Shown here one piece after another: positions 1 to 64,000 of a stretch of DNA of 64,000 bases; position 1 is the stretch's first letter; the number at the start of each line of letters is the position of its first letter. The translations under genes were made by a program, and so were the position numbers. The notes beneath the pieces are model-generated. The model was not told the DNA's origin and made no database searches. It was given only the letters and a program-made list of their open reading frames with translations. The stretch lies in the NCBI GenBank assembly GCA_965223425.1, contig OZ245003.1, forward strand, positions 1,472,001 to 1,536,000. The letters are read 5' to 3'. The stretch is from Nitrosopumilus sp. (GTDB lineage: Archaea > Thermoproteota > Nitrososphaeria > Nitrososphaerales > Nitrosopumilaceae).

Positions 1-278
1 CTCTTGTATCCACTACAGCAGTTACAAGTTTACAGCTTCTTTTGCAAAACAAAACTTCCTTGTTTGCCAAAATTCGAATAAAAGTTGGAATTTTTCTGCA
101 GTATGAAGAATTATTTTCACAGTTAGGACATGTCCAAAAACAGTTTCATGCAAAAGGCATTTTTAAGACTCGTGAGGGCATTACGGCTTTCTGACATATT
201 GGCAACAAGTAGAAATTGTACGGATAACAGGCAGGCAGGTAACTAAATTATTATAATAAAGTAAACCAACACTGAGAG

Positions 279-704
279 ATGCCTGAGAAGATCTGGATTG
301 GAGCATTATATCTTAAAGAGGAGGGAGGATACGAGATAGTCCTAAAGTCATTAAATCATTACAAAAACAGATTAAAAACTCTGGGAGATAGCCCAGAATT
401 AAAAGACGCAGCTGCGATGTTTGCATCTGTTTTAAATCAACAAGCAAGAAAGATAGTGCCAAAAATCGATGAGACGGTTCAAAAAATTCAAGACAATTTA
501 GGAGACATTCAATCAATTAGCAAACTCAGTGAGGATGTCCCATTTTTAGAAAAAGCATTATCATGTTATGAAGCAGACATTCACAGGGCACAAGATACAG
601 GGCATGAATATTTTGTCAAACTGATAGGAAATATGATGGATGCAAAAAATGATCTAGATGCCATAAAAACAGCACTAGACAAAATAAAACAGTATTCAAA
701 ATAA
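279..704 (+). CDS. hypothetical protein
   Basis: 141 aa ORF with host-like composition; a 17-bp tandem duplication (AAAATAAAACAGTATTC x2) overlaps the stop. Confidence 0.7.
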   Translation: MPEKIWIGALYLKEEGGYEIVLKSLNHYKNRLKTLGDSPELKDAAAMFASVLNQQARKIVPKIDETVQKIQDNLGDIQSISKLSEDVPFLEKALSCYEADIHRAQDTGHEYFVKLIGNMMDAKNDLDAIKTALDKIKQYSK

Positions 705-721
705 AACAGTATTCAAAAGAA

Positions 722-952
722 TTACAGTCCTTGCAGATACCAGTCCAAATACGGTGTTAATGCCTTGCATTGTTTCTTCTTTTCAGGCTCATTTTCAGCA
801 TCCTGAATCTTTTGAATTTTTCCCTGAAGATAGTCTGAGATTAACGCACTTTTAAACAAAGGCATTATTTGGCTTAAAATCTCAAGAATTTTCTCCGAAG
901 AGGTATTCTCAAAGTTATCCAATGCCTGTCTAACCTGGTCTTCTAAAGACAT
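722..952 (-). CDS. hypothetical protein
   Basis: 76 aa ORF with ATG start. Confidence 0.6.
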   Translation of the reverse strand: MSLEDQVRQALDNFENTSSEKILEILSQIMPLFKSALISDYLQGKIQKIQDAENEPEKKKQCKALTPYLDWYLQGL

Positions 953-987
953 GTGATTCTTGAAAAAATCCCATTATTATTTGATAG

Positions 988-1215
988 TTAGAGGACATCC
1001 TCATCATCCCAAGTGAGTCGGAACTTGCCTGTAACTCTAAACATCTTAAATTTTCCCCCTTCTTTGAAATTGAGTTTGTAGGACTTGTGAGAGGTATCCT
1101 CAATTTCCAAAGTCACATCATCTTTTATGGTTTGAAAAATTATTGGATCATTTGAAATTTGTTTCCATTCATCTTCGGCAAAATCCATGTAGAATTTGGT
1201 GTATAACAATCCCAT
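988..1215 (-). CDS. hypothetical protein
   Basis: 75 aa ORF, tandem with 722..952. Confidence 0.6.
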   Translation of the reverse strand: MGLLYTKFYMDFAEDEWKQISNDPIIFQTIKDDVTLEIEDTSHKSYKLNFKEGGKFKMFRVTGKFRLTWDDEDVL

Positions 1216-1258
1216 AAATTGATTAGAAACAACACTTGAATAAATGATTAGATTAGGA

Positions 1259-1305
1259 GGTTCTGGAAGATTTTGGTGATCTGATCACTCAAATTTACCA
1301 GAACC
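1259..1305. mobile_element. 47-bp palindromic MITE with IS6-like ends (copy 1)
   Basis: GGTTCTGG...GTGATCTGATCAC...CCAGAACC hairpin; near-identical copy at 1912-1958. Confidence 0.65.
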
Positions 1306-1435
1306 ACCGTGACCCTCTTATCCATCATGGAATTGATGATATTGGATCTTCACAATCTGAGCCAATCATTTTCTTTCCTACTTGGTTCTATTTTAATTTT
1401 CGAGGTGCAACACACATGAAAACAAAACAGATCTA

Positions 1436-1911
1436 TAGTGTCGATCAAAAGTTTTTGAGAGTGAGCGACCTTCTACAGATAAACTTCATCGCATCAAGCT
1501 TGGGACGGGCTGCCCTGAAATATTCTGACACTGCATGGCGCATGTGCACAACCGTAGCATAATATTCAGATATCAGCACGTCCCGTTTTGCCTGATGCCA
1601 GTACTCCTCAACTGCACTGAGCTCAGGCGTTGCAGTCAGAAGCCATATTGTCCTGACATCGGGGTTGCCTGCCAGAAACTCTTTTACAATCCTTGCCTTG
1701 TGCTGCGGTGCGTTGTCCATGATGATTGTCACCTTGCCAAAATAACTTGTCATCTCCCTGATGTATTGTAGAACCGTCTCCTTGTCAAACTTGTCATATG
1801 TCCTAAAGAACTGCCTGCCGTCTGTCGCAATGGAGCCGCATGCCACCACCCTCCTGCCGTGCCGTCCCTTGTATGTCGTTGTGATTGGCTCCCCTTTTGG
1901 TGACCAGTACT
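1436..1911 (-). pseudogene. IS630-family transposase, C-terminal fragment
   Basis: IIMDNAPQH and PELSAVEEYW motifs; 5' part cut off by the MITE at 1912. Confidence 0.85.
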
Positions 1912-1958
1912 GATTCTGGAAGATTTTGGTGATCAGATCACTCAAATTCACCAGAACC
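1912..1958. mobile_element. 47-bp palindromic MITE with IS6-like ends (copy 2)
   Basis: Direct repeat of 1259-1305 with about 3 substitutions. Confidence 0.65.
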
Positions 1959-1967
1959 GATTAAGAT

Positions 1968-2546
1968 TTACATGTCCAAGTGATCTTTTGGCATGATTAT
2001 TCCCAAATAGCTGACAATTGCGGGGAATGTTATCTCATAATCCTTATCATGTCGGATTACCTCAAAAACATGATGAATGAGTTGTTGAATGGTTAAATGC
2101 TCATCTCGATACAAGGTTTTGTTTGGATTTTTTGTGGAATCTAAAACAGTGAACCCATTATCAGTCTGAAATAAATTTCGTAAAAGCGAGTTTGCAGTTT
2201 TTATCTTCTCGTCTACATCCTTGTGAGGATAGTCTGTACCCAGTCTTTTAATTTGAGATTTCAAATCATGAAAAGAACTATTTGTATTCCGTTCAATGTG
2301 CTGTTGGGATTTTTGTCCATAATTTTCAGTTGGGCGATAAAATTTCATATTTCCTTTGGTCAGTACAACAATGATTTCTTTTTCAAGCAAAGAATCTCTT
2401 GTTTTTTCAAATGTGGTTTTTGCCATAAATTCCGGAACGATTATCTTCAACAGTGCATTGTGATGAGAGTGCGGATTATTTTTGATACAATCTAGCAATA
2501 TCCTTTCACGCTCATATATCTCTAAAGTGGGCTCATGATGACTCAT
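1968..2546 (-). CDS. hypothetical protein, possible N-terminal winged HTH
   Basis: 192 aa ORF; palindrome TAGGTCGACCTA at 2553-2564 just upstream. Confidence 0.6.
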   Translation of the reverse strand: MSHHEPTLEIYERERILLDCIKNNPHSHHNALLKIIVPEFMAKTTFEKTRDSLLEKEIIVVLTKGNMKFYRPTENYGQKSQQHIERNTNSSFHDLKSQIKRLGTDYPHKDVDEKIKTANSLLRNLFQTDNGFTVLDSTKNPNKTLYRDEHLTIQQLIHHVFEVIRHDKDYEITFPAIVSYLGIIMPKDHLDM

Positions 2547-2854
2547 TATTACTAGGTCGACCTACATTATACAGGTCAACTATTAATCAGTATCTATACT
2601 GCCAGCTAAGCGAAATGGATCATGCTTGTTTTGTTGAGATACTAAGATCATATTTAGCAAGAAGAAATGATATGTTTTTTATGTGATCTACTCAATTTAG
2701 GCACAAATTATCGTTTTTATGATACATATTTAAAATAGTAAGAGGCTAGGTCTCTAGTACAGTCTCAGTATCTCTTCTTGAATGCTGGTGCCCCTTTTCT
2801 GCCATGTCAGCAAGCAGCTCACAAGTATGCCAAATACCTTCATGCCTGCTTCGG

Positions 2855-4228
2855 GGGGTTGTCGCCAAATTCACATCAAGCTGCCACCACCTGAATATTT
2901 CGCCTTGCGGCGCACTCTAGACGGTTTAACACTTCCAAGTTCCATCCTATTGTCTTGCACAGTCCAAACCGCCTTCTTGTGGATGTCTTTCTGAACCTGC
3001 ACAGCAACCTGTGGCCCTCTGTCTCCTCTGCTCCAAATATTCCCTCTATCATGCCTCGTTTTTTGTAGATCTCCCCGTCAAACAGCCCTGCGGCCTTTTT
3101 CCTGAACTTTTTTGTTCTGTTCACGGCATTGCCCCTCTGTTTTATGTTCGGGGTCATGCCGGCACCAAAGACAAGCCTGCAGTTCCTATCAGAATCATAC
3201 CCCCTGTCTGCGTTGAACCTGCCTGCAAAGGCAATGCCTGTCTTTTTGATCTTCTTTAGCAGCGAGGCAAAGACTGTAGTGTCTGCCATCCTGTTGGATG
3301 TGATGCGGCAGGAGAGTATGACCTGCAGGCCCAGTACCGAGGCCACGTGCCATTTCAGGTATTTCTTTTGACGCTTTGCCTCCGGTTTGTGCCTGTTTCT
3401 GGCCTTTTTTTGCACCCTTTCATACCTGTCAGTGGCAACGCCGCTGCTGTCTGATGCCAGCGTGAGATCAGAGGCATCAAATCCTGCAAGGCACGATGCT
3501 GCCGTGACGGCAATCATGTCCTCAAGCCACGCAACAGGAATCTTTTGCATGAACCTGGCAATGGTGCTGTGATCCGGCAGGGGTTCGTTCCACGGCATCC
3601 TCAGCAGGGCTGCAAGATTCTCCATGTCCCTGAATGTAAAGTCAAGGCACACCGTGAGTATGCAGAGAAATGCAAGCTTGTTTTTGTCATGTACCGGTTT
3701 GCGCCCCGCACCAGACCTTCTGGCATGTACGGGACACGGATTTTTCACAATCAAAGAAACTATATGGGACGTGAGAAAATCCAGTTCTTGGGTGTGGGCA
3801 TCGTGATAGTACTTCCAGTACTGATCACGTCTCTTATGACAATTCATTAGAGAACTCACATCCTCCCTGATCAATATGCGTGAAAAATCACAAAATTAGA
3901 TCATTTGGTCGAATTTGGCGACAACCCCCCCTGAATGTAAAGTCAAGGCACACCGTGAGTATGCAGAGAAATGCAAGCTTGTTTTTGTCATGTACCGGTT
4001 TGCGCCCCGCACCAGACCTTCTGGCATGTACGGGACACGGATTTTTCACAATCAAAGAAACTATATGGGATGTGAGAAAATCCAGTTCTTGGGTGTGGGC
4101 ATCGTGATAGTACTTCCAGTACTGATCACGTCTCTTATGGTAAGTCATTGGGAAACCCACACCTCCCTGATCAATATGCGTGAAAAATCACAAAATTAGA
4201 TCATTTGGTCGAATTTGGCGACAACCCC
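2855..4228 (-). mobile_element. IS5/IS4-like element with a duplicated 5' end
   Basis: TIR GGGGTTGTCGCCAAATTC at 2855, with inverse copies ending at 3928 and 4228; TSD CTGCTTCGG at 2846-2854 and 4229-4237. Confidence 0.85.
2876..3874 (-). CDS. IS5/IS4-superfamily DDE transposase
   Basis: PDHSTI, DSSG, ADRGYDS and YKKRGMIE motifs. Confidence 0.85.
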   Translation of the reverse strand: MIREDVSSLMNCHKRRDQYWKYYHDAHTQELDFLTSHIVSLIVKNPCPVHARRSGAGRKPVHDKNKLAFLCILTVCLDFTFRDMENLAALLRMPWNEPLPDHSTIARFMQKIPVAWLEDMIAVTAASCLAGFDASDLTLASDSSGVATDRYERVQKKARNRHKPEAKRQKKYLKWHVASVLGLQVILSCRITSNRMADTTVFASLLKKIKKTGIAFAGRFNADRGYDSDRNCRLVFGAGMTPNIKQRGNAVNRTKKFRKKAAGLFDGEIYKKRGMIEGIFGAEETEGHRLLCRFRKTSTRRRFGLCKTIGWNLEVLNRLECAARRNIQVVAA

Positions 4229-5585
4229 CTGCTTCGGTGACAAGACGCTGTCTAATCTTGCGCGATATGACGACCCGGCGAAGCATTCTTTCTGATTCGT
4301 TGTTTGTGGGATCCATTCCGGGATGCTTTAGAAACGTAAACAGGTTTGGTGTGGCCTTTTCCAGCTTGTCTCCGAACTTGCAGTCCGGACAGCCCTTGTA
4401 CGAATCCGCAATTGCCGTGCAGGAGATCACAAACGAGTCATAATGCGTGTGCGCGTCAGGCCGCAGCGCAACCTGCTTTGCATCGTGGTATAGCAAACGC
4501 AGTTTCTCATACAGCATGGTTTTTGGTTCATCATCACCATCACCATCATCCTGTTCAAATTCGGCATCACACAGTATGCGTGACCAGCACCGTTGAATCG
4601 TTCTGAAACTGTTGTATGCCGCATAACCGTCGACTGTCACGGGAATATCCCAGTGAGGAAAGTGAAGATCCAGTACGGCAGCGGCCCTGCTTCTGTCCAC
4701 ATGAATCAGTACCGCATCATCACCGATGCATACCCAGACATATCCCAGTTTGTCGTATATTGTATATGACGTCTCATCAAGTTTCAGGTATTTTGATCTG
4801 CCAATATTTTCTTTCCATGACTCTACCTCTGACTCTAACGCTCCTCCTAATGCAAACAGCGCGTTTTGTATTGTTTTTTTGCAGATTGACGTGTCATACA
4901 GGCTTGCTGCCTCCCTGATTGAGTTCAGGCTGCAGCTTTGTTTATACATCGACATGGTTATTGTCATGAGGTTCTTGCCAATCGATGTTCCGTCTATTCC
5001 GACCCGGGGCGTTGTGACATGTCCGCACCTGCAGGTGCAGTGCTGTATGACGTTGTTTGTGGATACGGTCCTTGGAATCTCCGGAATGTCGACTGTCATC
5101 TTTGTCGTGGTCTTTGTAACTGTAATGCCTTTGCTGCCGCACTTTGCGCATTTCTTTGGCCTGTGCACCGTTGTGTGACAAGGCCTTCTCTTGTGGGATG
5201 CGCCGACGTGGCCTGCCCTTGCTCCGCCCTTGTTTGGAGGGGGGGAGGGGGGGGAGGAACCGCCTTTTGCACGGTCTGCCTTTTTTCGGCGCGTGGGAAT
5301 GGAGTTTGCCGACGGCGGTGAGTGCGGATTCTCGTAGAACGCTACGCGCCTCTTTAGTTCCGCTATTGTCAAATCCTTCTCGGCTTCCCTTGCCTGTAAT
5401 TTTTTTACATCGCCTGCCAACTGGCTGACAATCTTTCGCAAGCTGTCGTTTTCAGCAAACGATTTTGCCAGAGCATCCCGTAATATCTTGATCTCCGAGT
5501 CACTCATTAGACAGAATCAGGGATCATCGAATTTGGATCAGTATGATCTAGAATGTTTGAGTTCGTGACTAACCTAGCCTCTTAC

Positions 5586-6110
5586 AACTGATATCTACAT
5601 ACATTCATTAGACAAATTGCACTGGCATGAATTGCTAGTACAGAATGGACTAGTCGGCAAAGGAAACATGAGAGTTTTAATCGGTGATGACCATATCTTT
5701 TACAAATCATTCAAAGTAGATAATTTAACACTAGTATCTATACCTCAAATAATATTGGATTTGTATAACGAAGGAAATGTATGCATTGAGGCAGGAGATA
5801 TGCTATTAGAAAAAGTGGAGAAAGATGCTTTACGAAAATTATGAGACAGAGATATCAAAAAAGAACTTGGTAACAGTATTTTCAAGAGTAACAAAACCAC
5901 TTTGTTTACTTGGGGGCTGGGCAGTTTATTTAACTGTAAATGAAAATTACAAAAAAGACAAAAGAAGAGATCATCATGGATCAAAAGACATTGACTTAGC
6001 ATCCATTTTTCAAAAAATGAATCTAAAGAACCATTAATCAGTTCTGCATTTAATCAATCTGTCAAAGCATTAGAAAGAATTGGATTTTATTCAGTTGGCT
6101 TCTGCATATC
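5586..6110 (+). pseudogene. Degraded AbiEi/AbiEii-like (type IV TA) pair
   Basis: Fragment ending VSIPQIILDL overlaps an ORF with LGGWAV...SKDIDL nucleotidyltransferase motifs that frameshifts near 6000. Confidence 0.55.
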
Positions 6111-7295
6111 TTAACTAGTAGTGTTTGTGAATCTCTTGCCTAACCAATCTGAAAATATGGTATCAACAATACGATATTTTCCATCTCGGTATTTCTCTAC
6201 AACATCCTGATTTATCAGCCTATTGATAGTTTTAGGAAGGCTAGACTGGGGTTTTCTAATTTCTGCAGCTATGGTACTGGGGTTTTCTATGTTGTTTGCC
6301 AACGCAATTAGGATCTCTTTTTCCAAATCAGAAAAAGTTTTGAAAATATTGTTAAAGTCAGGATCTAGCTGTGCTATCATTTCCGAATACGCTTTTTCAA
6401 CATCTTTTTGCAAAACTGATTTTTTATTTTTATCTAAACTATTTAGATAAATCTGTAATCCTAGCCGTTGTACATAATCTGGCAGACCTCCGCTGAGAAG
6501 AAAAATCTTTTCCAAAGATTTAGCCTCAATAGAAATTTTAACTGTTTGTAATCTCTTCTTGACAAAAGAATAAACAGATACTTTTGTTAGCGGCCCTACA
6601 CGGACTTCAATTAGCTGCTTATAAAATGGAGATTTTGCGTCATAAATCATTTGTTTCATTATCGTGGGCGCAGAACCTGAAAACACATAAGCCACACGAG
6701 ATTGTGACTGCATCAACCTTCTAAACATTCCAAGAAATTCATCTCCCCACTTTAGTAATTCTTGAAACTCATCAATCATCACTACAAATGAAATATCTTT
6801 ATCATCCCCCAGCTTTTCTGTATAGCGTAAGGCATGCTCCAATAATTCATCCTCATCAATCTTTGGCTCTCTAAATTTTGTATGAAAGGTAACAAATTCT
6901 GATACACCTATGTCAAATTCTAATAGTTTGTCTTTCACATTATCAAAATTTTCTGAGAAGATCTTTGTTATTTTTTCTTTGTAAGACTTGTCGCCGGTAT
7001 GTTCGGCATAGGAATTCAACACTTTATTCATGTAGGCCCTGCCAAATCTTTCCTTTGTTGAAATCCCATACGAGTCAAAAATTACTGGGATTGTTTTCTT
7101 GTTCTTTGACAGCTTTTCTTGAATGTTTAGTAGTATTGATGACTTGCCGGTTCTTCTAAGCCCTAGGAGAATTGCATTGTTTATGTCTCCCTTGGCAGTA
7201 CCTGAAAGTATTGCAGTAAGTTTTTTGAGCTCTTTTTTTCTATCGATAAAGTATTTTCCTGTAACTGGCTTTCCAACTATGAACGGTTGCTGCAT
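6111..7295 (-). CDS. Archaeal AAA ATPase (ATPase_2-like) with C-terminal wHTH
   Basis: FIDRKKEL, Walker A GLRRTGKS, Walker B IDEFQ; likely start MQQPF at 7295. Confidence 0.85.
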   Translation of the reverse strand: MQQPFIVGKPVTGKYFIDRKKELKKLTAILSGTAKGDINNAILLGLRRTGKSSILLNIQEKLSKNKKTIPVIFDSYGISTKERFGRAYMNKVLNSYAEHTGDKSYKEKITKIFSENFDNVKDKLLEFDIGVSEFVTFHTKFREPKIDEDELLEHALRYTEKLGDDKDISFVVMIDEFQELLKWGDEFLGMFRRLMQSQSRVAYVFSGSAPTIMKQMIYDAKSPFYKQLIEVRVGPLTKVSVYSFVKKRLQTVKISIEAKSLEKIFLLSGGLPDYVQRLGLQIYLNSLDKNKKSVLQKDVEKAYSEMIAQLDPDFNNIFKTFSDLEKEILIALANNIENPSTIAAEIRKPQSSLPKTINRLINQDVVEKYRDGKYRIVDTIFSDWLGKRFTNTTS

Positions 7296-7302
7296 GACCA
7301 AT

Positions 7303-7338
7303 ATATGCAATATTACATATATATGCATTTTTGCATAT
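7303..7338. promoter_or_regulatory. Two tandem 18-bp imperfect palindromes (putative operator)
   Basis: ATATGCAATATTACATAT followed by ATATGCATTTTTGCATAT directly upstream of the ATPase-wHTH gene. Confidence 0.5.
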
Positions 7339-7451
7339 TCACAGTGTGTTGTTTAGACTACGGTGAGCTTGAATTATGTTCGATTTGAATCCATTAGAGA
7401 TTTTATCCAATCAGAAAACTCTATTAGAGAATTGACGTAGGTATTCCCTTT

Positions 7452-9644
7452 TTATTCTTTGTCAATAAAGTCGTGTATACCAGGAGGATCCGGGGCCAAT
7501 CCCTTTCTCTTTCGGATGTCAGATACTGCTGTTGCTAGCATTGGTTTTGGAACCTCGGTCCATTCCTTGAAGGATGTATTCCATGTTGCACGTCCAGCAG
7601 TCTGGCCCCTCATCTCTTCAGACAAGGTAAACGTCTCAGAAGCTGGAATCTCACCGGTGACAATACTTGATGCGCCTTTTTGTACCATGTCAAGCACCTT
7701 ACCGCGTTTACCAGAAAGAACAGTTGCAACATTTCCAACCAGATCTGTTGGAACACGAACTTCAATTGCCAATGTTGGCTCTAAAACTGCAGTGCCTGCA
7801 GTCAGTAATGCGCCCATGCATGCCCTACGAGAAGCCGGCCCCAATTGAGACAGGCCCCTATGAGCAGTATCTTCGTGTGGAACAAAGTGAGTAAATATGA
7901 ATTTACAGTTTCTCATTTGCTCTTTACAGAGGGGTCCCTCTTTCATGACTTCATCAAATCCAGAGTTGATAGAGTCAGTAGATTCCTGGACAAACTGAAC
8001 ACCTTTTGTTCCATTAATCAAAACATTGCCACGTGAGTCAAGTTTCATAACCCTCTTAATTGTATCAGTGTCCCAGCCTGCACCCTTGAGCAAATCTGCA
8101 ACAATTTTCTTATCTTTCATATCACTGATTTCACCAGTTCTAAGCATTTGGGCAATTTCAGGCTCTAACGGCTCTACCTTCATGAAGATCTTGTTGTGTC
8201 GGTTTGGGGATTTTGACATGATTGGTTCACATCCGGCTTTTACAGTTTCTCTGTAGTTAATCAAAGGTTCAGATGTGATAATCTCTACTTTTGTGTCTTG
8301 GATTCGATGAATCGCAACGTCAAGGTGTAAAACGCCCATTCCAGCAACGATAGTCTCACCACTTTCTTGATCAATTTTTACGACAAGATTAGGATCTTCG
8401 ATGGTTAGCTGCTTGAGTACATCAACTAGCTTGGGCAAGTCTTTAGGGTGTTTTGGCTCAATTGCAACTTGAACAACGGGTTCTGAGACATACTTTACGC
8501 CCTCAAACATTGGAATGTTTTTAACAGAAGAGAGAGTGTTTCCGGCTCTGGCCTCAGTTAGTCCCAGCAATGCCGGGATGTTACCTGCACCAAGTTCTCC
8601 GACTTGTTCTCTTTGGTTTCCCATGAAAAAGTTTACAGATTGAATCCTTCCTTCCCTTTTTTCATCAATAATGTTAATGGTTTGTCCGTCTTTGATGGTA
8701 CCAGAAAAGAGTCTGCCTATGGCAACAGGTCCAGCTGCAGGATCCAGCACCATATTAACAATCATCATAATTGTCGGGCCAGTATCATCACATGCAAGCA
8801 AGGCCTTTCCAATGTCAGATTCCAGGTCGCCTTTCCAAATTTGTGGAATTCTGTATTTGACTGCTTCATGTGGGGGGGGATGGTGCTTAACAACCATTCC
8901 AAGTACTGCATCTGCCAAGGGTGCTTTTTCTACAAGATCTGCAACCTTTTCACTTTCATAAGCATCGATAACGTCTTTGAATGTAATTCCTCTTTCTTTC
9001 ATCAAATCAATGTTGATTGCCCATCTATCTTTTGCAGAGCCAAATGTAACACTAGCATCCTGAATGGATACTTTCCATTTTTCCTTGTATTCAGGTTCAG
9101 CATATGTGTCGATTAATTGATTAAAGTTTGAGACGACTTCTGCCAATTGCTGTTGCATTTTCTCAGGGGTCAATCTGAGTTCTTTGATGAGCCTGTCTAC
9201 CTTGTTGATAAATAAAACAGGTTTTACTCTTTCTTCAAGTGCCATTCTAGTTACAGTCTCAGTTTGAGTCATGATGCCTTCCACTGCATCACACACGACT
9301 ACTGCGCCGTCAATTGCCCGAAGACTGCGAATGACCCTTCCACTAAAGTCTACGTGTCCAGGGGTATCAATCATGTTAATGACATATTCCTTATCTTTGT
9401 GAGTAAAATGCAAAGTGACATTTGCCTGATAAATTGTAATTCCTCTTTGCTGCTCCTCTTTATCAAAGTCCATTGCCAGTGCCTTGCCGGCAGCAGATGG
9501 GGCGATAATACCAGAATACGCCAAGAGGCTATCACTCATGGTAGTTTTTCCGTGGTCAACGTGAGCAATAACGCCAAAGTTACGAATTTGATCCTTGTTC
9601 TTGATGATTTTAAGAACCTCACCAGTTGACTTGTATTTTACCAT
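7452..9644 (-). CDS. fusA: Archaeal elongation factor 2
   Basis: AHVDHGKTT, RGITI, DTPGHVDF, NKVD and the diphthamide loop HEDTAHRG. Confidence 0.98.
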   Translation of the reverse strand: MVKYKSTGEVLKIIKNKDQIRNFGVIAHVDHGKTTMSDSLLAYSGIIAPSAAGKALAMDFDKEEQQRGITIYQANVTLHFTHKDKEYVINMIDTPGHVDFSGRVIRSLRAIDGAVVVCDAVEGIMTQTETVTRMALEERVKPVLFINKVDRLIKELRLTPEKMQQQLAEVVSNFNQLIDTYAEPEYKEKWKVSIQDASVTFGSAKDRWAINIDLMKERGITFKDVIDAYESEKVADLVEKAPLADAVLGMVVKHHPPPHEAVKYRIPQIWKGDLESDIGKALLACDDTGPTIMMIVNMVLDPAAGPVAIGRLFSGTIKDGQTINIIDEKREGRIQSVNFFMGNQREQVGELGAGNIPALLGLTEARAGNTLSSVKNIPMFEGVKYVSEPVVQVAIEPKHPKDLPKLVDVLKQLTIEDPNLVVKIDQESGETIVAGMGVLHLDVAIHRIQDTKVEIITSEPLINYRETVKAGCEPIMSKSPNRHNKIFMKVEPLEPEIAQMLRTGEISDMKDKKIVADLLKGAGWDTDTIKRVMKLDSRGNVLINGTKGVQFVQESTDSINSGFDEVMKEGPLCKEQMRNCKFIFTHFVPHEDTAHRGLSQLGPASRRACMGALLTAGTAVLEPTLAIEVRVPTDLVGNVATVLSGKRGKVLDMVQKGASSIVTGEIPASETFTLSEEMRGQTAGRATWNTSFKEWTEVPKPMLATAVSDIRKRKGLAPDPPGIHDFIDKE

Positions 9645-9692
9645 ATCCGCAAACCCTAGCAATCAGGTATTAAACCTTAGCCTCACAAAAGA

Positions 9693-10598
9693 TCAGTAGA
9701 TCATCTGATTGCTAACGTTACGAATTTTTTTCGCAGTTACAAAATGACAATCTTTTTTTCGTTTCTTTTTGGCCTCAAAAAGGGCAAGCAGTTGAGCAAA
9801 AAATGTGCAGTATAGCATCTGAGAAATCTTCTCGGAGGGGACGCTTGGGTGAATTACATGAAGCCCGACTTTTTTGAGATTTTGTGCAAGCTGTTTGTTA
9901 TGAGAATTCTTTTCCTCAAAGATAATGACAGTGTCACCTTTTTTAGCTGAAAACAATTCCATATGAGAAAACTGCTCTATTTTTGAATAGCGCGCATCAG
10001 AACCCAGGATTTCATAAAACTTTGCAGCGCAATACATTGCCAGTGGATACGTAAACAGATTACCAAGAACAAAGATCCTCTTTGACACTTTGGATTTTTT
10101 GGCATCTATCTTTGCCTTTGAGAACAATTTTGTTTCTTTGGAAATCCGTATCCTTTGTACCAAAGAGACGCACGTCAAAGCGCTTTCCAAAAAGGAGATA
10201 CTCCCAGCAGTAAAGACATCATTGTTTGAAGCAGTCAGATGTATGATTTTGCCAGATGCCTTTGCAAGCCTGCTTTTAGGCTTGGATGTTATGGCAGTTG
10301 CCCTTTTTGCAATCTTGGCAACTTTGATGTTCGTAATGGTGTTTCCAGATATGGAGACAAAATAGACATGTTTTGATTTTGCCAGTTGCCTACTCCTGTA
10401 CAAATCAAGTGGATCCATTGCTTTTACCCTCCCGCCTGAAAATGATTCAGCAAGCATTGCAGATACTAGTGAATCCCCGCTTCCCGAAAAGAGGGTGTTT
10501 TTTTGCTGATTGGCAGATAGTGGTTTTTGCTTTTGAAATGATTTTAAAAAATTCAATTGAAGATGGATGTCTTTTTCATATGCCTCAATAGTATTCAT
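9693..10598 (-). CDS. SIS-domain sugar isomerase
   Basis: GSGDS, SISGNT and EQFSH motifs. Confidence 0.8.
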   Translation of the reverse strand: MNTIEAYEKDIHLQLNFLKSFQKQKPLSANQQKNTLFSGSGDSLVSAMLAESFSGGRVKAMDPLDLYRSRQLAKSKHVYFVSISGNTITNIKVAKIAKRATAITSKPKSRLAKASGKIIHLTASNNDVFTAGSISFLESALTCVSLVQRIRISKETKLFSKAKIDAKKSKVSKRIFVLGNLFTYPLAMYCAAKFYEILGSDARYSKIEQFSHMELFSAKKGDTVIIFEEKNSHNKQLAQNLKKVGLHVIHPSVPSEKISQMLYCTFFAQLLALFEAKKKRKKDCHFVTAKKIRNVSNQMIY

Positions 10599-10679
10599 AG
10601 TATCAAATGATTTCTGGCATATATTAGAAAAACGATTTTGTTGGTTTTGGTTTTTATTACGATAATTTTGCAGTCAATC

Positions 10680-11507
10680 ATGGAAATTTCTGTGGGACAT
10701 ACCCCCGATTCGGATGACGCATTCATGTTTTATGGAATGTTTACAAACAAAGTCATGTCTCCAGATTTTAAGATAAACCATGTAGTTGAGGATATTGAGA
10801 AATTAAACCGTAAAGCAACTGATCCAGAGCTTGACGTTACTGCAGTTTCAGTTCACGCATGTGCATACATTCCAGAATACACAATACTTAGAAGCGGCGG
10901 AAGTTTTGGAATTGGTTATGGGCCAATAGTTACTGCCAGAGAACAGATGAGTATTGATGACATAAAAAAATGCAAGATCGCCATTCCAGGTAAAATGACA
11001 TCTGCATTTTTGTTATTGCAGTTAATGATTGGGAAGTTTGACTATGTTGAAATGAATTTTAGTGATATTCCAAAAGCTGTAAAATCAGGTAAAGTTGATG
11101 CAGGACTGGTAATTCATGAAACCCAGCTGTCATACGAGCAAGAAGGAAATGTCAAGATTTTAGATGTTGGGGAATGGTGGGACAAGGCAACAAATGGATT
11201 ACCAGTTCCGCTAGGAATCAATGTCATGAAGACCGGTTTAGGCATGGAGGCTATCGTCAAATTTGACAAATATCTTCAGGAATCAATTGAATTTGGAATT
11301 GCCCATTTTGAGGATGCAATCAAATACGCAATGCAGTATTCCAGAGGAAAATCACAGGATTTGATCGAGAAATTTGTAAAAATGTATGTAAATGAGGTAA
11401 CAGTTAACATGAAAGATTCGGGGGAGCAGTCAATTCGAAAACTCTTTGAGATGGCAAAAGAAAAGAACCTGGTTCCTGACTTTGAGATATCCATTGCCAC
11501 CAAGTAA
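10680..11507 (+). CDS. mqnD: 1,4-dihydroxy-6-naphthoate synthase (MqnD family)
   Basis: GHTPDSDDAFMF, GYGP, IHE and PLG motifs. Confidence 0.85.
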   Translation: MEISVGHTPDSDDAFMFYGMFTNKVMSPDFKINHVVEDIEKLNRKATDPELDVTAVSVHACAYIPEYTILRSGGSFGIGYGPIVTAREQMSIDDIKKCKIAIPGKMTSAFLLLQLMIGKFDYVEMNFSDIPKAVKSGKVDAGLVIHETQLSYEQEGNVKILDVGEWWDKATNGLPVPLGINVMKTGLGMEAIVKFDKYLQESIEFGIAHFEDAIKYAMQYSRGKSQDLIEKFVKMYVNEVTVNMKDSGEQSIRKLFEMAKEKNLVPDFEISIATK

Positions 11508-11534
11508 TTATAGAACAAAAAAATTTTAGAGTTA

Positions 11535-11825
11535 ATGGGAGACGGAATTGGCGGTCCTGTCACGGGGACTCTAACTAACAATGCATTTCAGATGGTGGTC
11601 AGTCATGTAAGAAAAGACAACAAAGAGGAATATGGGAAAACAGAAAAAATCATCATTGCAAAAATTGACAATCCTGACGATCCCCAATACGCAGAAACTA
11701 CCCCAGAACAACTAGAGCAAGCACTTGAAGGAAAATTTGTTTCATGTAATGTTCAATATAGAGATACAAAGACAGATGCGCTTGTTTGTAATGTTTTTGT
11801 TCAAAAACCACCTGAAGGATTTTAA
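11535..11825 (+). CDS. hypothetical protein
   Basis: 96 aa ORF in a co-directional run. Confidence 0.6.
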   Translation: MGDGIGGPVTGTLTNNAFQMVVSHVRKDNKEEYGKTEKIIIAKIDNPDDPQYAETTPEQLEQALEGKFVSCNVQYRDTKTDALVCNVFVQKPPEGF

Positions 11826-11870
11826 AGATAAGACATGCCTAATATAGGATAAATTTCAAATGAGGTTAGA

Positions 11871-12149
11871 ATGCTTGTAGATAAAAGAATTCTAGCAGGA
11901 GGCCTTGCAATGATCATTGCAGGGATGATAGTTGCAGCTGCCACAGGAGAAGCACCCACAGGTCAATCCGGAATGACTGAAGAGGAAATTATTGATTTGA
12001 TGGTAGCTGAAGATGAAAATCAAGCTTACCAAATGTTGTCTGGAATACTGGTCGGAATAGGATTCTTGCTAGTATTGATTAGCTTTGGTGCCAGAAGAAG
12101 AAGAAGAAAAGGCAGTGTAAAAAAAGAAGAAGAAAAACCTGCCGAATGA
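11871..12149 (+). CDS. small membrane protein
   Basis: Two hydrophobic helices and a basic tail. Confidence 0.7.
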   Translation: MLVDKRILAGGLAMIIAGMIVAAATGEAPTGQSGMTEEEIIDLMVAEDENQAYQMLSGILVGIGFLLVLISFGARRRRRKGSVKKEEEKPAE

Positions 12150-12185
12150 TTAAACCTTTTAATCTCAATTTATACAACTTGCACC

Positions 12186-12500
12186 ATGATTCAGGCTGAA
12201 ATTAGCATATATCCAATGGCAACAAAGACTACTAGTGCCAGTTTTTACATTGCAAAGGCAATAGAAGCAATCCAAAACATGGAAAATCTAAGATATGAAA
12301 TCAGTTCAATGGGGACTGTTTTGGAATCAGACAGCATTGACGCAATTTACGATGCATCAAAAAAGATGGTGGAAACAGTCCACAATCTAGGGATCGACAG
12401 GGTTGAAGTTGTGATCAAAGTAGACTCGAGAAAAGACAAACAAGTCAGAATGGAAGAAAAGATCAGTTCCATAAAAAAGCAATTCCAAAAAAATAGCTAA
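12186..12500 (+). CDS. MTH1187/YkoF thiamine-binding family protein
   Basis: AEISIYP, SSMGTVLE and DSRKDK motifs. Confidence 0.85.
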   Translation: MIQAEISIYPMATKTTSASFYIAKAIEAIQNMENLRYEISSMGTVLESDSIDAIYDASKKMVETVHNLGIDRVEVVIKVDSRKDKQVRMEEKISSIKKQFQKNS

Positions 12501-12889
12501 AGCCCCATATTGGTATTGACCCAGTCAATTATGGCCATGATGTTTTTTACATTACCAAACTCTTCGCCTTCAAGACTTACAAACAGGAGATGATTGTTTG
12601 GGAGCGGTACCGTAATTCGCTTGATTTTATCATATGCAACAATTGCATATTTCCCATTTCCGATTTTAGATGCAAGTTTATCCCGTCTGTCCCAAGACTC
12701 GATGGAGCGTTTTAGAGATTCCTTTGTTTCATCGACGCTAAGATAGCTGCTTGTATTGTCACGAACACTATTCCAGAGAATAACTCCGTCATGATCACAA
12801 ATTATTGCAACCCTGGAACTAGGAATTTCACCTAGAATCATGTTGAGAAGTTTTTCTTCATTTTCATGAATATTTTGCGTGGCAGACAT
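12497..12889 (-). CDS. Roadblock-like hypothetical protein
   Basis: IGNGKYAIVAYDKIKRITVP pattern typical of this thaumarchaeal family. Confidence 0.65.
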   Translation of the reverse strand: MSATQNIHENEEKLLNMILGEIPSSRVAIICDHDGVILWNSVRDNTSSYLSVDETKESLKRSIESWDRRDKLASKIGNGKYAIVAYDKIKRITVPLPNNHLLFVSLEGEEFGNVKNIMAIIDWVNTNMGL

Positions 12890-12994
12890 TATTGTAAAAT
12901 GGGGTCAAAGTAAGATAATGTTGATGTTTGACTAACTATAGAACTGTTTAAAAATTTTAGATATTTTTAACAAATTTTAGGAGACATGCGAAGG

Positions 12995-14113
12995 TTAAAA
13001 CTTCCTTAAGATTCCAAAATGAGTGTTTCTCTGAGCAGGCGTTCGTCCAATCTCGTTTACCATTGTTGCAAGTTCGTCAACAGACGAGGTAGTGGGTTTT
13101 CCTGCAGCACGGTAAATCTCTTCAGAAAATGCCGTTCCTACCAAATCGCTTCCACCGTTAGATAATGCAACTTGTGCTAATTTCTTGCCGTATGCAACCC
13201 AGTAAACTGAAATGTTGTTCAAAGTGTTTGCAAGCACAAGCCTTGATAATGCAACTATCCGCAAATCATACACAGATGAGCATTCGTTGCTTACTAGATG
13301 TTCCTGCTCCAACTCTGTATTATCCAAACTGAATTTCAAAGGAATTAGCGTTATGAATCCATTGGTTTTCTTTTGCAGCTCTCGAATTTTGATAAGATGA
13401 TCAACAATGTGTTCTGGTTTTTCAATATGTCCATAAAGCATGGTAACGTTGCTTTTGATTCCCATGTTGTGGGCCTCTTCAATTACATCAAGCCATTCTT
13501 GACCTGAACATTTTCCTCTGACTATCTTATCTCTAATTTCAGGATGGAATAGTTCTGCACCTCCGCCAGGCATTGAGTCAAGACCGGCATCTTTTAAACG
13601 AGATAAAATTTCCCTAGTGGGATTTTTTGTTAACTTGGACAAGTAAAAAATCTCTGCTGCAGTCAGTGCCTTGATGTTAAGTTCCGGATGACTCTTCTTG
13701 ATAGTTTTCATCATATCCTCATAGTATTCTAACGGGAGTTTTGGATGAAACCCCCCAACAATGTGAACCTCAGTGGCACCCATCTGTTTTGCAATTCCAA
13801 TTCTTTGTTCAATTTCCTGCGGAGTCAAAGTATATGCATCATCGGCCCCGTCCTTACGATAAAAGGCACACATTTGACAGCTGGCAGCACAAACATTTGT
13901 GTAGTTCATGTAGTAAGATGCTGCAAAGGTGACAGTGTCGCCGACTAGTTTTTTTCTTGTAACATCGGCAACTGCTCCAAGTAAATGTAAATTGTCATAA
14001 TTCATCAATTCAAGACCATCCTTGTAAGAAAGTTCTTCTCCGGCAATGGCTCTATCTAATGCTTGAGAATCTCCCACTAATTGTTCTAGCATATTTGTCG
14101 GTTTGTTTATCAT
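12995..14113 (-). CDS. mqnE: CofH/MqnE-family radical SAM enzyme (likely aminodeoxyfutalosine synthase)
   Basis: NYTNVCAASCQMCAF (CxxxCxxC), MPGGGAE, MLYGHIE; near mqnD. Confidence 0.75.
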   Translation of the reverse strand: MINKPTNMLEQLVGDSQALDRAIAGEELSYKDGLELMNYDNLHLLGAVADVTRKKLVGDTVTFAASYYMNYTNVCAASCQMCAFYRKDGADDAYTLTPQEIEQRIGIAKQMGATEVHIVGGFHPKLPLEYYEDMMKTIKKSHPELNIKALTAAEIFYLSKLTKNPTREILSRLKDAGLDSMPGGGAELFHPEIRDKIVRGKCSGQEWLDVIEEAHNMGIKSNVTMLYGHIEKPEHIVDHLIKIRELQKKTNGFITLIPLKFSLDNTELEQEHLVSNECSSVYDLRIVALSRLVLANTLNNISVYWVAYGKKLAQVALSNGGSDLVGTAFSEEIYRAAGKPTTSSVDELATMVNEIGRTPAQRNTHFGILRKF

Positions 14114-14166
14114 GATATATTCCTTATAGTCTCAAGAAATAAGTAGCTAGTCATGATAGCAACATC

Positions 14167-14340
14167 ATGGTACTTCCCTTAGTCGATGAACATAAGCCGA
14201 AATGTTACTTGTGCCATCAAGGATTCCAAAATATCGAAGAATTAAGAAATCATCAAAATGCCAAACATGGGGATTTCTTTGAATCACATGAAAAAGAAAC
14301 GGGCCGAGGGCCAGCACCCGGCGATGTTACTGTGTTTTAG
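14167..14340 (+). CDS. small C2H2 zinc-finger protein (57 aa, absent from ORF track)
   Basis: Read by hand: MVLPLVDEHKPKCYLCHQGFQNIEELRNHQNAKH... Confidence 0.7.
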   Translation: MVLPLVDEHKPKCYLCHQGFQNIEELRNHQNAKHGDFFESHEKETGRGPAPGDVTVF

Positions 14341-14824
14341 ATTTCTTTTTTTGAATGGATTTTAATAGATCTTGTGCGATATCTTTTGAAATGCTTGCCA
14401 AATCATAGTGTTGATCAATAGACAATGCTTTTTTGAAATATTTGATTGCGTTTTGTAGTTGCCCCATTTCACCTAGTGAAAGTCCTTTGTATGCAAAAGC
14501 CATGGTACATCTGTTATCAATTTTCAAAACAGCATCATAGCAATCTATTGCCTTTTGATATTGTTGATCTGAATGTAGTGTTACGCCTTTGTTTAATAGC
14601 GCATCAATATTGTTAGGGGAGAGCAAAAGAGCTTTGTCATACGAACGGATGGCAAGTTTTAACCTGCCCATATTTTGTAAAGTAACTCCTTTGTCAATGA
14701 GCGCACCAGTGTTATCAGGTTCTTTTTTGAGCACTAAATCATACAAACGTAATGCCTCAGAATAGTTCCAGACTTCTGCTTGCTCAAATGCTTCTGCCAG
14801 CATCAGATCTATCTCATCATTCAC
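14327..14824 (-). CDS. TPR-repeat protein
   Basis: Repeated A..KG..L...G...A...YDKAL units. Confidence 0.9.
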   Translation of the reverse strand: MNDEIDLMLAEAFEQAEVWNYSEALRLYDLVLKKEPDNTGALIDKGVTLQNMGRLKLAIRSYDKALLLSPNNIDALLNKGVTLHSDQQYQKAIDCYDAVLKIDNRCTMAFAYKGLSLGEMGQLQNAIKYFKKALSIDQHYDLASISKDIAQDLLKSIQKKKSKTQ

Positions 14825-14877
14825 ATATCTGATAACATTTTGTTAATAATTAAGATTCGCTAATTGTCAGCACAAAA

Positions 14878-15105
14878 TCAAGATGCATTCTTGTCTCTGG
14901 GATCAATTTCTAATGATTTGTTAAAACACCCCATTGCCTCCTCGTATCGTCCCAAGCTTCTAAGAACTATACCCTTGCTATTCCAAAGATCAGGATCATT
15001 CTGATTCAGGAGAAGAGCCTGTTCAAAAAAACCAAGTGCGTCATCAAATTTTCCATCTTCTAAAGATTGTTTTCCTTTTGCAACAAGATTTTCTGTTTCA
15101 TCCAT
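14878..15105 (-). CDS. TPR-repeat protein
   Basis: WNSKGIVLRSLGRYEEA. Confidence 0.85.
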   Translation of the reverse strand: MDETENLVAKGKQSLEDGKFDDALGFFEQALLLNQNDPDLWNSKGIVLRSLGRYEEAMGCFNKSLEIDPRDKNAS

Positions 15106-15228
15106 AAATTACAATGTATGGGATTTGTATTAAATTTGAATATCCCATATCAAAAAATAGGCAGTAAGATTAAACAGATTTACAATTAACTAATGAAAAT
15201 TTAAATAAATTTTTCACCATAACAACAT

Positions 15229-15672
15229 ATGAAGATGGATGAAACAGACTACAGAATTCTCAAAAACTTGATGGTCGATGCAAGACTTTCAGCAAGGCAA
15301 CTTGCATTAAAACTTGGAATGTCAACTGTAACAATACTATCTAGGATTAAAAAGTTAGAAAAAGAGAAGATAATTCAGGGATATACGGCAATCATTGATC
15401 ATGAAAAACTAGGGTACACACTTACGGCAATTATTGAAATCATAGCAAAGAACGACAAAATTCTAGAGATTGAAAACGAACTGTCGAAATTTGAAAACGT
15501 GTGTGGAGTCTACGACATAACAGGTTCAACAGACACGCTGATAATAGCAAAATTCAAAGAACGTAGTGATTTGAGCAAGTTTGTAAAGGAACTGGCCATG
15601 ATACCAAATGTAGAAAATACAATCACCCATGTGGTTCTAAATACCACAAAGGAAGATTTTAGATTAACATAG
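15229..15672 (+). CDS. Lrp/AsnC transcriptional regulator
   Basis: MDETDYRIL...DARLS HTH; ITGSTD. Confidence 0.92.
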   Translation: MKMDETDYRILKNLMVDARLSARQLALKLGMSTVTILSRIKKLEKEKIIQGYTAIIDHEKLGYTLTAIIEIIAKNDKILEIENELSKFENVCGVYDITGSTDTLIIAKFKERSDLSKFVKELAMIPNVENTITHVVLNTTKEDFRLT

Positions 15673-15682
15673 GTAAAATAAA

Positions 15683-16237
15683 TTGAAACAGCTCAATATC
15701 TTTTTAATTTCCGTAGTTATTTTGGGAGGGATGCAAACAACCTATGCACAAACAGATGAATTGAATATGGAGCTTGAAGTTTCAGATGAAGAAAAGACAA
15801 TACTGTTTGCAGGTTTTGCTATTGCAGTTATTGCAATTTTCTTGTTTCTAGCAAAAGACATCATTCTCAGGAAAAAAACATCCTATGATAAAAATGATCT
15901 TGAATCAAAAAAAGACAAGACATATGAAAAATATCACTCAGGTTGGGGAGATGATTATGAAGAATTAGGAAAGAGAAAAAACACAACAGAAGATAAAGAA
16001 TTCCGCGATGCTGCAAGTAACGATGAACTGCCAAATTATTATGAGATCCTCAAAGTTTCAAAAAATGCAACACAGGAAGAAATCAAAAATACGTTTAGGG
16101 AACTTGCAAAAAAAACACATCCAGACAAAACAAAGGAAGATTCTGAAAAGAAGATGGCAGAATTAAACAAGGCTTATGAAATACTTTCAGACAAACAACG
16201 CAGAGAAAAATACGACAAATATCTAAAAGCTAACTAA
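15683..16237 (+). CDS. membrane protein with C-terminal DnaJ domain
   Basis: NYYEIL, HPD and AYEILSD motifs. Confidence 0.85.
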   Translation: MKQLNIFLISVVILGGMQTTYAQTDELNMELEVSDEEKTILFAGFAIAVIAIFLFLAKDIILRKKTSYDKNDLESKKDKTYEKYHSGWGDDYEELGKRKNTTEDKEFRDAASNDELPNYYEILKVSKNATQEEIKNTFRELAKKTHPDKTKEDSEKKMAELNKAYEILSDKQRREKYDKYLKAN

Positions 16238-16638
16238 AAAGAATTTAATTTAATAATAATCATGCCAAGTTCGATCGAAGTTGGAGTTTGAACACTGTCT
16301 GTAAGATTAGTAAAAATTTCAACATTTAATAGATTTCCATCATGTCTTATTTGGGTAGATATTTTTAGCTCGGCAAATTCGGTATTTGGCCCAAGCATTT
16401 TTTTTGTCAAAAGCGGCACCACGGAAAGATCATTGATTGCACATTTCATCTTGTAGGCAAACTTATCTGAAAAATAAGCGCCACCACGAGTAGTGGGCTC
16501 ATTAACAGGAATTGTCGAATTTATGATAGATACATCAGTAATCGGATAAGTTTCGTCATTTAGGTAAAGCGTGTATTTTGGGGAATTTTTTTGGTTATTT
16601 TCCATCAAAATTTCAAGCAAATCCAAATTTACGGACAT
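16234..16638 (-). CDS. hypothetical protein
   Basis: 134 aa ORF. Confidence 0.65.
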   Translation of the reverse strand: MSVNLDLLEILMENNQKNSPKYTLYLNDETYPITDVSIINSTIPVNEPTTRGGAYFSDKFAYKMKCAINDLSVVPLLTKKMLGPNTEFAELKISTQIRHDGNLLNVEIFTNLTDSVQTPTSIELGMIIIKLNSF

Positions 16639-16742
16639 TCAAAATTAGCCCAATCGTAATTCTATTGAATCTTTCTAAGCAAAATTAACCAAAACTAAAC
16701 ATTTGTTCTAGCCTACAAAAGGCATCTTTAAAAATAAGAATT

Positions 16743-18074
16743 TTGATCCGAGTGATAGTGCAGCAATTTGCCAATACCCATTCAATGAGAAATGAAATTC
16801 TTAATCTTATGATTCAAAACAGATTGGACGATGACTGTTATGTTGAAATGCTGGATTATGTAATTGATTTATTTGAAAGCCAGGGGCTAGGGGTCGAATG
16901 TTATGGATATCACAACATCAGTCATGAATTAGAAGTAACATATGTAACACTTTTAGCTACAAACCAAACCATAATACAGCTAACAGATGAAGATAGAAAA
17001 TATTTGTATGTTGCAGCGTTACTGCATGACTTTGATCCTGAAAAAAGTGTAGACAAGCCTCATGAAGAAAGTGTGATTAAATTTATTACAACAGATAAGA
17101 AACTGCGTCAATTAGTTGATTCTACAAACTTGGACTTGGAAATCATAAAAGTGTTAATTTTACGAACAACGTACCCTTGGAGCGGAGATCTTAGAAAAAA
17201 TGCAGAGATGCAAATAAAACAATGTTTTCAAAATTCAGATTTGGCAAGAACCAACCAATCATATCAGCAGCACGTAATGAAAATGGGCGAATATCTATCA
17301 GTTACAGATAGAATTAGCGGGTATGCATTAGGGGACTTTACAAAAGCAATGGAAATGGCAAAAATGAACGCACATGCACTTGCATGGAAGCCATCGCTAA
17401 TTGTCAGAAATGCTGTTGCATACTTTGAAGAATTATTAAACAAGGAAACAGAGATGGTAAAAGGAATTTTGAAAATACTTCCAAAAGAAATGAGAAAGAA
17501 TTTTTTTAATACTGTTTTGTCGTTTATGAAAATCAGACAGCAGGAGATCACAATTCAAGCTGATTATGCGTATGAAAATCTCAAGCTGATTCCCACAATA
17601 GAGGGCATGAAAACAAGAGAAGATCCAAACTTCATCAAAGCGTTATATGACATTTTCTTAGAACTGCCAAGACCACTTCAATTTGAAAAAGAAAATTTTG
17701 AAGAGTCCATCAGGGATCCGCAAAGAATCATCAACACACTTAGGCTAAATGACAAAAACGGGGAGATTGTAGGATTTGTCAAGGGAGGGCCGCTTGAGAA
17801 ATACAAACTGCGTGAAGAGATCAGAGACGAGAATTACGGTCTAGGAAACACAATATTTCTAGAGCCATTGGCATTGAAGATGGGGTATTGGGGACTAAAG
17901 GGGGGAAGCGAAATGCGCCATATGTTTATCATGCAATCCCACTCTATGAGGTACAAATACCTGACAAGTTTCGCACTACGGGACGTTATTCAGGCCAGAA
18001 TAGACAAGGAACAGGCAGAGTTTGTAACACAATTTAATCCTGAGAGATGGGACTACTATAGAATCAAAATTTAG
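16743..18074 (+). CDS. HD-domain protein
   Basis: YHNISH and AALLHD motifs; start uncertain. Confidence 0.8.
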   Translation: MIRVIVQQFANTHSMRNEILNLMIQNRLDDDCYVEMLDYVIDLFESQGLGVECYGYHNISHELEVTYVTLLATNQTIIQLTDEDRKYLYVAALLHDFDPEKSVDKPHEESVIKFITTDKKLRQLVDSTNLDLEIIKVLILRTTYPWSGDLRKNAEMQIKQCFQNSDLARTNQSYQQHVMKMGEYLSVTDRISGYALGDFTKAMEMAKMNAHALAWKPSLIVRNAVAYFEELLNKETEMVKGILKILPKEMRKNFFNTVLSFMKIRQQEITIQADYAYENLKLIPTIEGMKTREDPNFIKALYDIFLELPRPLQFEKENFEESIRDPQRIINTLRLNDKNGEIVGFVKGGPLEKYKLREEIRDENYGLGNTIFLEPLALKMGYWGLKGGSEMRHMFIMQSHSMRYKYLTSFALRDVIQARIDKEQAEFVTQFNPERWDYYRIKI

Positions 18075-18083
18075 ATTCATCAT

Positions 18084-19535
18084 ATGAAAAAATTATTTTT
18101 GGAGGCATTGGATTCAACAATCCAAGGGCAGGTATGTGCCCAAAAAGAATTCAAGGAATTTTTTTCAGTAGATGCAAGCCCATATCAGATTATTCCACAG
18201 GCAGTAGTGATTCCAAAAAATGAAAAAGACGTAATCAATGTAATAAAAATTGCAAGAAAATTCAAGACATCAGTAACCGTACGAGGTGCAGGAACAGGCC
18301 TGGTGGGAAGCGCGTTAAATCATGGAATCATAGTTGATATGAAAAATTTTGATTCGTTGGTAGTTGATAAGAATCACGTTACAGTCGGCCCGGGCACAAT
18401 AAAAGGAATTTTAGACAAGAATCTAAAGAGCCATAAAAAATTTTTCCCTCCAAACCCCTCAATTGGCTCTTTTTGTTTGGTAGGAGGCATGTTAGGGAGT
18501 AATTCTAGCGGAAGCAGGAGCTTAAAATACGGAAGCGTGATTGATAACGTAATTTCTGTTACATTTGTTAATGGAAATGGGGAAAAAATTACGCTGCCAG
18601 ACAATAAAAAAATAGGAAAAAAGATTTTAAAACTTGCAGGGAAAATAAACGAAAAAAAGTTTCCAAAGGTAACAAAAAATTCTTCAGGATACAGGATTGA
18701 TAAAATAAGATCAATCAACGATTCTCACAAAATAATCATAGGATCAGAGGGAACACTAGGAATTATTTTATCAGCAAAGATAAAGATCAGTGATGAGCCA
18801 AAAAAAAGAATTCTTTTTGTAATCGAGTATAACTCGGTAAAAGATGCAGCAGAAAACTGCATTACAATAAACAAGACTGACCCTTCGGCAATTGAATTTG
18901 TTGATAAAACCATACTTGATCAAATAAAATTTAATTTTAACAAAAAAACAAAGTGTATATTATTTGTAGAATATGATGAGAGGATCATTCCCAATGAAAA
19001 GAAAATAAAGTTAATTGTTACAGGAAAAATTATTAAAAAATTAACAAAAAACTTGGAGATTGCCAAATGGTGGAAATATAGGGATTCATCGCTGCATTAC
19101 AGTTTAAAATCAATCAAAAATAAAAAGATAATTCCACACATAATTGAGGATGCGGCAGTTCCTTTAGAGAGGCTTTCGGAATTATTTTTAGTGCTAAGCA
19201 GGATTAATGAAAAATACAAAACAAAATCAGTTGCTTATGGACATGCTGGAAATGGGAATATTCATGTTTGCCTGATTTTAGACAAATCGGAGGGCAAAAT
19301 TATCAAAAACATTGCCAAGCAGTATTTTAAAGAAATAATCAAAATTGGGGGAACTATTACGGCTGAGCATGGGGACGGTCTAGCACGCTCAGAATTTGTC
19401 AAAAATCAGTATGGGGCAAAAAACTATCACATATTCAAAGAAATCAAAAAAATGTTTGATCCGCAAAACATACTAAATCCAGACAAGATAATCACAGAAA
19501 AAAGTACAATCATAAAAAATCTTGTAAATTTCTAA
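18084..19535 (+). CDS. FAD-linked oxidase (GlcD/D-lactate dehydrogenase family)
   Basis: RGAGTG, GSEGTLG, GHAGNGNIH, AEHGDG and FDPQNILNP motifs. Confidence 0.9.
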   Translation: MKKLFLEALDSTIQGQVCAQKEFKEFFSVDASPYQIIPQAVVIPKNEKDVINVIKIARKFKTSVTVRGAGTGLVGSALNHGIIVDMKNFDSLVVDKNHVTVGPGTIKGILDKNLKSHKKFFPPNPSIGSFCLVGGMLGSNSSGSRSLKYGSVIDNVISVTFVNGNGEKITLPDNKKIGKKILKLAGKINEKKFPKVTKNSSGYRIDKIRSINDSHKIIIGSEGTLGIILSAKIKISDEPKKRILFVIEYNSVKDAAENCITINKTDPSAIEFVDKTILDQIKFNFNKKTKCILFVEYDERIIPNEKKIKLIVTGKIIKKLTKNLEIAKWWKYRDSSLHYSLKSIKNKKIIPHIIEDAAVPLERLSELFLVLSRINEKYKTKSVAYGHAGNGNIHVCLILDKSEGKIIKNIAKQYFKEIIKIGGTITAEHGDGLARSEFVKNQYGAKNYHIFKEIKKMFDPQNILNPDKIITEKSTIIKNLVNF

Positions 19536-19605
19536 ATTAACTGAACATTGAATCAAAAAAACCATCAAAGAAACTCTTTATTAACAAAAAATTGTCCAAA
19601 ATGTC

Positions 19606-20034
19606 GTGGTCAGTCTGAGTATTTGGATCGTGGCAGTGTTACTAATATTTTCCATTAATTTTACTTCAGCATTTGCATTAACAGACTTGCAAAGATCAAC
19701 AATTAATGAACCAAGATTAGAAAAGGCATTTGGATCACCAATAGGGAGTCATGTTAACATAGATCAACAAATTCAGATTTCAGTAGACATTACAAACAAT
19801 CAAGAAAAATCCCAATCATTTGTATATCTTGTTCAAGTTAAAGATGAAGCAGGATTTGTTGTTTCATTAGGATGGATTAGTGGGCAACTGTCACCAAATC
19901 AAAAACTTAGCCCATCTTTATCATGGACCTCAGATGGGGCAGGAGAGTTTACTGCAGAAATTTTTGCATGGAGCGGTCTGAAAAACCATAGCGCATTATC
20001 TGAATCGACTGCATTACAGATAACTGTCAGTTAA
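19606..20034 (+). CDS. exported hypothetical protein
   Basis: Signal-peptide-like N-terminus; beta-rich domain. Confidence 0.7.
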   Translation: MVSLSIWIVAVLLIFSINFTSAFALTDLQRSTINEPRLEKAFGSPIGSHVNIDQQIQISVDITNNQEKSQSFVYLVQVKDEAGFVVSLGWISGQLSPNQKLSPSLSWTSDGAGEFTAEIFAWSGLKNHSALSESTALQITVS

Positions 20035-20231
20035 AATTTTGACAAAATAATTTGCGTGTACTTTATCACAATTATTCAAGAAATACGAATAATTTGTTCC
20101 TAAATCAATAAAAAAAATGGCCGTTACGAAAAAAATCGCGGTACAACATGATTGTTAAGATCGGAGGTTTGCTTCTTGGTGAAAAAAGTTCAACAACTTC
20201 TTGCTAATATAACCTAGAGCCTAGTGCCATT

Positions 20232-20375
20232 ATGACAATAGGATATTGTGTCAAGTGCCGTGATAAACGAGACATCGAAGGCGCTAAGCCATACACCATG
20301 AAAAATGGTAAGCCTGCAATCAAAGGCGTTTGCCCAACATGCAGTACTGCCATCTTCAGAATTGGCAGGGGATAA
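20232..20375 (+). CDS. DUF5679-like small zinc-ribbon protein (47 aa, absent from ORF track)
   Basis: MTIGYCVKCRDKR...KNGKPAIKGVCPTCSTAIFRIG. Confidence 0.8.
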   Translation: MTIGYCVKCRDKRDIEGAKPYTMKNGKPAIKGVCPTCSTAIFRIGRG

Positions 20376-20393
20376 AATTCTCAGCAGAGGGTT

Positions 20394-20645
20394 TTAGAAA
20401 TGCCATTCATCAGTAAGGCCATTCCATAGCGAACGCATTGGGGATGGATCTTTTTCTATTTCCTCATAAATTCTATTTTTTAATACAAAAAAGAAATTCT
20501 CCAAAGCATCAACGCCGCCATCAGCATACAACTCTTTACCAATCTCAGTGATTCGCTTATGTTTTTCAGGGATTTCTGAAGAATCAGGATTTTGCAGGCA
20601 AAAGGTCATCAAATCAATTAATTCTTCCTCCAACATAAAGTCCAT
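20394..20645 (-). CDS. hypothetical protein
   Basis: 83 aa ORF. Confidence 0.65.
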   Translation of the reverse strand: MDFMLEEELIDLMTFCLQNPDSSEIPEKHKRITEIGKELYADGGVDALENFFFVLKNRIYEEIEKDPSPMRSLWNGLTDEWHF

Positions 20646-20701
20646 AATATTTCAAATTTTTCGTCAAATTTAGGTATTGAGATTTAGAATAAAAAAAGAG
20701 A

Positions 20702-21079
20702 TTACTTGAGACGCCTATAGATCTCTTTGAACTCAACTGATAGATTATACGACATGTTAAGCAGATGTGCAAGTTGGTTCATAGATGTTTTTTCATGTCC
20801 TAATTGTCGCAGTATGGTCAAGGCCTTTTGTGGAGAACTAACTAACAACGAACTATGTCCAGACCATGTCTTAAAGGCTTCTTCAACATCCAAGGAGAAA
20901 TTCAGGACAAACTCTTTCCAATTGGGCATTGACTGTAGTGCTTTTTCATTAAGAAGCACTTGGGATAATTCACGAAACTCGTTTTTTCTATCCAAATACA
21001 ACATGCCAAGGGCTTGTTTGATCTTTTCCTCTTGGTACTCTGAGGTATTTAGCATATACATTCCGGCAATAATGCTCAT
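20702..21079 (-). CDS. hypothetical protein
   Basis: 125 aa ORF. Confidence 0.65.
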   Translation of the reverse strand: MSIIAGMYMLNTSEYQEEKIKQALGMLYLDRKNEFRELSQVLLNEKALQSMPNWKEFVLNFSLDVEEAFKTWSGHSSLLVSSPQKALTILRQLGHEKTSMNQLAHLLNMSYNLSVEFKEIYRRLK

Positions 21080-21197
21080 GTAATATGATACTCACAATCA
21101 GTGATAAATACAATAGTTTGTTCTCTGAAAGTCTGTTACGATTTTTTAATAAAAATTAACAAATGTAAAGTCAAAAAAATAAAAAAGAGGCCAAAGC

Positions 21198-22496
21198 CTA
21201 TTGGAATGGATCAATGAACGGGCAGTTAACAATATGGTCACTATCCATCGGACGTGCAATGCCAATGTCAATCAAACCAGCCTCCCTGTATGCATTCAAA
21301 TCACCAATTGTCTCTAACAACTGAGCGTTTTCTGGACTAGCCCAACCTGTTATGAAAATTCTCCACATAGGAGAATAGTTTGCATCACCAGGAGCTCCTG
21401 CAGCTATCCCTGCCTGGAATCCTAAAGGACCAGAACCAGTCAGACCATTTCTGAACTGAAACAGGTCTGTTGCTGCTGAACTTGCAATCAAACTCGCAGA
21501 TGTTGGTGCGCTTACAACACCCATCATTCCTGCAGGACCGCTAGGAGTAGCATCTGTTACAATGTAATAGATTGTTCTGCCATCCGGGCCCCAACCACGA
21601 TGAGCAATGAAAGTTACAGTCATCTCTTCTGTATCAATATCAAGGACTTGACCGCCACCATATGGCGTTTCATCAGTTAAAGTTTTGTCTTCTTTAACCG
21701 TCATCTGGCCTTCAGGCCAGACAATTTGCGGCATATTCAAAACCACACCAAGTTCTGCCAATGTAATTTCATCATTGTCAGCTGCATCCACAATCATTGC
21801 GTCGGAGTCAAGGACTCTGGGCGTGGTGCCTTCATTCCATGTAACATGGACATGGGAAGTCAGTGCGCTATACACATCTGCTTGTGCAGGAGTGCTTGTA
21901 AAGACCTCACCTTGATACCCATGAACACCGCCGCCTTCAATGCCGTTGGTGAACATGTATGTTCTTGAAAGTGCGTCATCAGGGGCATTTACCAATAAAG
22001 GAGCAAGTTCAACCTGCCAGCCTTGGTTTTCGGTAATGATGTCTGCATGTGAAGGATCACTAGAATCAGTGATGATAAAATAAACATCTCCACCGTTATA
22101 GTAGCCATGATGCAAAGGAATTGTTGCTGGAACATTTGCTCTTGATAGTCTAAGTACAGATCCCAAATCTGCCTCAGTTACTTCTTCCATGTGTTCTTCT
22201 TCATGAGTATCATTCTCCATGGCTTCTTTTTCCATGTGTTTTTCTTCATGAGTTTCTTCTTCAGTAGCTAGTGCTGCAAAAGTTGCCTCTTTTTGTTGTT
22301 CTAACCATGCGGCTTTGCCGCCTGGAATCTCAGAACAGAACTGCAATCCACAAATGCCGGTACTTGCACCATATTGTGGGGTACTGGTGCCTTGACTTTT
22401 GAGAGCTTCAACATCTGTGAAATAGTCAGTAGTCAATCCTGCTGTAAAGAAGGGTAGCATTGCAAAAACTGCAATGTATCTTAGACTCTTGTTCAT
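21198..22496 (-). CDS. exported protein with two internal repeat domains and a His/Glu-rich linker
   Basis: Signal peptide; YFIITDSS/YYIVTDAT repeats; EETHEEKHME/THEEEHME linker. Confidence 0.75.
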   Translation of the reverse strand: MNKSLRYIAVFAMLPFFTAGLTTDYFTDVEALKSQGTSTPQYGASTGICGLQFCSEIPGGKAAWLEQQKEATFAALATEEETHEEKHMEKEAMENDTHEEEHMEEVTEADLGSVLRLSRANVPATIPLHHGYYNGGDVYFIITDSSDPSHADIITENQGWQVELAPLLVNAPDDALSRTYMFTNGIEGGGVHGYQGEVFTSTPAQADVYSALTSHVHVTWNEGTTPRVLDSDAMIVDAADNDEITLAELGVVLNMPQIVWPEGQMTVKEDKTLTDETPYGGGQVLDIDTEEMTVTFIAHRGWGPDGRTIYYIVTDATPSGPAGMMGVVSAPTSASLIASSAATDLFQFRNGLTGSGPLGFQAGIAAGAPGDANYSPMWRIFITGWASPENAQLLETIGDLNAYREAGLIDIGIARPMDSDHIVNCPFIDPFQ

Positions 22497-22550
22497 AGAA
22501 TGAAAAATGGGATTTTTCTTTAAAAGAATTTATCCAAATCAGGCACAGGG

Positions 22551-23174
22551 CTATACAGAAAGTTCTGAGAACCTATTTTCAACATAATCCCAGTTGACAA
22601 CATTCCACCAGGCTTTGACATAATCAGGTCTCTTGTTTTGATGTTTTAGATAGTAAGCATGCTCCCAGACATCTAATCCTAACAAAGGTGTTTTCTGAAG
22701 AGTCCAAGGACTGGTTTGATTAAAAGTCGTAATAATTTCAATTTTGTTATAAGTGGGGTTAAAAACTAACCAGCACCAACCACTTCCTTGAAGTGTGATT
22801 GCTTTTTCTGAAAAAACTTTTTTAAAATTTTCAAAGTTATTAAAATAAACATCGATAGAATCTTCAAGTTTTCCTCCAGGCATCCCATCACTGTTCGGGA
22901 TCATTGTTTCCCAAAACAATCTATGATTTTCAAAACCCCCACCAAAAAAATTAATTGCATTTTGTCCAGATTCAGGAATTGATTTTAAATCAGAGAGGAT
23001 AGATGAAATGTATTGAGGGTGAGATTCGCCTCCAACTCGTTTAAGAGAGTTGTTTAGACCATCAACATATGATTGATGGTGTTTTTGGTGATGAATCTTC
23101 ATTGTTTCTGCATCGATAAATGGCTCCAATTCATCATATCCGTATGGCAGTTTGGGAAGTTGATATCTAACCAT
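22551..23174 (-). CDS. sod: Fe/Mn superoxide dismutase
   Basis: HHQKHH, GSGW and DVWEHAYY motifs. Confidence 0.95.
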   Translation of the reverse strand: MVRYQLPKLPYGYDELEPFIDAETMKIHHQKHHQSYVDGLNNSLKRVGGESHPQYISSILSDLKSIPESGQNAINFFGGGFENHRLFWETMIPNSDGMPGGKLEDSIDVYFNNFENFKKVFSEKAITLQGSGWCWLVFNPTYNKIEIITTFNQTSPWTLQKTPLLGLDVWEHAYYLKHQNKRPDYVKAWWNVVNWDYVENRFSELSV

Positions 23175-23258
23175 AAATCAAATTATTTGAATCCACATAT
23201 ATTCTTCAAGAACAAAACCCAAATCAAGTTTTTATTGAAAAGCATTTCTGAGTACATT

Positions 23259-23876
23259 ATGAGAAGACTGGGAACGACTGATTTAGAAATTTTACATTTA
23301 GCTATTCAAGAAAATGGAACATTTAATGAAAGCAACCTAGAAAATTCAGAATTAAAGAGGTTGGGAGTAGGGAGAATTCTAGATGCGTTGGCATCACTAA
23401 AAGATAGAAAGATGATCTCGCTTAACAGTGATGGTTCTTTTTCCATTACAGATGTTGCAAAAGAGATTCTTTGGACTGATAAAATTCCAACATGGGCAAA
23501 AATCCTGCGTCTTCTTCAGATAAAATCTTGCAATATGAAAGATATGGCAGACATCCTCAGAACAGCAGAAGATAAACTCATAGAAGATGTAGAAAGGTTA
23601 AGAAAAAATCAGCTCATTCTAATGTCACCACAAAGACAAAACGATAGACTTGTCAAGGTGTATGAAATACTTCCTGAGGGAACAGTTCAAATCGACAGAA
23701 CAGAAACGGAGGGATTTGGGAGTAATGCATGTTTTGATAAAATCAAACCGAAAATAGAAATTCTAAGCATGATAAATGAGATTGTAAAAGACATCCAAGA
23801 TTCTCAAATTGAAGAACCAAAAAAAGAAAGCATTTCAGAAAAGCTATATAAATTAAAAGACAAGTTAGAAATTTAA
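23259..23876 (+). CDS. hypothetical wHTH protein
   Basis: Likely start MRRLGTTD; helical, HTH-like. Confidence 0.65.
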   Translation: MRRLGTTDLEILHLAIQENGTFNESNLENSELKRLGVGRILDALASLKDRKMISLNSDGSFSITDVAKEILWTDKIPTWAKILRLLQIKSCNMKDMADILRTAEDKLIEDVERLRKNQLILMSPQRQNDRLVKVYEILPEGTVQIDRTETEGFGSNACFDKIKPKIEILSMINEIVKDIQDSQIEEPKKESISEKLYKLKDKLEI

Positions 23877-25601
23877 TTATTTTGAGCGAATCTTGTCTTG
23901 TATTTGAGCCAAAATTAATTCTGCTTTGTTCTTGTTTTCATAGTTTTCAACAGACTCGTCCATGATTTCATCAATTTCATAGCTTTTATCTACCAAGATA
24001 TTTGCAACATGATCGTCCAAAGTGCCGTTTCCAATTAGATAATATGCAAATACAGTGTTTTTTTGTCCAATTCTATGAAGTCTGTCTTCAGCTTGTCTAT
24101 GAATTGCAGGACTCCAATCAAGTTCTGCAAAGATGACATATTTTGCTCTAGTTAAATTAATACCAACGTTTCCGGCACGAAGTCCTGCAATCATTAACTT
24201 TGATTCACCTTTTTGGAATTTATCAATCTGATCTTGTCTCAGTGAGTCTGTTTGTCCACCAATTATTGATACAGGAGAAAATTCTTGTAGGCTTTCATGG
24301 AGTAGTTTATGAATTACTTTATGATGGCAAAATACAACGACACTTTCTTCAATCTCCATAATATTTTTAACAAAATTAATTACATGTGGGAGTTTTGCAA
24401 CACCTGCAATTTGTCGTTCACTTTGAATAGCCCGTTGATATGATGCAGATTTTGAAAATTCCGTTTCTGCGTCTTTTTGCTCTTCTTCAAGTTTTTCCCA
24501 GATCTTATTTAATTCTTCAATATAATAATCAGTGTCAGATGCAATAACCTCTTTGTAGCGAACCTTATCTTTTAGTTCTTTTAAAACGTCAGATTTTTTT
24601 CGCCTAAGCATTACATGTTTCTGTAATTCATTTCTAAGAGAGGCACGCTTATTCTCTAAAACAATAGCTTTTCCTTTTTCATTGACATAACAAAAATATT
24701 CACAAAATTCTTTAAAACTTCCAAGAAGTCCTGGTTTTATGATATCAATTATTGGCCAAATTTCAGAACCGCGGTTGTAAATCGGGGTGCCAGAAAGGCC
24801 AATTCTATACAATACAGAAGGAAGCGCGGCAAGTTTTTTGACTGCTTTATATTTTTGAGTGGTCTTTGATCTTAGATTGTGAACTTCATCACAAACTATG
24901 GTCTTTATTCCAAGTTTTGCCAGATCATCGTTTCGTTTGAAAAGTAATTCATAGTTGATTACATAAATATCACTTTTTGGAAGTTCTTTAGATTTTCCGG
25001 TTCTAATAAGAGCAACGCTTGGTGTTTTTGACTCAATTATTCGACCGTTTCTACTTTTTTTCTTTAGAAATTTTTCAATTTCTCTTTCCCAATTGTTTAA
25101 CGTGACTAAAGGGGCAACCACAAGAACAGGGAATGTCTGCTTTTCAGTAGCCACGTAAGATAAAGTTTCAACAGTTTTCCCCAAACCCATCTCATCAGCT
25201 AGTAATGCATTACCAGAAGATTTTAACAAAAAGTCTAACCCTTCTTTTTGGAAGTTCAGAAGCTTTCCTCTAAACTGCTCACCAGTTTTTGCTCGTTTTA
25301 GTTTATGTTTAATTGGAGGCAGCGTAGGTTTTGGCGCATAAGTTTTTACAATTTTCCTTTGCCATGCATGTTTTGATAAAATTTCAAGTGGGTATCTGTC
25401 CATGATAAGTTTTATCTGTTTTACATTCTCAATATTATCAGAAACAATTACGTCATTTACATTTTCACCGTACCAAGCCTCAGGAACAAGTCTTGAGATC
25501 ATGCTGACAGCACGATCGCCAGAAATTTTCCAACTCCAAGTTTTAGAATATTTATCAAGCACATATTCTAATGTGCCAATGGTTTCCAGAGATGTTTTCA
25601 T
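23877..25601 (-). CDS. SNF2-family helicase
   Basis: LLADEMGLGKT, DEVH, LSGTP and QAEDRLHRIGQ motifs. Confidence 0.95.
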   Translation of the reverse strand: MKTSLETIGTLEYVLDKYSKTWSWKISGDRAVSMISRLVPEAWYGENVNDVIVSDNIENVKQIKLIMDRYPLEILSKHAWQRKIVKTYAPKPTLPPIKHKLKRAKTGEQFRGKLLNFQKEGLDFLLKSSGNALLADEMGLGKTVETLSYVATEKQTFPVLVVAPLVTLNNWEREIEKFLKKKSRNGRIIESKTPSVALIRTGKSKELPKSDIYVINYELLFKRNDDLAKLGIKTIVCDEVHNLRSKTTQKYKAVKKLAALPSVLYRIGLSGTPIYNRGSEIWPIIDIIKPGLLGSFKEFCEYFCYVNEKGKAIVLENKRASLRNELQKHVMLRRKKSDVLKELKDKVRYKEVIASDTDYYIEELNKIWEKLEEEQKDAETEFSKSASYQRAIQSERQIAGVAKLPHVINFVKNIMEIEESVVVFCHHKVIHKLLHESLQEFSPVSIIGGQTDSLRQDQIDKFQKGESKLMIAGLRAGNVGINLTRAKYVIFAELDWSPAIHRQAEDRLHRIGQKNTVFAYYLIGNGTLDDHVANILVDKSYEIDEIMDESVENYENKNKAELILAQIQDKIRSK

Positions 25602-25797
25602 AATTTGTCGATAGAATGTTTTTTTGCCTTATGAATCTTTCATGTTCCAATCGATCAACGCAGGGTAAATCAAAAACCTACAATGTTAAAATATAACAAA
25701 TATGGCACATTTAGGGAAAATAGTGAGCCATGGCTTCATCGTGCGGCAGTTCAAGAAATAAAATAACAAATATGGAATCATAAAACACACCTTAGAG

Positions 25798-26184
25798 ATG
25801 GCCGATGAGGGATTTGCATGGATTTATCTAATATTTTTCTTGGTTCCACTAGCAAGAATACTTCCACGCATAGTAAGAAAATGGAGAAACAAGGCACATG
25901 TTGAAAACCAAAATTATGCAAATAACCCAAAAGTGGAACAACGACAAGAATCATTTCAAAGACCACAGAACACGGAAATGAAAGTATTAGGAGAGATTAA
26001 TAGAGGAATTAAAAATTTCAGTAATATTCAAAAAAACCTTGCTTTAAGCAATCAGGAATTGGAAAGTATTTTAAAAAATTTAGAGAAACAAGAATTAATG
26101 AAAGTGGTAAAAAAAGGGAGTTTTTTTGGCATCAAAGTAGAGCTGCGTTCAACTGAAAAAGGTCAGAAAAGATATTATTCATAA
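25798..26184 (+). CDS. membrane-anchored hypothetical protein
   Basis: N-terminal TM segment; C-terminal wHTH-like region. Confidence 0.65.
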   Translation: MADEGFAWIYLIFFLVPLARILPRIVRKWRNKAHVENQNYANNPKVEQRQESFQRPQNTEMKVLGEINRGIKNFSNIQKNLALSNQELESILKNLEKQELMKVVKKGSFFGIKVELRSTEKGQKRYYS

Positions 26185-26247
26185 AAAAAATCCTTCGATA
26201 TTTTAATTAGAACATACGTTTAAAATTCATTAGATGCCAGAAAAGTT

Positions 26248-26928
26248 GTGGAATTCACACAAAATGAAGAAGCCAACGTTGAAAAGCCAATCGTGATTGC
26301 AGCAATGCAAGATATGGGAGACGTTGGAAGTATTGTAGTAAATTTTATCAATGATTCTTTGAGGACAAAAGCATTCAGAGTTGCAAAAACATTGTTTCCA
26401 ACATATGTGATAGATAATGGAGGATACGTTGATATTCCAAATGAGAGTTGGGAATACAGATACGCAGACGACTTGATAATATTTGGTGGGAAAAAAGGAC
26501 AGCCACAAAGCAACAGTGAGATAAACACTTTGTGCCAAGATGTAATTGATGTTGCAAAAAAATACTCTGCAAAATTCATTTACACGTTAGGAGGTTTTCA
26601 TACTAATCGAATTTTAGACAATAACCCAAAGACATACATTACAACAACATCAAAGGAACTAACAAAGCAGATGGGAGGGCTTGACGTAGAAACAACTCCT
26701 CAAAAATCAATAATAACAGGATTTAATGGGTTGATTCTTGGATTTGCAAAGCAAAACGGAATTCACGGGATTGGCATGTATGGTGAATTAAATGAGCCTG
26801 AAATTCCACAATATAGGGCAGCAGTTAGCGTTATCAAAACTCTTGAAAAACTAACCTATAGAAAATTAGGGGACACAGGTCAATTAGAGGCCATGGCAAA
26901 AGAGGTTGAAAGAAAATTTAATAATTAA
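26248..26928 (+). CDS. PAC2-family proteasome assembly chaperone
   Basis: DMGDVGS, YTLGGF and ITGFNGLILG motifs. Confidence 0.85.
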   Translation: MEFTQNEEANVEKPIVIAAMQDMGDVGSIVVNFINDSLRTKAFRVAKTLFPTYVIDNGGYVDIPNESWEYRYADDLIIFGGKKGQPQSNSEINTLCQDVIDVAKKYSAKFIYTLGGFHTNRILDNNPKTYITTTSKELTKQMGGLDVETTPQKSIITGFNGLILGFAKQNGIHGIGMYGELNEPEIPQYRAAVSVIKTLEKLTYRKLGDTGQLEAMAKEVERKFNN

Positions 26929-26930
26929 AA

Positions 26931-27065
26931 TCAATGAGGATTGCCAACCTGATGAGGTCCAGTATTTTCATCATGACAATCACACAAACACAAATGGGTT
27001 TTGTGGTTATTCATACAGTCAATGCATTCGTAATGTTTTCTTGTTTCACAAGCAGCACAAATCAT
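26931..27065 (-). CDS. small Cys/His-rich protein (44 aa, absent from ORF track)
   Basis: MICAACETRKHYECIDC...CLCDCH. Confidence 0.5.
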   Translation of the reverse strand: MICAACETRKHYECIDCMNNHKTHLCLCDCHDENTGPHQVGNPH

Positions 27066-27120
27066 CTTACTAGTAATCAACAATAGATGAATTTGAGTTT
27101 TTTCTCATTTAAAAGGAAAG

Positions 27121-28494
27121 TCAATATTCCACCTCACTTCTTGCAAGTAGGTTATAGGTTAGATCGACATATCCTTGTGGATCAACTTCTTTTGCAAATC
27201 CCTTATCGATGTTTATGAGATAAATGGAATGTAGATGGGCATTTAGAATGTCCTCATACCGGATTGGCGGATTTTTATAGTAACGATCGCAAAGATTCTT
27301 GATTTTATCTACATCTTCTTTCTTCCTTGCATTTGGGGGCAACAAGAAAATTTTTGGTATTGGCAAGATTCCAGTAACAGGACTGGCTAATGAAAACTTT
27401 GAACAGTGCTTGCTATATCTTGAAACTTTACTCATTATTCTGGCAGCATAATAATCAACTGTGTCCATTGCATTCTCAGGAGGAGTAAACCCAGTCTCTA
27501 TTTCAACAATGGTATTCCCATCACCTTTTTTTGCAAAGATATCACATACTAAAATATCTGAAAGCGTCTGCTAAACGGGCCGCAGGCAAGACAGCTTGCA
27601 GCAGACCTGGATGCGGGGCCGGAGTCATGCGGCTTTGAGAGCAGCTTGTGGGATTCCAACCTCGTAAGGCTGCACATCAAGAGAAAGTTCGGCGTGCAGT
27701 ACAGCAAGACAGGTGTGCTGCAGCTGATCAAGGAGGTGGGCTTTTCGTGGAGCAAGGCGCGTCCAAAAAACCCAAAATCCACCTCAAAAAAAGAGCAAAA
27801 AGAGTTTCAGGGACGGGCAAAAAAACCCGTTGCAGAAAAGTCGGCGCAGGGATACGCCGTACCGGCCGGCGATGCATCCTCGATTCAAAGGGCATCAAAC
27901 AGGCCCGGCTACGGGTGGAGAAGGCGCGGCAAGCGCGCCACATCTCCCCCTCTGTTTTGCCACGCAAGAGAAGATACATTTAGAGTCCTGTCAGCAAGCG
28001 CATTTTACTTTATGTTTTATGAAAAGCCAGACAGCGACGGCTTTTGCAGCTTTTTGGAACGGGTTCACAAAAGATTCGGCAAGGTGCTGCTGTCTGTAGA
28101 CAATGCGTCATATCACAAATCCAAAAAGGCAAGGGAGTTTCTGGAAAGATACAATGACGGGATAGTTCTGGAGTACCTGCTGCCGTACACGCCGGAGCTT
28201 AATCCCATTGAGATGCAGTGGAGGGTAATAAAACGGGTACTGTCTGCAAAAGTGTTTGGCACGCTAGATGAGATGGAGCAGTCAGTACGCACGCTGTTTG
28301 CCAGAAAGGAGATCCTGCCTGTGAAAATGTTCAATTATTTAATGTGCTAACTATGTTGTCCTTCTGATCCTAGGCGGACTGACTTTTCGTACAATTGAGA
28401 CATAATTTAGTTTGGGCACATCATTTTCTTTGAGATTTTTGGACAGTTTCTCAGTCATCTCATAGACGTCGTTACGGAATTTTTCCAAATCCAT
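27121..28494 (-). pseudogene. host gene (PD-(D/E)XK-like motif) disrupted by IS630
   Basis: N-terminus MDLEKFRNDVYEM at 28494-28400; C-terminal part CDIFAKKGDG..VEIETG at 27570-27121. Confidence 0.65.
27573..28353 (+). mobile_element. 5'-truncated IS630 element
   Basis: DNASYH and PELNPIE motifs; right end ATGTGCTAACTA as in the other copies. Confidence 0.9.
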
Positions 28495-28631
28495 GATTCA
28501 AAACTATGTAATCTTATGTGCCCCGATCAAGGAAATCAGATGATAAGAGTGGTTCTGGTTCAGAAAACAGAGCCGGTACTGCAAGGATCAGAAATGCAAA
28601 CAAACACACAACCCCAGATCCGAGGATATGC

Positions 28632-29672
28632 ATGTCAGCTGTCTTTGTCGGCCTGGATGTCCACAAGAAGACCATCCAGATGTCAGTCATGGATGAAAAC
28701 GGCGAGGAACTGCTCAACAAAGAGATAGCAAACACAGCCGAAGACATCAGGTACAACATAGGCTGTTTGCACAAGGACTCGAAGCTTGTGATGGAATCCT
28801 CGTCTGTCTGGAAGGCGCCGTTCTTTCAGATAAGAGACGAGCTAAGCATGGACGTGTCGCTGTCAAACCCGTACACCACCAAGCTCATAGCAGAGTCCAA
28901 AAAGAAGACTGACAAGGTGGATGCCAGAATTCTGGCAGACATGCACAGGGGAGGATACATAGTATCGTGCCACGTACCCACGTTGCAGAACATGAACAAC
29001 AGGGACCTGGTGAATTACCGGCACAACCTGGTACGCCACAGGACAGGACTGAAGAACTCCATACACGGCATACTGCTGCAGAGATCGATTCGGCCTGACG
29101 GCAAGCCGTTTTGCGGGCCATGGATTGCGCAGGTTCGAAAGATAAGCGACTATAGGATAGACTCGTACCTGGACACGATAAACAGCATAAACGACAAGAT
29201 ACTCCAGTCAGATGCAAGGGTGCGCCAGGCAGCAAAGGAGAACGAGGATGCAACTCTGCTGCAGACCGTTCCGGGTGTCGGGGCATACTCTGCACTGGTC
29301 ATTGCATGTACAATAGACGGCATAGGAAGGTTCGTCAACTCGCACAAGCTGTGCTCTTATGTCGGCGTTGTTCCGTCTGTGAGATCCTCCGGCGAGTCCG
29401 TGCACTATGGACACATAACGCACCATGGAAGCAGCATATGCAGGTGGGTTCTGACAGAGTGCGTCTTGTCGCATGTAAGGTATGCGCCAGAGTCTGACAT
29501 TTCGATATTCTACAAGAGGCTTGCAAAGAGGAGGGGCAAGGGACGTGCATCAGTGGCTGCTGCCTCAAAGCTGCTGCGAGTCATTTACCGCATGCTCAAG
29601 GAGAGAAGGGCGTTTGTTACAAATTACAGTCAGGATGCCAATTGCGATGAACTCGTTGAGGGACAGACCTAG
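28632..29672 (+). CDS. IS110-family DEDD recombinase
   Basis: GLDVHK, MES, KTDKVDA, VPGVG and RSSG motifs; likely start MSAVFVG. Confidence 0.95.
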   Translation: MSAVFVGLDVHKKTIQMSVMDENGEELLNKEIANTAEDIRYNIGCLHKDSKLVMESSSVWKAPFFQIRDELSMDVSLSNPYTTKLIAESKKKTDKVDARILADMHRGGYIVSCHVPTLQNMNNRDLVNYRHNLVRHRTGLKNSIHGILLQRSIRPDGKPFCGPWIAQVRKISDYRIDSYLDTINSINDKILQSDARVRQAAKENEDATLLQTVPGVGAYSALVIACTIDGIGRFVNSHKLCSYVGVVPSVRSSGESVHYGHITHHGSSICRWVLTECVLSHVRYAPESDISIFYKRLAKRRGKGRASVAAASKLLRVIYRMLKERRAFVTNYSQDANCDELVEGQT

Positions 29673-29880
29673 TAGTCTGTATGCCTCGCCTTGTAATTGC
29701 ATTATACCCTGATAAAAGAATGGAGAATGATACTGAGGGATTGCCTCTGTGATTGCCTCGGATGGATAACTGTTCGCCTCTTTGTTGTCTTGGGCCTTTG
29801 CGGTCTGGAAATAATCCTAGCTTGTGCCGTACCTGTCAGGATGAAAAATGTTGGGAATTCTTATAAGGATGGCACATGGA
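29630..29880 (+). ncRNA. candidate bridge/seek RNA of the IS1111-type element
   Basis: TGAACTCGT (29648-29656) and TTGTA (29691-29695) match the target; ATGGATAA (29762-29769) matches the donor junction; stem-loops present; boundaries approximate. Confidence 0.6.
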
Positions 29881-29956
29881 TACGAGTTCACGTCCCCTTA
29901 CAAATAGGCGCGAATTTTACGGAATTTGTGTTGTTTACGCAGAGTAGGTGAACTCA

Positions 29957-31330
29957 TATCCATGTGCCATCCTTATAAGAATTCCCAACATTTTTCATCC
30001 TGACAGGTACGGCACAAGCTAGGATTATTTCCAGACCGCAAAGGCCCAAGACAACAAAGAGGCGAACAGTTATCCATCCGAGGCAATCACAGAGGCAATC
30101 CCTCAGTATCATTCTCCATTCTTTTATCAGGGTATAATGCAATTACAAGGCGAGGCATACAGACTACTAGGTCTGTCCCTCAACGAGTTCATCGCAATTG
30201 GCATCCTGACTGTAATTTGTAACAAACGCCCTTCTCTCCTTGAGCATGCGGTAAATGACTCGCAGCAGCTTTGAGGCAGCAGCCACTGATGCACGTCCCT
30301 TGCCCCTCCTCTTTGCAAGCCTCTTGTAGAATATCGAAATGTCAGACTCTGGCGCATACCTTACATGCGACAAGACGCACTCTGTCAGAACCCACCTGCA
30401 TATGCTGCTTCCATGGTGCGTTATGTGTCCATAGTGCACGGACTCGCCGGAGGATCTCACAGACGGAACAACGCCGACATAAGAGCACAGCTTGTGCGAG
30501 TTGACGAACCTTCCTATGCCGTCTATTGTACATGCAATGACCAGTGCAGAGTATGCCCCGACACCCGGAACGGTCTGCAGCAGAGTTGCATCCTCGTTCT
30601 CCTTTGCTGCCTGGCGCACCCTTGCATCTGACTGGAGTATCTTGTCGTTTATGCTGTTTATCGTGTCCAGGTACGAGTCTATCCTATAGTCGCTTATCTT
30701 TCGAACCTGCGCAATCCATGGCCCGCAAAACGGCTTGCCGTCAGGCCGAATCGATCTCTGCAGCAGTATGCCGTGTATGGAGTTCTTCAGTCCTGTCCTG
30801 TGGCGTACCAGGTTGTGCCGGTAATTCACCAGGTCCCTGTTGTTCATGTTCTGCAACGTGGGTACGTGGCACGATACTATGTATCCTCCCCTGTGCATGT
30901 CTGCCAGAATTCTGGCATCCACCTTGTCAGTCTTCTTTTTGGACTCTGCTATGAGCTTGGTGGTGTACGGGTTTGACAGCGACACGTCCATGCTTAGCTC
31001 GTCTCTTATCTGAAAGAACGGCGCCTTCCAGACAGACGAGGATTCCATCACAAGCTTCGAGTCCTTGTGCAAACAGCCTATGTTGTACCTGATGTCTTCG
31101 GCTGTGTTTGCTATCTCTTTGTTGAGCAGTTCCTCGCCGTTTTCATCCATGACTGACATCTGGATGGTCTTCTTGTGGACATCCAGGCCGACAAAGACAG
31201 CTGACATGCATATCCTCGGATCTGGGGTTGTGTGTTTGTTTGCATTTCTGATCCTTGCAGTACCGGCTCTGTTTTCTGAACCAGAACCACTCTTATCATC
31301 TGATTTCCTTGATCGGGGCACATAAGATTA
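29957..31330 (-). mobile_element. IS110-family (IS1111-type) element, copy 2
   Basis: Inverted 1374-bp copy of 28509-29882 encoding an identical protein. Confidence 0.88.
30167..31207 (-). CDS. IS110-family DEDD recombinase
   Basis: Identical translation to copy 1. Confidence 0.95.
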   Translation of the reverse strand: MSAVFVGLDVHKKTIQMSVMDENGEELLNKEIANTAEDIRYNIGCLHKDSKLVMESSSVWKAPFFQIRDELSMDVSLSNPYTTKLIAESKKKTDKVDARILADMHRGGYIVSCHVPTLQNMNNRDLVNYRHNLVRHRTGLKNSIHGILLQRSIRPDGKPFCGPWIAQVRKISDYRIDSYLDTINSINDKILQSDARVRQAAKENEDATLLQTVPGVGAYSALVIACTIDGIGRFVNSHKLCSYVGVVPSVRSSGESVHYGHITHHGSSICRWVLTECVLSHVRYAPESDISIFYKRLAKRRGKGRASVAAASKLLRVIYRMLKERRAFVTNYSQDANCDELVEGQT

Positions 31331-31478
31331 CAAAACTATCTAGTTTTTCGGGGTTTAAGAGTTAGTTGTGATTCAACATGTTTCGTCTCAAGGCACAAAT
31401 CGAGTAAATTACTCAAATAAAATTGAAAAATGAGTAATTTTTCTTCATACTTTGTCTTAACAACAAAAATCAGAATGA

Positions 31479-32408
31479 TTGTCCGTGTTCAAAAACAAGG
31501 CTATAACGATAGGATTATTCTCATTTTTAATGCTCCTTTCGTTTATTCCATCTATAGATGCAAAGCTATGGGAGCTAGTAGTCGATGTAAATGTAGAAAA
31601 AGGAGTAATCCATTCAGGCGAAACAGTAGTAATTTCCGGAAAAGTTGTAGATCATGCGTACAAGCCAATGGGTGAGGTCGAGGTATTCATCAGAACAGGT
31701 GCAGATACAACAAAGATATTCACAAACCCAGAAGGCGAGTTTAGAGGTGAATTCAAAAATCTGGAAAGAGTACCGGCAACGTATACAGTTAACGTAGTTG
31801 CATCATGGAACGGAATGACCGGTTTATCAAGCACACAGTTTCAGGTGAAAGGCGATGCAACGCCAGTTTCAGTATTGCAGAAAAAACTAGCTACGGATGA
31901 AGCAAAAAAATATCTAAGCGCTAATGAAAGTGACTTTGAGAAGAATCCAATCGGGCAAACTTTGTTCAAATACTATCATGGTTTATTACAAGAATTAATT
32001 GCAGAAAAGAAAGAAAATGAGAAAATTTCAGAAGAGCAGGTTCGCTTAGAACAACAAAGACAGGTTGCTGACGAATTGAGAAATCAAGATGTCGAATTTT
32101 ATAATCCAAGTTCTGGAATTTATGACGGATATCAATATGACGACTATATTAGAAATCTAAATCCAGAAATAAGAGACTTGGTTACAGGTCAACTCAACTT
32201 TACGAAAAATACGTTTGAAGAGGCGCAGAAAGCAAGAGATGAGATTCTGGCAAATGGGGGGACATATGAGGAAGCCAGGCAGGCATATTTGGACATTGTT
32301 TCAATTCCAAAAGAGATTCTTGAGCAATTCAGCCAAAACAAAGTAGATGTGGAGCCAGAAGATGATTCTGAAGAAGAATCCAGTGAGGAGAACTCAGACA
32401 ACCAATGA
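31479..32408 (+). CDS. exported protein with Ig/carboxypeptidase-regulatory-like domain
   Basis: Signal peptide; ISGKVVD...TNPEGEF; acidic tail. Confidence 0.7.
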   Translation: MSVFKNKAITIGLFSFLMLLSFIPSIDAKLWELVVDVNVEKGVIHSGETVVISGKVVDHAYKPMGEVEVFIRTGADTTKIFTNPEGEFRGEFKNLERVPATYTVNVVASWNGMTGLSSTQFQVKGDATPVSVLQKKLATDEAKKYLSANESDFEKNPIGQTLFKYYHGLLQELIAEKKENEKISEEQVRLEQQRQVADELRNQDVEFYNPSSGIYDGYQYDDYIRNLNPEIRDLVTGQLNFTKNTFEEAQKARDEILANGGTYEEARQAYLDIVSIPKEILEQFSQNKVDVEPEDDSEEESSEENSDNQ

Positions 32409-32682
32409 ACAGTTGATAAATTCTATATGTGCCTTGTATTCAAAATCACGCAATACAATATGATGAAGATAGATATTCCATTACCATGCCCATCTTGTGA
32501 AGGGAAAACGTACTCTGTGAGATAGACGGCATTTTCAGTCCTTAAAAAAAGAAGTTGGCAAATATGTAAAGAATGTAATTTTGAAAGAACTTCTGAAGAT
32601 TGCAAAAATTCCTCTGCTGTACATTACAGCATTTTTCACTTTTCTCAACAGTTTTTAATCCAGGTTAGGCACAAAAAACGAT

Positions 32683-33018
32683 TTGAAGGTATTTTACAAG
32701 CCAGCATGCATAACATGCAAAAAAACGATCTCAGAGATCAGGAGGATGAAGGCAGATATTGAAAAGAGGGATTTCTTCAAGGAGCCGTTCTCAGAGCATG
32801 AATTGAGAGGGATTATCAAAATGACAGGAAAAAGACCATCAGAACTCCTTAGAAAAAGGGACAGGATGTACAGGGAACTAAACTTTGAAGACTGCAAAAG
32901 GACAGACGCCCAGATTATCAAACTGATGGCAAAACATCCAGGATTGATTTTAAGACCAATTGTCATTGCAAGAGGTAAGGCATTTGCAGGAAAGATAGAC
33001 GCACAAAGTCTGAAATAG
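32683..33018 (+). CDS. ArsC/Spx-family protein
   Basis: YKPACITC and HPGLILRPIV motifs. Confidence 0.85.
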   Translation: MKVFYKPACITCKKTISEIRRMKADIEKRDFFKEPFSEHELRGIIKMTGKRPSELLRKRDRMYRELNFEDCKRTDAQIIKLMAKHPGLILRPIVIARGKAFAGKIDAQSLK

Positions 33019-33019
33019 A

Positions 33020-33265
33020 CTATGAATCGTTGTCTTGCTTGAAGATTCTAATTGCCTCCAGATGAGAGCAGTTTGCCTTTAACCCCCTGCCGTGATGAAA
33101 TTTGTAAAAGTTTTTGAAACCGGGGCACTCGCACGTATCAGATGTTACAAAGTAAGACTTGTCAGGATCTGAGGACGATTTTATCTGAAACAGATCATCT
33201 TCAATCTGAACAATCCCGCCACTTTCGACAAGTTTCTTTGCCTTTCTGATGGTATTGGCACTCAT
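33020..33265 (-). CDS. SWIM zinc-finger protein
   Basis: CECPGF...CSH. Confidence 0.8.
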   Translation of the reverse strand: MSANTIRKAKKLVESGGIVQIEDDLFQIKSSSDPDKSYFVTSDTCECPGFKNFYKFHHGRGLKANCSHLEAIRIFKQDNDS

Positions 33266-33532
33266 GTGGTTACCATGTCATCATCGTTTTTTATGCTTTA
33301 ACTTTTTCATGGGATCAGTTACTATCCTTTACTGTCTTTGTACAAGTCAGTGCCGTACGCCTCGTCGCGCATCTGCTCCATGATGCTATCTACTGTTTTT
33401 TCATCATAAAAGAAAGATTAGGAGCCAAGTAGTCTGTTTCATAACCCTGTCTAAAATCATAGCAAAGCCGATCAAGGCAAAGACACGACATCGTTAAACC
33501 AAAACGTTTCTGGATCACCTCTGTCGAACACC

Positions 33533-33925
33533 ATGTGTATTGGGCACCGACAACTGGAAGTATATAGAACGCGGCAGGATGCTTGTCATACGGGACAGCC
33601 AGGAATGGTCACGGGATCTGGGACAGCAGCTCAAAGATTTCTTTCTACGGTGCCAAAATATTTCAAAAATATCACACAGTGGTGGCGTGATTCTAAAACT
33701 ACAGATGAGGATTATGTTATAGCAGTGAATTATCTGGCAAACAAACACGCCATACCTCTCCATTTCTCATCAATAATTCCGATGAGTTTGATTGAAAAAC
33801 CACTTGAAGAATTTTGTCGCAATTATCATCATATGATCCGTCAATGCGTAGATCATCAACATTTTAACTACTGCATAGATCAGATAACTCAAAAAATGCT
33901 CAGAGAGTGTCCCTCCGCGAAATAA
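33533..33925 (+). pseudogene. remnant of a thaumarchaeal secreted protein
   Basis: VPKYFKNITQWW...YVIAVNYL resembles the common thaumarchaeal C-terminal domain; no credible start. Confidence 0.4.
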
Positions 33926-34136
33926 CAATACTACTATCAGTACGATTTAAATTAACATGAAACGTGCATGACGGCTCTGCAGAAACCAAATCACAAGATT
34001 GAACGGCGTATTCGGAGATCCCCGGACAAGAGAATGCTTTCTGCCCAGAGTTCTTGGAGATAATTTTCGCACTTGCCTCTTTTGGCCAATTAGTCAATGC
34101 CCAAGCATACTGCAATTATTATAAACTGGCTACCTC

Positions 34137-35201
34137 ATGAGTCTATTGAGCATGAAGAGGTATGTTGCAACGAGACTTGCAACAATGTTTGGTGTTTTGA
34201 TGATTACGTTATTAATCACAATTGCACTTGTTGGCTCAAACATGGATACCATATTAAAGCAAGGGATCGTTTTTCAAGTGAGGTCTGAGATTACTGAGAA
34301 TCCTGCAATTGCTGAAAGTTTTTCATCAGTTGAAGAGTTTGAAGGATTTGTTCAGAGTCAAATAGATCAGAGAACCAAAGTTTTAGGATTAGATGAGCCA
34401 TGGTATTCGCCTCAAAGGATAGGGTTTACCATGTACAAAATATTATTACTTGATTTTGGACATGCGACGTTTCTCATTAGTGATTCAGGCTCTTCGGATG
34501 TAAAGGACATAATTTTTGAGAAACTACCAAGAACAGTTTTACTATTTACAACTGCCACAATAATCATCTCAATAATAGGAATATTTCTTGGGGCATTATC
34601 AAGTAGCAAAGTTGGCTCCATCATAGACAGAATTACATCAAGTTTTGCAATAGTTAGCTCTAGTTTTCCAGTTTGGTGGATAGGAATGTTAATGATATTT
34701 TTATTTGCATTTACATATCAGATATTTCCCGCAAGAGCGACTCCAGACATTCCATCATCTGATCCCAGGTATGTTGGAGCGCTGTTGTATCATATGACTT
34801 TGCCATTAATTACCATTGTAGTGATTGGTTTTGGTTCATGGGCATACTTGGTAAGAAATTTCATGGTGGGGATTATGCAAGAGGACTTTATCATGGCAAA
34901 AAAGACAATTGGGATCAAACAAAAAAAGATAGTCTATACTCACGCGCTAAAAAATGCAGCCCCGCCAATTATAACAATTTTAGCACTTAGTTTATCAGGA
35001 TCATTAGGCGGGGCAATCATCACAGAGGCGGTTTTTGATTGGCCAGGAATGGGCAGATTATACTTTGAAGCAATTACAGTGATGGATTTGCCAGTAATTA
35101 TTGGCGCCACGTATGTTCTTACAGTGTTCTTTCTTGTGAGCATATTCATTGCAGATTTGCTTTATGGCTATTTTGATCCAAGGGTAAGGACAGGTCAATG
35201 A
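34137..35201 (+). CDS. ABC peptide transporter permease (DppB/OppB)
   Basis: SFPVWW, HALKNA and EAVFDWPGMG motifs. Confidence 0.92.
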   Translation: MSLLSMKRYVATRLATMFGVLMITLLITIALVGSNMDTILKQGIVFQVRSEITENPAIAESFSSVEEFEGFVQSQIDQRTKVLGLDEPWYSPQRIGFTMYKILLLDFGHATFLISDSGSSDVKDIIFEKLPRTVLLFTTATIIISIIGIFLGALSSSKVGSIIDRITSSFAIVSSSFPVWWIGMLMIFLFAFTYQIFPARATPDIPSSDPRYVGALLYHMTLPLITIVVIGFGSWAYLVRNFMVGIMQEDFIMAKKTIGIKQKKIVYTHALKNAAPPIITILALSLSGSLGGAIITEAVFDWPGMGRLYFEAITVMDLPVIIGATYVLTVFFLVSIFIADLLYGYFDPRVRTGQ

Positions 35202-36565
35202 GCAGCGTCACATCTCAGGAAATAAAACAAGAGTTTCTCAAAAGTAAAATGGGAATTGCAGGAATCGTAATTCTTGTGATTTTGGTGTCAACATCAATTA
35301 TTGCCATGGTTTCAATTCCGATTGAAACTTTTCAAGAATGGAACAACCCGGGCAGTTGGATTTCATATCCAAAGGTTGCAATTCCAGTTTGGATGAATCT
35401 CTTTGTGGTAGAAAAAATTCCTGAGCATAAAATTTTAGAGACGCCAAACATCCAAACAGATACGCAAGGGGAAATTATGCTTACGTCGCATCATTTCGGG
35501 CTAAGTTACGAGTATGATGACTTTCCAAATGACTTTATCTACGAGTTTTCAGCAGAGTATTTCAATTCACCATTACTCCAGATGACAGTAACTAGACCTG
35601 ATGGCCTTAAACTTGAATTGTTATCAACATCGCTTCCATTCTCGAATTCACAAACCATTCATACTGAAAGAATCTTTTCAACAGATGATTCAATTAAGAA
35701 AAACTTGTCAATGCAATCCGAAGCATTTGAATTTGGTTTTGATAGGTTGTCAGTTGAAGATATTATTTTTTCAAAAACACAAATTAACGAGCCATTAAAA
35801 GGAAATTATGTTTTTTCAGTAGATGTATATTCAATAAATTCTGAAGCTCAAATCCCCAAATCAAAATTAATCATTGGAGGCAAAGCTTTTGGAATAATGG
35901 GAACTGATGAACTAAGAAGAGATTTGGCAGTAGGGCTGTTATGGGGAACACCACTTGCGCTGTTTATCGGCCTTGTTGTGGCAATCGCCTCAGTAATTAT
36001 GGGATTGCTTTATGGGGTGTATGCCGGATTCAAAGGCAAAAAAACCGATGAGGCTATGATGCGATTCAATGATGTAATCTATGCATTGCCGGCGCTTCCA
36101 TTTTTAATTATACTTTCAGTAACAATAAGCAACAGCATATTTTTGATGGTGGGTTTTTTGATGATTTTTGGATGGGTAGGAATCGCAAAAGTGTCAAGAA
36201 GCATGTCCCTTCAAATTAAGACCCGGGGCTATGTTGATGCGGCAAACATGATGGGGCAAAAAGACTCTAAAATAATTCTCAAGCACATATTGCCACAGTT
36301 ACTACCATACGCATTTGCAAGTATCGCAATATCAGTTCCTGCTGCCATCACCACAGAGGCAGGTCTTAGTTTTCTGGGATTAGGAGATCCATCATTTCCA
36401 ACATGGGGTCAAATCTTACACGATGCAAATACGTTTGGTGCAGCTCCAAGAGGACTTTGGTGGTGGATAATGCCACCAGGAGTAATGATTGCCATAACAG
36501 GTCTTGCGTTTGTTTTTATCGGAAGCGCACTTGATGCAATAGTTAATCCAAAGCTCAAGAGATGA
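35198..36565 (+). CDS. ABC peptide transporter permease (DppC/OppC)
   Basis: GTDELRRD, KHILP and EAGLSFLGLG motifs. Confidence 0.92.
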   Translation: MSSVTSQEIKQEFLKSKMGIAGIVILVILVSTSIIAMVSIPIETFQEWNNPGSWISYPKVAIPVWMNLFVVEKIPEHKILETPNIQTDTQGEIMLTSHHFGLSYEYDDFPNDFIYEFSAEYFNSPLLQMTVTRPDGLKLELLSTSLPFSNSQTIHTERIFSTDDSIKKNLSMQSEAFEFGFDRLSVEDIIFSKTQINEPLKGNYVFSVDVYSINSEAQIPKSKLIIGGKAFGIMGTDELRRDLAVGLLWGTPLALFIGLVVAIASVIMGLLYGVYAGFKGKKTDEAMMRFNDVIYALPALPFLIILSVTISNSIFLMVGFLMIFGWVGIAKVSRSMSLQIKTRGYVDAANMMGQKDSKIILKHILPQLLPYAFASIAISVPAAITTEAGLSFLGLGDPSFPTWGQILHDANTFGAAPRGLWWWIMPPGVMIAITGLAFVFIGSALDAIVNPKLKR

Positions 36566-36883
36566 TCAAAGGTCAAATTTTCGAATTAATTCAATAGCAC
36601 CATCATTCAGTTTTATTGAATAGCATGATGAATTTTCATCATTGAATGCTGCCAGCTTGTTAGCAAATACTTTTTTGCTGTGACCGTCTTCAGATGCCTT
36701 GTCTGATTCATCAAAACAAATGGGCATTTGTTTCATATTTAGATTGTTTTTTAGGAGAAAAGCAATGAATTTTTGGTAATTTTCAGTTTCAAACCAGTCG
36801 ATGTTTTTTTCTTTGCTTGCGCCAATCCATATCTCAATGGAGTTTTGATATAGAACTTTTTTTCTTAGTTCTTCTAGTGCCAT
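36566..36883 (-). CDS. hypothetical protein
   Basis: Likely start MALEELRKK. Confidence 0.6.
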   Translation of the reverse strand: MALEELRKKVLYQNSIEIWIGASKEKNIDWFETENYQKFIAFLLKNNLNMKQMPICFDESDKASEDGHSKKVFANKLAAFNDENSSCYSIKLNDGAIELIRKFDL

Positions 36884-36896
36884 CTTTTCCTCACGA

Positions 36897-37226
36897 TTAA
36901 AAATCAGCCCGTTGCATTTTTGAACCACAGCGTGGGCAAGAACCGCCTTTGTGTTTGTTGTTACAAACAAGACAGACATAACGAACGCTGCCAGAACCGC
37001 CTTGTGATCCCATTCCAAAGAATCCGCCGCCACCGCCGCCGCCAGATCCGGAACCGCCATAGCCTCGCATACGATTCATGTATTGCCTTCGTAGGATTAA
37101 TGGGAATGCAATAAAAATTGCCAATGCAGCTCCTAGGCCATATGGGAATGGAAGCACCATTTGTAATCCAATGCTGATAGCTAGTGATGCAAACAAGAAG
37201 ATCAAATAGGTTTTGTAATTAAACAT
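36897..37226 (-). CDS. membrane protein with Gly-rich linker and C-terminal zinc ribbon
   Basis: 2 TM segments, poly-Gly, CLVC...CPRC. Confidence 0.75.
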   Translation of the reverse strand: MFNYKTYLIFLFASLAISIGLQMVLPFPYGLGAALAIFIAFPLILRRQYMNRMRGYGGSGSGGGGGGGFFGMGSQGGSGSVRYVCLVCNNKHKGGSCPRCGSKMQRADF

Positions 37227-37296
37227 TTCATTCCAAAGTTAGTAAAAAAAGGTTATAAAGCTTTGTCAGCTTTTTTCAGTTTTTTTTTCAAGTATT

Positions 37297-37704
37297 TTAC
37301 AAATTTTGGACAATTGATAGAGGCACAGAATTTCCACCACTGTCCCATGCAAAAATTGAATCGTCTTTGTAAGGAGATTTTACAATTAACGAGATCAAAC
37401 CAAAAAAATTATGCAAATCGGTAACTGATGGCTCCGCTGAGCCGCTAGGATGAGAGTGAACAATTCCCACATAGCTCATATCAAAGGGCAGAAACGAGTG
37501 TGGAAATCCAGCAAATGTTGGTCCGGTTTCACTAAAAGGAGGGATTACAAGCCCGTCAATTTTGATTTCCCCGTTTTTAGATTTTCCTTTTAATATTAGA
37601 ATGCCTTCGTTTGGATGTTTCATTTGACAAAAAGATAGGATGCTGTCCAGTACTTCTTTTTGTATCAGCACTTTACGTTCAAGTTTTTTCCTCTTGAAAA
37701 TCAT
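37297..37704 (-). CDS. JAMM/MPN+ metalloprotease
   Basis: PNE...HSHPSGSAEPSVTD. Confidence 0.9.
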   Translation of the reverse strand: MIFKRKKLERKVLIQKEVLDSILSFCQMKHPNEGILILKGKSKNGEIKIDGLVIPPFSETGPTFAGFPHSFLPFDMSYVGIVHSHPSGSAEPSVTDLHNFFGLISLIVKSPYKDDSIFAWDSGGNSVPLSIVQNL

Positions 37705-37735
37705 AAAAATTCTTTAATTTTGGACTAATTTAATT

Positions 37736-39016
37736 TTAAGACACGGATATGGCGTATTTTGTGTTTGAGAACAGCCTTAATTTCTTTTCAATATCAGACA
37801 CAAGTTGTGGAATTTTTGAGTCAATTCCATCTATCTCGCCTTGAAAAGTTTCAGATTTAAGTTCTGAATCTTCCCTAAATGAGATATTTTTGTTTAATTC
37901 AGCCTCCAATGATTCAAGTTCGCCGGAGACAAGAGAATTTAGACCATTTTTCATTTTGTCATATTTTTCCAAATACTCTGAAATTTGTTTTATAAAACCA
38001 TCAAGTGATTCTTCAGTTTCAGTAATTTGAGACAAAGATTTCGCAACATCTTTGACAGAAATAGAACCAGAAGTAATTCCTTTTCTTACATTTTCTAAAA
38101 TTACAATAATGGAATCTCTGTGTTGAGGAGAAAGAACGCCAAATGGATTGGCAACTAGTTTAGCTAAGATGTTTTTTTGTTCTTTATCTAAAGAAGAACC
38201 GTATTCATATCTACCAAGAGGACGAGAGATTTTTGTAAATTGCACATCAATCTCGTTTTTTATTTTTGATTTTTGTTTACCAAACTCTTCAAGTTCCTCT
38301 TTAAGATCAAGATATTTTTTATAACCACCAGAGGATTTGACCTTTTCAATGGAATCCTGTATCGATGAGATTTTTCCATCAAGTGATTTTTTATTTTTGT
38401 CCATATCGTTGATTTTTTGATTTTTTTCTATGCGTGTTTTCTTTAGAGTCTCAATCTGAACAAGGGCATCCAGCATATCGTCTGAAACCATTTTTTCAGA
38501 ATCATAGTTTTTTAATAATTTATGAATCTCAGAGTGGTTTGAGTTCATTACTTCAAGATTATCTTTTAATTTATTTGCGTACTTTTTTGCAAAAATATGA
38601 ATTACTCTAGTTTGTCTTCCTAAGACATCACCAAGTTTTTTAAGAATTTGATTTAATGTAGAATCTAGCTTTTTTGCATCATCAATTGATGAAATTTCTA
38701 ATAGATGAATGACTCCTTTTTTAATAACATCAATTACTTGTTTTTTCCCTCGAATCACAATAACTGCAAGATGTCTGTCGATATCATCGACTTTCAGGTC
38801 GTCTTTTTCAAGAACATTTCCTATTTTTATCAAATCATCAATCAGGGGCTCGGTATTGTTTCTAAGATGTTTTATTTCGGCAATGGTTTGAGATGTTCGT
38901 AGTTGGTTAAGGTCAGCCAAGATTTTTTCTACATCAGATAGCTTGATCTCCTTATCCTGAAGGACTTCCTCCATTGGTTTTTCTTCCCGCCTCTTTTTAC
39001 CCCATCCAAATACCAT
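37736..39016 (-). CDS. coiled-coil hypothetical protein
   Basis: 426 aa, K/E/L heptad-rich. Confidence 0.75.
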   Translation of the reverse strand: MVFGWGKKRREEKPMEEVLQDKEIKLSDVEKILADLNQLRTSQTIAEIKHLRNNTEPLIDDLIKIGNVLEKDDLKVDDIDRHLAVIVIRGKKQVIDVIKKGVIHLLEISSIDDAKKLDSTLNQILKKLGDVLGRQTRVIHIFAKKYANKLKDNLEVMNSNHSEIHKLLKNYDSEKMVSDDMLDALVQIETLKKTRIEKNQKINDMDKNKKSLDGKISSIQDSIEKVKSSGGYKKYLDLKEELEEFGKQKSKIKNEIDVQFTKISRPLGRYEYGSSLDKEQKNILAKLVANPFGVLSPQHRDSIIVILENVRKGITSGSISVKDVAKSLSQITETEESLDGFIKQISEYLEKYDKMKNGLNSLVSGELESLEAELNKNISFREDSELKSETFQGEIDGIDSKIPQLVSDIEKKLRLFSNTKYAISVS

Positions 39017-39093
39017 TTAATATTATTATTTTTTGGGCATTAAAAATTGTTGTACAATGAAAATTTAAAATCCATGGAATTTCAGGGTATGAC

Positions 39094-39555
39094 GTGGTAA
39101 AAACTACAAAAAGATCATTTCATACAGGCTCTGTTAAAAAAACAATTGGAATTAATGCATCAAAGGAGAAAGTTTGGAGAAGAGTCAGCAATATTGTGGG
39201 GTTGCCAGCATGGCTAGTAGATGTAAAAAAAACAACTTATCTTTCCAAAAAGAAAAAAGATGTAGGGGCAATTAGATTAGTCGCATTTGCAGATGGCAAT
39301 AAAATTGAGGAACACGTTGTTGCATGGAAGAATAAAGAATATTTCACATATATTGCAACTGAAGGCTTGCCATTAAGAGCATATGTTGCGACAATCTCAA
39401 TTAAATCAAAATCAAAAAATCATGTTGAGTTAACATGGCAATCTTATCTTAATAGCAAAAAAATGTCGGAAAAACAATTTCTAGAGTTTCTTGCATTCAT
39501 GGGTTCATTTTATGAGGCTTCGCTTGAAAATCTCAAGAAATTACTAGAAAAATAA
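39094..39555 (+). CDS. SRPBCC/polyketide cyclase-like protein
   Basis: INASKEKVW...LENLKKLLE. Confidence 0.8.
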   Translation: MVKTTKRSFHTGSVKKTIGINASKEKVWRRVSNIVGLPAWLVDVKKTTYLSKKKKDVGAIRLVAFADGNKIEEHVVAWKNKEYFTYIATEGLPLRAYVATISIKSKSKNHVELTWQSYLNSKKMSEKQFLEFLAFMGSFYEASLENLKKLLEK

Positions 39556-39608
39556 TACCAGAACATTTTTGGATTAAAGCGTAAATACGATAAATCAAGG
39601 GTGACAAT

Positions 39609-39950
39609 ATGAGTGATATGCGATTTATCATAATGGGGGTTGCATTAATCTTTGTAGGCGTTATTATTCTAGGAGCATTTGGACACGAATACCAAGCAGC
39701 AACCTTGGAATCAAATGAATTTGGAACGTGTTTTGAGTACTCAGATGACAGAGAACCGACTGCAATTGACTGCTCATTTAAGCTGTTTGATCAAACTGTT
39801 TTCTTTGCGTTAATTGCTGGGTTCATCGGTGCAGGAATAATTGCGTTAGTAAAAGGTGCAAGAGGGGATTGGGACAATAAAGTAAAACCCGAAGACATGG
39901 CAGGCCCTAACAGGAGAGAGAATGGAGGTTCAGATAAGGATGAAAGATAG
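39609..39950 (+). CDS. membrane protein
   Basis: Two TM helices. Confidence 0.7.
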   Translation: MSDMRFIIMGVALIFVGVIILGAFGHEYQAATLESNEFGTCFEYSDDREPTAIDCSFKLFDQTVFFALIAGFIGAGIIALVKGARGDWDNKVKPEDMAGPNRRENGGSDKDER

Positions 39951-40080
39951 GATTATGCTGATCTCTTAGACTTTGATTTTTCAGTCTTCAGGATTGTCTT
40001 GTTCTAATCTTTGGAAACATATTCATCGTATGGCATTTTTTATCAGTTTATTATTACTTGACGTTTTAATCATCTGTTTT

Positions 40081-42342
40081 GTATGAATTCACCTACCCTG
40101 CCTAATCAAAAAATTTGATCATCTGATCCATATATTGCCTGTTTGCTACCATTTTCATGGGGTCAAGGCCGACAAACAGGGAACTTGAAGAGACCCTGCG
40201 TTCTGCCACAGACAGGATAGCAACACTCCAGTCAAAATTTAATGTACTGCTAGATAAAAACAAACAACAAGAAAGGGCCATCGAGTATTACCAGCGCATG
40301 TTATCATACTATCAAAATCCCAACACCCCGCCGTCTGCTGACTCGCTTGAATGGAAGAGGCAAAAGAGGGAGCGTGCACAGCAAAGAAAAGACGGGGAGG
40401 GCAACGACAACAATAGCGGCAAGCCCGGCGGCAGGACAGGACGCGCCGGAGTATCGCGGCATCACAGCCCGGAGAGAAGACAGCGGCACGACTTTGAGCG
40501 CAGGCAGTCAGGCAGAAGCATCACAAAAGTTCTTCCAAGATGCAGGTGCGGCAAGGCCATGGTTTTGGGCAACCCCCGCGTACGGGACATCATAGAGATG
40601 GAGGTCACCGCACACGAGACCCGCCACCGCATAGAGACTGCTGTCTGCGCGTCATGCGGCCATACAGAGGAGGCGCCAAACGGCGACCTGCCAAGACTCG
40701 GATCGTACGGCAAGAACGCGGTGGGGTTCGTCTCTGAGCTGCGCGCCGCCCGCGTCCCGCTCAAGATCATACCGCGCATCATACACTCTGTTGCCGGAGT
40801 CAGCATGTCTGCTTCCACTGCAAACAGCATCATGGCACGCACCGCAGACGCGCTGGAAGGCCAGGCATCTGAGATAGCAAAGAACGTGGCCAAATCAGAA
40901 AGCGCCGGGTTTGATGAGACCATGCATCGCGACTGCGGCATCAAAAAGCAGACAAACGTGGCCCAGTCAGGAAACAACATCTCAATACAGATCAGCTCAA
41001 GCAGGGCCACCCTGATGCTTGATTCGATGAACTATGACGGCATAGCGGTAACTGTAGTATGCACATAAAAAAACTGAATCATTTTGACAATTATTTTTGG
41101 CCAAAAGATCCAAGACCGGCCATACCGCACACACTGCATGTACAAACAAAAAAAGAGACAGGTTGCAAGGGGGGCAAAATTTCTGCCAAACACCAGCGTT
41201 GCAGACCTCAAAAGGGCATACAAAAAAGAGACCGATCCCAGAAGGCGCGACAGGCTGCTTGCGTACATGCAGCGCAAGGACGGCGTGCCGCTATACAGGA
41301 TTGGAAGGATGCTGGGAAGGCCCAAATCCACCATATCTGCATGGCTCAACCGCGCACAGGACGAGGGAATGCGCGCAAGATTCGAGCGCAGCGGCAGGGG
41401 ACGAAAGCACCTGATAGGCGGGCCGCAGGCAAGACAGCTTGCAGCAGACCTGGATGCGGGGCCAGAATCATGCGGCTTTGAGAGCAGCCTGTGGGATTCC
41501 AACCTCGCAAGGCTGCACATCAAGCGAAAGTTCGGCGTGCAGTACAGCAAGACAGGCGCGCTGCAACTGATCAAGGAGATGGGCTTTTCGTGGAGCAAGG
41601 CGCGTCCAAAAAACCCAAGATCAGCCTCAAAAAGAAAGCAAAAAGAGTTTCAGGAGCGGGCAAAAAAACTCGTTGCAGAAAAGTCGGCGCAGGGATACAC
41701 CGTACTGGCCGGCGATGCATCCTCGATTCAAAAGGCATCAAACAGGCCCGGCTACGGGTGGAGAAGGCGCGGCAAGCGCGCCACATCCCCCTCTGTTTTG
41801 TCACGCGAAAGAAGATACATTTGGAGTCCTGTCAGCAAGCGCGTTTTACTTTATGTTTTATGAAAAGCCAGACAGCGACAGCTTTTGCAGCTTTTTGGAA
41901 CGGGTTCACAAAAGATTCGGCAGGGTGCTGCTGTTTGTAGACAATGCGTCATATCACAAATCCAAAAAGGCAAGGGAGTTTCTGGAAAGATACAACGGCG
42001 AGACAGTTCTGGAATGCCTGCTGCCGTACACGCCGGAGCTTAATCCCATTGAGATGCAGTGGAGGGTGATAAAACGGGTACTGTCTGCAAAGGTGTTTGG
42101 CACGCTAGATGAGATGGAGCAGTCAGTACGCAAGCTGTTTGCCAGAAAGGAGATCCTGCCTGTGAAAATGTTCAATTATTTAATATGCTAACTACGGAAG
42201 ATAAGCGGGCAGACCAAGGGCGGCAGCAAGTCCATGAAGCGCCTGGGAGATTTTGTAAGCTGCGTCCTGACGTGGCAGAATCACGGCAAGAGCGTGGCGC
42301 AAGAGGTTGCCAGACTGATATAAGGGGCAGGTGAATTCATAC
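40081..42342 (+). mobile_element. IS66-family element disrupted by IS630 (sibling of 57633-59158)
   Basis: TIRs GTATGAATTCAC/GTGAATTCATAC; tnpC from 40157 truncated; no TSD. Confidence 0.9.
41055..42194 (+). mobile_element. IS630 element with frameshifted transposase
   Basis: Ends TAGTATGCAC/ATGCTAACTA; 2-bp deletion near 41820 relative to the intact copy. Confidence 0.9.
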
Positions 42343-42518
42343 GAACCAACAGACATGTAGACCCGTATGAGTCGTGTGGACAGGAAAAATGAATCCATGA
42401 CTTTGACGAGGATATGAGGACTCTACCAGTGTAACCGAGAGAAAAATATGAATCAAATTAACCCATAAATTTCAGATTTTGATATTGTTTTAAATCACAA
42501 CATTTCCTAGATTAACAT

Positions 42519-43442
42519 ATGTCAAATTTGCCCAGAAGTCAGATCAAAAAGGGTATTTCAGTATTAATTGAGACCAAGGAGAACCAAGGAACCGGAAAAC
42601 TCACAAGCGGTATAGTTGATGAGATTTTAACCTCTAGTGACTTCCATCCACACGGGATAAAGGTTCGATTGCAGGACGGGCAGGTCGGACGCGTCAAAAG
42701 CATTAGAGATGCTCAAAGAAATACACCTAAATCCATTCCAACTAAACCGGTTCACGCAAGAACTAAATCAAAAGAAGAGCTGTCAGAGATTGCTAAAAAA
42801 GCAGTGGCCTCTCGCAGGAGGAATCATCCTGAATGGGGACAAAAAGGAGTGGTCAAAAATATCAAAGTGATGAAAGGAACAACTGCTCCTCAATTCACAG
42901 ATCTGGACAAAAAAGAGATACCGAAGGTTGAAGACAAATACAATGAATTCAAAGAGTTTTACCAGTACGATGAAAAACTATCCAAATCATCATCCAAGGA
43001 AAATAAGCAGGTCTCCGATGGCATAAAGCGTTCCGTACAAGAGAGATTTGCCACGGCGGTGTGCTCCTTTGGAAACGATCCTAGGGGAGGATTCGTATAC
43101 TTGGGAATCAAATCAGATGGCACGATAGCAGGACTGGACAGAGATAAGAAATTAGGAGGGTTTCCAAACTATGACGATTCGTTTGCAAACAATATCAGAG
43201 ACAGGCTTGAGAATATGTTGGATGACAAAGTGTTCATCGCAAGCAAATTGCAGATAAAATTCAGAAGCATCAATAGCAATACCATCTGTCTTATCCAGAT
43301 ACTACCTTCAAACCAGCCACTCTATGTCCATTCCTCTAAACAAAAGACATTCTATGTGAGAGGTTCCACTCCAAGGGCGGAGAAACTAGACGGAAAGGAT
43401 CAATTCAGGTACATAAAGGAAAGATTTCCCAACTATGGATGA
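42519..43442 (+). CDS. YwbE (DUF2196)-Schlafen/AlbA_2 fusion protein
   Basis: N-terminal TGKLTSG..HPHGIKVRLQDGQVGRV; C-terminal EDKYNEFK, SFGN..GGFVYLGIKSDG and FYVR. Confidence 0.8.
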   Translation: MSNLPRSQIKKGISVLIETKENQGTGKLTSGIVDEILTSSDFHPHGIKVRLQDGQVGRVKSIRDAQRNTPKSIPTKPVHARTKSKEELSEIAKKAVASRRRNHPEWGQKGVVKNIKVMKGTTAPQFTDLDKKEIPKVEDKYNEFKEFYQYDEKLSKSSSKENKQVSDGIKRSVQERFATAVCSFGNDPRGGFVYLGIKSDGTIAGLDRDKKLGGFPNYDDSFANNIRDRLENMLDDKVFIASKLQIKFRSINSNTICLIQILPSNQPLYVHSSKQKTFYVRGSTPRAEKLDGKDQFRYIKERFPNYG

Positions 43443-43445
43443 GTC

Positions 43446-44408
43446 ATGGCAGAACTTTACCACAGCCCGTTATTTGATCACATTAAAAATTATCTAGGGC
43501 GAAGCAGTTCGGATGAAACCATATTTCTTTTTGTTCCATATGTGAAGACAAAGGTGTTAGAGAGATTATTGGAAGGAATACAAAACAAGATAGTACTAGT
43601 CACAACATGGGAACCAAAGGATATCCAGTTTGGATCTTCGGAGCTTGCCTTGTATCTGTTCTGTCAAGAGCGAGACATTGCGTTGTATGTCAGCGAAAAC
43701 CTACACCTTAAGGTATACTCGATAGGATTGAACAATGCAATACTTACTACCGGGAATATATCTCACAGAGGACTGTTACCTGATGGCAACTACGAGGCCG
43801 GAATCATACTTGAGAATCTAACAAACAAGGACAGGTTGTTTTTTGAAAAGATACGAAAGAAGGCAAGATTAGTAGATGATACCATGTATGAGGAGCTCAA
43901 AAAATGGAGTGAAAAAAACAAAGTGGATTTGCCAGAACAGATCACACTCAAAGACGTCATCTCTGCACCAAAAAAGGATGACTTTTCTGTGGCCTCATTG
44001 CCAATGACTCGCAGTGTAGATGATCTGGTTTTAGGATACAAAAAAATCACATCTAATCAAGCACCATCCGATGATCCTGAAACGGTTGCATGCATATTTC
44101 ATGACTTGGCAAACTATGGCATATCATCTGGGCTTTCAGAATCAGAGTTTTTGCAAGGGCTGTCTTTGAAATTCTTTGCACATCCATTCATTCAAAAAAT
44201 TGATGAGTTTATAGCACCAGAGGCATACTTTGGAAGAATAAAGGAATGGGTTCAAGACAATTGTACTGACGTTCCGGTGCCAAGCAGACGTGAGCTGACA
44301 GGAAATGTTCAGGTGTTGTTTGAATGGTTTGAAGTTTTAGGAAATGGCAAGTATGGGATAGATGTTCCAGGTGCCAAATCCCAGCGTATTCGTAAAATTT
44401 TTCCTTAA
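43446..44408 (+). CDS. PLD-like (HKD) nuclease
   Basis: LHLKVY...TGNISHRG...NYEAG. Confidence 0.75.
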   Translation: MAELYHSPLFDHIKNYLGRSSSDETIFLFVPYVKTKVLERLLEGIQNKIVLVTTWEPKDIQFGSSELALYLFCQERDIALYVSENLHLKVYSIGLNNAILTTGNISHRGLLPDGNYEAGIILENLTNKDRLFFEKIRKKARLVDDTMYEELKKWSEKNKVDLPEQITLKDVISAPKKDDFSVASLPMTRSVDDLVLGYKKITSNQAPSDDPETVACIFHDLANYGISSGLSESEFLQGLSLKFFAHPFIQKIDEFIAPEAYFGRIKEWVQDNCTDVPVPSRRELTGNVQVLFEWFEVLGNGKYGIDVPGAKSQRIRKIFP

Positions 44409-44697
44409 AATATAGATATTCAAGAATATGATCTCAGATATTCTCTTTCGTAGAATTTTACTTATGCATCGATGATATAATCTAAATTTATTGTAGTGAC
44501 ACACAAAAGTTCTTCCATGTATCGAATTTTGCAAAACCATGATTACAGATTTCTCCGACCTGAATATTTTATAAGTGGCACAAGCAAGATCATATAAACC
44601 TGAATGAATTTTTGCGTGTCACTATAGTTTAAAAAAATAACCATAGGATGGTGAATGCTTCAACACATTAAATTACCTTCAAATTTTGATATAATCT

Positions 44698-47434
44698 GTG
44701 AAATTAGAAGATCTGCTTGTACGATTGGACATGCCATTATTAACTAAATTTCTAAGTAAATCAGTAATCGAAGTGTTAAATGTTCTTGATTCTGAAACAA
44801 TACGATTAAATCAACTCACTAAGTTGATACTTGATTCTATACCGGCATATACAATTTTGAATGAATCTGTAACACGCAATATTATAATTTATACTATGCA
44901 TGACGATGAAGCTGAAGAGTTTGCATCTTTTATAGGTATAAAAAAATGGGATAATATACATTACAAACTAATCAACACAAAATTCACAGAAGGAATACTA
45001 AAAAAATCATTAGAATTTTTTGGTAAAGAATATGAAGAAGATGAAAGTATTAATCGTGAAGATTATCATGAAATTGAGCCTGAAAGATTTCTTTTTCCAC
45101 ATCAAATATCTACCGTTAAACAAACTCAAGATCTCTTAAAACAATCTCCACATAAAGCGCTTTTACACATGCCCACTGGATCTGGAAAAACAATATCGGC
45201 CATGAGAATTGTCACTGCTCATTTATTAGAAAATCCATCAGCTTTGGTGATCTGGCTTGCGCATAATGAAGAACTATGTGAACAGGCCATGAATGAATTT
45301 CAGATCACATGGAAAAATGCAGGGGATAGAAAAATTGATGCTTATCGTTTTTTTGGATCAAGTAAATTAGATCCTCTATCTATTGAGAATGGATTTATGT
45401 CTGCAGGATTATTGAAAATGCTAGGATCTGCAAAAAAAAATAATACATTTTTAGCCAAACTTGCTCGTAAAACAAGTTTTGTTGTTATTGATGAAGCACA
45501 TCAGGCAATAGCAGAAAAATTTTCAATTATCGTAGAAGAATTAGCAGAAAATAAAAACACAAAACTGTTGGGACTTAGTGCTATAGTTAGCACATTAAAT
45601 AATTGAACATTTTCACAGGCAGGATCTCCTTTCTGGCAAACAGCTTGCGTACTGACTGCTCCATCTCATCTAGCGTGCCAAACACCTTTGCAGACAGTAC
45701 CCGTTTTATCACCCTCCACTGCATCTCAATGGGATTAAGCTCCGGCGTGTACGGCAGCAGGTACTCCAGAACTATCTCGCCGTTGTATCTTTCCAGAAAC
45801 TCCCTTACCTTTTTGGATTTGTGATATGACGCATTGTCTACAAACAGCAGCACCCTGCCGAATCTTTTGTGAACCCGTTCCAAAAAGTTGCAAAAGCTGT
45901 CGCTGTTTGACTTTTCATAAAACATAAAGTAAAATGCGTTTGCCGCCAAAGCTCCAAAGATGTATCTTCTTTCGCGTGACAAAACAGAGGGGGATGTGGC
46001 GCGCTTGCCGCGCCTTCTCCACCCGTAGCCGGGCCTGTTTGATGCCTTTTGAATCGAGGATGCATCGCCGGCCAGTACGGTGTATCCCTGCGCCGACTTT
46101 TCTGCAACGAGTTTTTTTGCCCGCTCCTGAAACTCTTTTTGCTTTCTTTTTGAGGCTGATCTTGGGTTTTTTGGACGCGCCTTGCTCCACGAAAAGCCCA
46201 TCTCCCTGACCAGCTGCAGCGCGCCTGTCTTGCTGTACTGCACGCCGAACTTTTTCTTGATGTGCAGCCTTACCAGGTTGGAATCCCACAGGCTGCTCTC
46301 AAAGCCGCATGATTCTGGCCCCGCATCCAGGTCTGCTGCAAGCTGTCTTGCCTGCGGCCCGCCTATCAGGTGCTTTCGTCCCCTGCCGCTGCGCTCGAAC
46401 CTTGCGCGTATTCCCTCGTCCTGTGCGCGGTTGAGCCATGCAGATATGGTGGACTTGGGCCTTCCCAGCATCCTTCCGATCCTGTCTAGCGGCACGCCGT
46501 CCTTGCGCTGCATGTACGCAAGCAGCCTGTCGCGCCTTCTGGGATCGGTCTCTTTTTTGTATGCCCTTTTGAGGTCTGCAACGCTGGTGTTTGGCAGAAA
46601 TTTTGCCCCCCTTGCAACCTGTCTCTTTTTTTGTTTGTACATGCAGTGTGTGCGGTATGGCCGGTCTTGGATCTTTTGGCCAAAAATAATTGTCAAAATG
46701 GTTCAGGTTTTTTATGTGCATACTATACTCCAGGACGCACGTCGGATTATATGGACTCAGCTAATAGACAACTTGCACAATTCTTTGCAAATCGTAAAAT
46801 AATGTTGGATACTGGAAAGAAGAATCCTGTTCTATTTCTTATTGAAAAAAAATATCTAGCAAATCCAATTTTTACTCCAATACGATATTTAAGCAATAAT
46901 TTATCAGATAAAGATATTCTCAAAATAGAAAAAGATCTAGATATACCATATTCAATATTGGAAAAATTATCTCATGATACAAAACGAAATTTATCAATTA
47001 TACAAGAAATAATGCGTCTTTCTAAAAAACACAAAAAAATAATTGTATTTGCATCTAGTGTTAAACATGCACGAAATATTTCATTAATATTATCTGCAAA
47101 AAAATATAATTCATATTATGTTGTTGGTAAGACACCTTCTAAAATACGAGCAAAAATACTAGATGATTACAAAAATATTGATAAAAGTATGATCTTGTGT
47201 AACTATGGCATATTGACGATGGGTTTTGATGCACCAAAAACATCTGCTGTAGTTATTGCTAGACCAACAAAATCTTATGTGCTTTATGCCCAGATGGTTG
47301 GGAGAGGAATACGAGGACCTGCAGCAGGAGGAAATGAGACATGTGAAATAGCAACAGTTATGGATGAAAGTATCAATGAATTTATTAATGTAACAAATAT
47401 CTTCACTCGATGGGAGAGAGCATGGAATGAATGA
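44698..47434 (+). pseudogene. SF2 (ResIII-like DEAH) helicase interrupted by IS630
   Basis: PHQ, MPTGSGKT, DEAH, LSA|TPGR, GFDAP, QMVGRG; removing the IS and one TA restores a 530-aa frame. Confidence 0.9.
45584..46725 (-). mobile_element. intact IS630 element (transposase ORF 45587-46696)
   Basis: Ends TAGTTAGCAC/GTGCATACTA; TA duplication at 45582-45583 and 46726-46727. Confidence 0.95.
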
Positions 47435-49226
47435 TAATAATGAGGACTACAATCTATTTTCAGGTGATAAATTTGTTGAATCATTACGTAGTGGTGGCTA
47501 CAAAAATACTTCATATGCAATAGCCGAATTAATTGATAATGGAATTGATGCAGAAGCAAAACATATTGAGATTTTATGTCAAGATGTAATCAATCATGTT
47601 ACAAATCGATATACATTAGATCAAATAGGAATTTTTGATGATGGTCATGGAATGAATCAAGAAGAACTTCGTCGTTCTCTTCTTTTTGGTAGTGGGAATC
47701 GAGGTATGAATTCTAAAGAAATAGGCAAATATGGCATGGGTCTACCAAATTCATCACTATCGCAATGCAAAAAAGTAGAAGTATATTCTTGGCAAAATTC
47801 TTCAGAGCCACTTTATAGTTACATTGATCTAGATAAAGTTAAGAAAGGAGATCGTCAAATCCCAAAACCAGAAATAAAAAAAATACCAAACATATGGAAA
47901 AAATCTTCAGAACATTTTTCAAAAAAATCTGGTACTCTTGTGGTATGGAGTCAATTAGATCGATGTTCGTGGACTACATCAAAAAAAATAATGGAGCATT
48001 CTGAATATTTAATTGGAAGATTATATCGAAAATTTATCACAAAAGATCTTGTAATCAATATGAAATCATTTGGAGTGAATAAAGAGGACATAGTCAACGA
48101 AAAATCAAGATCTATGCTCCCAAATGATCCATTATATCTTACAACACCTTCATCTACTCCCGGAGAATGGAGCAGAAAACCTATGTTCAAACCCGATGAA
48201 ACATTTGAAGAAGAACACCCAATAAATTATGATGGGGCGCAACATGTTGTAAAGGTACGATACTCACTCGTTAAAGATGAAGTACGTGATCCAAAAAATA
48301 ATACTGGTGATCCTGGCAGTACACCTCATGGTAAACATGCTCAGAAAAATGTTGGCGTATCTATCATACGGGCAGATAGAGAAATCGAGATGAATACTGA
48401 TTTAGTGATATCTTATGATCCAACAGAACGATGGTGGGGAGTTGAAATCAATTTACCTACTTCATTAGATTTGGCAGTAGGTTTAACAAACAACAAACAA
48501 CACACTATAATTCTTTCTGACATATTGTATTTGCTAAAGCGATTTATTGATGATGATGAAGGCCGTTCGCAAGTAGATGATGAGTTATTCGAACAGAATC
48601 CTACTCGCAGTGAATTACTTATAATGTGTCAAAAAATCGAAAGTCACATACGTTCAATGCGACGTAGGCTAAAGGCATCTAGGAGCGGTACACGTGGAGG
48701 AAGTTCTAAACCAAAGCTAGAGGATAAGATCAAAGGTGGATTTGATAGTGGACAGAATGTTGGCGAACATGGTCAAACCGAAGAAGACAGAAAGAAATTA
48801 AATGAAGCACAACGTGAATCGATGCTTGCAGACGGTTTAGTAAATGATGGAATCGAAGAAGAACAAGCTAGAAAAATTGCTGCTAGGTGGATTGCTGAAG
48901 ATAAGAAAGTAACATTCGATATAGCCGAACTTGATGGAAGTCAATTTTTCAGTGTTGAAAATATGGGAGGAATTTTGAGAATCAAAATAAATTCCAATCA
49001 TCGCGCATACAAAAATTTACTTTCAGTAACAGAATCTAATGAGCATGAAAATCTTGATTGTAAAAAACGTTTAGAATTAGCTAGAGATGGATTATGGTTA
49101 CTGCTTACATCTTGGGCACGATTTGAAGATTTAACAACAAACAAGGATCTGCGTGAAAAAATACAAGACATTAGAATTGATTGGGGAAAACAAATAAATC
49201 GATTTCTAGAACAAAACGAAGTTTAA
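47427..49226 (+). CDS. GHKL/MORC-like ATPase (HATPase_c_3)
   Basis: ELIDNGIDA, DDGHGM, GKYGMG and SGT motifs. Confidence 0.88.
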   Translation: MNDNNEDYNLFSGDKFVESLRSGGYKNTSYAIAELIDNGIDAEAKHIEILCQDVINHVTNRYTLDQIGIFDDGHGMNQEELRRSLLFGSGNRGMNSKEIGKYGMGLPNSSLSQCKKVEVYSWQNSSEPLYSYIDLDKVKKGDRQIPKPEIKKIPNIWKKSSEHFSKKSGTLVVWSQLDRCSWTTSKKIMEHSEYLIGRLYRKFITKDLVINMKSFGVNKEDIVNEKSRSMLPNDPLYLTTPSSTPGEWSRKPMFKPDETFEEEHPINYDGAQHVVKVRYSLVKDEVRDPKNNTGDPGSTPHGKHAQKNVGVSIIRADREIEMNTDLVISYDPTERWWGVEINLPTSLDLAVGLTNNKQHTIILSDILYLLKRFIDDDEGRSQVDDELFEQNPTRSELLIMCQKIESHIRSMRRRLKASRSGTRGGSSKPKLEDKIKGGFDSGQNVGEHGQTEEDRKKLNEAQRESMLADGLVNDGIEEEQARKIAARWIAEDKKVTFDIAELDGSQFFSVENMGGILRIKINSNHRAYKNLLSVTESNEHENLDCKKRLELARDGLWLLLTSWARFEDLTTNKDLREKIQDIRIDWGKQINRFLEQNEV

Positions 49227-49244
49227 TGTACAATTATTCATTTT

Positions 49245-50084
49245 CTATAAATGACAAACAGTACAAGGCGTTGATTCATCCTCATCATCCAATGCATCTG
49301 CAAGTACATCAACTAATGGCAGATTTTTTCTCTTCGCTTTAGCTTTTTTGAGTTTATCCTCATGATTTTTCATTATCTCATCTCGTCTCTCTAGCAGTTC
49401 AGTCAATGTTTCGCCCTGTGACCATGTATACTGCCTTCCTTTCATGCCACTTGATTTAAAATCTGCATCACCTGCAACTCCGGCATCTTTGAGTATCTTT
49501 TGTTCAATTGCAACTGCACGCTTGAACAAGTCTGGGTGATTGTCTGCAAGACCAACCCATTCTGCTTTACGTTGAAAGAAACAAAAGTAACATCCGGAAC
49601 GTGTCCTCCACTTGTAATATTCTGGAAGATTAATTCCTGTATCTTCCAGAATCTTTACAACTCCAGTATGATCAATGTCATCGTCAATGAATGGGAATAC
49701 GGTCTTTATGTTGGGTTTTGTAGAGACATAACCTGTTCTACTCTTCTCATCTGCACGAATAGCCACATAGGATATTACCTCATCATCTCCAATCCAGTCC
49801 TCAAGTGGTTTTATCTTTAACATGCTAGTGCACCATCTCATCTGTGGTGATGGTAGTGTACCTCGAAACACCTCAAAGTAATGATCAAAGCTTCTAGTAG
49901 AGTTTAGCTTGATTATCGGTTTGCCAAGAACGACTTCAAGTTTTGCAAGATACGCATAGGTCTCTGGAAGCTCGGCCCCAGTATCACAAAAGAAATACTC
50001 CATGTCTGGAATCCTATCTCGCATGTAGACGGCAAGTGCGCTAGAATCTTTGCCGCCAGATATACCGCAAACATTGCGTGCCAT
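49245..50084 (-). CDS. sspD: PAPS-reductase-family protein, SspD-like
   Basis: SGGKDS, DTG, RWCT..LK and RSGCYFC motifs; lies in the DUF4007 cluster. Confidence 0.8.
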   Translation of the reverse strand: MARNVCGISGGKDSSALAVYMRDRIPDMEYFFCDTGAELPETYAYLAKLEVVLGKPIIKLNSTRSFDHYFEVFRGTLPSPQMRWCTSMLKIKPLEDWIGDDEVISYVAIRADEKSRTGYVSTKPNIKTVFPFIDDDIDHTGVVKILEDTGINLPEYYKWRTRSGCYFCFFQRKAEWVGLADNHPDLFKRAVAIEQKILKDAGVAGDADFKSSGMKGRQYTWSQGETLTELLERRDEIMKNHEDKLKKAKAKRKNLPLVDVLADALDDEDESTPCTVCHL

Positions 50085-50353
50085 GATTATAACATCAGAT
50101 CTAAGCATATAACTATTCATATTAGAAAGCACCAGAACTTAAAATACTTGAATGATCTTAAAACCAAATAAACTATCAAATATAATTCCACATCACATAT
50201 TTGAAGAACATAAAAAAGTGGCACCATGTATTTCTTTGATCATAAAGGATGATAGTCAGATAGCTGACATTATGGTAAGAAAAAAAGAAGGTAGTCAGAA
50301 ACATTATTCTCTGGCTATAGAAACAAATGACTAGCAAAGTAAAACCGAATCTG

Positions 50354-50521
50354 TTACTTTATCTTTACAGCCAGTTTGTCAAATTCTTTCTTTGAGACAG
50401 TAAGACAAAACAATACCTTGTCAGGCTTTTTTGCATTTTTTATCATTGGATAGAATTTGATTACATACATGCCGTCTTTTTTTGTGACTTCATATGGCCT
50501 CTCGCCGATCTTTTCTCGCAT
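50354..50521 (-). CDS. small basic hypothetical protein (55 aa, absent from ORF track)
   Basis: MREKIGERPYEVTKKDG...KIK. Confidence 0.45.
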   Translation of the reverse strand: MREKIGERPYEVTKKDGMYVIKFYPMIKNAKKPDKVLFCLTVSKKEFDKLAVKIK

Positions 50522-50691
50522 TTGATAGTTTAAGCAAAATATGATCTTATAGGTTTATCTGCCATTATACAAGATCTTAAAATTTACGCACGAATCTTAT
50601 TATATTTGTATGACGTATTATGATTAGCCGTAATTGAATCCTCTGAACTAACAGTGTTGGTGTCAGGGGCCGTGCAGTTACGGCCATTCTA

Positions 50692-51270
50692 TCATTTGAA
50701 ATCATGTCTTAGCTTTGTTTCAATTGCATCTGTTACATCCATTGAAATTACTCCATCAGGTTCACGCCCTCGATTGTTCCCCCACGCAACAAGATCAGAT
50801 AATATGTATGCATAATCCTTATCACCATGATGCAGACCATTATTTTGTACAAAACCTCTGCAATCGGTATCACACTCAAAAACAATATCCGATAAAGTAT
50901 AATTATGCTTAATAGTAAATTCTAAGATTTTTTCACGTACGTGTTGTAATAACAGATAGTTATACACAGAAAGAATCTTTATGTGAGGAATATGTGGCTG
51001 TCTTTTATGTGCTAATTTTTTGGTATCTTTAATTATTCTGTCTCGGTCAATTCTTACACAAAACGCTATATTCTCTTTACCATTGAATTGAAGTTGAGAA
51101 GTAAGATCACTTCGAACTTTTGTTAGTTTTATTTGATTGACTGTAAATTGTTTTATGTCCAATTGCTTAATCATAGAATTAATACTATCCTTTGTACCAA
51201 TCACAATTCCCATATATTTATAATTTCCAACATCCGGATGTCCTGATACATCGATTCCTGCAACAAGCAT
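50692..51270 (-). CDS. DUF3800-like RNase H-fold protein
   Basis: N-terminal IDVSG, central ECD, C-terminal LSDLVAW. Confidence 0.55.
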   Translation of the reverse strand: MLVAGIDVSGHPDVGNYKYMGIVIGTKDSINSMIKQLDIKQFTVNQIKLTKVRSDLTSQLQFNGKENIAFCVRIDRDRIIKDTKKLAHKRQPHIPHIKILSVYNYLLLQHVREKILEFTIKHNYTLSDIVFECDTDCRGFVQNNGLHHGDKDYAYILSDLVAWGNNRGREPDGVISMDVTDAIETKLRHDFK

Positions 51271-51275
51271 GTTTT

Positions 51276-54200
51276 TTACTTTGTAGTTTTAGAACTCAAT
51301 ATTGCAATCAATGCACTCATATCTTTATCTTTGAATCCTTTCTTTTTGATCATTTTAATTATATCTTGAACAATTATTTGCATCTCTTCTTTTTGTTTAG
51401 GTCTTAATGATACGACGTTGTGATGCTCACGGCCATCCGCATGTGTCACTGTCACCTGATATGATGGTTTTACAAAATTATCAGATATATCAGAAAAGTG
51501 TATGGATGCAAGTCTCTTGAATTTTCTAGACATTTCAATTAGATTGTTCTTAAACATTTTACGGTCATCATCCTTCCAAGACATCATTGGTACATCAGTT
51601 AGACTTAGGGCAACATAGTTTATCCAGTCCTCGTCTTTTTCTAACACATCTGATGACAGTGCTGTAAGAAATACTTTCATTTTTTGATCAGATACGCTTT
51701 GTAGCATAACTGATGCAGTCTTTGATAACTTGTTCCTCTCATCAATTCCGGTGCTAACCAAAAGTAGTTCTTTGATATCCTCAATGGTACGAAGGAATTT
51801 GTTTTGGAGTCTTGTTTTTGATTTGACAAGGGTTTTTGAGAATTTTTCAATATCAGATACAGATGCATGAGCCAGATCAAACTTTAATGCCTTTGGAAGT
51901 GATTCAAACAACAAGGTATCCGGTTCTATTGCATTTTGGACAGCATCCCTGACTGCAAGTGAATCTTTGTCTAAATCCTTTGTTTGTTTCACATATGGTG
52001 AAAGTGCAGAAACAATTCTGACAAGATGTGATACGACATCCAAGACACTGCCTTTGGAATTTATTTCAAAGTCAGATATTACTGTCTTTAGCAGTCTCTT
52101 TTTGGATGGTGTACTCTTGAAATATTTTACCTCAAAATGATCCGGATTCTTTATCATTCTCTCTGCAATCTCCGTCATCATATATGGAACGTATGTGCCG
52201 TGTTCGTATAACGCAATGTTGTGTTTGTGTATCAAGAGAATCGCAACCATGAATATTGCTAAAACCCCATCTTTGACTCCAAATGGGGGAAGTCTACATA
52301 CACGATATATTGCAGATATCGGGACTCGTTTGTTGGATTTTGTAATTTCATCTATCATTGCACTCCATGCTGGCTTGATTTCAGGATTTTTTGGTTCCTG
52401 CAATTCCCAATCATTACCGATGGTACCTACATGAATTCCATACTGAATGAATATTGCATCATAGACTGCTCTGTCAGGTCCGTAACCTTCTAGACCAAAA
52501 TTGGGTTTGTCTGTATGGTTTATCATATACTCTAATAATTTTCTTTTTGCAGCAGATCCTTGTGATGATAAGACTGTTCTGTTTATCATCTCGTTGTGTA
52601 TCGGAGGCGTCTTATCGTATACATCATCACAGATTTTAGAGACAATTGCACTAGGAGTACCTGATTGTTTTGCGGGCCTGTCTTTAAGATAAGACCATTC
52701 TGCCTTACTGCCATATGTAGTGCCAAACTCTCTATCTAGAATTATCTCCGCATCTGCTAATCGCTCTTCTAGCTCTCTGCGTGCTACCCAGTCAGATATA
52801 ACATCCTCACTGTTATTCAAAATGTCACGAATTGCCATTACCTCGATTGCAGCATGTTTTAGATCCGACGTATCCCCAGCAGTTACTGTAACGACTGGCT
52901 TGTCGCACTTGAACTGTACAGAATTTCCAGTATTGTGTATTATTATTCCATCATAGCTATCATCCAGATTTATCTGCGGTGTGATTGTAAAGCTTCTCTC
53001 AAATAGCCTCATGGTGCCAGTCTTTATACTGTGTTTTGCTGCCACAACTGGTTCTAAACTTATTACCTCTTGTAGCATGTCTGCTAGATGCGATTTTGCA
53101 TATCTCTTGCGATACATGATAAGCTTTGCTGCAATGTCAATGTCCGTGCCATGCCATATCCTGTATTCATCTGCATATTTTCTGTATGTGATGATTGATT
53201 TTTTCTCCAATTTATGGAGTATCTGTGCTGCAGAATATCCGATTGCGTAGTTTAGGATCTTGCGTGATGCTCTAAGATAGCCTGATCTTCCAATCAGATT
53301 TAGTATTCCAATTGTCTTAAGCGTCTTTATCTCCAAGCTGCTCAATCCGTGGGAATCTCGAATTATGGTTTCAATCTCCATCAGTCTAGTTATGTTCTGA
53401 GAGCTAGAATGAATCATACTAGTACCAGAGATAAAATGATCATACAATACATCGATTCCCATTGTGGGCGGAGATTGCGTATTCCACGAATTATTATCAA
53501 TAAATGTAGCAACCGTATGTTTGCTTGCATCTGAGATAAATGACAAGAGCGTCCTCTCATGCTGTCCGTACCTAGAGCAGAGCTCCGGCAGGACTTCAAG
53601 TGCAAGCGACCCTAATGGATAGCATGATGCAATTAGATTAGAATCAGAACTGCTATCGATGCCAAGATCCTGCATCTGCCGTGCTTCTTTTTTTGCCCAT
53701 TTTTTGACATCTCTACCGTATTCCTCCAAGTTTAGATGCATGGTATTTGATATCAGTAGTCTAGCCTGATCCGGCGAGTTTGCAAATGGAATATCCTCAA
53801 AGCGTCCCTGGATCTTTGCCCATTCCTTCTTTTGTGTAATTGATGCCCCCACCGCATATTCTTCAAAGGCCATGTGCTGTAGTGTGATGATGAATAACGG
53901 AATCTTTCTGCCCGGACCCGACATCTCTGCAAGCGCTTGCAGTAAAAATAGATCACTTTGTTGTGTCTCATCTGTTGTAAAATATTCAATGTTTTTGCCA
54001 AATTCATCAATCATGATTACCATCGGGGCAGATTTACACATATCCACTATGATCTCTGTTATTATTTTTGTAGATGGGGTCTTGTTATTTTGTAAATCCT
54101 TTATCTTTTGATGCAAAATGTTTGCCTGAGAAAAGTCCTTCTTTGAATATCTTCCAAAATATTTCCTTGCACCTTCATCGAGCGCACGAAGTATGGTTGC

Positions 54201-54620
54201 AGTTATTGGTTCACGACCTGCAGTTATTGCACATCTAATCAGACCTTTGTTGTGGGTATTTGATTTTTCTCTTGCTTGTACAAAAATATCTGCAACCGTG
54301 TATGATTCTTTTTTTAATATGGAATATGTTGCTTTCCATTCGGTATCATTTTTGCTACAAAACAAACTGTTTAGAAATATTGCCATCGTTGATTTGCCAG
54401 AACCGTATGGTCCTGTAATGGATAACATCCTACCACTTTTAGCACCTCTAAGACCAGCTGAAAAACGCTCAATGATCTCTAACGTACTTGCACTAGGAAG
54501 ATAGTTCTTTAGTGTTGTAATGTCATCATTTTCTATATTTGTAGATACATATGACTTTGGTGGAATTGAGACAATACGAGATAATGGAATTGGTTTTCTG
54601 TTTTGTAAAGATGACTTCAA
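51276..54620 (-). CDS. sspC: large P-loop ATPase, SspC-like
   Basis: GPYGSGKS, IDEFGK, EWAKIQGRF, YGQHERTL and PPFGVK; overlaps the DUF4007 gene. Confidence 0.82.
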   Translation of the reverse strand: MKSSLQNRKPIPLSRIVSIPPKSYVSTNIENDDITTLKNYLPSASTLEIIERFSAGLRGAKSGRMLSITGPYGSGKSTMAIFLNSLFCSKNDTEWKATYSILKKESYTVADIFVQAREKSNTHNKGLIRCAITAGREPITATILRALDEGARKYFGRYSKKDFSQANILHQKIKDLQNNKTPSTKIITEIIVDMCKSAPMVIMIDEFGKNIEYFTTDETQQSDLFLLQALAEMSGPGRKIPLFIITLQHMAFEEYAVGASITQKKEWAKIQGRFEDIPFANSPDQARLLISNTMHLNLEEYGRDVKKWAKKEARQMQDLGIDSSSDSNLIASCYPLGSLALEVLPELCSRYGQHERTLLSFISDASKHTVATFIDNNSWNTQSPPTMGIDVLYDHFISGTSMIHSSSQNITRLMEIETIIRDSHGLSSLEIKTLKTIGILNLIGRSGYLRASRKILNYAIGYSAAQILHKLEKKSIITYRKYADEYRIWHGTDIDIAAKLIMYRKRYAKSHLADMLQEVISLEPVVAAKHSIKTGTMRLFERSFTITPQINLDDSYDGIIIHNTGNSVQFKCDKPVVTVTAGDTSDLKHAAIEVMAIRDILNNSEDVISDWVARRELEERLADAEIILDREFGTTYGSKAEWSYLKDRPAKQSGTPSAIVSKICDDVYDKTPPIHNEMINRTVLSSQGSAAKRKLLEYMINHTDKPNFGLEGYGPDRAVYDAIFIQYGIHVGTIGNDWELQEPKNPEIKPAWSAMIDEITKSNKRVPISAIYRVCRLPPFGVKDGVLAIFMVAILLIHKHNIALYEHGTYVPYMMTEIAERMIKNPDHFEVKYFKSTPSKKRLLKTVISDFEINSKGSVLDVVSHLVRIVSALSPYVKQTKDLDKDSLAVRDAVQNAIEPDTLLFESLPKALKFDLAHASVSDIEKFSKTLVKSKTRLQNKFLRTIEDIKELLLVSTGIDERNKLSKTASVMLQSVSDQKMKVFLTALSSDVLEKDEDWINYVALSLTDVPMMSWKDDDRKMFKNNLIEMSRKFKRLASIHFSDISDNFVKPSYQVTVTHADGREHHNVVSLRPKQKEEMQIIVQDIIKMIKKKGFKDKDMSALIAILSSKTTK

Positions 54621-55567
54621 TGTGTTAATGCCTCTACTTTTTGTTTTAATTTTCTTACAGGTTTTTTGTATATCAGGGAGAGTATTTCCATGGATGTATC
54701 TTGAGCCGAATCAAACATCAGGTGCTGCGTGCCGTTGACATTATCAATCTTTATCAAATTACAGTGATCAGATGCCTCTCTTAGCATCTCTGCAATATCG
54801 TTTTCGCCTATCTTGAAGATATTGCCAACGCTGCCGGGCTCTGTTGCCAGCCTGCTTACTGATACACTTTTTGATGTTATTTTGGCCTTGTCAATAAAGT
54901 CTAGGCACGCAAATGCGACCATTAGTGGTGAGAGCCCGTATTTTTTGCCAAATACAAACCGCATCATGTCCTTGGAGATCTGCTTTACCATGTGAAGCTG
55001 TCTGAACGGACAATCTAGATAATCCTCCATTGACATCTTGGCCTGTTTGGTGGTGTATGTGTGTATGAATACATCAATATCTTTTTTGATGGATTTTGGG
55101 CTAGGTGTCTTCCATTCAGATATGTTTGTAATGCGTGATATGACAGACTCTGTAACGTCATCAATCTTGATGTTTGTTGCTGCAAACTCGTTCATAACTA
55201 TCCACCATACTGGAATGCTACATGGTGGGGCAAAAAGCAGCCAGTGCAAGAGCCACAGTGTATCAGGCTTTTCAAGATATGGATCAAGACCTTTGTTGCT
55301 AAATATGGCATGTCCCATATCTGTTGGTATCATCGTCATGTTTTTGCCAGTACCACTTGCAGTAATTATCTTGTTTGCCATTGCCCAGAATCTTATTGCA
55401 CGAACCATATTCTTGCCAACCCCTAGCTTGATTGTAGCATTATCATGCAAAAAGATGCGACCATCTACGTTTATCTGATTGTATGCCTTTTTGAGCCAAC
55501 CATATCTGAGATGAAATGTTTCATGATGTGAAAATATTGGCGTTGTTACGGCATCAGTAATTAACAT
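54617..55567 (-). CDS. sspB: DUF4007 protein, SspB-like
   Basis: HETFHLRYGWLKK, LGVGKNMVRAIRFW and DPYLE..TLWLLHW motifs. Confidence 0.88.
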   Translation of the reverse strand: MLITDAVTTPIFSHHETFHLRYGWLKKAYNQINVDGRIFLHDNATIKLGVGKNMVRAIRFWAMANKIITASGTGKNMTMIPTDMGHAIFSNKGLDPYLEKPDTLWLLHWLLFAPPCSIPVWWIVMNEFAATNIKIDDVTESVISRITNISEWKTPSPKSIKKDIDVFIHTYTTKQAKMSMEDYLDCPFRQLHMVKQISKDMMRFVFGKKYGLSPLMVAFACLDFIDKAKITSKSVSVSRLATEPGSVGNIFKIGENDIAEMLREASDHCNLIKIDNVNGTQHLMFDSAQDTSMEILSLIYKKPVRKLKQKVEALTH

Positions 55568-56733
55568 TATCTTGCACTCTCTTTAATTTCAGATTCTTTA
55601 CCTCTTACATACTGTACAGCTTTGGTAATTACATCTATCGCAATATTCATATCGTTTTGTGTTGTTTGACGGCCAATCGATATGCGAATGCATTCATTTG
55701 CCTCATCTGTATTCAATCCCATTGCAATCAACACATGCGATGGTTCCATTGTAGCAGACGAACAAGCACTTCCTGTTGAAATTTCTATTTTCGGCGCATT
55801 TGCAATTACAGCATCTGCAAGAGCGCCTTTTATTCTAATGTTTGATGTGTTTGGCAAACGATTTGCATTTTTGCCGTTGATTGTTACATCTGGAATATTT
55901 TTGGTAATATTTTCTTCAAAGTAATCTCTGAGATTTTGTTGCAGTACCGCATCATCTTCTTGTTTGTTTATTGCGATATCGCAGGCTTTACCAAATCCCA
56001 CTATTCCCGGAACGTTTAGTGTTCCACTGCGCATGTTGTTTTCTTGCCCGCCACCATAAAGAATTCCCCGCATCTGTTTTCGGGCATCTCTTGTGGCAAC
56101 AAGTGCACCGCATCCCTTTGGACCATAAATTTTATGGCTACTAAACGTCATAAAATCAATATCAAGTTCTCCCGCATCAAAAGGAATTTTTCCAATGGCT
56201 TGTGTGGCATCACAGTGAATTAGTGCATTATGCGCATGTACTTTTTGCACGATTTCTTTAATTGGATGAATTACACCAGTTTCACTGTTTGCTGCCATAA
56301 CTGATACAATATCTGTATGTCCGTTAAGCAATTCCTTGTCTAATTCATAAAGATCAAGTGTGCCATCACGGTTGACCGGAATCTTTTTGACTACTGCACC
56401 CTGTTCTGACATAAATCTGCACGGCTCTAAGACAGATTTGTGTTCTGTGGCCCCAATTATAGTGCATAATGGTTTTTTCTGATTGAGGGATAACCCATAA
56501 AAGACCATGTTGTTTGCCTCAGTAGCTCCGGATGTAAATATGACATCTGCTGGTTTCATGCCGACAATGTTTGAGACACGATAGCGTGCCTCTGCTACTA
56601 GCTCTGATGCAATTCGTCCTGTTTCATGATTCCCACTTGACGGGTTTCCAAAATTTTTATCAAATACAGGAGTCATTGATTCGATGACACGCCGATCTGT
56701 TGGGGTAGTGGCATTATAATCTAGATAAGGCAT
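55567..56733 (-). CDS. sspA: cysteine desulfurase (SspA/IscS-like)
   Basis: YLDYNATTP, SSHKIYGPKG, RSGT and GSACSS; coupled to DUF4007. Confidence 0.88.
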   Translation of the reverse strand: MPYLDYNATTPTDRRVIESMTPVFDKNFGNPSSGNHETGRIASELVAEARYRVSNIVGMKPADVIFTSGATEANNMVFYGLSLNQKKPLCTIIGATEHKSVLEPCRFMSEQGAVVKKIPVNRDGTLDLYELDKELLNGHTDIVSVMAANSETGVIHPIKEIVQKVHAHNALIHCDATQAIGKIPFDAGELDIDFMTFSSHKIYGPKGCGALVATRDARKQMRGILYGGGQENNMRSGTLNVPGIVGFGKACDIAINKQEDDAVLQQNLRDYFEENITKNIPDVTINGKNANRLPNTSNIRIKGALADAVIANAPKIEISTGSACSSATMEPSHVLIAMGLNTDEANECIRISIGRQTTQNDMNIAIDVITKAVQYVRGKESEIKESAR

Positions 56734-57189
56734 CCGTTATCAATTGATAATTGCCGATATTTTACACTTCGGTTAGATTAGAATTATACGGATAATCAAC
56801 CCTAGATCAAAGATCCTCTTGTTGTAATGTGGCAAAGATTTAAGGTTCGAACTTGTACCCTCAGTACGGGCAGATCTGATCGCATTCTGTCCACACTTTA
56901 TGCCACATCCTTATATCATGTTGCAGTGCAAGTACCAACAGAACATAATGGTAGGTCACAGAAAAATGTGGTCTGCTAACTGTATGACATTAATCCCTGC
57001 TAGTTCACATTTTAACGGTCTAATGAGGTTTCTAGTCTGTTTCATAACTCTTCCCCCACGGGTGTCTGATCCCACAGTATAACTTGGCAGTAATCAAGAC
57101 TGACTACGGTTTTACATGAACTTTTAGTCACACGCCTAAACTAGATACACATTTGAAAAATGGTTTTAGTTTTATGTCAAAAATTAATT

Positions 57190-57603
57190 TTAAGACAAAG
57201 ACTCAGAGACATCAGATTCAATAATATTTTTCATGGAAACAATCATTTCTCCGATTTCAGATATCCTTTGATCAAATTGATCATCGGTTAGTTCATCAGG
57301 CTTGTTCAAAGTGATTACAACTTCAGAAAAATCACCACTAGTTACTACACGCATAGGAACGTTCCAAGAAGATTCTTCGTCAACATACTGGTGATCTAAG
57401 ATTCCAAGATTTTTGTTTTCGTTAAATTTGAGGCGTGATTTACCGTGAGGACCAGTAAAAGACCACCAGCCATCGTCACCTTGTTTTGCATCAGGCATCA
57501 TTTTGGGAGGAACCTGTAAAATTGCATCAAATGCATCACCTGTTTTCTTTTTTACAACAATGGAAATGGTTCTAGATCTAGTCACAATAAAAAGATCAAA
57601 CAA
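57190..57603 (-). CDS. SRPBCC-like hypothetical protein
   Basis: LGILDH...VPMRVV pattern; start uncertain. Confidence 0.6.
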   Translation of the reverse strand: MFDLFIVTRSRTISIVVKKKTGDAFDAILQVPPKMMPDAKQGDDGWWSFTGPHGKSRLKFNENKNLGILDHQYVDEESSWNVPMRVVTSGDFSEVVITLNKPDELTDDQFDQRISEIGEMIVSMKNIIESDVSESLS

Positions 57604-57632
57604 TGATTAAAAAAGATATAGTAGCAATCATC

Positions 57633-59158
57633 GTATGAATTCACCTACCCTGCCTAATCAAAAAATTTGATCATCTGATCCATATATTGCCTGTTTGCTA
57701 CCATTTTCATGGGGTCAAGGCCGACAAACAGGGAACTTGAAGAGACCCTGCGTTCTGCTACAGACAGGATAGCAACACTCCAGTCAAAATTTAATGTACT
57801 GCTAGATAAAAACAAACAACAAGAAAGGGCCATCGAGTATTACCAGCGCATGTTATCATACTATCAAAATCCCAACACCCCGCCGTCTGCTGACTCGCTT
57901 GAATGGAAGAGGCAAAAGAGGGAGCGTGCACAGCAAAGAAAAGACGGGGAGGGCAACGACAACAACAACGGCAAGCCCGGCGGCAGGACAGGGCACGCCG
58001 GAGTATCGCGGCATCACAGCCCACAGAGAAGACAGCGGCACGACTTTGAGCGCAGACAATCAGGCAGAAGCACCAAAAGAATCCTTCCAAGATGCAGGTG
58101 CGGCAAGGCCATGGTTTTGGGCGACCCCCGCGTACGGGACATCATCGAGATGGAGGTCACCGCACACGAGACCCGCCACCGCATAGAGACTGCAGTCTGC
58201 ACGTCGTGCGGCCATACAGAGGAGGCGCCAAACGGCGACCTGCCAAGACTCGGATCGTACGGCAAGAAGATGGCAGGGTTTGTCTCTGAGCTGCGCGCCG
58301 CCCGCGTCCCGCTCAAGGTCATACCGCGCATCATACACTCTGTTGCCAGAGTCAGCATGTCTGCCTCCACTGCAAACAGCATCATGGCACGCACCGCAGA
58401 CGCGCTGGAAGGCCAGGCATCTGAGATAGCAAAGAACGTGGCCAAATCAGAAAGCGCCGGGTTTGATGAGACCATGCATCGCGACTGCGGCACCAAAAAG
58501 CAGACGAACGTGGCCCAGTCCGGGAAAAACATCTCGATACAGATCAGCCCAAGCAGGGCCACCCTGATGCTTGATTCGATGGACTATGACGGCATAGCGG
58601 TAACTGACGCATACAGGGGGTACGACAGGTTCAATGCAGAGGACAGACACCAGCTGTGCTGGTCGCACGACATACGCAAGGCAAAAACCCTGGCAGAAAA
58701 ATACGATCCCCTCTTGGATGACGGCAGGCGGAAAAAACGGCGGCAGTACCTCGAGGACCTGCGGTTTGTGTTCAAGGAGGCAAAACACGTCGCACGGCTG
58801 GGGGCGCACTCGCGGAGGCAGCGGCACGTCATGGAGGACACCCTGGCAGACGTTCTTGACCGGTACTGCGGCACGGATGATGCAGACCTGCACAAGCTTG
58901 TCATGATGATGTACCGGCACCTTCCGCACCTGTTTACGTTTGTCCAGTACGCCGGGGTGGAGCCGACTAACAACGCATCAGAGAGGGCGCTGCGCTATAT
59001 GGTGGTGTTCCGGAAGATAAGCGGGCAGACCAAGGGCGGCAGCAAGTCCATGAAGCGCCTAGGAGATTTTGTAAGCTGCGTCCTGACGTGGCAGAATCAC
59101 GGCAAGAGCGTGGCGCAAGAGGTTGCCAGACTGATATAAGGGGCAGGTGAACTCATAC
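57633..59158 (+). mobile_element. intact IS66-family element (single TnpC, 57709-59139)
   Basis: TIRs GTATGAATTCAC/GTGAACTCATAC; 8-bp TSD CAATCATC; DET, QLCWSH and PTNNASER motifs. Confidence 0.95.
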
Positions 59159-59189
59159 CAATCATCAATCATCGGAACTCGCTTTGAGT

Positions 59190-59366
59190 CTATTTGTTAA
59201 GGAACTCTTTGACTTTCTTGAGATTAGCGACATTTGATTCGTGAAACATAACCATGGATTCAGCTAAAGAGTTTGGCAAGACGGTTTTTAAATTGGCAAC
59301 TAGTTCATCGCCACTAGTTATCATATTATCAATAAGTTTTTCAATCTCATTTTTCTCATCATCCAT
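59190..59366 (-). CDS. small hypothetical protein (58 aa, absent from ORF track)
   Basis: MDDEKNEIEKLIDNMI...EFLNK. Confidence 0.55.
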   Translation of the reverse strand: MDDEKNEIEKLIDNMITSGDELVANLKTVLPNSLAESMVMFHESNVANLKKVKEFLNK

Positions 59367-59388
59367 TATAATGGAATAAGAGATAATC

Positions 59389-59622
59389 TTAATTATCTTT
59401 TTTTATTAGAGTGGCAGTAGAGCGCACTTTGTCTAATGTTTGAATATTCCAAGAAACAATTTCTCGTATCTTTTCAAAATTTTCTGCCTGTAATTTTACT
59501 AACATGTCATGAGTCCCAATTGTCTCAAAAACATCAGTTACTTGTTCAATCTCCCTTAATTTTTCAACGATACCTTCTTCGGCGCCCAATTCACAATTTA
59601 ACATTACATAAGCATCAGTCAT
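59389..59622 (-). CDS. Lrp/AsnC ligand-binding-domain protein
   Basis: AYVMLNC, GTHD and VRSTATLI motifs. Confidence 0.85.
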   Translation of the reverse strand: MTDAYVMLNCELGAEEGIVEKLREIEQVTDVFETIGTHDMLVKLQAENFEKIREIVSWNIQTLDKVRSTATLIKKDN

Positions 59623-59674
59623 GAATTAAACAACGAATCGTGATTATTTAAATCTGGAGAACTTTAGGTGTAGC

Positions 59675-60322
59675 TTACCAAGTTACATGAACTAAATCTT
59701 TTAAATTTCTTCGTGGTTTTGGGAATTTGGTTTGTTTTGGATATCCAATGCACAGTACAGAAGACGGGACCAAATCAGTTCCAACAACATCCATTACTTT
59801 TTGTTCATCGAACATGCCAATCCAAATTGAGCTTAATCCTAATGCCTGAGATGCAAGCTGAGAATATCCTGCAGCTAAAGTTGCATCCTGAATGGCAAAT
59901 TTTTTGAGAACATAGTCAGGAAAATCAAATTTAACCCTAGAAGGGTTTTTACAGAAAACCAGGACAACAGGAGCATTAACATAAGGCTGATTATTGCATG
60001 CCTCAACTAGAAGCTTTTTCTTTTCTGGACTTTTTACATAAAAAATTTCGAATCCCTGATAGTTTCCAGCAGTCGGTGCAGTATCAGCTGCTGCAATAAT
60101 TTTATCAATCTTTGTTGTTTCAACTGGCTTGTCTGAAAATTTTCTAGTAGAGCGTCTCTTTGCCATCACAGCAAACAAGTCAGTATCAATGATTTCAGTT
60201 GGTCCTGATTTTAAGATAAAATCAAGTAATTGGTTTCGCAGGTTTGGATCAGCTGATTTGGGAGTTTCTTGAGGTTCATAACCCCGGGGATAGATTCTTT
60301 CTGCAGTATCTTCTGGAGCCAT
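59675..60322 (-). CDS. nitroreductase family protein
   Basis: RRSTRKF, APTAGN and LGLSSIWIG motifs. Confidence 0.9.
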   Translation of the reverse strand: MAPEDTAERIYPRGYEPQETPKSADPNLRNQLLDFILKSGPTEIIDTDLFAVMAKRRSTRKFSDKPVETTKIDKIIAAADTAPTAGNYQGFEIFYVKSPEKKKLLVEACNNQPYVNAPVVLVFCKNPSRVKFDFPDYVLKKFAIQDATLAAGYSQLASQALGLSSIWIGMFDEQKVMDVVGTDLVPSSVLCIGYPKQTKFPKPRRNLKDLVHVTW

Positions 60323-60366
60323 AAAAGAATTACAAGAAATATCCTATTAAATAATTGCAAATAAAT

Positions 60367-60552
60367 TCATTCAGATTCAAAATTATCACAGCCAGAAGTA
60401 CATGGCTTGTTCATAACTCCCTCACATTTTCCCAATTCATCGTGCATAATTCTATGATGACTGCAAATCTTGCATTTTTCTCTAAAATGAGCAATTAGTT
60501 CAGCAGTGGAGATTCCTGAATCTTGAATTTTTGATTCAACTTCCTGTGTCAC
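60367..60552 (-). CDS. small Cys/His-rich protein
   Basis: CKICSHHRIMH...C...C..GC. Confidence 0.55.
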   Translation of the reverse strand: MTQEVESKIQDSGISTAELIAHFREKCKICSHHRIMHDELGKCEGVMNKPCTSGCDNFESE

Positions 60553-60587
60553 AATAATTTGAGATTTGGCGTCATAAATGAATGAAG

Positions 60588-60669
60588 CGCCGGGAGAGAG
60601 ATTCGAACTCCCGCACGCTTGCGCGTAGCCGTTTTCGAGACGGCCGCCTTACCACTTGGCTATCCCGGC
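60588..60669 (-). tRNA. tRNA-Ser(CGA)
   Basis: GCCGGGA acceptor stem, GCCGT-CTCGAAA-ACGGC anticodon arm, long variable arm, GTTCGAATC T-loop. Confidence 0.95.
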
Positions 60670-60703
60670 AACTTTTCTTAGATTTTCCCCATAATAAAGC
60701 AAA

Positions 60704-60997
60704 TCAGAATAATCTAGATGTTTTATCGACATCAAATAGTTCATCACTGAATTTCTTTTTGATTTGTTCTTTGGTTTTATTCCATTCATCTTCATTTACT
60801 GTACCTGTAAAGATGGGATGAAACACATCAGAAGAAGTGATGTTCAAGATGGGGCAGATCTCCTGTTTTTCTGACTCTGATAGAGGAAAGTAAGAAACAA
60901 TCTTTGAAATCGTTTCATCTGGTTCAAATCGTACTTCAAAAATTTTGTCTTCTAAACGGAAAGGCAGTTTTAGTTTTGCCATACCAACAGGAAACAT
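60704..60997 (-). CDS. hypothetical protein
   Basis: ORF upstream of the tRNA. Confidence 0.6.
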   Translation of the reverse strand: MFPVGMAKLKLPFRLEDKIFEVRFEPDETISKIVSYFPLSESEKQEICPILNITSSDVFHPIFTGTVNEDEWNKTKEQIKKKFSDELFDVDKTSRLF

Positions 60998-61049
60998 CGA
61001 TCAGGTATAAAGAACAAACACAAAAAAGCACAAAATTACAACAAATTCC

Positions 61050-62072
61050 ATGGGACTGAACCTAAAGGATTTGGTAGCAAGGGAGAAAACAACTTTGGAG
61101 GCATTTTCAACCAAAATAATTGCAATTGATGCATACAATGCAATATACCAATTTCTTGCAAGTATCAGAGGCCCTGATGGACTACAGTTATCAGATTCGG
61201 AGGGAAGAATCACAAGTCATCTAAGTGGACTCCTTTACAGAAATGTCAATTTTTTGTCTTTAGGAATAAAACCAGTTTACGTCTTTGATGGAAAACCACC
61301 GTCATTAAAAACAGCAGAAATTGAGCGCAGAAAGCAGATCAAAAAAGATGCAACTGTCAAATACGAAAAAGCAATCGCCGAAGGAAACATGGAAGACGCT
61401 AGAAAATATGCACAACAAACAACTAGTATGAAAGACGGGATGGTAAAAGAATCAAAACAGTTTTTGACATATTTTGGCATTCCATACATAGAAGCGCCAT
61501 CAGAGGGGGAGGCAACGGCTGCACATCTAACAAACACAGGGCAAGCGTATGCTTCTGCAAGTCAAGATTTTGATTCTATCCTGTGCGGTGCAAAAAGACT
61601 GGTGAGAAATTTTACAAACAGTGGACGAAGAAAAATACCAAACAAAAATACCTACATCGATATTGTTCCAGAAATAATTGAAACGCAAAAAACACTAGAT
61701 GCATTACAACTAACAAGAGAAGAGTTAATTGATGTTGGAATTTTAATCGGAACTGATTTTAATCCAAATGGCTTTGACAGAATTGGACCAAAGACTGCGC
61801 TAAAAATGATAAAACAGCATTCAAGACTAGAAGACATTCCACAAATTCAAGAACAACTACAAGAAATTGATTTTCAGCAAATACGAAAAATCTTTTTGAA
61901 TCCGGAAGTAAGTGATGTGGATGAAATTGTTTTTGGGAAAGTTGATTATGAAGAAGTCACAAATTACTTGGTAAAGGAAAGAAGCTTTTCAGAAGACAGA
62001 GTTCAATCAACTCTGAACAGACTAAAAAAAGCCCTGGAAAAAAAGAGTCAAAACCTAGATCAATGGTTTTAG
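61050..62072 (+). CDS. fen: flap endonuclease 1
   Basis: [23 protein letters not shown] and GTDFN motifs; PIP box QNLDQWF. Confidence 0.97.
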
Positions 62073-62111
62073 AAATTTTAATTTAATAACTAGATAATTT
62101 AATTTTAGAAG

Positions 62112-62645
62112 ATGCCTCAAACAGAAGCAAGAAAGACGCTAAAAGACGCTCCTGTGATGTGGAGGAGGATAAACTCGATTGGAATAATTCTAGATTGTAA
62201 CTCCACGTATGCGGCCAACCTAGGATATGCCAAATCAGAGATTCTAGGCAGGCCAATTTTTGAACACGTGCCTAAAGAGTCGTGGGAGGCCATGAATGAT
62301 TCTCTTAAAACATGGTTTGAGACAGGAAAAGTTACTGACAGGAAAATTACTTTCAAGAGACAGGATGGGAGTACATTTTCAGGATTGTTACAAGCCACAA
62401 GCATCTATGATGAGAATAAAAATTTGATTGGAAGCAACACCATTATTTTTAATTTGACACAAATGGGCGAAGGGGAAATAAAAGTGTATGAAGAATTTTT
62501 CAAAAAAGCAAATACAAAACTAGATGAAATCAAAGAAAAAGAATATGATCAGTTAGATAAGAACTCAAAATCAGAATACGATGGACTCAAAAAAATGTTT
62601 GAGATGATTTCCAGTACGGATTTAAAAGAGTTGAAGACCCAATGA
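62112..62645 (+). CDS. PAS-domain protein
   Basis: LGYAKSEILGRPI and RQDGS motifs. Confidence 0.8.
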   Translation: MPQTEARKTLKDAPVMWRRINSIGIILDCNSTYAANLGYAKSEILGRPIFEHVPKESWEAMNDSLKTWFETGKVTDRKITFKRQDGSTFSGLLQATSIYDENKNLIGSNTIIFNLTQMGEGEIKVYEEFFKKANTKLDEIKEKEYDQLDKNSKSEYDGLKKMFEMISSTDLKELKTQ

Positions 62646-62646
62646 A

Positions 62647-64000
62647 TCATTTTGAATTGTCTTTAACTGATTTTTGAAGTTCATCAAATGCACTCTGCAC
62701 TTCAGTTACAGCTGTCCCATCCTCTAAAGTACTTACATCTCCAATTTTTTCATTATTAGCAATTGCCTTTAGCAATCGTCGCATGATTTTTCCACTACGT
62801 GTCTTTGGAAGTTTTGTTACAAAATAGATTTGTTTGGGAGTTGCAATTGCGCCAATATCCTCTCGTATTTTATACGAAAGTTCTTGTTCTAACACATCAG
62901 GGCTTGTTGTCACATTTTGTTTTAGGACAACAAATGAAATAATTGCCTCACCTTTGACTTCGTCAGGAATTCCACACACTGCAGATTCTGCCACATCAGG
63001 ATGAGACACAACGCAGCTCTCAAGTTCTGCAGTTCCTATTCTGTGTCCTGCCACTTTAAGCACATCATCTGCACGTCCAAGTAGCCAAACATATCCATCA
63101 TCGTCTTTTAGTGCATAATCACCAGGATAGTAGCAGTTTTCATATTTTGACCAATAAACGGTTTTGTATTTTTCATCATCGCCCCACAGCGTCAAAAGCA
63201 TTCCAGGCCACGGATTTTTAATTACAAGATAGCCTTTTGTGTTTGGGGGCACGTCGGTTCCAGATTCATCAACTACGGCAATATTCATGCCTGGAATTGG
63301 ACGAGTACCAGAACCTGGCTTGAGCGGAATTGTCTCCAGACCAGGCAGAGGGGAAATCAAGATCCCTCCGGTTTCAGTTTGCCACCACGTATCAACAATT
63401 GGGCATTTTTCTTTTCCAATAGTCTTGAAATACCACCTCCATACCTCCGGATTAATTGGTTCTCCCACAGTTCCAAGTAATCGTAACGAAGAAAGATCAA
63501 AAGAGTTTGGAAGATCGTCGCCAAATTTCATAAACATTCGAAGAGCAGTTGGAGTAGTGTAAAAAATTGTAGCTTTGTATTTTTGTAAGATATCCCACAT
63601 TCTTGATGCATCAGGGTAGTCAGGTGCGCCTTCGTAGATTATTTCAGTGGCACCATGAAGTAGCGGGGCATAAACAACATAGCTATGACCAGTGACCCAG
63701 CCAATATCAGCAGTGCAAAAAAAGATATCAGAATCTTTGATGTCAAATGCCCACTTGAATGTAGAATGTAAATGAGTAAGATACCCACCAGTGCCATGCA
63801 GAACTCCTTTTGGTTTTCCCGTGGTTCCGGAGGTATACAATATGTAAAGGGGATGATTGCTGTCTAATTTTTCTGCATCACAAGAATCAGAAATGTTGTC
63901 CATCAGATCATTCCAAAATTTATCTTTTGATGTCATGGAGATTTCATTGTTTGTTCTATTAAGAACTATGACATGCTGCACAAAATCAAAATCTTTGATT
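62647..64000 (-). CDS. acs: acetyl-CoA synthetase (5' end outside window)
   Basis: YTSGTTGKPKG, DTWWQTETG and LPKTRSGK motifs. Confidence 0.93.
   Translation of the reverse strand, partial: IKDFDFVQHVIVLNRTNNEISMTSKDKFWNDLMDNISDSCDAEKLDSNHPLYILYTSGTTGKPKGVLHGTGGYLTHLHSTFKWAFDIKDSDIFFCTADIGWVTGHSYVVYAPLLHGATEIIYEGAPDYPDASRMWDILQKYKATIFYTTPTALRMFMKFGDDLPNSFDLSSLRLLGTVGEPINPEVWRWYFKTIGKEKCPIVDTWWQTETGGILISPLPGLETIPLKPGSGTRPIPGMNIAVVDESGTDVPPNTKGYLVIKNPWPGMLLTLWGDDEKYKTVYWSKYENCYYPGDYALKDDDGYVWLLGRADDVLKVAGHRIGTAELESCVVSHPDVAESAVCGIPDEVKGEAIISFVVLKQNVTTSPDVLEQELSYKIREDIGAIATPKQIYFVTKLPKTRSGKIMRRLLKAIANNEKIGDVSTLEDGTAVTEVQSAFDELQKSVKDNSK

Follow-up and report, generated by a model that had tools for sequence, protein, structure and literature searches.

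IS4321 and IS5075, both of the IS1111 type, target the end-repeats of Tn21. IS5075 has also been found in ureC (PMC8269217). Other members of the IS1111 group, ISEc11, ISKpn4/ISPst6 and ISPa11, are guided by a seekRNA (Siddiquee et al. 2024, PMC11187229). In that account the guide matches extend to either side of the insertion point in each target (a short linear site, attC ends and REP). IS621 and ISCro4 belong to the IS110 group; as described by Durrant et al. 2024 (PMC11208160) and Hiraizumi et al. 2024 (PMC11208158), their RNA lies in the left end of the element, has the reverse order of guides and is used with a CT core. A literature search at the level of article text and, for most hits, of listed entries retrieved no report of an IS110/IS1111 element that targets IS66 ends, nor did it retrieve reports of IS110/IS1111 elements in the Nitrosopumilaceae.

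Here we analyse a locus of a Nitrosopumilus sp. genome at which both terminal repeats of an 80-bp MITE carry a copy of one IS, as mirror images and at the same repeat position. Like IS4321 and IS5075, this IS homes in a single orientation to one set position within the end-repeat of a different transposable element; unlike them it has an archaeal host, and its target is an IS66-type repeat and the MITE that shares it.

A kilobase-scale palindrome composed of two IS copies and a MITE

The window, i.e. the whole stretch of 64,000 nucleotides that was analysed, contains a 1392-nt inverted repeat at 28507-31332, whose arms (28507-29898 and 29941-31332 in a repeat search; 1392 nt each) are 100% complementary and separated by a spacer of 42 nt. 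A perfect palindrome of kilobase scale with matching outer 8-bp direct repeats cannot have arisen by chance. Read letter by letter, the sequence agrees with the layout of the original prediction, which had resolved the palindrome into two IS copies bracketed by TA. The structure begins with an 8-bp target-site duplication, AAAACTAT (28500-28507), that stems from insertion of the MITE and recurs at 31332-31339. It is followed, on the plus strand, by the outer tip of the C-end repeat of the MITE, consisting of G (28508) and a TA core (28509-28510), which is severed from the remainder by IS copy A (28511-29880, plus strand; 1370 bp between the TA cores). The MITE body, including one TA core on each side (29881-29958, plus strand), separates this copy from IS copy B (29959-31328), which is inverted (minus strand), is 100% identical to copy A across the 1370 bp, and has coordinates that mirror those of copy A (x becomes 59839-x). 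The outer tip of the T-end repeat, which on the plus strand reads as a TA core (31329-31330) and C (31331), i.e. G on the opposite strand, precedes the right-hand duplication. In its terminal repeat each IS copy separates the G at base 1 from the TA at bases 2-3, in the same relative orientation as had been predicted, and TA is the only sequence repeated around the insertions. The original prediction also suggested that the invaded element is probably immobilised; in the repeat beside the MITE body only the outermost base is altered, from G to A.

Excision of both IS copies in silico yielded an 80-bp element. That such an element exists, with terminal inverted repeats and an 8-bp duplication as originally proposed, is borne out by an unoccupied copy at C1:2012427-2012506, in which G-TA-CGAGTTCAC is uninterrupted and which has its own 8-bp duplication (AATTTATT). 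The terminal repeats GTACGAGTTCAC and GTATGAGTTCAC match at 11 of 12 positions. The genome contains five copies (98.75-100% identity), all of which are flanked by 8-bp duplications, each different, and the MITE body of the palindrome is identical in the four others. Being short, non-coding, ended by inverted repeats and dispersed in five copies, the element is a MITE; comparison of region 28300-30000 with Rfam gave no credible family.

Elements of the IS66 family generate an 8-bp target-site duplication and have terminal repeats that start with GTA(A) (ISfinder descriptions), and IS66 subgroups with a single ORF exist. The window harbors a full-length element of this family at 57633-59158 (plus strand; 1526 bp), flanked by an 8-bp duplication (CAATCATC, 57625-57632 and 59159-59166). 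Its ends, GTATGAATTCACCTACCCTGCC and GTATGAGTTCACCTGCCCC, are both unoccupied and start with GTATGA, the fourth base of such ends being T or C here and not A. Its one ORF (57709-59139, plus strand; 476 aa) matches Pfam DDE_Tnp_IS66 (PF03050; 1.1e-27, residues 198-441), and the element is without the accessory genes tnpA and tnpB of canonical IS66; the single ORF places it in a single-ORF IS66 subgroup and not outside the family. When compared by eye, its left end and the T-end of the MITE had 19 of 22 positions in common. The resemblance between the MITE ends and those of this element, noticed in the original prediction, thus extends to near-identical repeats, and the MITE is likely a derivative of the resident IS66-family element, its probable parent or mobiliser.

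The palindromic arrangement as such is known from the assembly only. Long perfect palindromes are difficult to assemble and often unstable, and the true locus might consist of the MITE with one IS copy that was mirrored by the assembler, for instance because of fold-back long reads. Such an artefact would be in line with the 100% identity of copies A and B, compared with 99.3-99.6% for other full-length copies, with the presence of a MITE holding a single IS copy at three other loci, and with the result that no contig from four public runs (short Logan contigs) spans the palindrome. A fold-back artefact is expected, however, to mirror flank and centre, whereas the unique sequences on the two outer sides differ and have nothing in common but the 8-bp duplication, which is directly oriented, and the MITE body enclosed by the IS copies is asymmetric (C-end versus T-end) and 100% identical to other copies. 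In addition, contigs of run X1 (records 1 and 8) lead from each outer flank into the left end of the IS, and run X3 (record 16) shows the same for the right flank; the contigs enter the IS by only 24 and 26 nt from the two sides, below the 31-nt criterion for bridging, and so neither prove nor disprove the arrangement. Double invasion is moreover seen in a second genome, assembled as a single contig, where both the IS and the MITE differ from those described here. Together these observations make an assembly artefact very improbable. Many loose contig ends belong to other genomic copies of the IS.

The perfect identity of the two copies would also be explained if one insertion had been followed by an inverted duplication, through a template switch or through recombination at the hairpin of the MITE, and the repeats of the MITE could favour strand switching. 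Yet the two copies lie at equivalent repeat positions, each bracketed by a separate TA core, single hits at either type of end are known from other loci, and the MITE body is intact and asymmetric where a template-switch product should be symmetric about its centre. We therefore regard inverted duplication as highly unlikely and favour two separate insertions.

The IS is a member of the IS1111 group

Copy A, an element of the IS1111 group of the IS110 family, contains a recombinase gene at 28632-29672 (plus strand; 346 aa from MSAVFVGLDVHKK; mirrored in copy B at 30167-31207, minus strand). The gene was identified by Pfam, which detected DEDD_Tnp_IS110 (PF01548; 1.6e-23) and Transposase_20 (PF02371; 1.7e-17), and by alignment to ISCro4 (2.7e-10; 4.4e-09 for IS621). 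Residues D9, E55, D94 and D97 together with S253-G254 align with the ISCro4 transposase (9t56), so that, as in IS621 and ISCro4 (PMC11208160; PMC11208158), a catalytic set of DEDD plus serine can be aligned, albeit at low similarity (E about 1e-9 to 1e-10). The C-terminal motif, GVVPSVRSSG, in which S253-G254 is aligned to the SG of ISCro4, can be compared with the motif G(L)-P----S/T-G given for the IS1111 group (PMC11187229). The recombinase gene of the palindrome is one of only two intact copies genome-wide; the remaining copies are frameshifted, interrupted or truncated.

The ends of the IS have the anatomy of the IS1111 group. The subterminal inverted repeat (ATGTGCC/GGCACAT) is a perfect 7 bp, among the shortest lengths in the published range of 7-17 bp, usually 11-13 (PMC11208160; PMC11187229), and covaries among relatives (e.g. 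ATGTGAA / TTCACAT). The terminal extensions are TAATCTT on the left (7 nt, counting one copy of the core) and GGA on the right (3 nt), the lengths described in PMC11187229 being 7 (or 6) and 3 nt, respectively. Also as in the seekRNA-guided members, the longer non-coding region lies 3' of the recombinase gene: 208 nt (29673-29880) versus 121 nt upstream (28511-28631). With its domains, subterminal repeats, extensions, long downstream region, and single target and orientation, the element belongs to the IS1111 group. The original prediction of an archaeal element with an IS1111-type recombinase was thus correct, the host genome being placed in the GTDB family Nitrosopumilaceae.

Insertion of the IS at the tips of IS66-type repeats

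The flanks of all IS copies in this genome were compared with the IS66 terminal repeat. Each of the 18 left ends is preceded by G, and 17 of them by GTA. Five of the eight right ends adjoin the TAYGAGTTCAC of MITE repeats (four T-ends and one C-end); the other three comprise a one-mismatch look-alike, the end of a 90%-diverged copy whose flank is of another sequence, and a truncated end. The sequence TA-Y-G-(A/T)-GTTCA is read at six of the seven untruncated right junctions, and all informative right ends are oriented toward the repeat interior. In agreement with the original prediction, insertion is therefore specific as to both site and orientation. Four of the five MITE copies, and five of the ten MITE ends, are occupied. 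Because each of the five MITE loci has its own 8-bp duplication, these hits are independent. T-ends are occupied more often (4/5) than C-ends (1/5), although the guide described below is expected to pair at least equally well with the C-end.

The expectation that all copies would lie at IS66 repeats held for most of them, which sit at repeat tips, but not for one: the full copy at C1:2373641-2375012 is inserted at a look-alike site, G|TA|CGTGTTCA, without a recognisable IS66 end. It follows that what is recognised is a sequence and not the IS66 element as such. This copy parallels IS5075 in ureC, both being occasional insertions at look-alike sites. We considered whether the look-alike at C1:2375013 is the truncated end of a second IS66-like family (GTACGTGTTCACC...), and rejected this since the repeat does not continue past the neighbouring 1.25-kb IS. 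The 90%-diverged copy (C1:2105160-2105911) is uninformative as a candidate for retargeting within the genome: its guide has two changes, but its flank does not pair in register. Exact GTAYGAGTTCA sequences are also present at three unoccupied IS66 right ends and at four non-repeat sites, and occupancy is thus not predicted by the site sequence alone. These results show that one mobile element, the IS, has the tips of a second as its homing sites.

A predicted bridge/seekRNA at the 3' end of the IS

Alignment of 23 relatives yielded a consensus structure for 29629-29775 (plus strand; about 30064-30210, minus strand, in copy B), a predicted bridge/seekRNA made up of two modules, each of a stem, an internal loop and a hairpin, that extends over the final 14 codons of the recombinase gene. 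This structure has 25 pairs, with 95.3% of the cells paired and compensatory changes on both sides at 18 of the 25; none of 500 shuffles was equally good, and slid controls were 36-45% paired. Folding of the single sequence reproduced module 1, although with a stability no greater than that of shuffles (z = -0.75), and the structural support therefore derives from the alignment only. An Rfam 15 scan of 28300-30000 gave only sub-threshold matches of the microRNA type, which are due to the palindrome, and no curated family.

The loops would contain the guides. The 5' strand of loop 1, TGAACTCGT (29648-29656, plus strand), is complementary to repeat positions 3-11 (A-CGAGTTCA) and is the predicted right-target guide; it has a G opposite the Y of the target, so that either G:C or G:T can form. 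It is the longest match to either target strand anywhere in the IS, and the only one of at least 9 nt. The 3' strand, CCTTGTAA (29689-29696, plus strand), occupies the position of the left-target guide and matches the insertion sites only in G-TA(-A). Guide nucleotides 1-5 are matched at 4, 1, 5, 7 and 18 of the 18 left flanks, respectively, with only the G above background; pairing of CCTTG with these 18 flanks was not found beyond that G. The order of the two strands, with the guide complementary to the top strand 5' of that complementary to the bottom strand, is the one reported for IS1111 seekRNAs (PMC11187229). Loop 2 carries on its 3' strand the putative donor guide ATGGATAA (29762-29769, plus strand), which matches the inferred circle junction: it reads as the final 5 nt of the IS followed by the TA core and by the nucleotide with which the IS begins. 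In 19 of 22 relatives the donor strand contains the last 3 nt of the element's own right end plus TA, and it covaries across the end classes GGA, AGA, AGG and GGG. Two internal loops, one for the target and one for the donor, with one strand per DNA strand and a shared core dinucleotide, are likewise features of IS621 and ISCro4 (PMC11208160; PMC11208158); the RNA predicted here is placed at the right end, with TA as the core. A TATA-box-like sequence, CTTATAAGG (29860-29868, plus strand), faces outward 13-21 nt from the right end of the IS, and its consensus, TTTATAAAG, is present there in 28 relatives. It is a candidate archaeal junction promoter, from which transcription could proceed across the junction of a circle through which the IS presumably moves; the guide RNA would be produced and be bound by the recombinase.

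Guides and flanks covary among relatives

A search for relatives of the IS gave matches in 66 of 401 genomes, one of them in the unpublished G283, on which none of the other results draws, and a scan of a contig collection gave only one relative. Guides and flanks were compared for 31 loci, of which 25 could be parsed, by computation from the locus sequences. Watson-Crick runs of at least 7 between the 5' guide and the right flank were found in 9/25 cognate versus 5/600 non-cognate combinations, and runs of at least 6 between the 3' guide and the left flank plus core in 10/21 versus 6/504. In 13 of the 25 relatives the run was below 7 even when G:U was allowed, so that roughly half show little or no complementarity. 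Poorly matching relatives are mostly single loci, and some may be decayed copies.

Several relatives have other guides and other targets. A 50% paralogue in the same genome has TTTATGCGT in the place that TGAACTCGT occupies in the RNA, and the three copies of this paralogue are located at TA-YGCATAAAG; as read from these sequences, it is a case of natural guide reprogramming, in line with the natural retargeting through guide changes only that PMC11187229 describes. A 73% relative (L001/G036) is inserted at G|TA|CTTGTTCAC, the end-repeat of a full IS66 element whose ORF (DDE_Tnp_IS66, 3.4e-23) begins 75 nt inward of the insertion. All five copies of a 54% relative (G305) are found at G|TA|A(T/C)AGG(T/A)TAGCCCC, the tip of a MITE family of roughly 114 bp with 8-bp duplications, and one of these MITEs is invaded at both ends.

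These data bear on whether an RNA is needed for recognition at all. Instead, the recombinase protein itself could read the site, or the subterminal repeats could pair with the similar-looking target, with the 3' structure having another role, e.g. in mRNA stability or termination; target (GTGAAC...) and subterminal repeat (ATGTGCC) both contain GTG, and the RNA is so far a sequence-based prediction. Against this, the loop strands vary with the flanks while the stems remain constant, also between paralogues of the same genome that have different targets. The solved relatives IS621 and ISCro4 are bridge-RNA recombinases (PMC11208158), and according to PMC11187229 IS1111 members were found by experiment to require RNA from this non-coding region. 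Recognition without a guide RNA thus appears most improbable to us, and a 3' bridge/seekRNA with two internal loops is the likely targeting mechanism.

Discussion

We consider it highly probable that the locus is explained as a whole by two insertions and by a target chosen through a bridge/seekRNA. According to this proposal, the resident IS66-family element would have given rise to an 80-bp MITE, whose insertion here would have generated the AAAACTAT duplication. Later, one IS1111-group element would have inserted separately into each end-repeat, between G1 and T2-A3 and with TA as the exchanged core, and since each right end faces the MITE body a 2.8-kb palindrome would result. The target would be selected by the RNA from the 3' end of the IS: the 9-nt guide of loop 1 would pair with the top strand at repeat positions 3-11, the second strand of this loop would match G-TA only, which fits with a left flank that differs at every site, and loop 2 would carry the joined ends of the IS itself.

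The insertion point lies at the extreme tip of the repeat (bases 1|2-3), whereas that of IS4321 lies inside the repeat. As a consequence the left flank lacks conservation, which leaves the left guide almost without a pairing partner. In contrast to ISEc11, ISKpn4/ISPst6 and ISPa11 as described in PMC11187229, where both sides are matched, only the right side and G-TA are matched here, as far as can be told from sequence alone, and the 5' guide is located inside the end of the coding sequence. Insertion of the IS apparently involves pairing over about 9 nt of the right flank together with G-TA, while the left flank stays unpaired; should this be confirmed, such one-sided pairing differs from the two-sided recognition of IS621 and ISEc11. 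The two paralogues of one genome and the relatives in sister species, which have different guides on the same scaffold, constitute a clean natural series of guides and targets.

The analysis accounts for a perfect kilobase-scale palindrome that might otherwise be dismissed as a misassembly, and it extends the known homing of IS1111 elements to transposon end-repeats to archaea, to the IS66 family and to MITEs. A broader view, which we put forward tentatively and regard as possible rather than probable, is that the Nitrosopumilaceae harbor a lineage of bridge-RNA IS elements that are tip parasites, with a fixed G-TA, one-sided recognition, and a right guide that would be reprogrammed to whichever IS66-type repeat or MITE is abundant. 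Each insertion could alter transcription into the invaded element by means of the outward-facing TATA-like box in the right end and, if invaded repeats no longer function, IS66-type elements would naturally be held in check by this lineage. In the IS-rich genomes of the Nitrosopumilaceae, as this locus shows, mobile elements prey on one another.

The 28500-31339 palindrome is an IS66-type MITE carrying an IS1111-type element in each end

The 28500-31339 region of the window (C1:1472001-1536000 in a 2.64 Mb genome of two contigs, 41% G+C) begins with the left copy of an 8-bp target-site duplication, AAAACTAT (28500-28507), followed by a G, a TA core and a 1370-bp insertion sequence (IS copy A, 28511-29880). 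Next comes the body of a miniature transposon (MITE; 29881-29958), starting with TA and CGAGTTCAC and finishing with GTGAACTCA and TA, then the same 1370-bp IS inverted (copy B, 29959-31328), outside of which lie TA, C and the right copy of AAAACTAT (31332-31339). This direct reading agrees exactly with the original prediction. A repeat search delimited the inverted-repeat arms at 28507-29898 and 29941-31332 (1392 nt each), and copies A and B are 100% identical.

A palindrome of this kind could be a fold-back artefact of the assembler, but the two outer flanks are unique, different sequences, the 8-bp duplication runs in direct orientation, the centre between the copies is intact and asymmetric, and the same double-hit arrangement is seen in a same-genus genome (G305). 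We therefore regard an artefact as very improbable, and give just as little credence to a single IS insertion that later underwent inverted duplication. Among public runs, which yielded short contigs only, two contigs lead from the two differing outer flanks into IS left ends; as they overlap the IS by only 24 and 26 nt, they do no more than suggest the palindrome. Directly left of the locus is an ORF (27646-28350) whose DDE_3 and HTH_33 domains mark it as an IS630/Tc1-like transposase fragment, and the MITE landing site is therefore an IS-rich stretch.

With the IS copies discounted, the predicted 80-bp element with an 8-bp duplication was recovered at five genomic loci (98.75-100% identity), with duplications at each: the empty copy at C1:2012427-2012506 is flanked by AATTTATT, and the other loci outside the window have their own duplications TCATCTAA, CTTGATAT and CCTACAAA. 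The MITE end-repeats, GTACGAGTTCAC and GTATGAGTTCAC, closely resemble the ends of the 1526-bp element at 57633-59158, as had been proposed. As the larger element is flanked by an 8-bp duplication (CAATCATC) and encodes one 476-aa ORF with a DDE_Tnp_IS66 match (1.1e-27), the resemblance justifies labelling the small element an IS66-derived MITE. The IS66-family element has a second copy (96-99% identical), interrupted or internally deleted, at 40081-41054 and 42195-42342; the ends of this copy carry no IS1111-type insertion.

The inserted element belongs to the IS1111 group

The IS encodes a 346-aa recombinase (ATG at 28632) with the Pfam domains DEDD_Tnp_IS110 (1.6e-23) and Transposase_20 (1.7e-17). 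It matches the solved bridge recombinases ISCro4 (9t56; 2.7e-10) and IS621 (8wt6; 4.4e-09) by sequence, and D9, E55, D94, D97 and S253-G254 align at conserved positions. According to two papers (PMC11187229; PMC11208160), subterminal repeats, asymmetric extensions and a longer downstream non-coding region set the IS1111 group apart from IS110 proper. The IS has a 7-bp subterminal inverted repeat (ATGTGCC/GGCACAT), terminal extensions of 7 nt (left, one TA counted) and 3 nt (right), and the longer of its non-coding regions (208 nt) follows the recombinase gene, all of which fits the IS1111-type identity assigned earlier.

The recombinase gene is intact only in the two window copies and is frameshifted, interrupted or truncated elsewhere in the genome. 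Two copies (C1:1201624-1202767 and 1804994-1806123) carry ~1.1-kb inserts, at IS positions 64/65 and ~522-525. C1:300000-370000 holds a cluster of decayed pieces of the IS and of related elements, 80-95% identical; GTA still precedes every one of them, and several end ~100 nt in, past the run GCAAACAAACACAC.

Insertion is specific for a sequence at the repeat tip

A BLAST search of the genome with the IS returned 24 segments. All 18 left ends are preceded by G and 17 of them by GTA, farther left of which the base composition is that of the background. The eight right ends abut the T-end (four) or the C-end (one) of the MITE, TACGTGTTCA (one) or, in a 90%-diverged copy, an unrelated flank; one is truncated. 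In every informative case the right end faces the repeat interior, which bears out site-specific insertion in the same relative orientation. Five of ten MITE ends are occupied and four of five MITEs are hit, that of the window twice, yet seven exact GTAYGAGTTCA sites are empty (three at IS66 right ends, four not in any repeat).

The expectation that other copies would also lie at IS66-type repeats mostly held: five of the eight right ends abut MITE repeats, but the flank of the 90%-diverged copy is unrelated and the copy at C1:2373641-2375012 occupies a look-alike site, composed of 8 bp of unrelated DNA and the first bases of an unrelated 1.25-kb IS (terminal repeats starting CAGCTAAGCG). Because of this latter copy, what is recognised is a sequence rather than the IS66 element itself. 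IS5075 likewise inserts at a look-alike site, in ureC (PMC8269217). The 1.25-kb element itself (C1:2375021-2376268) is found in at least seven other places, in copies 92-95% identical.

Related elements hit transposon tips in other genomes

Homologues turned up in 66 of the 401 genomes from this class (unpublished G283 counting in this tally only), and 30 relative loci were fetched. The closest relative (73%), from a record named 'MAG: Nitrosopumilaceae archaeon' of the same GTDB family, is inserted between the G and the TA core of G-TA-CTTGTTCACGTGG, which is an end-repeat of a complete IS66-family element whose DDE_Tnp_IS66 ORF (3.4e-23) begins 75 nt inward and whose other repeat is intact. 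All five copies of a 54% relative in G305 are at G-TA-A(T/C)AGG(T/A)TAGCCCC, the tip of a ~114-bp MITE family (42 matches, 8-bp duplications), one member of which has an insertion in each end, so that a second palindromic pair results. Ten flank ORFs, the largest listed from 17 loci, comprised one IS66-type, two other DDE transposases, one inverted sister IS and six unrelated or without family. Since ORFs with DDE_Tnp_1 and DDE_Tnp_4 domains extend up to the insertion point in the right flanks of loci L005 and L014, other clade members may also lie in or beside unrelated transposons.

A predicted guide RNA is complementary to the target

A common layout is found in the 3' regions of the relatives: a first module with an internal loop enclosed by two stems, the outer one and a short inner one, and capped by a GAGG...CCTC hairpin, and a second module of stem, internal loop and hairpin. 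An alignment of 23 of 24 sequences (L031, whose second module looked divergent, was omitted; the 24 did not include the same-genome paralogue) gave 25 pairs with RNAalifold, 95.3% of cells being paired and 18 pairs changed on both sides. None of 500 shuffles came up to these figures, and sliding the partners lowered pairing to 36-45%. The stems are constant, and the loop strands are variable and change along with the flanks.

In the window IS (predicted RNA at 29629-29775), the longest stretch matching a target strand, top or bottom, is TGAACTCGT at 29648-29656, which reverse-complements repeat positions 3-11. ATGGATAA at 29762-29769 corresponds to the right end of the IS followed by TA and the opening base of its left end. 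For guide-flank comparison, 31 loci were used (the 30 fetched plus the same-genome paralogue, less L003, which is the same place as L001), of which all except L006, L019, L020, L022, L024 and L026 could be parsed, leaving 25. The 5' strand of loop 1, the target loop, had a Watson-Crick run of at least 7 with its own right flank in 9/25 loci versus 5/600 non-cognate pairings, and its 3' strand repeated its own left flank and core (run of at least 6) in 10/21 versus 6/504, non-cognate matches being partly relatives with a shared target. The right-flank run stayed below 7 in 13/25, G:U pairs allowed. The 3' strand of loop 2, the donor loop, holds the last 3 nt of its own right end plus TA at 19 of 22 parsed loci, tracking four end types (the window IS, L017 and L031, not parsed here, are left out).

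In the same-genome paralogue (50% identical), the two loop-1 strands read TTTATGCGT and GCAATTAA, and its three copies lie at TCAAT-TA-YGCATAAAG. These copies (C1:323375-324352, 2046356-2047333 and 2067597-2068574) have the target TA-YGCATAAAGTCTA; relatives in two other genomes (L012, L015) are at nearly the same sequence, TGCATAAACTCTAG and TGCATAAGGTCTAT. The loop 1 3' strand of the window IS, CCTTGTAA, matches its sites at G-TA only, which fits a target at the extreme repeat tip, where the DNA to the left depends on where the MITE inserted. A guide G opposite the repeat Y explains the use of both C and T ends. The guide order, top-strand complement first, is that given for IS1111 seekRNAs in PMC11187229, and the two-loop logic of the predicted RNA is that of bridge RNAs (PMC11208158).

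Other features of the element ends

In most of 28 relatives, a motif 13-21 nt from the right end resembles a TATA box (consensus TTTATAAAG). By analogy with the junction promoter described for the family in PMC11187229, we infer that this motif may be the archaeal counterpart; transcription from it would also run out into the element that was invaded. In relatives as in the window IS (28538-28546), a conserved (C/T)AGAT(G/A)(G/A)T lies ~30-42 nt in from the left end. It repeats the loop 2 5' strand and holds the complement of the element's own left tip (ACCAT with ATGGT, ACTAT with ATAG, ATCAT with ATGAT); runs of at least 5 occur in 13/25 cognate versus 33/454 different-tip pairs. Right-end tandem duplications of ~51, 166 and 15 nt in the relatives L001 (~2780-2880), L032 (3749-4080) and L027 look like the element recombining into itself: the L032 unit begins at G-TA-A within DNA coding the left-target guide, that of L001 at a near-match to its own guide.

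Consequences for the MITE and the IS1111 group

Together, the finding is genuine, its original interpretation correct and the mechanism explicable. After insertion, TA-YGAGTTCAC still opens the MITE body; the single change is that the outermost G gives way to the A of the IS end. Because just this one repeat base is altered, loss of MITE mobility would be plausible but is not a given. The element behaves as IS4321/IS5075 do towards Tn21 end-repeats, and the predicted RNA implies a mechanism of the same kind as in seekRNA/bridge-RNA elements. In the literature, taken without the supplementary target tables of two 2024 papers, we found no description of an IS1111-type element targeting IS66 ends. 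New here are the archaeal host, the IS66/MITE target, the position at the repeat tip with a predicted guide pairing that is essentially one-sided, and a G-TA anchor that recurs with different putative right guides in sister species.

What the first reader, a model, noticed from the sequence alone, without database searches (positions are those of the whole stretch)
29630..29880. Candidate bridge RNA whose guide segments match the IS66 TIR and the donor junction
Seen: TGAACTCGT (29648-29656) matches the target strand GTGAACTCRTAC. TTGTA (29691-29695) is the reverse complement of the core plus flank TACA(A). These two segments face each other in an internal loop between an outer stem (ATGCCAAT/ATTGCAT) and an inner stem (GAGG-ACAGAC/GTCTGT-CCTC). 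ATGGATAA (29762-29769) matches the predicted circle junction cATGGA-TA-Atc. The target loop overlaps the last transposase codons. Established: IS110 bridge/seek RNAs carry target- and donor-binding loops, located 3' of the ORF in IS1111-type elements. Inference: a reprogrammable archaeal bridge recombinase with a TA core. The left donor guide is not convincingly visible.
Basis: partly seen in the sequence, partly recalled or inferred. Interest (0 to 1): 0.85.

Follow-up and report, generated by a model that had tools for sequence, protein, structure and literature searches.

The report
Bridge RNA of an archaeal IS
The stretch encodes the guide ("bridge") RNA at the tail of an IS110-family jumping gene in an archaeon, a known kind of RNA-guided DNA insertion system that here aims at the ends of another jumping gene.

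Summary
Window 28509-29882 (+) and 29957-31330 (-) are two identical, intact IS110-family elements of the IS1111 type. Each sits at GTA|YGAGTTCAC in one terminal inverted repeat of an 80-bp miniature derivative of an IS66-family element. The 3' non-coding end (core 29628-29800) folds into a two-loop RNA shared with relatives in the same archaeal class: 24 of 26 consensus pairs form here, and 17 of 26 show compensatory changes. Across these relatives all four loop segments covary with their DNA partners:
- the 5' target guide with the right flank;
- the 3' target guide with the left flank plus the TA core;
- the 5' donor segment with the left end of the element;
- the 3' donor segment with the right end plus TA.

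Permutation tests gave 0 to 4 of 3000-5000 shuffles reaching the observed value. A second family in the same genome has different guides that match its own, different target. The guide order matches published IS1111 seekRNAs. No expression data could be obtained, and reprogrammability is untested. This is a new, well-documented member of a known kind. Two points are modestly new: one-sided target pairing, and a conserved archaeal BRE/TATA-like box at the right end.

The parts
28509..29882 (+). IS copy A (IS110 family, IS1111 type), bounded by the TA core at 28509-28510 and 29881-29882; 1372 bp counting one core
   Evidence: Filled and empty sites compared in the genome. Identical to copy B over its whole length.
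28516..28522 (+). Left subterminal inverted repeat ATGTGCC, 5 nt inside the core
   Evidence: Read from the sequence. The same motif is present in relatives.
28635..29672 (+). Recombinase gene (345 aa from the ATG that relatives share); its last 13-14 codons run through the target loop
   Evidence: Intact only in copies A and B of the four uninterrupted copies.
29628..29800 (+). Bridge/seek RNA core. Helices: P1 29629-36/29706-13, P2 29642-46/29698-702, P3 29659-61/29684-86, P4a 29718-22/29771-75, P5 29734-38/29756-60
   Evidence: Covariance model R1 scores 101.4 bits. 24 of 26 consensus pairs form here.
29648..29656 (+). [quoted passage not shown]
   Evidence: Family covariation.
29689..29695 (+). 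3' target guide CCTTG plus core TA; identical to the top strand left of the insertion point, so it would pair with the bottom strand
   Evidence: Family covariation. In this element only G plus TA is constant across its six sites.
29727..29731 (+). 5' donor guide ATGAT; complementary to left-end positions +1 to +5 (ATCTT) at 4 of 5 positions
29761..29768 (+). 3' donor guide GATGGA plus core TA; identical to the right-end terminus ...CATGGATA
29854..29867 (+). BRE/TATA-like box (GGAAT..CTTATAAG), 16-29 nt from the right terminus and facing outward
   Evidence: A TATA-like hexamer at this position in 31 of 40 distinct right ends, against 0 and 2 of 40 in two control windows. Function is inferred.
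29871..29877 (+). Right subterminal inverted repeat GGCACAT, 3 nt inside the core
29883..29956 (.). Interior of the IS66-derived miniature element. Its outermost GTA and TAC lie at 28508-28510 and 31329-31331, and both terminal repeats are occupied
   Evidence: An empty copy lies at C1:2012427-2012506.
29957..31330 (-). IS copy B, identical to A; its bridge RNA is at 30039-30211 (-)
28500..28507 (.). 8-bp target-site duplication AAAACTAT of the miniature element; the second copy is at 31332-31339
57634..59158 (+). IS66-family element with terminal repeats GTATGA[AG]TTCACCT and duplication CAATCATC; an unoccupied example of the target

Best explanation
Window 29628-29800 encodes the bridge (seek) RNA of an IS1111-type IS110-family insertion sequence of an archaeon.

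Inferred mechanism, by analogy with IS621 and with ISEc11, ISPa11 and ISKpn4:
- The element excises as a circle in which the right and left ends are joined at a TA core.
- The RNA, made from the strand that also encodes the recombinase and probably as its 3' extension, folds into two internal loops.
- In the target loop, the 5' segment TGAACTCGT pairs with the top strand to the right of the insertion point (A-CGAGTTCA). The 3' segment CCTTG-TA pairs with the bottom strand to its left.
- In the donor loop, ATGAT pairs with the first bases of the left end, and GATGGA-TA pairs with the last bases of the right end.
- The DEDD/Ser recombinase then exchanges strands at TA.

This places the element between GTA and YGAGTTCAC of the terminal repeat of an IS66-family element or its miniature derivative, in one orientation.

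Shown here: the anatomy, the insertion sites, the conserved structure, and the guide-to-DNA covariation. Inferred: transcription, protein binding, chemistry and programmability.
For: 1. Protein family: Pfam DEDD_Tnp_IS110 (E 1.6e-23) and Transposase_20 (E 1.7e-17); NCBIfam NF033542 at 215.9 bits against a cut-off of 140; distant matches to the solved ISCro4 and IS621 recombinases.
2. Precise ends come from filled and empty sites. Five of six insertions lie at G-TA|YGAGTTCAC of the miniature element. The sixth lies at a site with one mismatch, CGTGTTCA, that is not an IS66 end.
3. Structure: on a MAFFT alignment of 18 RNAs, 95.0% of cells pair against 35.6-46.0% when partners are slid. 17 of 26 pairs have compensatory changes, against a shuffled mean of 8.9 (0 of 500 shuffles). 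Several pairs are near-invariant G-U, which fits RNA of this strand.
4. The model finds this RNA on the recombinase strand in 25 of 151 genomes of the class and at 12 places in the own genome.
5. 5' target guide against the right flank, 37 distinct guides:
   - fixed register: 169 matches against 114.4 expected, 0 of 5000 shuffles;
   - summed longest exact run: 214 against 114.4, 0 of 5000; 16 of 37 guides have a run of at least 7 nt, against 1.6% of shuffled pairs;
   - thinned to 18 dissimilar guides: 98 against 56.4, 0 of 5000.
6. 3' target guide against the 6 nt left of the core: 90 of 150 against 37.6, 0 of 5000; shifted registers give nothing. Thinned to 12 guides: 45 of 72 against 17.7, 0 of 5000.
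7. Donor loop: the 3' segment against the right end gives 92 against 80.9 (4 of 5000). The 5' segment against the left end gives 103 against 86.1 (0 of 3000), in one register only.
8. A second family in the same genome (3 copies) has the guide TTTTATGCGT against flanks TA|YGCATAAAG, and GCAAT-TA against left flanks ...CAAT|TA.
9. The guide order (top-strand-complementary segment 5' of the bottom-strand-complementary one) and the downstream location are what Siddiquee et al. report for IS1111 seekRNAs (PMC11187229, abstract and section 9).
Against: - No evidence that the RNA is made: the sequencing-run tool could not be reached in 7 attempts.
- Thermodynamics alone give no support: the 258-nt fold has a z-score of -0.35, and 66 of 200 shuffles fold as well.
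- No Rfam family matches. The only hits are two below-threshold microRNA models that lie on the large inverted repeat.
- For this element the 3' target guide matches only G plus TA constantly, and 2-3 of its 5 variable positions at each of the six sites. The 5' donor guide has one mismatch.
- ATGGATAA alone is at chance frequency in the window.
- Donor-loop covariation rests on few variants: 15 distinct guide/end combinations.
- Ends of single-copy relatives were placed by motif, and 12 of 55 rows gave no right end.
- Related elements are not independent, so the permutation counts overstate significance, although thinning did not change the result.
- A decayed 90%-identical copy has a changed guide that does not match its flank.
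Confidence: 0.85

Rival explanations
1. The RNA exists but works only as a target seeker: the first domain is the short seekRNA. The element's own ends are then recognised by the protein through the subterminal inverted repeats, and the second domain is a scaffold whose likeness to the ends is a by-product of the ends being near-palindromic.
For: Donor-side covariation is weaker and rests on few variants (92 against 80.9, 4 of 5000, 15 combinations; 103 against 86.1). The two ends are near inverted repeats (TAACCAT / ATGGATA), so one conserved motif could explain both segments. Siddiquee et al. describe target matches in 82-96-nt RNAs, and the sections I read do not describe donor matches (PMC11187229 section 9). 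In this element the 5' donor segment has a mismatch.
Against: The two loops have the same geometry: helix, G, guide, TA, 2-3 nt, helix. TA is at the core position of the second loop in 46 of 53 RNAs. Changes such as ATGGATA/ATAGATA/ATGGGTA and ACCAT/ACTAT/GTCAT track the ends, and only in one register. Durrant et al. report donor loops in IS1111 members (PMC11208160, Fig. 6 legend and text).
Confidence: 0.08
2. The conserved 3' end acts as DNA and no guide RNA is involved. It would hold recombinase binding sites, or remnants of captured target sequence.
For: No transcript was shown. The first guide is a copy of the target's bottom strand, which could in principle be a captured fragment.
Against: The helices keep pairing through compensatory changes and through near-invariant G-U pairs, which would be A-C on the other strand. 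Guides differ between families and follow their own targets on both sides of the core. The family is experimentally RNA-guided (PMC11208160, PMC11187229).
Confidence: 0.03
3. The system is a relic in this genome. The RNA gene is intact in sequence, but the element no longer moves.
For: Two of the four uninterrupted copies carry frameshifts (a 1-nt deletion at the equivalent of 28808; a 2-nt insertion at 29455) and two further copies are split by other insertions. At least 8 perfect GTAYGAGTTCAC targets are unoccupied.
Against: Copies A and B are identical over 1374 bp and have intact 346-aa frames. Six copies are at least 99% identical. This points to recent movement.
Confidence: 0.04

Closest known systems
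IS1111-group seekRNA / bridge RNA (ISEc11, ISPa11, ISKpn4, ISPst6; Siddiquee et al. 2024, PMC11187229; IS1111 predictions in Durrant et al. 2024, PMC11208160)
   Same: DEDD plus PF02371 recombinase of about 330-350 aa. Subterminal inverted repeats. Long non-coding region downstream of the gene. An RNA on the gene's strand whose top-strand-complementary target match lies 5' of the bottom-strand-complementary one, with the two matches overlapping at the core. Site- and orientation-specific insertion.
   Different: The host is an archaeon. The core is TA. The target loop overlaps the end of the reading frame in this copy. At its natural sites only one target guide (9 nt) is fully matched. The right end carries a BRE/TATA-like box rather than a bacterial -35 element. 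Whether the protein clusters with the bacterial IS1111 clade was not tested.
IS621 / ISCro4 bridge RNA (IS110 group; Durrant et al. 2024; Hiraizumi et al. 2024, search listing only)
   Same: Two internal loops, one for the target and one for the donor. Each loop has two guide segments pairing with opposite strands on either side of a shared core dinucleotide. The recombinase fold family is the same (PDB sequence matches at E 3e-10 and 5e-9).
   Different: In IS621 the RNA lies in the left end, upstream of the gene. There the 5' segment of each loop pairs with the bottom strand on the left and the 3' segment with the top strand on the right (PMC11208160). Here the order is reversed and the RNA lies in the right end. 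The IS621 core is CT; here it is TA.
[quoted passage not shown]
   Same: An IS1111-type element that inserts at a fixed position and orientation inside the terminal repeat of another transposable element.
   Different: A different target element (IS66 family and its miniature derivative) and a different domain of life. The insertion point is only 3 bp from the outer end, so the left flank is variable host DNA.

Membership tests
IS110 family (DEDD recombinase elements) | N-terminal RuvC-like DEDD domain (PF01548) and C-terminal PF02371 domain with the conserved Ser-Gly | tested here: met
   Pfam E 1.6e-23 and 1.7e-17. NCBIfam NF033542 at 215.9 bits against a cut-off of 140. GVVPSVRSSG in the translation fits the G--P----SG motif quoted in PMC11187229 section 6.
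IS110 family (DEDD recombinase elements) | Scarless, site-specific insertion with no target duplication of its own; the same short core at both junctions | tested here: met
   Filled and empty sites show TSD-G-TA-[IS]-TA-YGAGTTCAC against the empty GTAYGAGTTCAC. The 8-bp duplications belong to the IS66-type host element.
IS1111 group | Subterminal inverted repeats of 7-17 bp | tested here: met
   ATGTGCC at 28516-22 and GGCACAT at 29871-77, 5 and 3 nt inside the core. The CACAT/ATGTG part is present in relatives.
IS1111 group | Right non-coding end longer than the left, with the RNA downstream of the gene | tested here: met
   The left end is 124 nt (28511-28634). The right end is about 210 nt after the stop codon, or about 250 nt after the stop position that relatives use.
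IS1111 group | Recombinase clusters with IS1111 transposases in a phylogeny | not tested
   No ISfinder reference sequences were on hand.
Bridge / seek RNA | Conserved structured RNA with two internal loops | tested here: met
   RNAalifold consensus of five helices; 95.0% of cells paired against at most 46.0% when slid; 17 of 26 pairs compensatory. 24 of 26 pairs form in the window.
Bridge / seek RNA | Target-loop segments complementary to opposite strands on the two sides of the core, covarying with the target | tested here: met
   (0 of 5000 shuffles in each test) and the second family. For this element itself the right side matches 9 of 9 and the left side only G plus TA.
Bridge / seek RNA | Donor-loop segments matching both element ends around the same core | tested here: met
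   (4 of 5000 and 0 of 3000 shuffles; few variants). In the window GATGGATA matches 8 of 8 and ATGAT 4 of 5.
Bridge / seek RNA | The RNA is transcribed and binds the recombinase | not testable with these tools
   The look-up of sequencing runs could not be reached.
Bridge / seek RNA | Changing the guides retargets insertion | not testable with these tools
   Only natural variation was examined. The single off-consensus insertion (copy D) lies at a one-mismatch match to the guide.

The most novel reading that the evidence does not exclude
The Nitrososphaeria-type clade is an archaeal variant of the IS1111 bridge system with two departures from the studied bacterial ones. (a) A subclade that attacks the outermost 3 bp of IS66-type terminal repeats recognises its target essentially through one 9-10-nt guide plus G-TA. 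Its second target guide is kept (YTTTG-TA) but unmatched. (b) Expression after excision is driven by a complete BRE/TATA promoter at the right terminus that fires across the circle junction. This replaces the split -35/-10 junction promoter of bacteria.
Probability: 0.35. Interest if true: 0.55.

Novelty: new member of a known kind. Interest (0 to 1): 0.4.

Why it matters
- It gives a fully delimited natural example of an RNA-guided recombinase in an archaeon. Ends, core, empty site, four guides and six insertion sites are all defined, and a second family with different guides in the same genome serves as an internal control.
- About 50 related RNAs form a ready-made natural data set of guide and target variation.
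- Archaeal IS110 recombinases bear on the proposed descent of Nop5 / C/D-box RNPs from IS110-like elements (preprint 10.1101/2024.06.21.599552). A documented archaeal bridge RNA is useful material for that question.
- The element also shows how one insertion sequence can police or parasitise another by aiming at its terminal repeats.
- It does not change what is known about how these systems work.

Tried and rejected
- **Rfam:** a search of 27000-33000 at E up to 1 gave only mir-4847 and MIR6438, both below their gathering scores and lying on the 1.39-kb inverted repeat. I treat them as artefacts.
- **Single-sequence folding:** the z-score of -0.35 gave no support. The structure rests on comparison between relatives.
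- **Sequencing runs:** The look-up of sequencing runs could not be reached in 7 attempts with the same request. Read laying was therefore not used and there is no expression evidence.
- **Copy D as an IS66 insertion:** rejected. Its flank is the start of another repeat (CAGCTAAGCG..., at least 13 copies), and the site is a one-mismatch match to the guide.
- **The decayed 90%-identical copy (C1:2105157-2105911) as covariation evidence:** its guide has changed but does not match its flank, so it is uninformative.
- **Handshake-like guides:** I checked whether the bases after the core in the 3' segments (AYT, CGT and the like) match the next bases of the left end or of the target. By eye there was no consistent match.
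- **A first regex anchor for the donor loop** hit the wrong site in 7 loci. It was replaced by the covariance-model alignment.
- **Rows dropped before counts:**
  - two rows whose target half is not aligned (L036:2696-2839, L052:1951-2075);
  - rows without a recognisable right end (12 of 55) or left end;
  - duplicates with the same guide.
- **Not used:** Structure prediction, complex prediction and the protein atlas. They were not needed.

Full report
**What is there**

The window holds a 1392-nt perfect inverted repeat (28507-29898 and 29941-31332). Each arm carries a 345-aa open frame with Pfam DEDD_Tnp_IS110 and Transposase_20. NCBIfam files it under NF033542, 'IS110 family RNA-guided transposase', at 215.9 bits against a cut-off of 140. 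The genome (2.64 Mb, 2 contigs) is archaeal: its SSU rRNA scores 1460.5 bits with the archaeal Rfam model and 1090.1 with the bacterial one. The only named homologue among the 120 listed is from a Nitrosopumilus MAG. The class name is therefore inferred, not tested.

**Ends, core and target**

The genome holds six copies that are at least 99% identical, two of them split by other insertions, plus decayed fragments. I aligned their flanks with an empty site (C1:2012427-2012506).
- The element is [TA]ATCTTATGTGCC...GGCACATGGA[TA].
- Five of the six copies sit between GTA and YGAGTTCAC of one terminal repeat of an 80-bp miniature element. That element carries its own 8-bp duplications.
- In the window both terminal repeats of one such element are occupied. 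This explains the tail-to-tail pair and the duplication AAAACTAT at 28500-07 and 31332-39.
- The ends of the miniature element match those of an IS66-family element at 57634-59158. That element has Pfam DDE_Tnp_IS66 at E 1.1e-27, terminal repeats GTATGA[AG]TTCACCT and the duplication CAATCATC.
- The sixth copy (D) lies at CGTGTTCA, next to an unrelated repeat. This is a one-mismatch version of the target and not an IS66 end.
- At least 8 perfect targets are unoccupied.
- Only copies A and B have intact frames. Copy C has a 1-nt deletion and copy D a 2-nt insertion.

**The observation**

- TGAACTCGT (29648-29656) is the exact reverse complement of 29882-29890, which is core A plus the first 8 target bases. 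The window has 3 matches against 0.32 expected.
ATGGATAA alone is not above chance (4 against 3.89 expected).

**Comparison with relatives**

- The protein has homologues in 76 of 401 sampled genomes of the class. This tally includes one unpublished genome, G283, from which nothing else was used.
- Their 3' ends share one architecture.
- A MAFFT alignment of 18 RNAs gives an RNAalifold consensus of five helices. P1, P2 and P3 enclose the first internal loop; P4a and P5 enclose the second.
- 95.0% of cells pair, against 35.6-46.0% when partners are slid. 17 of 26 pairs show compensatory changes, against a shuffled mean of 8.9 (0 of 500 shuffles). Several pairs are near-invariant G-U, which fits an RNA of the recombinase strand.
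- A covariance model built from this alignment finds 12 places in the own genome and matches in 25 of 151 genomes of the class.
- 55 matches were aligned. In the window, 24 of 26 consensus pairs form.

**Guide tests**

I placed right ends by the CACATNGNTN motif (43 of 55 rows) and left ends by T[AG]-N5-ATGTG at the expected distance. I then compared loop segments with flanks and shuffled the flanks among elements as a control.

| Test | n | Observed | Shuffled mean | Shuffles reaching observed |
|---|---|---|---|---|
| 5' target segment vs right flank, fixed register | 37 distinct guides | 169 | 114.4 | 0 of 5000 |
| Same, summed longest exact run | 37 | 214 | 114.4 | 0 of 5000 |
| Same, thinned to dissimilar guides | 18 | 98 | 56.4 | 0 of 5000 |
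| 3' target segment vs 6 nt left of the core | 25 | 90 of 150 | 37.6 | 0 of 5000 |
| Same, thinned | 12 | 45 of 72 | 17.7 | 0 of 5000 |
| 3' donor segment vs right end | 15 distinct combinations | 92 | 80.9 | 4 of 5000 |
| 5' donor segment (reverse complement) vs left end, supported register | 21 | 103 | 86.1 | 0 of 3000 |

- For the 5' target segment, neighbouring registers were weaker. 16 of 37 guides have a run of at least 7 nt, against 1.6% of shuffled pairs.
- For the 3' target segment, four shifted registers gave nothing.
- For the 5' donor segment, the other six registers gave nothing.
- TA occupies the core position of the two 3' segments in 48 and 46 of 53 distinct RNAs.
- Relatives are not independent, so these counts overstate significance. 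The effect sizes are nevertheless large.

A second family in the same genome serves as an internal control. Its three copies carry the guide TTTTATGCGT and sit at TA|YGCATAAAG. Their 3' guide GCAAT-TA matches left flanks ...CAAT|TA.

**This element's guides**

- The right-target guide pairs with all six sites. Copy A has 8 Watson-Crick pairs plus the core. Four sites have one G-T wobble. Copy D has one mismatch.
- The left-target guide CCTTG-TA finds only G-TA constantly, and 2-3 of its 5 variable positions at each of the six sites. This is because the insertion point is 3 bp from the outer end of the terminal repeat, so the left flank is arbitrary host DNA.
- Close relatives with guides YTTTG-TA also sit at xxxxG-TA followed by repeat-like sequence.
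- The donor 3' segment GATGGA-TA matches the right end at 8 of 8 positions. The donor 5' segment ATGAT complements left-end positions +1 to +5 at 4 of 5.

**Comparison with what is known**

- Durrant et al. (PMC11208160; passages) describe two loops. In IS621 the 5' segment of each loop pairs with the bottom strand on the left and the 3' segment with the top strand on the right. They place the RNA in the right end of IS1111 elements and predict one in 93.0% of them.
- Siddiquee et al. (PMC11187229; abstract and sections 6, 9, 13) report that in IS1111 seekRNAs the top-strand-complementary match lies 5' of the bottom-strand-complementary one, the reverse of the IS110 type. That is the order found here.
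- Archaeal IS110 recombinases are known: 662 in one survey (preprint 10.1101/2024.06.21.599552, passages).
- Three literature searches and passages from two 2026 papers turned up no specific account of a Nitrososphaeria bridge RNA.
- Verdict: a new member of a known kind.

**Extras**

- A box YTTAWAAR preceded by GAAAW lies 16-29 nt from the right terminus. A TATA-like hexamer is there in 31 of 40 distinct right ends, against 0 and 2 of 40 in control windows.
- By analogy with the bacterial junction promoter that excision reconstitutes (PMC11208160), I infer an archaeal promoter that fires across the circle junction.
- The stretch just 3' of P4a is complementary to the GATGAAGA stretch that overlaps the 5' strand of P4a: 320 against 295, 0 of 3000 shuffles. 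I cannot tell whether this is an alternative fold or a pseudoknot.

Noticed in passing
window 29854-29867 (and the mirror in copy B): A conserved BRE/TATA-like box (GAAAW + YTTAWAAR) at a fixed 16-29 nt from the right terminus, facing outward. A TATA-like hexamer is present in 31 of 40 distinct right ends of relatives, against 0 and 2 of 40 in control windows. It may form an archaeal junction promoter in the excised circle, and it may read out into flanking DNA when the element is integrated.
   Followed up: partly
window 29717-29726 with 29776-29787; same columns in relatives (alignment A2): The stretch just 3' of helix P4a is complementary to the conserved GATGAAGA stretch that overlaps the 5' strand of P4a: 320 against 295 in shuffles, 0 of 3000. 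This could be an alternative conformation or a pseudoknot; I could not explain it.
   Followed up: partly
own genome C1:323210-323354 (-), 2047354-2047498 (+), 2067432-2067576 (-): A second IS1111-type family, with three copies. Its bridge RNA guides (TTTTATGCGT; GCAAT-TA) match a different target...CAAT-TA-YGCATAAAGTCT. One copy appears to lack one base at the right junction.
   Followed up: partly
window 57634-59158: An IS66-family element with a single 476-aa frame (Pfam DDE_Tnp_IS66; NCBIfam IS66 at 154 bits, below its cut-off of 180). It has an 8-bp duplication, CAATCATC. Its right end is a perfect, unoccupied target for the IS110-family element.
   Followed up: yes
window 27646-28350 (+): A 234-aa frame with Pfam DDE_3 and HTH_33 (IS630/Tc1-like transposase), 150 nt to the left of the composite. 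It looks short and possibly degraded.
   Followed up: no
L031 (G036:C1), right end: The closest relative (73% protein identity) has a tandem duplication of the last ~51 nt of its right end. The duplicated stretch begins with a sequence resembling the element's own target. Its final flank CTTGTTCACGTGG is a variant of the IS66-type repeat targeted here.
   Followed up: no
L036 (G305:C1) and L041 (G135:C1), right flanks: The right flank of these copies begins ACTGCAG... / ACTGCGG..., which is the sequence that follows the core in the target loop of such RNAs. In L036 the flank continues as a partial copy of the RNA gene. This suggests insertion into the guide-encoding DNA of another copy, which is by construction a perfect left-target match.
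   Followed up: no
own genome, e.g. C1:1854828, 972440, 760480: A repeat beginning CAGCTAAGCGAAATCTGCTCTAATTCGGGCC occurs in at least 13 copies of about 155 bp. Copy D of the IS lies against one of them.
   Followed up: no
window 29856-29983: The Rfam microRNA hits (mir-4847 at 30.3 bits against a gathering score of 100; MIR6438 at 25 against 58) are produced by the hairpin-like junction of the two inverted IS copies. They are not RNA genes.
   Followed up: yes

Follow-up and report, generated by a model that had tools for sequence, protein, structure and literature searches.

A complete SspABCD-type operon beside an interrupted helicase, GHKL and PLD module in a Nitrosopumilus genome

The stretch analyzed here (64,000 nucleotides; the window), from a contig of the ammonia-oxidizing archaeon Nitrosopumilus sp., carries a complete operon of the SspABCD type, predicted to carry out DNA phosphorothioation (PT), and directly beside it a module encoding a split helicase, a GHKL ATPase, a PLD-type nuclease, and an AlbA protein. 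On balance, we favor the view that the operon and this broken module, as its restriction or effector arm, are two halves of one conserved island. The SspABCD cluster is probably not an orphan, and the helicase, GHKL, and PLD genes (the trio) probably represent a so far undescribed restriction arm that travels with Ssp sets in archaea and bacteria. In the literature we found no published description of Ssp paired with such a trio.

The ssp operon and two further conserved genes

The original prediction was of four intact minus-strand genes forming an SspABCD-type module. The four ORFs lie exactly where it placed them (Table 1), and PADLOC, a check that it had proposed, agrees for all four proteins, as does Pfam for SspA, SspB, and SspD; all four family tests returned SspABCD membership. 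Each protein is full length in comparison with its homologues. SspA matched the PADLOC models of SspA and DndA with E values of 1e-133 and 2e-131, respectively, and its PLP lysine (SSHK) and catalytic cysteine (GSACSS) were aligned to a solved IscS. SspB matched the PADLOC SspB model (E 1e-90) and the solved SspB 6juf (E 1e-48). SspC retains a Walker A motif (GPYGSGKS, residue 70) and a Walker B-like motif (VIMIDE, residue 201), and SspD, which matched the PADLOC models SspD (E 7e-110), BrxP (9e-14), and DndC (5e-6), retains SGGKDS (residue 25) and CxxC (residues 181 and 290). Because their ORFs overlap by 1 and 4 bases, sspA, sspB, and sspC are considered coupled.

Table 1. Features of the island and its borders, with window positions
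Feature	Positions	Strand	Evidence or remark
sspA, cysteine desulfurase, 388 aa	55567-56733	minus	Pfam Aminotran_5, E 9e-80
sspB, DUF4007 DNA-binding/nicking subunit, 316 aa	54617-55567	minus	Pfam DUF4007, E 3e-83
sspC, BrxC-like large ATPase, 1114 aa	51276-54620	minus	PADLOC SspC PDLC02781, E 2e-295
X192, 192 aa, RNase H-like fold	50692-51270	minus	begins 5 bases past sspC
Small conserved gene, 55 aa	50354-50521	minus	between X192 and sspD
sspD, PAPS-reductase-like PP-loop enzyme, 295 aa (counted from GTG; real start may be further in)	49245-50132	minus	Pfam PAPS_reduct, E 7e-10
MORC-like GHKL ATPase, 599 aa	47427-49226	plus	Pfam HATPase_c_3, E 9e-24; convergent with sspD
Split SF2 helicase, 3' part (motifs III to VI)	46728-47434	plus	Pfam Helicase_C, E 3e-14
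IS630-family element, 1142 bp	45584-46725	minus	inside helicase gene; Pfam DDE_3 and HTH domains
Split SF2 helicase, 5' part (N-terminal domain; motifs Q, I, II)	44698-45583	plus	Pfam ResIII, E 4e-20; DEAD, E 3e-13
PLD(HKD)-type nuclease with C-terminal winged-helix array, 320 aa	43446-44408	plus	weak Pfam PLDc_2
DUF2196 (YwbE) and Schlafen AlbA_2 protein, 307 aa	42519-43442	plus	Pfam DUF2196, E 2e-25; SLFN_AlbA_2, E 1e-10
IS66-family element	57633-59158	plus	Pfam DDE_Tnp_IS66, E 1e-27; island border, sspA side
Second IS66-family copy	40081-42342	plus	opposite island border; same orientation as first; Pfam matches

The predicted gene list was incomplete: X192 and the 55-aa gene, both between sspC and sspD, had been overlooked. 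These two are lineage-specific conserved members of the operon. Among 16 archaeal loci (the window, locus L003, and 14 of the loci closest by SspC), X192 homologues follow sspC in 10, and the 55-aa gene lies beside ssp in 8; 7 other archaeal Ssp loci carry the latter at 56 to 96% amino acid identity. The 55-aa gene matched no Pfam family at E values up to 1, except 3HBD at chance level (E 0.06), and X192 matched no family in Pfam, PADLOC, or NCBIfam. The structure model of X192 (pLDDT 92) found its best fold matches in RNase HII/HIII (Foldseek E 2.5e-4; VIA Z 8.0, rmsd 3.9, 139 residues); D134, D136, and D159 are invariant in the alignment, and D8 is present in all full-length rows.

The adjoining module and its linkage to PT genes

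Catalytic motifs are retained in the helicase, GHKL, and PLD proteins. The N-box (E34, D37, N38), G1 box (D71xGxG), and G2 box (G100xxGxG) of the GHKL protein are invariant among 10 homologues; its nearest solved relatives are MORC2/3/4 (E 8.5e-13), and it shares 38.5 to 40% identity with GHKL genes adjoining ssp on cyanobacterial plasmids. The last 8 bases of the helicase gene are shared with the beginning of the GHKL gene. MPTGSGKT and DEAH are present in the helicase alignment, which places the break within motif III, between LGLSA and TPGR; the 5' part has a weak PADLOC match to PbeA (E 1e-12), and the 3' part aligns at 63% identity with the C-terminal half of a homologue that is intact at locus L011. 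In the PLD protein, H87, K89, T102, and N104 are invariant. Its match to Pfam PLDc_2 is weak (E 0.031 for the window copy, E 0.0011 for the paralogue), and its profile matches a Trichormus gene named "phospholipase D family protein" by NCBI (E 3e-23). With a low-confidence model (pLDDT 68), residues 4 to 154 matched SauUSI (Z 9.4), Nuc (Z 8.2), and BfiI (Z 7.9), and residues 175 to 320 matched N.BspD6I, FokI, BrxA, and SspB (Z 5.7 to 7.1); Foldseek returned no match for this model at E ≤ 0.001. The DUF2196-AlbA_2 protein scored above the cut-off of the NCBIfam YwbE family. Restriction-modification (R-M) operons combining a MORC-type GHKL, an SFII helicase, and an HKD nuclease are a predicted theme in the portion of PMC2292703 consulted, and PbeA, an HKD and SF2 fusion, accompanies Dnd systems according to excerpts of PMC6459918 and PMC10853773. 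The window helicase is Rad25/ResIII-like, and the PLD winged-helix array is FokI/SspB-like.

The original prediction had recognized no SspE at the cluster; with this conserved module directly adjoining it, however, the cluster is not evidently without a partner. Beside ssp in the 16 archaeal loci, we found the GHKL and helicase genes in 11, the PLD gene in 8, and the AlbA gene in 6. Across 300 family genomes, SspC and GHKL occur together in 15, SspC only in 5, GHKL only in 4, and neither in 276, a table in which independence is overstated since the genomes are kin; SspC is thus present in 15 of the 19 GHKL-positive Nitrosopumilaceae genomes. In 12 of the 15 double-positive genomes, a single contig carries both genes, 1.6 to 12 kb from each other. 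Three of the four GHKL-only genomes have the trio directly beside DndA-DndD-DndC-DndB, and in the fourth it adjoins sspD and a GmrSD-like gene. The trio is also found at L026, a divergent Ssp cluster with another SspC subfamily. Among 72,556 plasmid records, 18 carry a GHKL homologue; SspC lies 3 to 13 kb away on 11 of these among the matches listed, and 2 more have SspABCD or SspBCD adjacent by annotation. The order in Pannonibacter, on one strand, is sspB-sspC-sspD-helicase-GHKL-PLD, and in Trichormus the trio sits inside the ssp operon, between sspD/"DndB" and sspA.

Elsewhere in this genome are another Ssp island, whose trio is intact and which includes a GmrSD-like (DUF262/DUF1524) gene, and three Dnd clusters, one with PbeA/PbeC, which brings its PT clusters to five. 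The window cluster is therefore no rarity within its genome or its lineage. Between the two Ssp islands, identity is 91% for SspD, 75% for SspC, and 41% for X192. The PLD proteins are 76% identical compared with 27% for GHKL and about 32% for the helicase, a pattern unlike the tight co-evolution of one complex.

Insertion sequences and distribution

The IS630-family element in the helicase gene (DDE_3 transposase at 45587-46696) has 26 more full-length copies in the genome (27 in all) at 92 to 99% identity. TA duplications flank it (45582-83 and 46726-27), and in silico excision of the element with one TA yielded an open helicase frame of 530 aa. In an independent run, one contig spans the right IS630 junction, and no contig without the IS was recovered. 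With identities of up to 99% between this copy and others, the insertion into the helicase gene is recent. As its helicase is interrupted at motif III, the arm of the window is probably inactive, judging from the sequence. The IS66-family element on the sspA side ends in inverted repeats, and its target duplication is 8 bp long (CAATCATC). The copy at the opposite border is 96 to 99% identical to it (blastn) and is interrupted by an IS630 copy (41055-42194); no target duplication was found at its ends.

SspC is carried by 2 of 36 genus mates and 20 of 300 family genomes, and Ssp was found in none of 344 genomes from other families of the phylum. The archaeal SspC clade lies nested among bacterial sequences in the phylogeny. 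Of the 15 SspC loci closest to that of the window, 14 are in records of Nitrosopumilus, Nitrosopumilaceae, or Cenarchaeum, consistent with the predicted thaumarchaeal host. The patchy distribution, the nesting among bacteria, and the IS elements on both sides suggest a horizontally mobile history. The proposal that the cluster was probably horizontally acquired stands to that extent, but a recent bacterial import is not supported, as the bacterial SspC sequences found reached 31 to 32% identity at best.

Alternative readings and a candidate mechanism

As predicted, SspE, PglZ, and BrxL were not found in the window: a PADLOC scan of 60 window ORFs returned no DUF262/DUF1524 protein, SspE, SspFGH, and PglZ are absent from it, and the only GmrSD_N match of the genome lies outside it. 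PglZ had no match across the whole genome in a search with a positive control in two named genomes. With SspE, SspFGH, and PglZ absent, the operon is therefore neither SspE- nor SspFGH-paired nor BREX type 4, in agreement with the earlier view that the latter was not evident. A type 4 BREX whose effector genes escaped notice is extremely improbable. SspC does also match BrxC (E 7e-100), and SspD matches BrxP as given above, but the Ssp models are far ahead, with 981 versus 333 bits for SspC and 365 versus 49 bits for SspD; DUF4007 and the PAPS reductase are each encoded by a gene of their own here. All 457 type 4 taxa analyzed keep PglZ, according to the part of PMC12839542 consulted, and the missing PglZ refutes this identity. 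There is a smaller yet appreciable chance that SspABCD is an orphan lacking a restriction arm of its own, its DNA marks serving epigenetic, redox, or other ends, and that the trio and AlbA form a separate restriction-like system, either ATP-dependent MORC-type R-M or type IV-like (SauUSI-like), in a shared defense island. Orphan Ssp is the usual state, since 83.9% of bacterial sspBCD had no known partner and 2,211 of 2,678 had neither sspE nor sspFGH nearby, as reported in the part of PMC8092258 consulted. The GHKL gene is absent from 5 of the 20 SspC-positive family genomes, locus L027 has the GHKL and helicase pair but lacks PT genes across the 20 kb read, cassette type and orientation vary from locus to locus, and further defense-like genes surround the window island. 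Defense genes also cluster on grounds other than a common function, and therefore adjacency alone is no proof of partnership. Against an orphan module, however, the trio adjoins two unrelated PT kinds (Ssp and Dnd) and two SspC subfamilies, the linkage covers two domains of life, and the ssp operons of Pannonibacter and Trichormus include the trio, encoded on the operon strand and with short intergenic gaps. Moreover, ssp is adjacent on at least 13 of the 18 GHKL plasmids, the five most distant GHKL matches being outside the examined set, versus SspC on 62 of all 72,556 records.

It is unlikely that X192 is the nuclease partner (a small stand-in for SspE) or an extra nicking or processing subunit, leaving the trio irrelevant. 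Its place on the same strand immediately after sspC, its confident RNase HII/HIII-like model with conserved aspartates, and its membership of a small family (47 clusters) without annotation would fit such a role, as would its fast evolution relative to SspC between the islands, which is common in defense effectors. However, likeness of fold shows no function, and the scores are middling; the DEDD set of RNase HII includes a glutamate that has no conserved counterpart at the equivalent position. Six of the 16 archaeal Ssp loci also lack X192, as do all 8 of the bacterial loci covered by a search with its profile, and the X192 copies at L007 and L010 are broken or truncated where ssp is still intact. 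We give very little weight to the idea that the island is a relic decaying amid the many IS elements of this genome, with every function lost, that of modification as well. The many IS630 copies, the flanking IS elements, and the split helicase are compatible with decay, sspB, sspC, and the GHKL gene of a related locus (L009/G339) contain stops, and the redundancy of five PT clusters could permit it. Yet the ssp operon retains its six genes at full length and their catalytic motifs unbroken, SspD shares 91% identity with its paralogue, and the helicase insertion is recent.

Returning to the reading of two halves of one island, SspA would take sulfur from cysteine, by analogy with the characterized bacterial system; SspB, a winged-helix array, would locate its target motif and nick it; SspC, an ATPase resembling ORC/Cdc6 or BrxC, would power scanning; and SspD, a PP-loop enzyme, would activate the backbone and insert sulfur. 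The SF2 helicase, translationally coupled to the GHKL ATPase, may form with the PLD nuclease and the DUF2196-AlbA_2 protein an arm that reads PT status, whether by attacking unmarked DNA or by sensing PT, and that replaces SspE or SspFGH. The PLD winged-helix nuclease would select sites, and the helicase and GHKL clamp would translocate or loop DNA, licensing the cutting of unmarked DNA. If this is true, the window locus, with its modification genes intact, would mark DNA and would not restrict through its own arm.

An SspABCD operon with two further genes

Open reading frames, Pfam and PADLOC bore out the four ssp genes that the original prediction had placed on the minus strand between 49245 and 56733, and PADLOC, which it had proposed as a check, returned SspA, SspB, SspC and SspD, each over nearly the whole profile (see table). 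The sspA/sspB and sspB/sspC pairs overlap by 1 and 4 bases. That the genes are intact also held true, in that all four products are full length compared with relatives and their catalytic and ATP-binding motifs are kept. Alignment to solved IscS revealed both the pyridoxal phosphate (PLP) lysine (SSHK) and the catalytic cysteine (GSACSS) in SspA, and SspB matched the solved SspB structure 6juf (E 1e-48). SspC, a BrxC-like ATPase, carries Walker A (GPYGSGKS) at residue 70 and Walker B (VIMIDE) at residue 201, and SspD, a PAPS-reductase-like PP-loop ATP pyrophosphatase, has its PP-loop (SGGKDS) at residue 25. Judged by its sequence, the set is an authentic and intact SspABCD module, such modules being recurrent in this archaeal family, and it would be expected to carry out phosphorothioation (PT) chemistry.

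Features of the window and PT clusters elsewhere in the same genome (G000). Positions are those of the window unless a G000 coordinate is given.
Feature	Position	Strand	Remarks
SWI2/SNF2 helicase	23877-25601	-	574 aa
IS110-family transposase gene, first copy	28518-29672	+	384 aa
IS110-family transposase gene, second copy	30167-31321	-	384 aa
Prok-JAB deubiquitinase-like gene	37297-37704	-	
426-aa protein gene	37736-39016	-	
IS630-family element, further copy	41055-42194		
Island	42343-57632		between two IS66-family copies
DUF2196 (YwbE) + AlbA_2 protein (AlbA protein)	42519-43442	+	Pfam; NCBIfam YwbE
PLD(HKD)-type protein	43446-44408	+	320 aa
SF2 helicase gene, 5' part	44698-45583	+	
IS630-family element in helicase gene	45584-46725		1142 bp
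SF2 helicase gene, 3' part	46728-47434	+	
GHKL ATPase gene	47427-49226	+	599 aa; HATPase_c_3 E 9e-24
sspD	49245-50132	-	295 aa; PAPS_reduct E 7e-10; PADLOC SspD 7e-110 (276/277 positions)
55-aa gene	50354-50521	-	
X192 gene	50692-51270	-	192 aa
sspC	51276-54620	-	1114 aa; PADLOC SspC 2e-295, full length
sspB	54617-55567	-	316 aa; DUF4007 E 3e-83 (288/288 profile positions); PADLOC SspB 1e-90
sspA	55567-56733	-	388 aa; Aminotran_5 E 9e-80; PADLOC SspA E 1e-133
137-aa ORF	57190-57603	-	no family
tRNA-Ser (CGA)	60587-60669	-	
Second Ssp island (L003)	G000:C1:488001-508000		outside the window
Dnd cluster	G000:C1:827466-833490		one of L033-L035
Dnd cluster	G000:C1:874468-881876		one of L033-L035
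Dnd cluster	G000:C1:1630752-1636729		one of L033-L035

The operon holds two genes that the original prediction had missed: one for a 192-aa protein (X192), starting 5 bases past sspC, and one for a 55-aa protein in the apparent gap ahead of sspD. X192 has no family in Pfam, PADLOC or NCBIfam, and its own family comprises 47 clusters among 5.8 billion proteins, all unnamed. It comes after sspC in 10 of the 16 archaeal Ssp loci considered (14 besides the window and a second Ssp island of this genome). The model of X192 (pLDDT 92, pTM 0.89) matched RNase HII in Foldseek (E 2.5e-4, probability 1.0) and RNase HIII/HII with Z scores of 8.0 and 7.7 over about 139 residues (rmsd 3.9 for the Z 8.0 match), and aspartates D8, D134, D136 and D159 are conserved in the alignment. 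By its model X192 is RNase H-like in fold; the scores are middling, and sharing a fold does not establish a function. A DUF3800 identity, to which one Atlas cluster had pointed through the 15% of its members that have this family, was rejected because Pfam PF12686 matched one of nine members at E 8.1. Searched against the sequences of solved structures, the X192 profile returned chance-level matches only, led by haemagglutinin HA2 (E 0.024). No family was assigned to the 55-aa protein, which recurs in seven other loci at 56-96% identity. Neither the X192 profile nor the 55-aa profile matched in eight bacterial Ssp loci. A cyanobacterial plasmid, plasmid A of Crocosphaera subtropica (locus L038, 8808-11948), has a row of five hypothetical genes of ∼155 to 230 aa separating sspC from sspD, and the X192 profile matched none of them.

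Does the operon have one of the known restriction partners? PADLOC found no DUF262/DUF1524 (SspE-type) protein among 60 window ORFs, and tblastn of the GmrSD-like (DUF262/DUF1524) protein of the second island returned nothing from the window; the sole GmrSD_N match of the genome, at C1:496087, lies outside it. An SspE-like remnant between X192 and sspD was rejected on the same blank tblastn, the gap holding the conserved 55-aa gene instead. Pfam found no FtsK-type domain in the neighbours, PADLOC no PbeC or DndD in the window, and PglZ (PF08665) had no match in the whole genome, with a control search positive in two named genomes. Given no DUF262/DUF1524 protein, FtsK-like neighbour or PglZ, the cluster therefore lacks both an SspE and an SspFGH pairing and falls outside BREX type 4, which agrees with the earlier statement that SspE, PglZ and BrxL are missing here (PADLOC on 60 ORFs, tblastn on the window, Pfam on the neighbours and PF08665 genome-wide). 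The SspABCD-SspE system, reportedly that of Vibrio cyclitrophicus FF75 and E. coli 3234/A and ascribed to Xiong et al. 2020, has the same four modification proteins, all of which match the PADLOC Ssp models full length in the window; the window differs in the lack of SspE, in its archaeal host and in the two extra conserved genes inside the operon. BREX type 4 has homologous BrxC/SspC, PAPS-reductase and DUF4007 parts, but the window lacks PglZ and BrxL, and PglZ is retained in all type-4 BREX taxa according to the accessible part of PMC12839542.

A helicase, GHKL ATPase and PLD gene trio beside sspD

The more interesting point lies just outside the coordinates of the original prediction. Convergent with sspD, on the plus strand, are genes encoding a PLD(HKD)-type protein, an SF2 helicase and a MORC-like GHKL ATPase, which we refer to as the trio, preceded by the gene for the AlbA protein. 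The 320-aa protein resembles a PLD(HKD) nuclease whose tail would read DNA. Residues H87, K89, T102 and N104 (HxK...TxN) are invariant, and matches to Pfam PLDc_2 are weak. The model is of modest confidence (pLDDT 68); its N-terminal half resembles the folds of SauUSI, Nuc and BfiI (Z 9.4, 8.2 and 7.9; rmsd 2.9 over 132 residues for SauUSI, the best PLD-domain match), and its C-terminal half resembles the winged-helix arrays of N.BspD6I, FokI, BrxA and SspB (Z 5.7 to 7.1, SspB 5.7). The likeness to SspB is at the fold level only, because profile-profile comparison (hhalign) gave a probability of 0.3%. Foldseek returned nothing for this model at E <= 0.001, with BfiI at rank 9 (probability 0.98), and the best match of the profile to sequences of solved structures had an E value of 0.13.

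The GHKL protein has all the Bergerat ATP boxes, with invariant N (E34, D37, N38), G1 (D71xGxG) and G2 (G100xxGxG) boxes, and its closest solved relatives are MORC2/3/4 (best E 8.5e-13, MORC2). Helicase motifs Q, I, II, III and VI were found in intact homologues of the helicase. NCBIfam gave nothing above cut-off for SspB, SspC, SspD, X192, the 55-aa protein, the GHKL protein, the helicase, the PLD protein or the GmrSD-like protein, and the YwbE domain of the AlbA protein was the sole one to pass.

A GHKL ATPase, an SFII helicase and an HKD nuclease side by side are features of a MORC/paraMORC-type module, and all are present here. Iyer, Abhiman and Aravind (2008; PMC2292703) predicted that, in restriction-modification operons, MORC/paraMORC GHKL ATPases act together with helicases of the SFII type and with nucleases of the HKD or other kinds. 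The window likewise has a GHKL ATPase with intact ATP motifs by a Rad25-like SFII helicase and an HKD nuclease; those operons are linked to DNA methylases, whereas the trio is linked to Ssp/Dnd phosphorothioation. In the ATP-dependent type IV restriction enzyme SauUSI (PDB 7clg), a PLD nuclease, an SF2 helicase and a domain that reads DNA likewise occur together, but within one polypeptide, which cuts modified DNA, whereas the parts in the window are three genes together with a GHKL ATPase. Like the DndCDEA-PbeABCD system of Haloterrigena jeotgali, the window would represent an archaeal PT system whose arm has an HKD nuclease and a ResIII/SF2 helicase. Excerpts of PMC6459918 and PMC10853773 describe PbeA as an HKD-SF2 fusion alongside Dnd, working with the CxC ABC ATPase PbeC and the DndE-like PbeD; the window has a nuclease gene distinct from the helicase gene, a GHKL ATPase and an Ssp modification set, and the two helicase halves match PbeA weakly in PADLOC (E 1e-12 and 1e-6). 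SspABCD-SspFGH of Vibrio anguillarum FF-93 (PMC8092258, accessible part) offers a multigene, ATPase-containing arm adjoining sspBCD and proposed to attack unmarked DNA; the window arm differs in having no FtsK-like protein, its SF2 helicase, GHKL ATPase and PLD nuclease being other folds.

The window copy of the trio is probably inactivated by an insertion sequence, as read from the assembled DNA. An IS630-family element lies inside helicase motif III with TA duplications on both sides, and removing the element and one TA in silico yields an open 530-aa helicase frame. The genome has 27 full-length copies of this element (26 besides this one) at 92-99% identity, another of which lies in the window; for an archaeal genome of 2.6 Mb, this is a high IS burden. 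Among contigs from public runs, one bridges the right IS junction under a 31-letter rule and comes from a study other than that of the best-matching run, and three further contigs extend 14 to 30 letters into the element. None of the runs that contain the sequence is listed as RNA. No contig of four runs joins the helicase across the element; such contigs drop rare variants, and an intact helicase allele may therefore be carried by a minority of cells.

The island that contains the operon and the trio has a G+C content of 0.38, versus 0.41 for the chromosome, and is flanked by two IS66-family copies in the same orientation. A composite transposon formed from these copies is unsupported, because the right copy has its own 8-bp duplication and the left copy has none. 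A search for a tRNA-derived attachment repeat of the island gave no meaningful repeat of 13 or more bases, and the sole Rfam match was a tRNA. This tRNA-Ser gene lies 1.4 kb past the right IS66 copy, with no tRNA-derived repeat at the other end of the island. A 137-aa ORF without a family sits upstream of sspA, just inside the right IS66 copy. Further from the operon, two inverted copies of an IS110-family transposase gene lie ∼500 bp apart and have equal Pfam scores. The SWI2/SNF2 helicase matches the ZorD helicase part (E 6e-74) and DpdE (E 1e-59), with no other Zorya or Dpd genes among the window ORFs scanned. The Prok-JAB gene and the adjacent 426-aa protein, which has no family and only faint LmuB and coiled-coil matches, are possibly another defence-related pair.

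Linkage of the trio to phosphorothioation genes

Across the 16 archaeal Ssp loci, the GHKL-helicase pair adjoins ssp in 11, the PLD protein in 8, the GmrSD-like gene in 7 and the AlbA protein in 6, all lower bounds because some loci end at contig ends. In 300 other genomes of Nitrosopumilaceae, 15 had both SspC and the GHKL protein, 5 had SspC only, 4 had GHKL only and 276 had neither, a table that overstates independence because the genomes are kin. Twelve of the 15 double-positive genomes have the two genes on a single contig, separated by 1.6 to 12 kb; in the other 3 the genes are on separate small contigs. The trio directly adjoins DndA-DndD-DndC-DndB in three of the four GHKL-only genomes, and in the fourth it lies by sspD and a GmrSD-like gene. 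A divergent Ssp cluster, with an SspC of another subfamily, occurs in one genus mate and likewise carries the trio. At locus L027, a GHKL-helicase pair has no PT gene inside the 20 kb examined.

At L022 (G088:C1:583000-602999), the PLD, GHKL and helicase genes adjoin an sspD that is 85% identical and a GmrSD-like gene, with no sspA, sspB or sspC within 20 kb; ORFs of 1623 and 582 aa alongside have no PADLOC family. Related Ssp loci are breaking up in different ways: at L018 (10001-13652), sspC is in two pieces on opposite strands, and L009 of genome G339 has stops in sspB, sspC and the GHKL gene.

Can the same linkage be seen in bacteria? A search of 72,556 plasmid records revealed a relative of SspC on 62 plasmids (60 among the matches listed) and a relative of the window GHKL protein on 18. 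At least 11 of these 18 were also among the listed SspC matches, the genes lying 3 to 13 kb apart, and on two further plasmids, of Roseobacter and Aminobacter, the annotation places SspABCD or SspBCD beside GHKL; this brings the count to at least 13 of 18, all but the five most distant GHKL matches. On a Pannonibacter plasmid, sspB, sspC, sspD, a DEAD/DEAH helicase, an "ATP-binding protein" and a "phospholipase D family protein" are encoded on one strand. A Trichormus variabilis plasmid carries the helicase, GHKL and PLD genes between sspD/"DndB" and sspA, and identity to the window proteins is 38.5% for GHKL (E 2e-123), 45% for the C-terminal half of the helicase and 26% for PLD (E 1e-18). 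Agrobacterium and Hymenobacter plasmids are of the canonical SspFGH type, with sspD followed by two hypothetical genes and an FtsK/SpoIIIE gene.

These data suggest that the trio tracks PT genes in archaea and bacteria; a role as a restriction arm, and the direction in which it would act, are inferred. We are evenly divided on the fuller proposal that the trio would be a third, unnamed PT restriction arm, common to archaea and bacteria, serving both Ssp and Dnd and about as common by ssp as SspE or SspFGH, with an RNase H-fold nuclease and the 55-aa protein as two private Ssp components of Nitrosopumilaceae. In the accessible part of PMC8092258, 7.3% of 2,678 bacterial sspBCD clusters are paired with sspFGH, 7.4% with sspE and 83.9% with neither. 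We found no paper that links this trio to phosphorothioation or Ssp, in literature coverage that takes in few subscription journals. In PMC6790972 and PMC7848895, sponge-associated Thaumarchaeota are described as having dnd genes, and also "low-similarity dndA, B, C" together with DUF262/DUF1524; the available sections do not name Ssp.

Distribution, history and meaning

SspC was found in 2 of 36 other genomes of the genus and in 20 of the 300 other family genomes, concentrated in seven genera. In a sample of the phylum, the SspC model PDLC02781 matched 7 of 56 family genomes and none of 344 genomes from 60 other families. A quick maximum likelihood tree (LG+G4, SH-aLRT, midpoint root) was built from 15 archaeal and 9 bacterial SspC sequences, 24 in all; it leaves out four broken or cut copies (L006, L012, L018 and L036) and was flagged for uneven amino-acid make-up. 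It placed 14 archaeal sequences in one clade (support 100), sister to a sequence from the actinobacterial Candidatus Poriferisodalis, with cyanobacterial ones next. The divergent SspC of the genus mate groups with alphaproteobacterial sequences. On this tree the archaeal label therefore has to change twice, which speaks for the horizontal acquisition that had been proposed; being midpoint rooted, the tree does not prove the direction of transfer. The best bacterial identity to the window SspC is 31-32%, so the acquisition was not recent. In the SspC tree the window copy is joined to one from another organism (79% identity) instead of to its paralogue in the second island. A tree built from 20 GHKL sequences places the window protein in a clade that also holds the four bacterial ones, and the GHKL paralogue from the second island in an all-archaeal clade that includes Dnd-linked copies.

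The second Ssp island, L003, shares 74% (SspA), 66% (SspB), 75% (SspC), 41% (X192), 91% (SspD), 76% (PLD) and 53% (AlbA protein) identity with the window, and 27% (GHKL) and about 32% (helicase) in the remaining pair. Its helicase is intact, and the cassette order is reversed, GHKL then helicase. Between sspD and the 55-aa gene it has a 593-aa GmrSD-like (HEC-06-type) gene, and it also encodes a 499-aa HNH protein. The GmrSD-like protein matches the HEC-06 and Orf5 models full length (E 5e-70) and SspE over only the first ∼100 residues; HEC-06 is a GmrSD-like defence protein as described in the accessible portion of bioRxiv 2024.01.29.577857. The three Dnd clusters (L033-L035) have the gene set DndB-C-D-E-A, the third with no DndE match. 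Behind one of them, a DndBCDEA set, come PbeA (E 2e-188), PbeC and an HNH gene, and another adjoins the DISARM genes DrmB and DrmC and a DrmA fragment. Two Ssp islands and three Dnd clusters make five PT clusters in one 2.64-Mb archaeal genome.

Taken alone, the window is modest news: a standard SspABCD set, two small genes of no known family and a partner arm broken by an IS element. In the published counts, most sspBCD clusters are without a known restriction partner, and a conserved trio adjoining Ssp and Dnd genes in two domains of life would go some way to explaining their purpose. If the proposal is true, MORC-type ATPases, relatives of eukaryotic chromatin silencers, would be tied to the reading of a DNA backbone mark, and the compact bacterial operons make such an arm directly testable. 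Its two Ssp islands and three Dnd clusters would, in that case, give this genome as many as five PT marking systems working at once. For the ammonia-oxidising archaea, whose viruses and defences are poorly known, our data indicate Ssp-type PT islands that turn up repeatedly in some genera, pass from genome to genome and undergo remodelling by insertion sequences.
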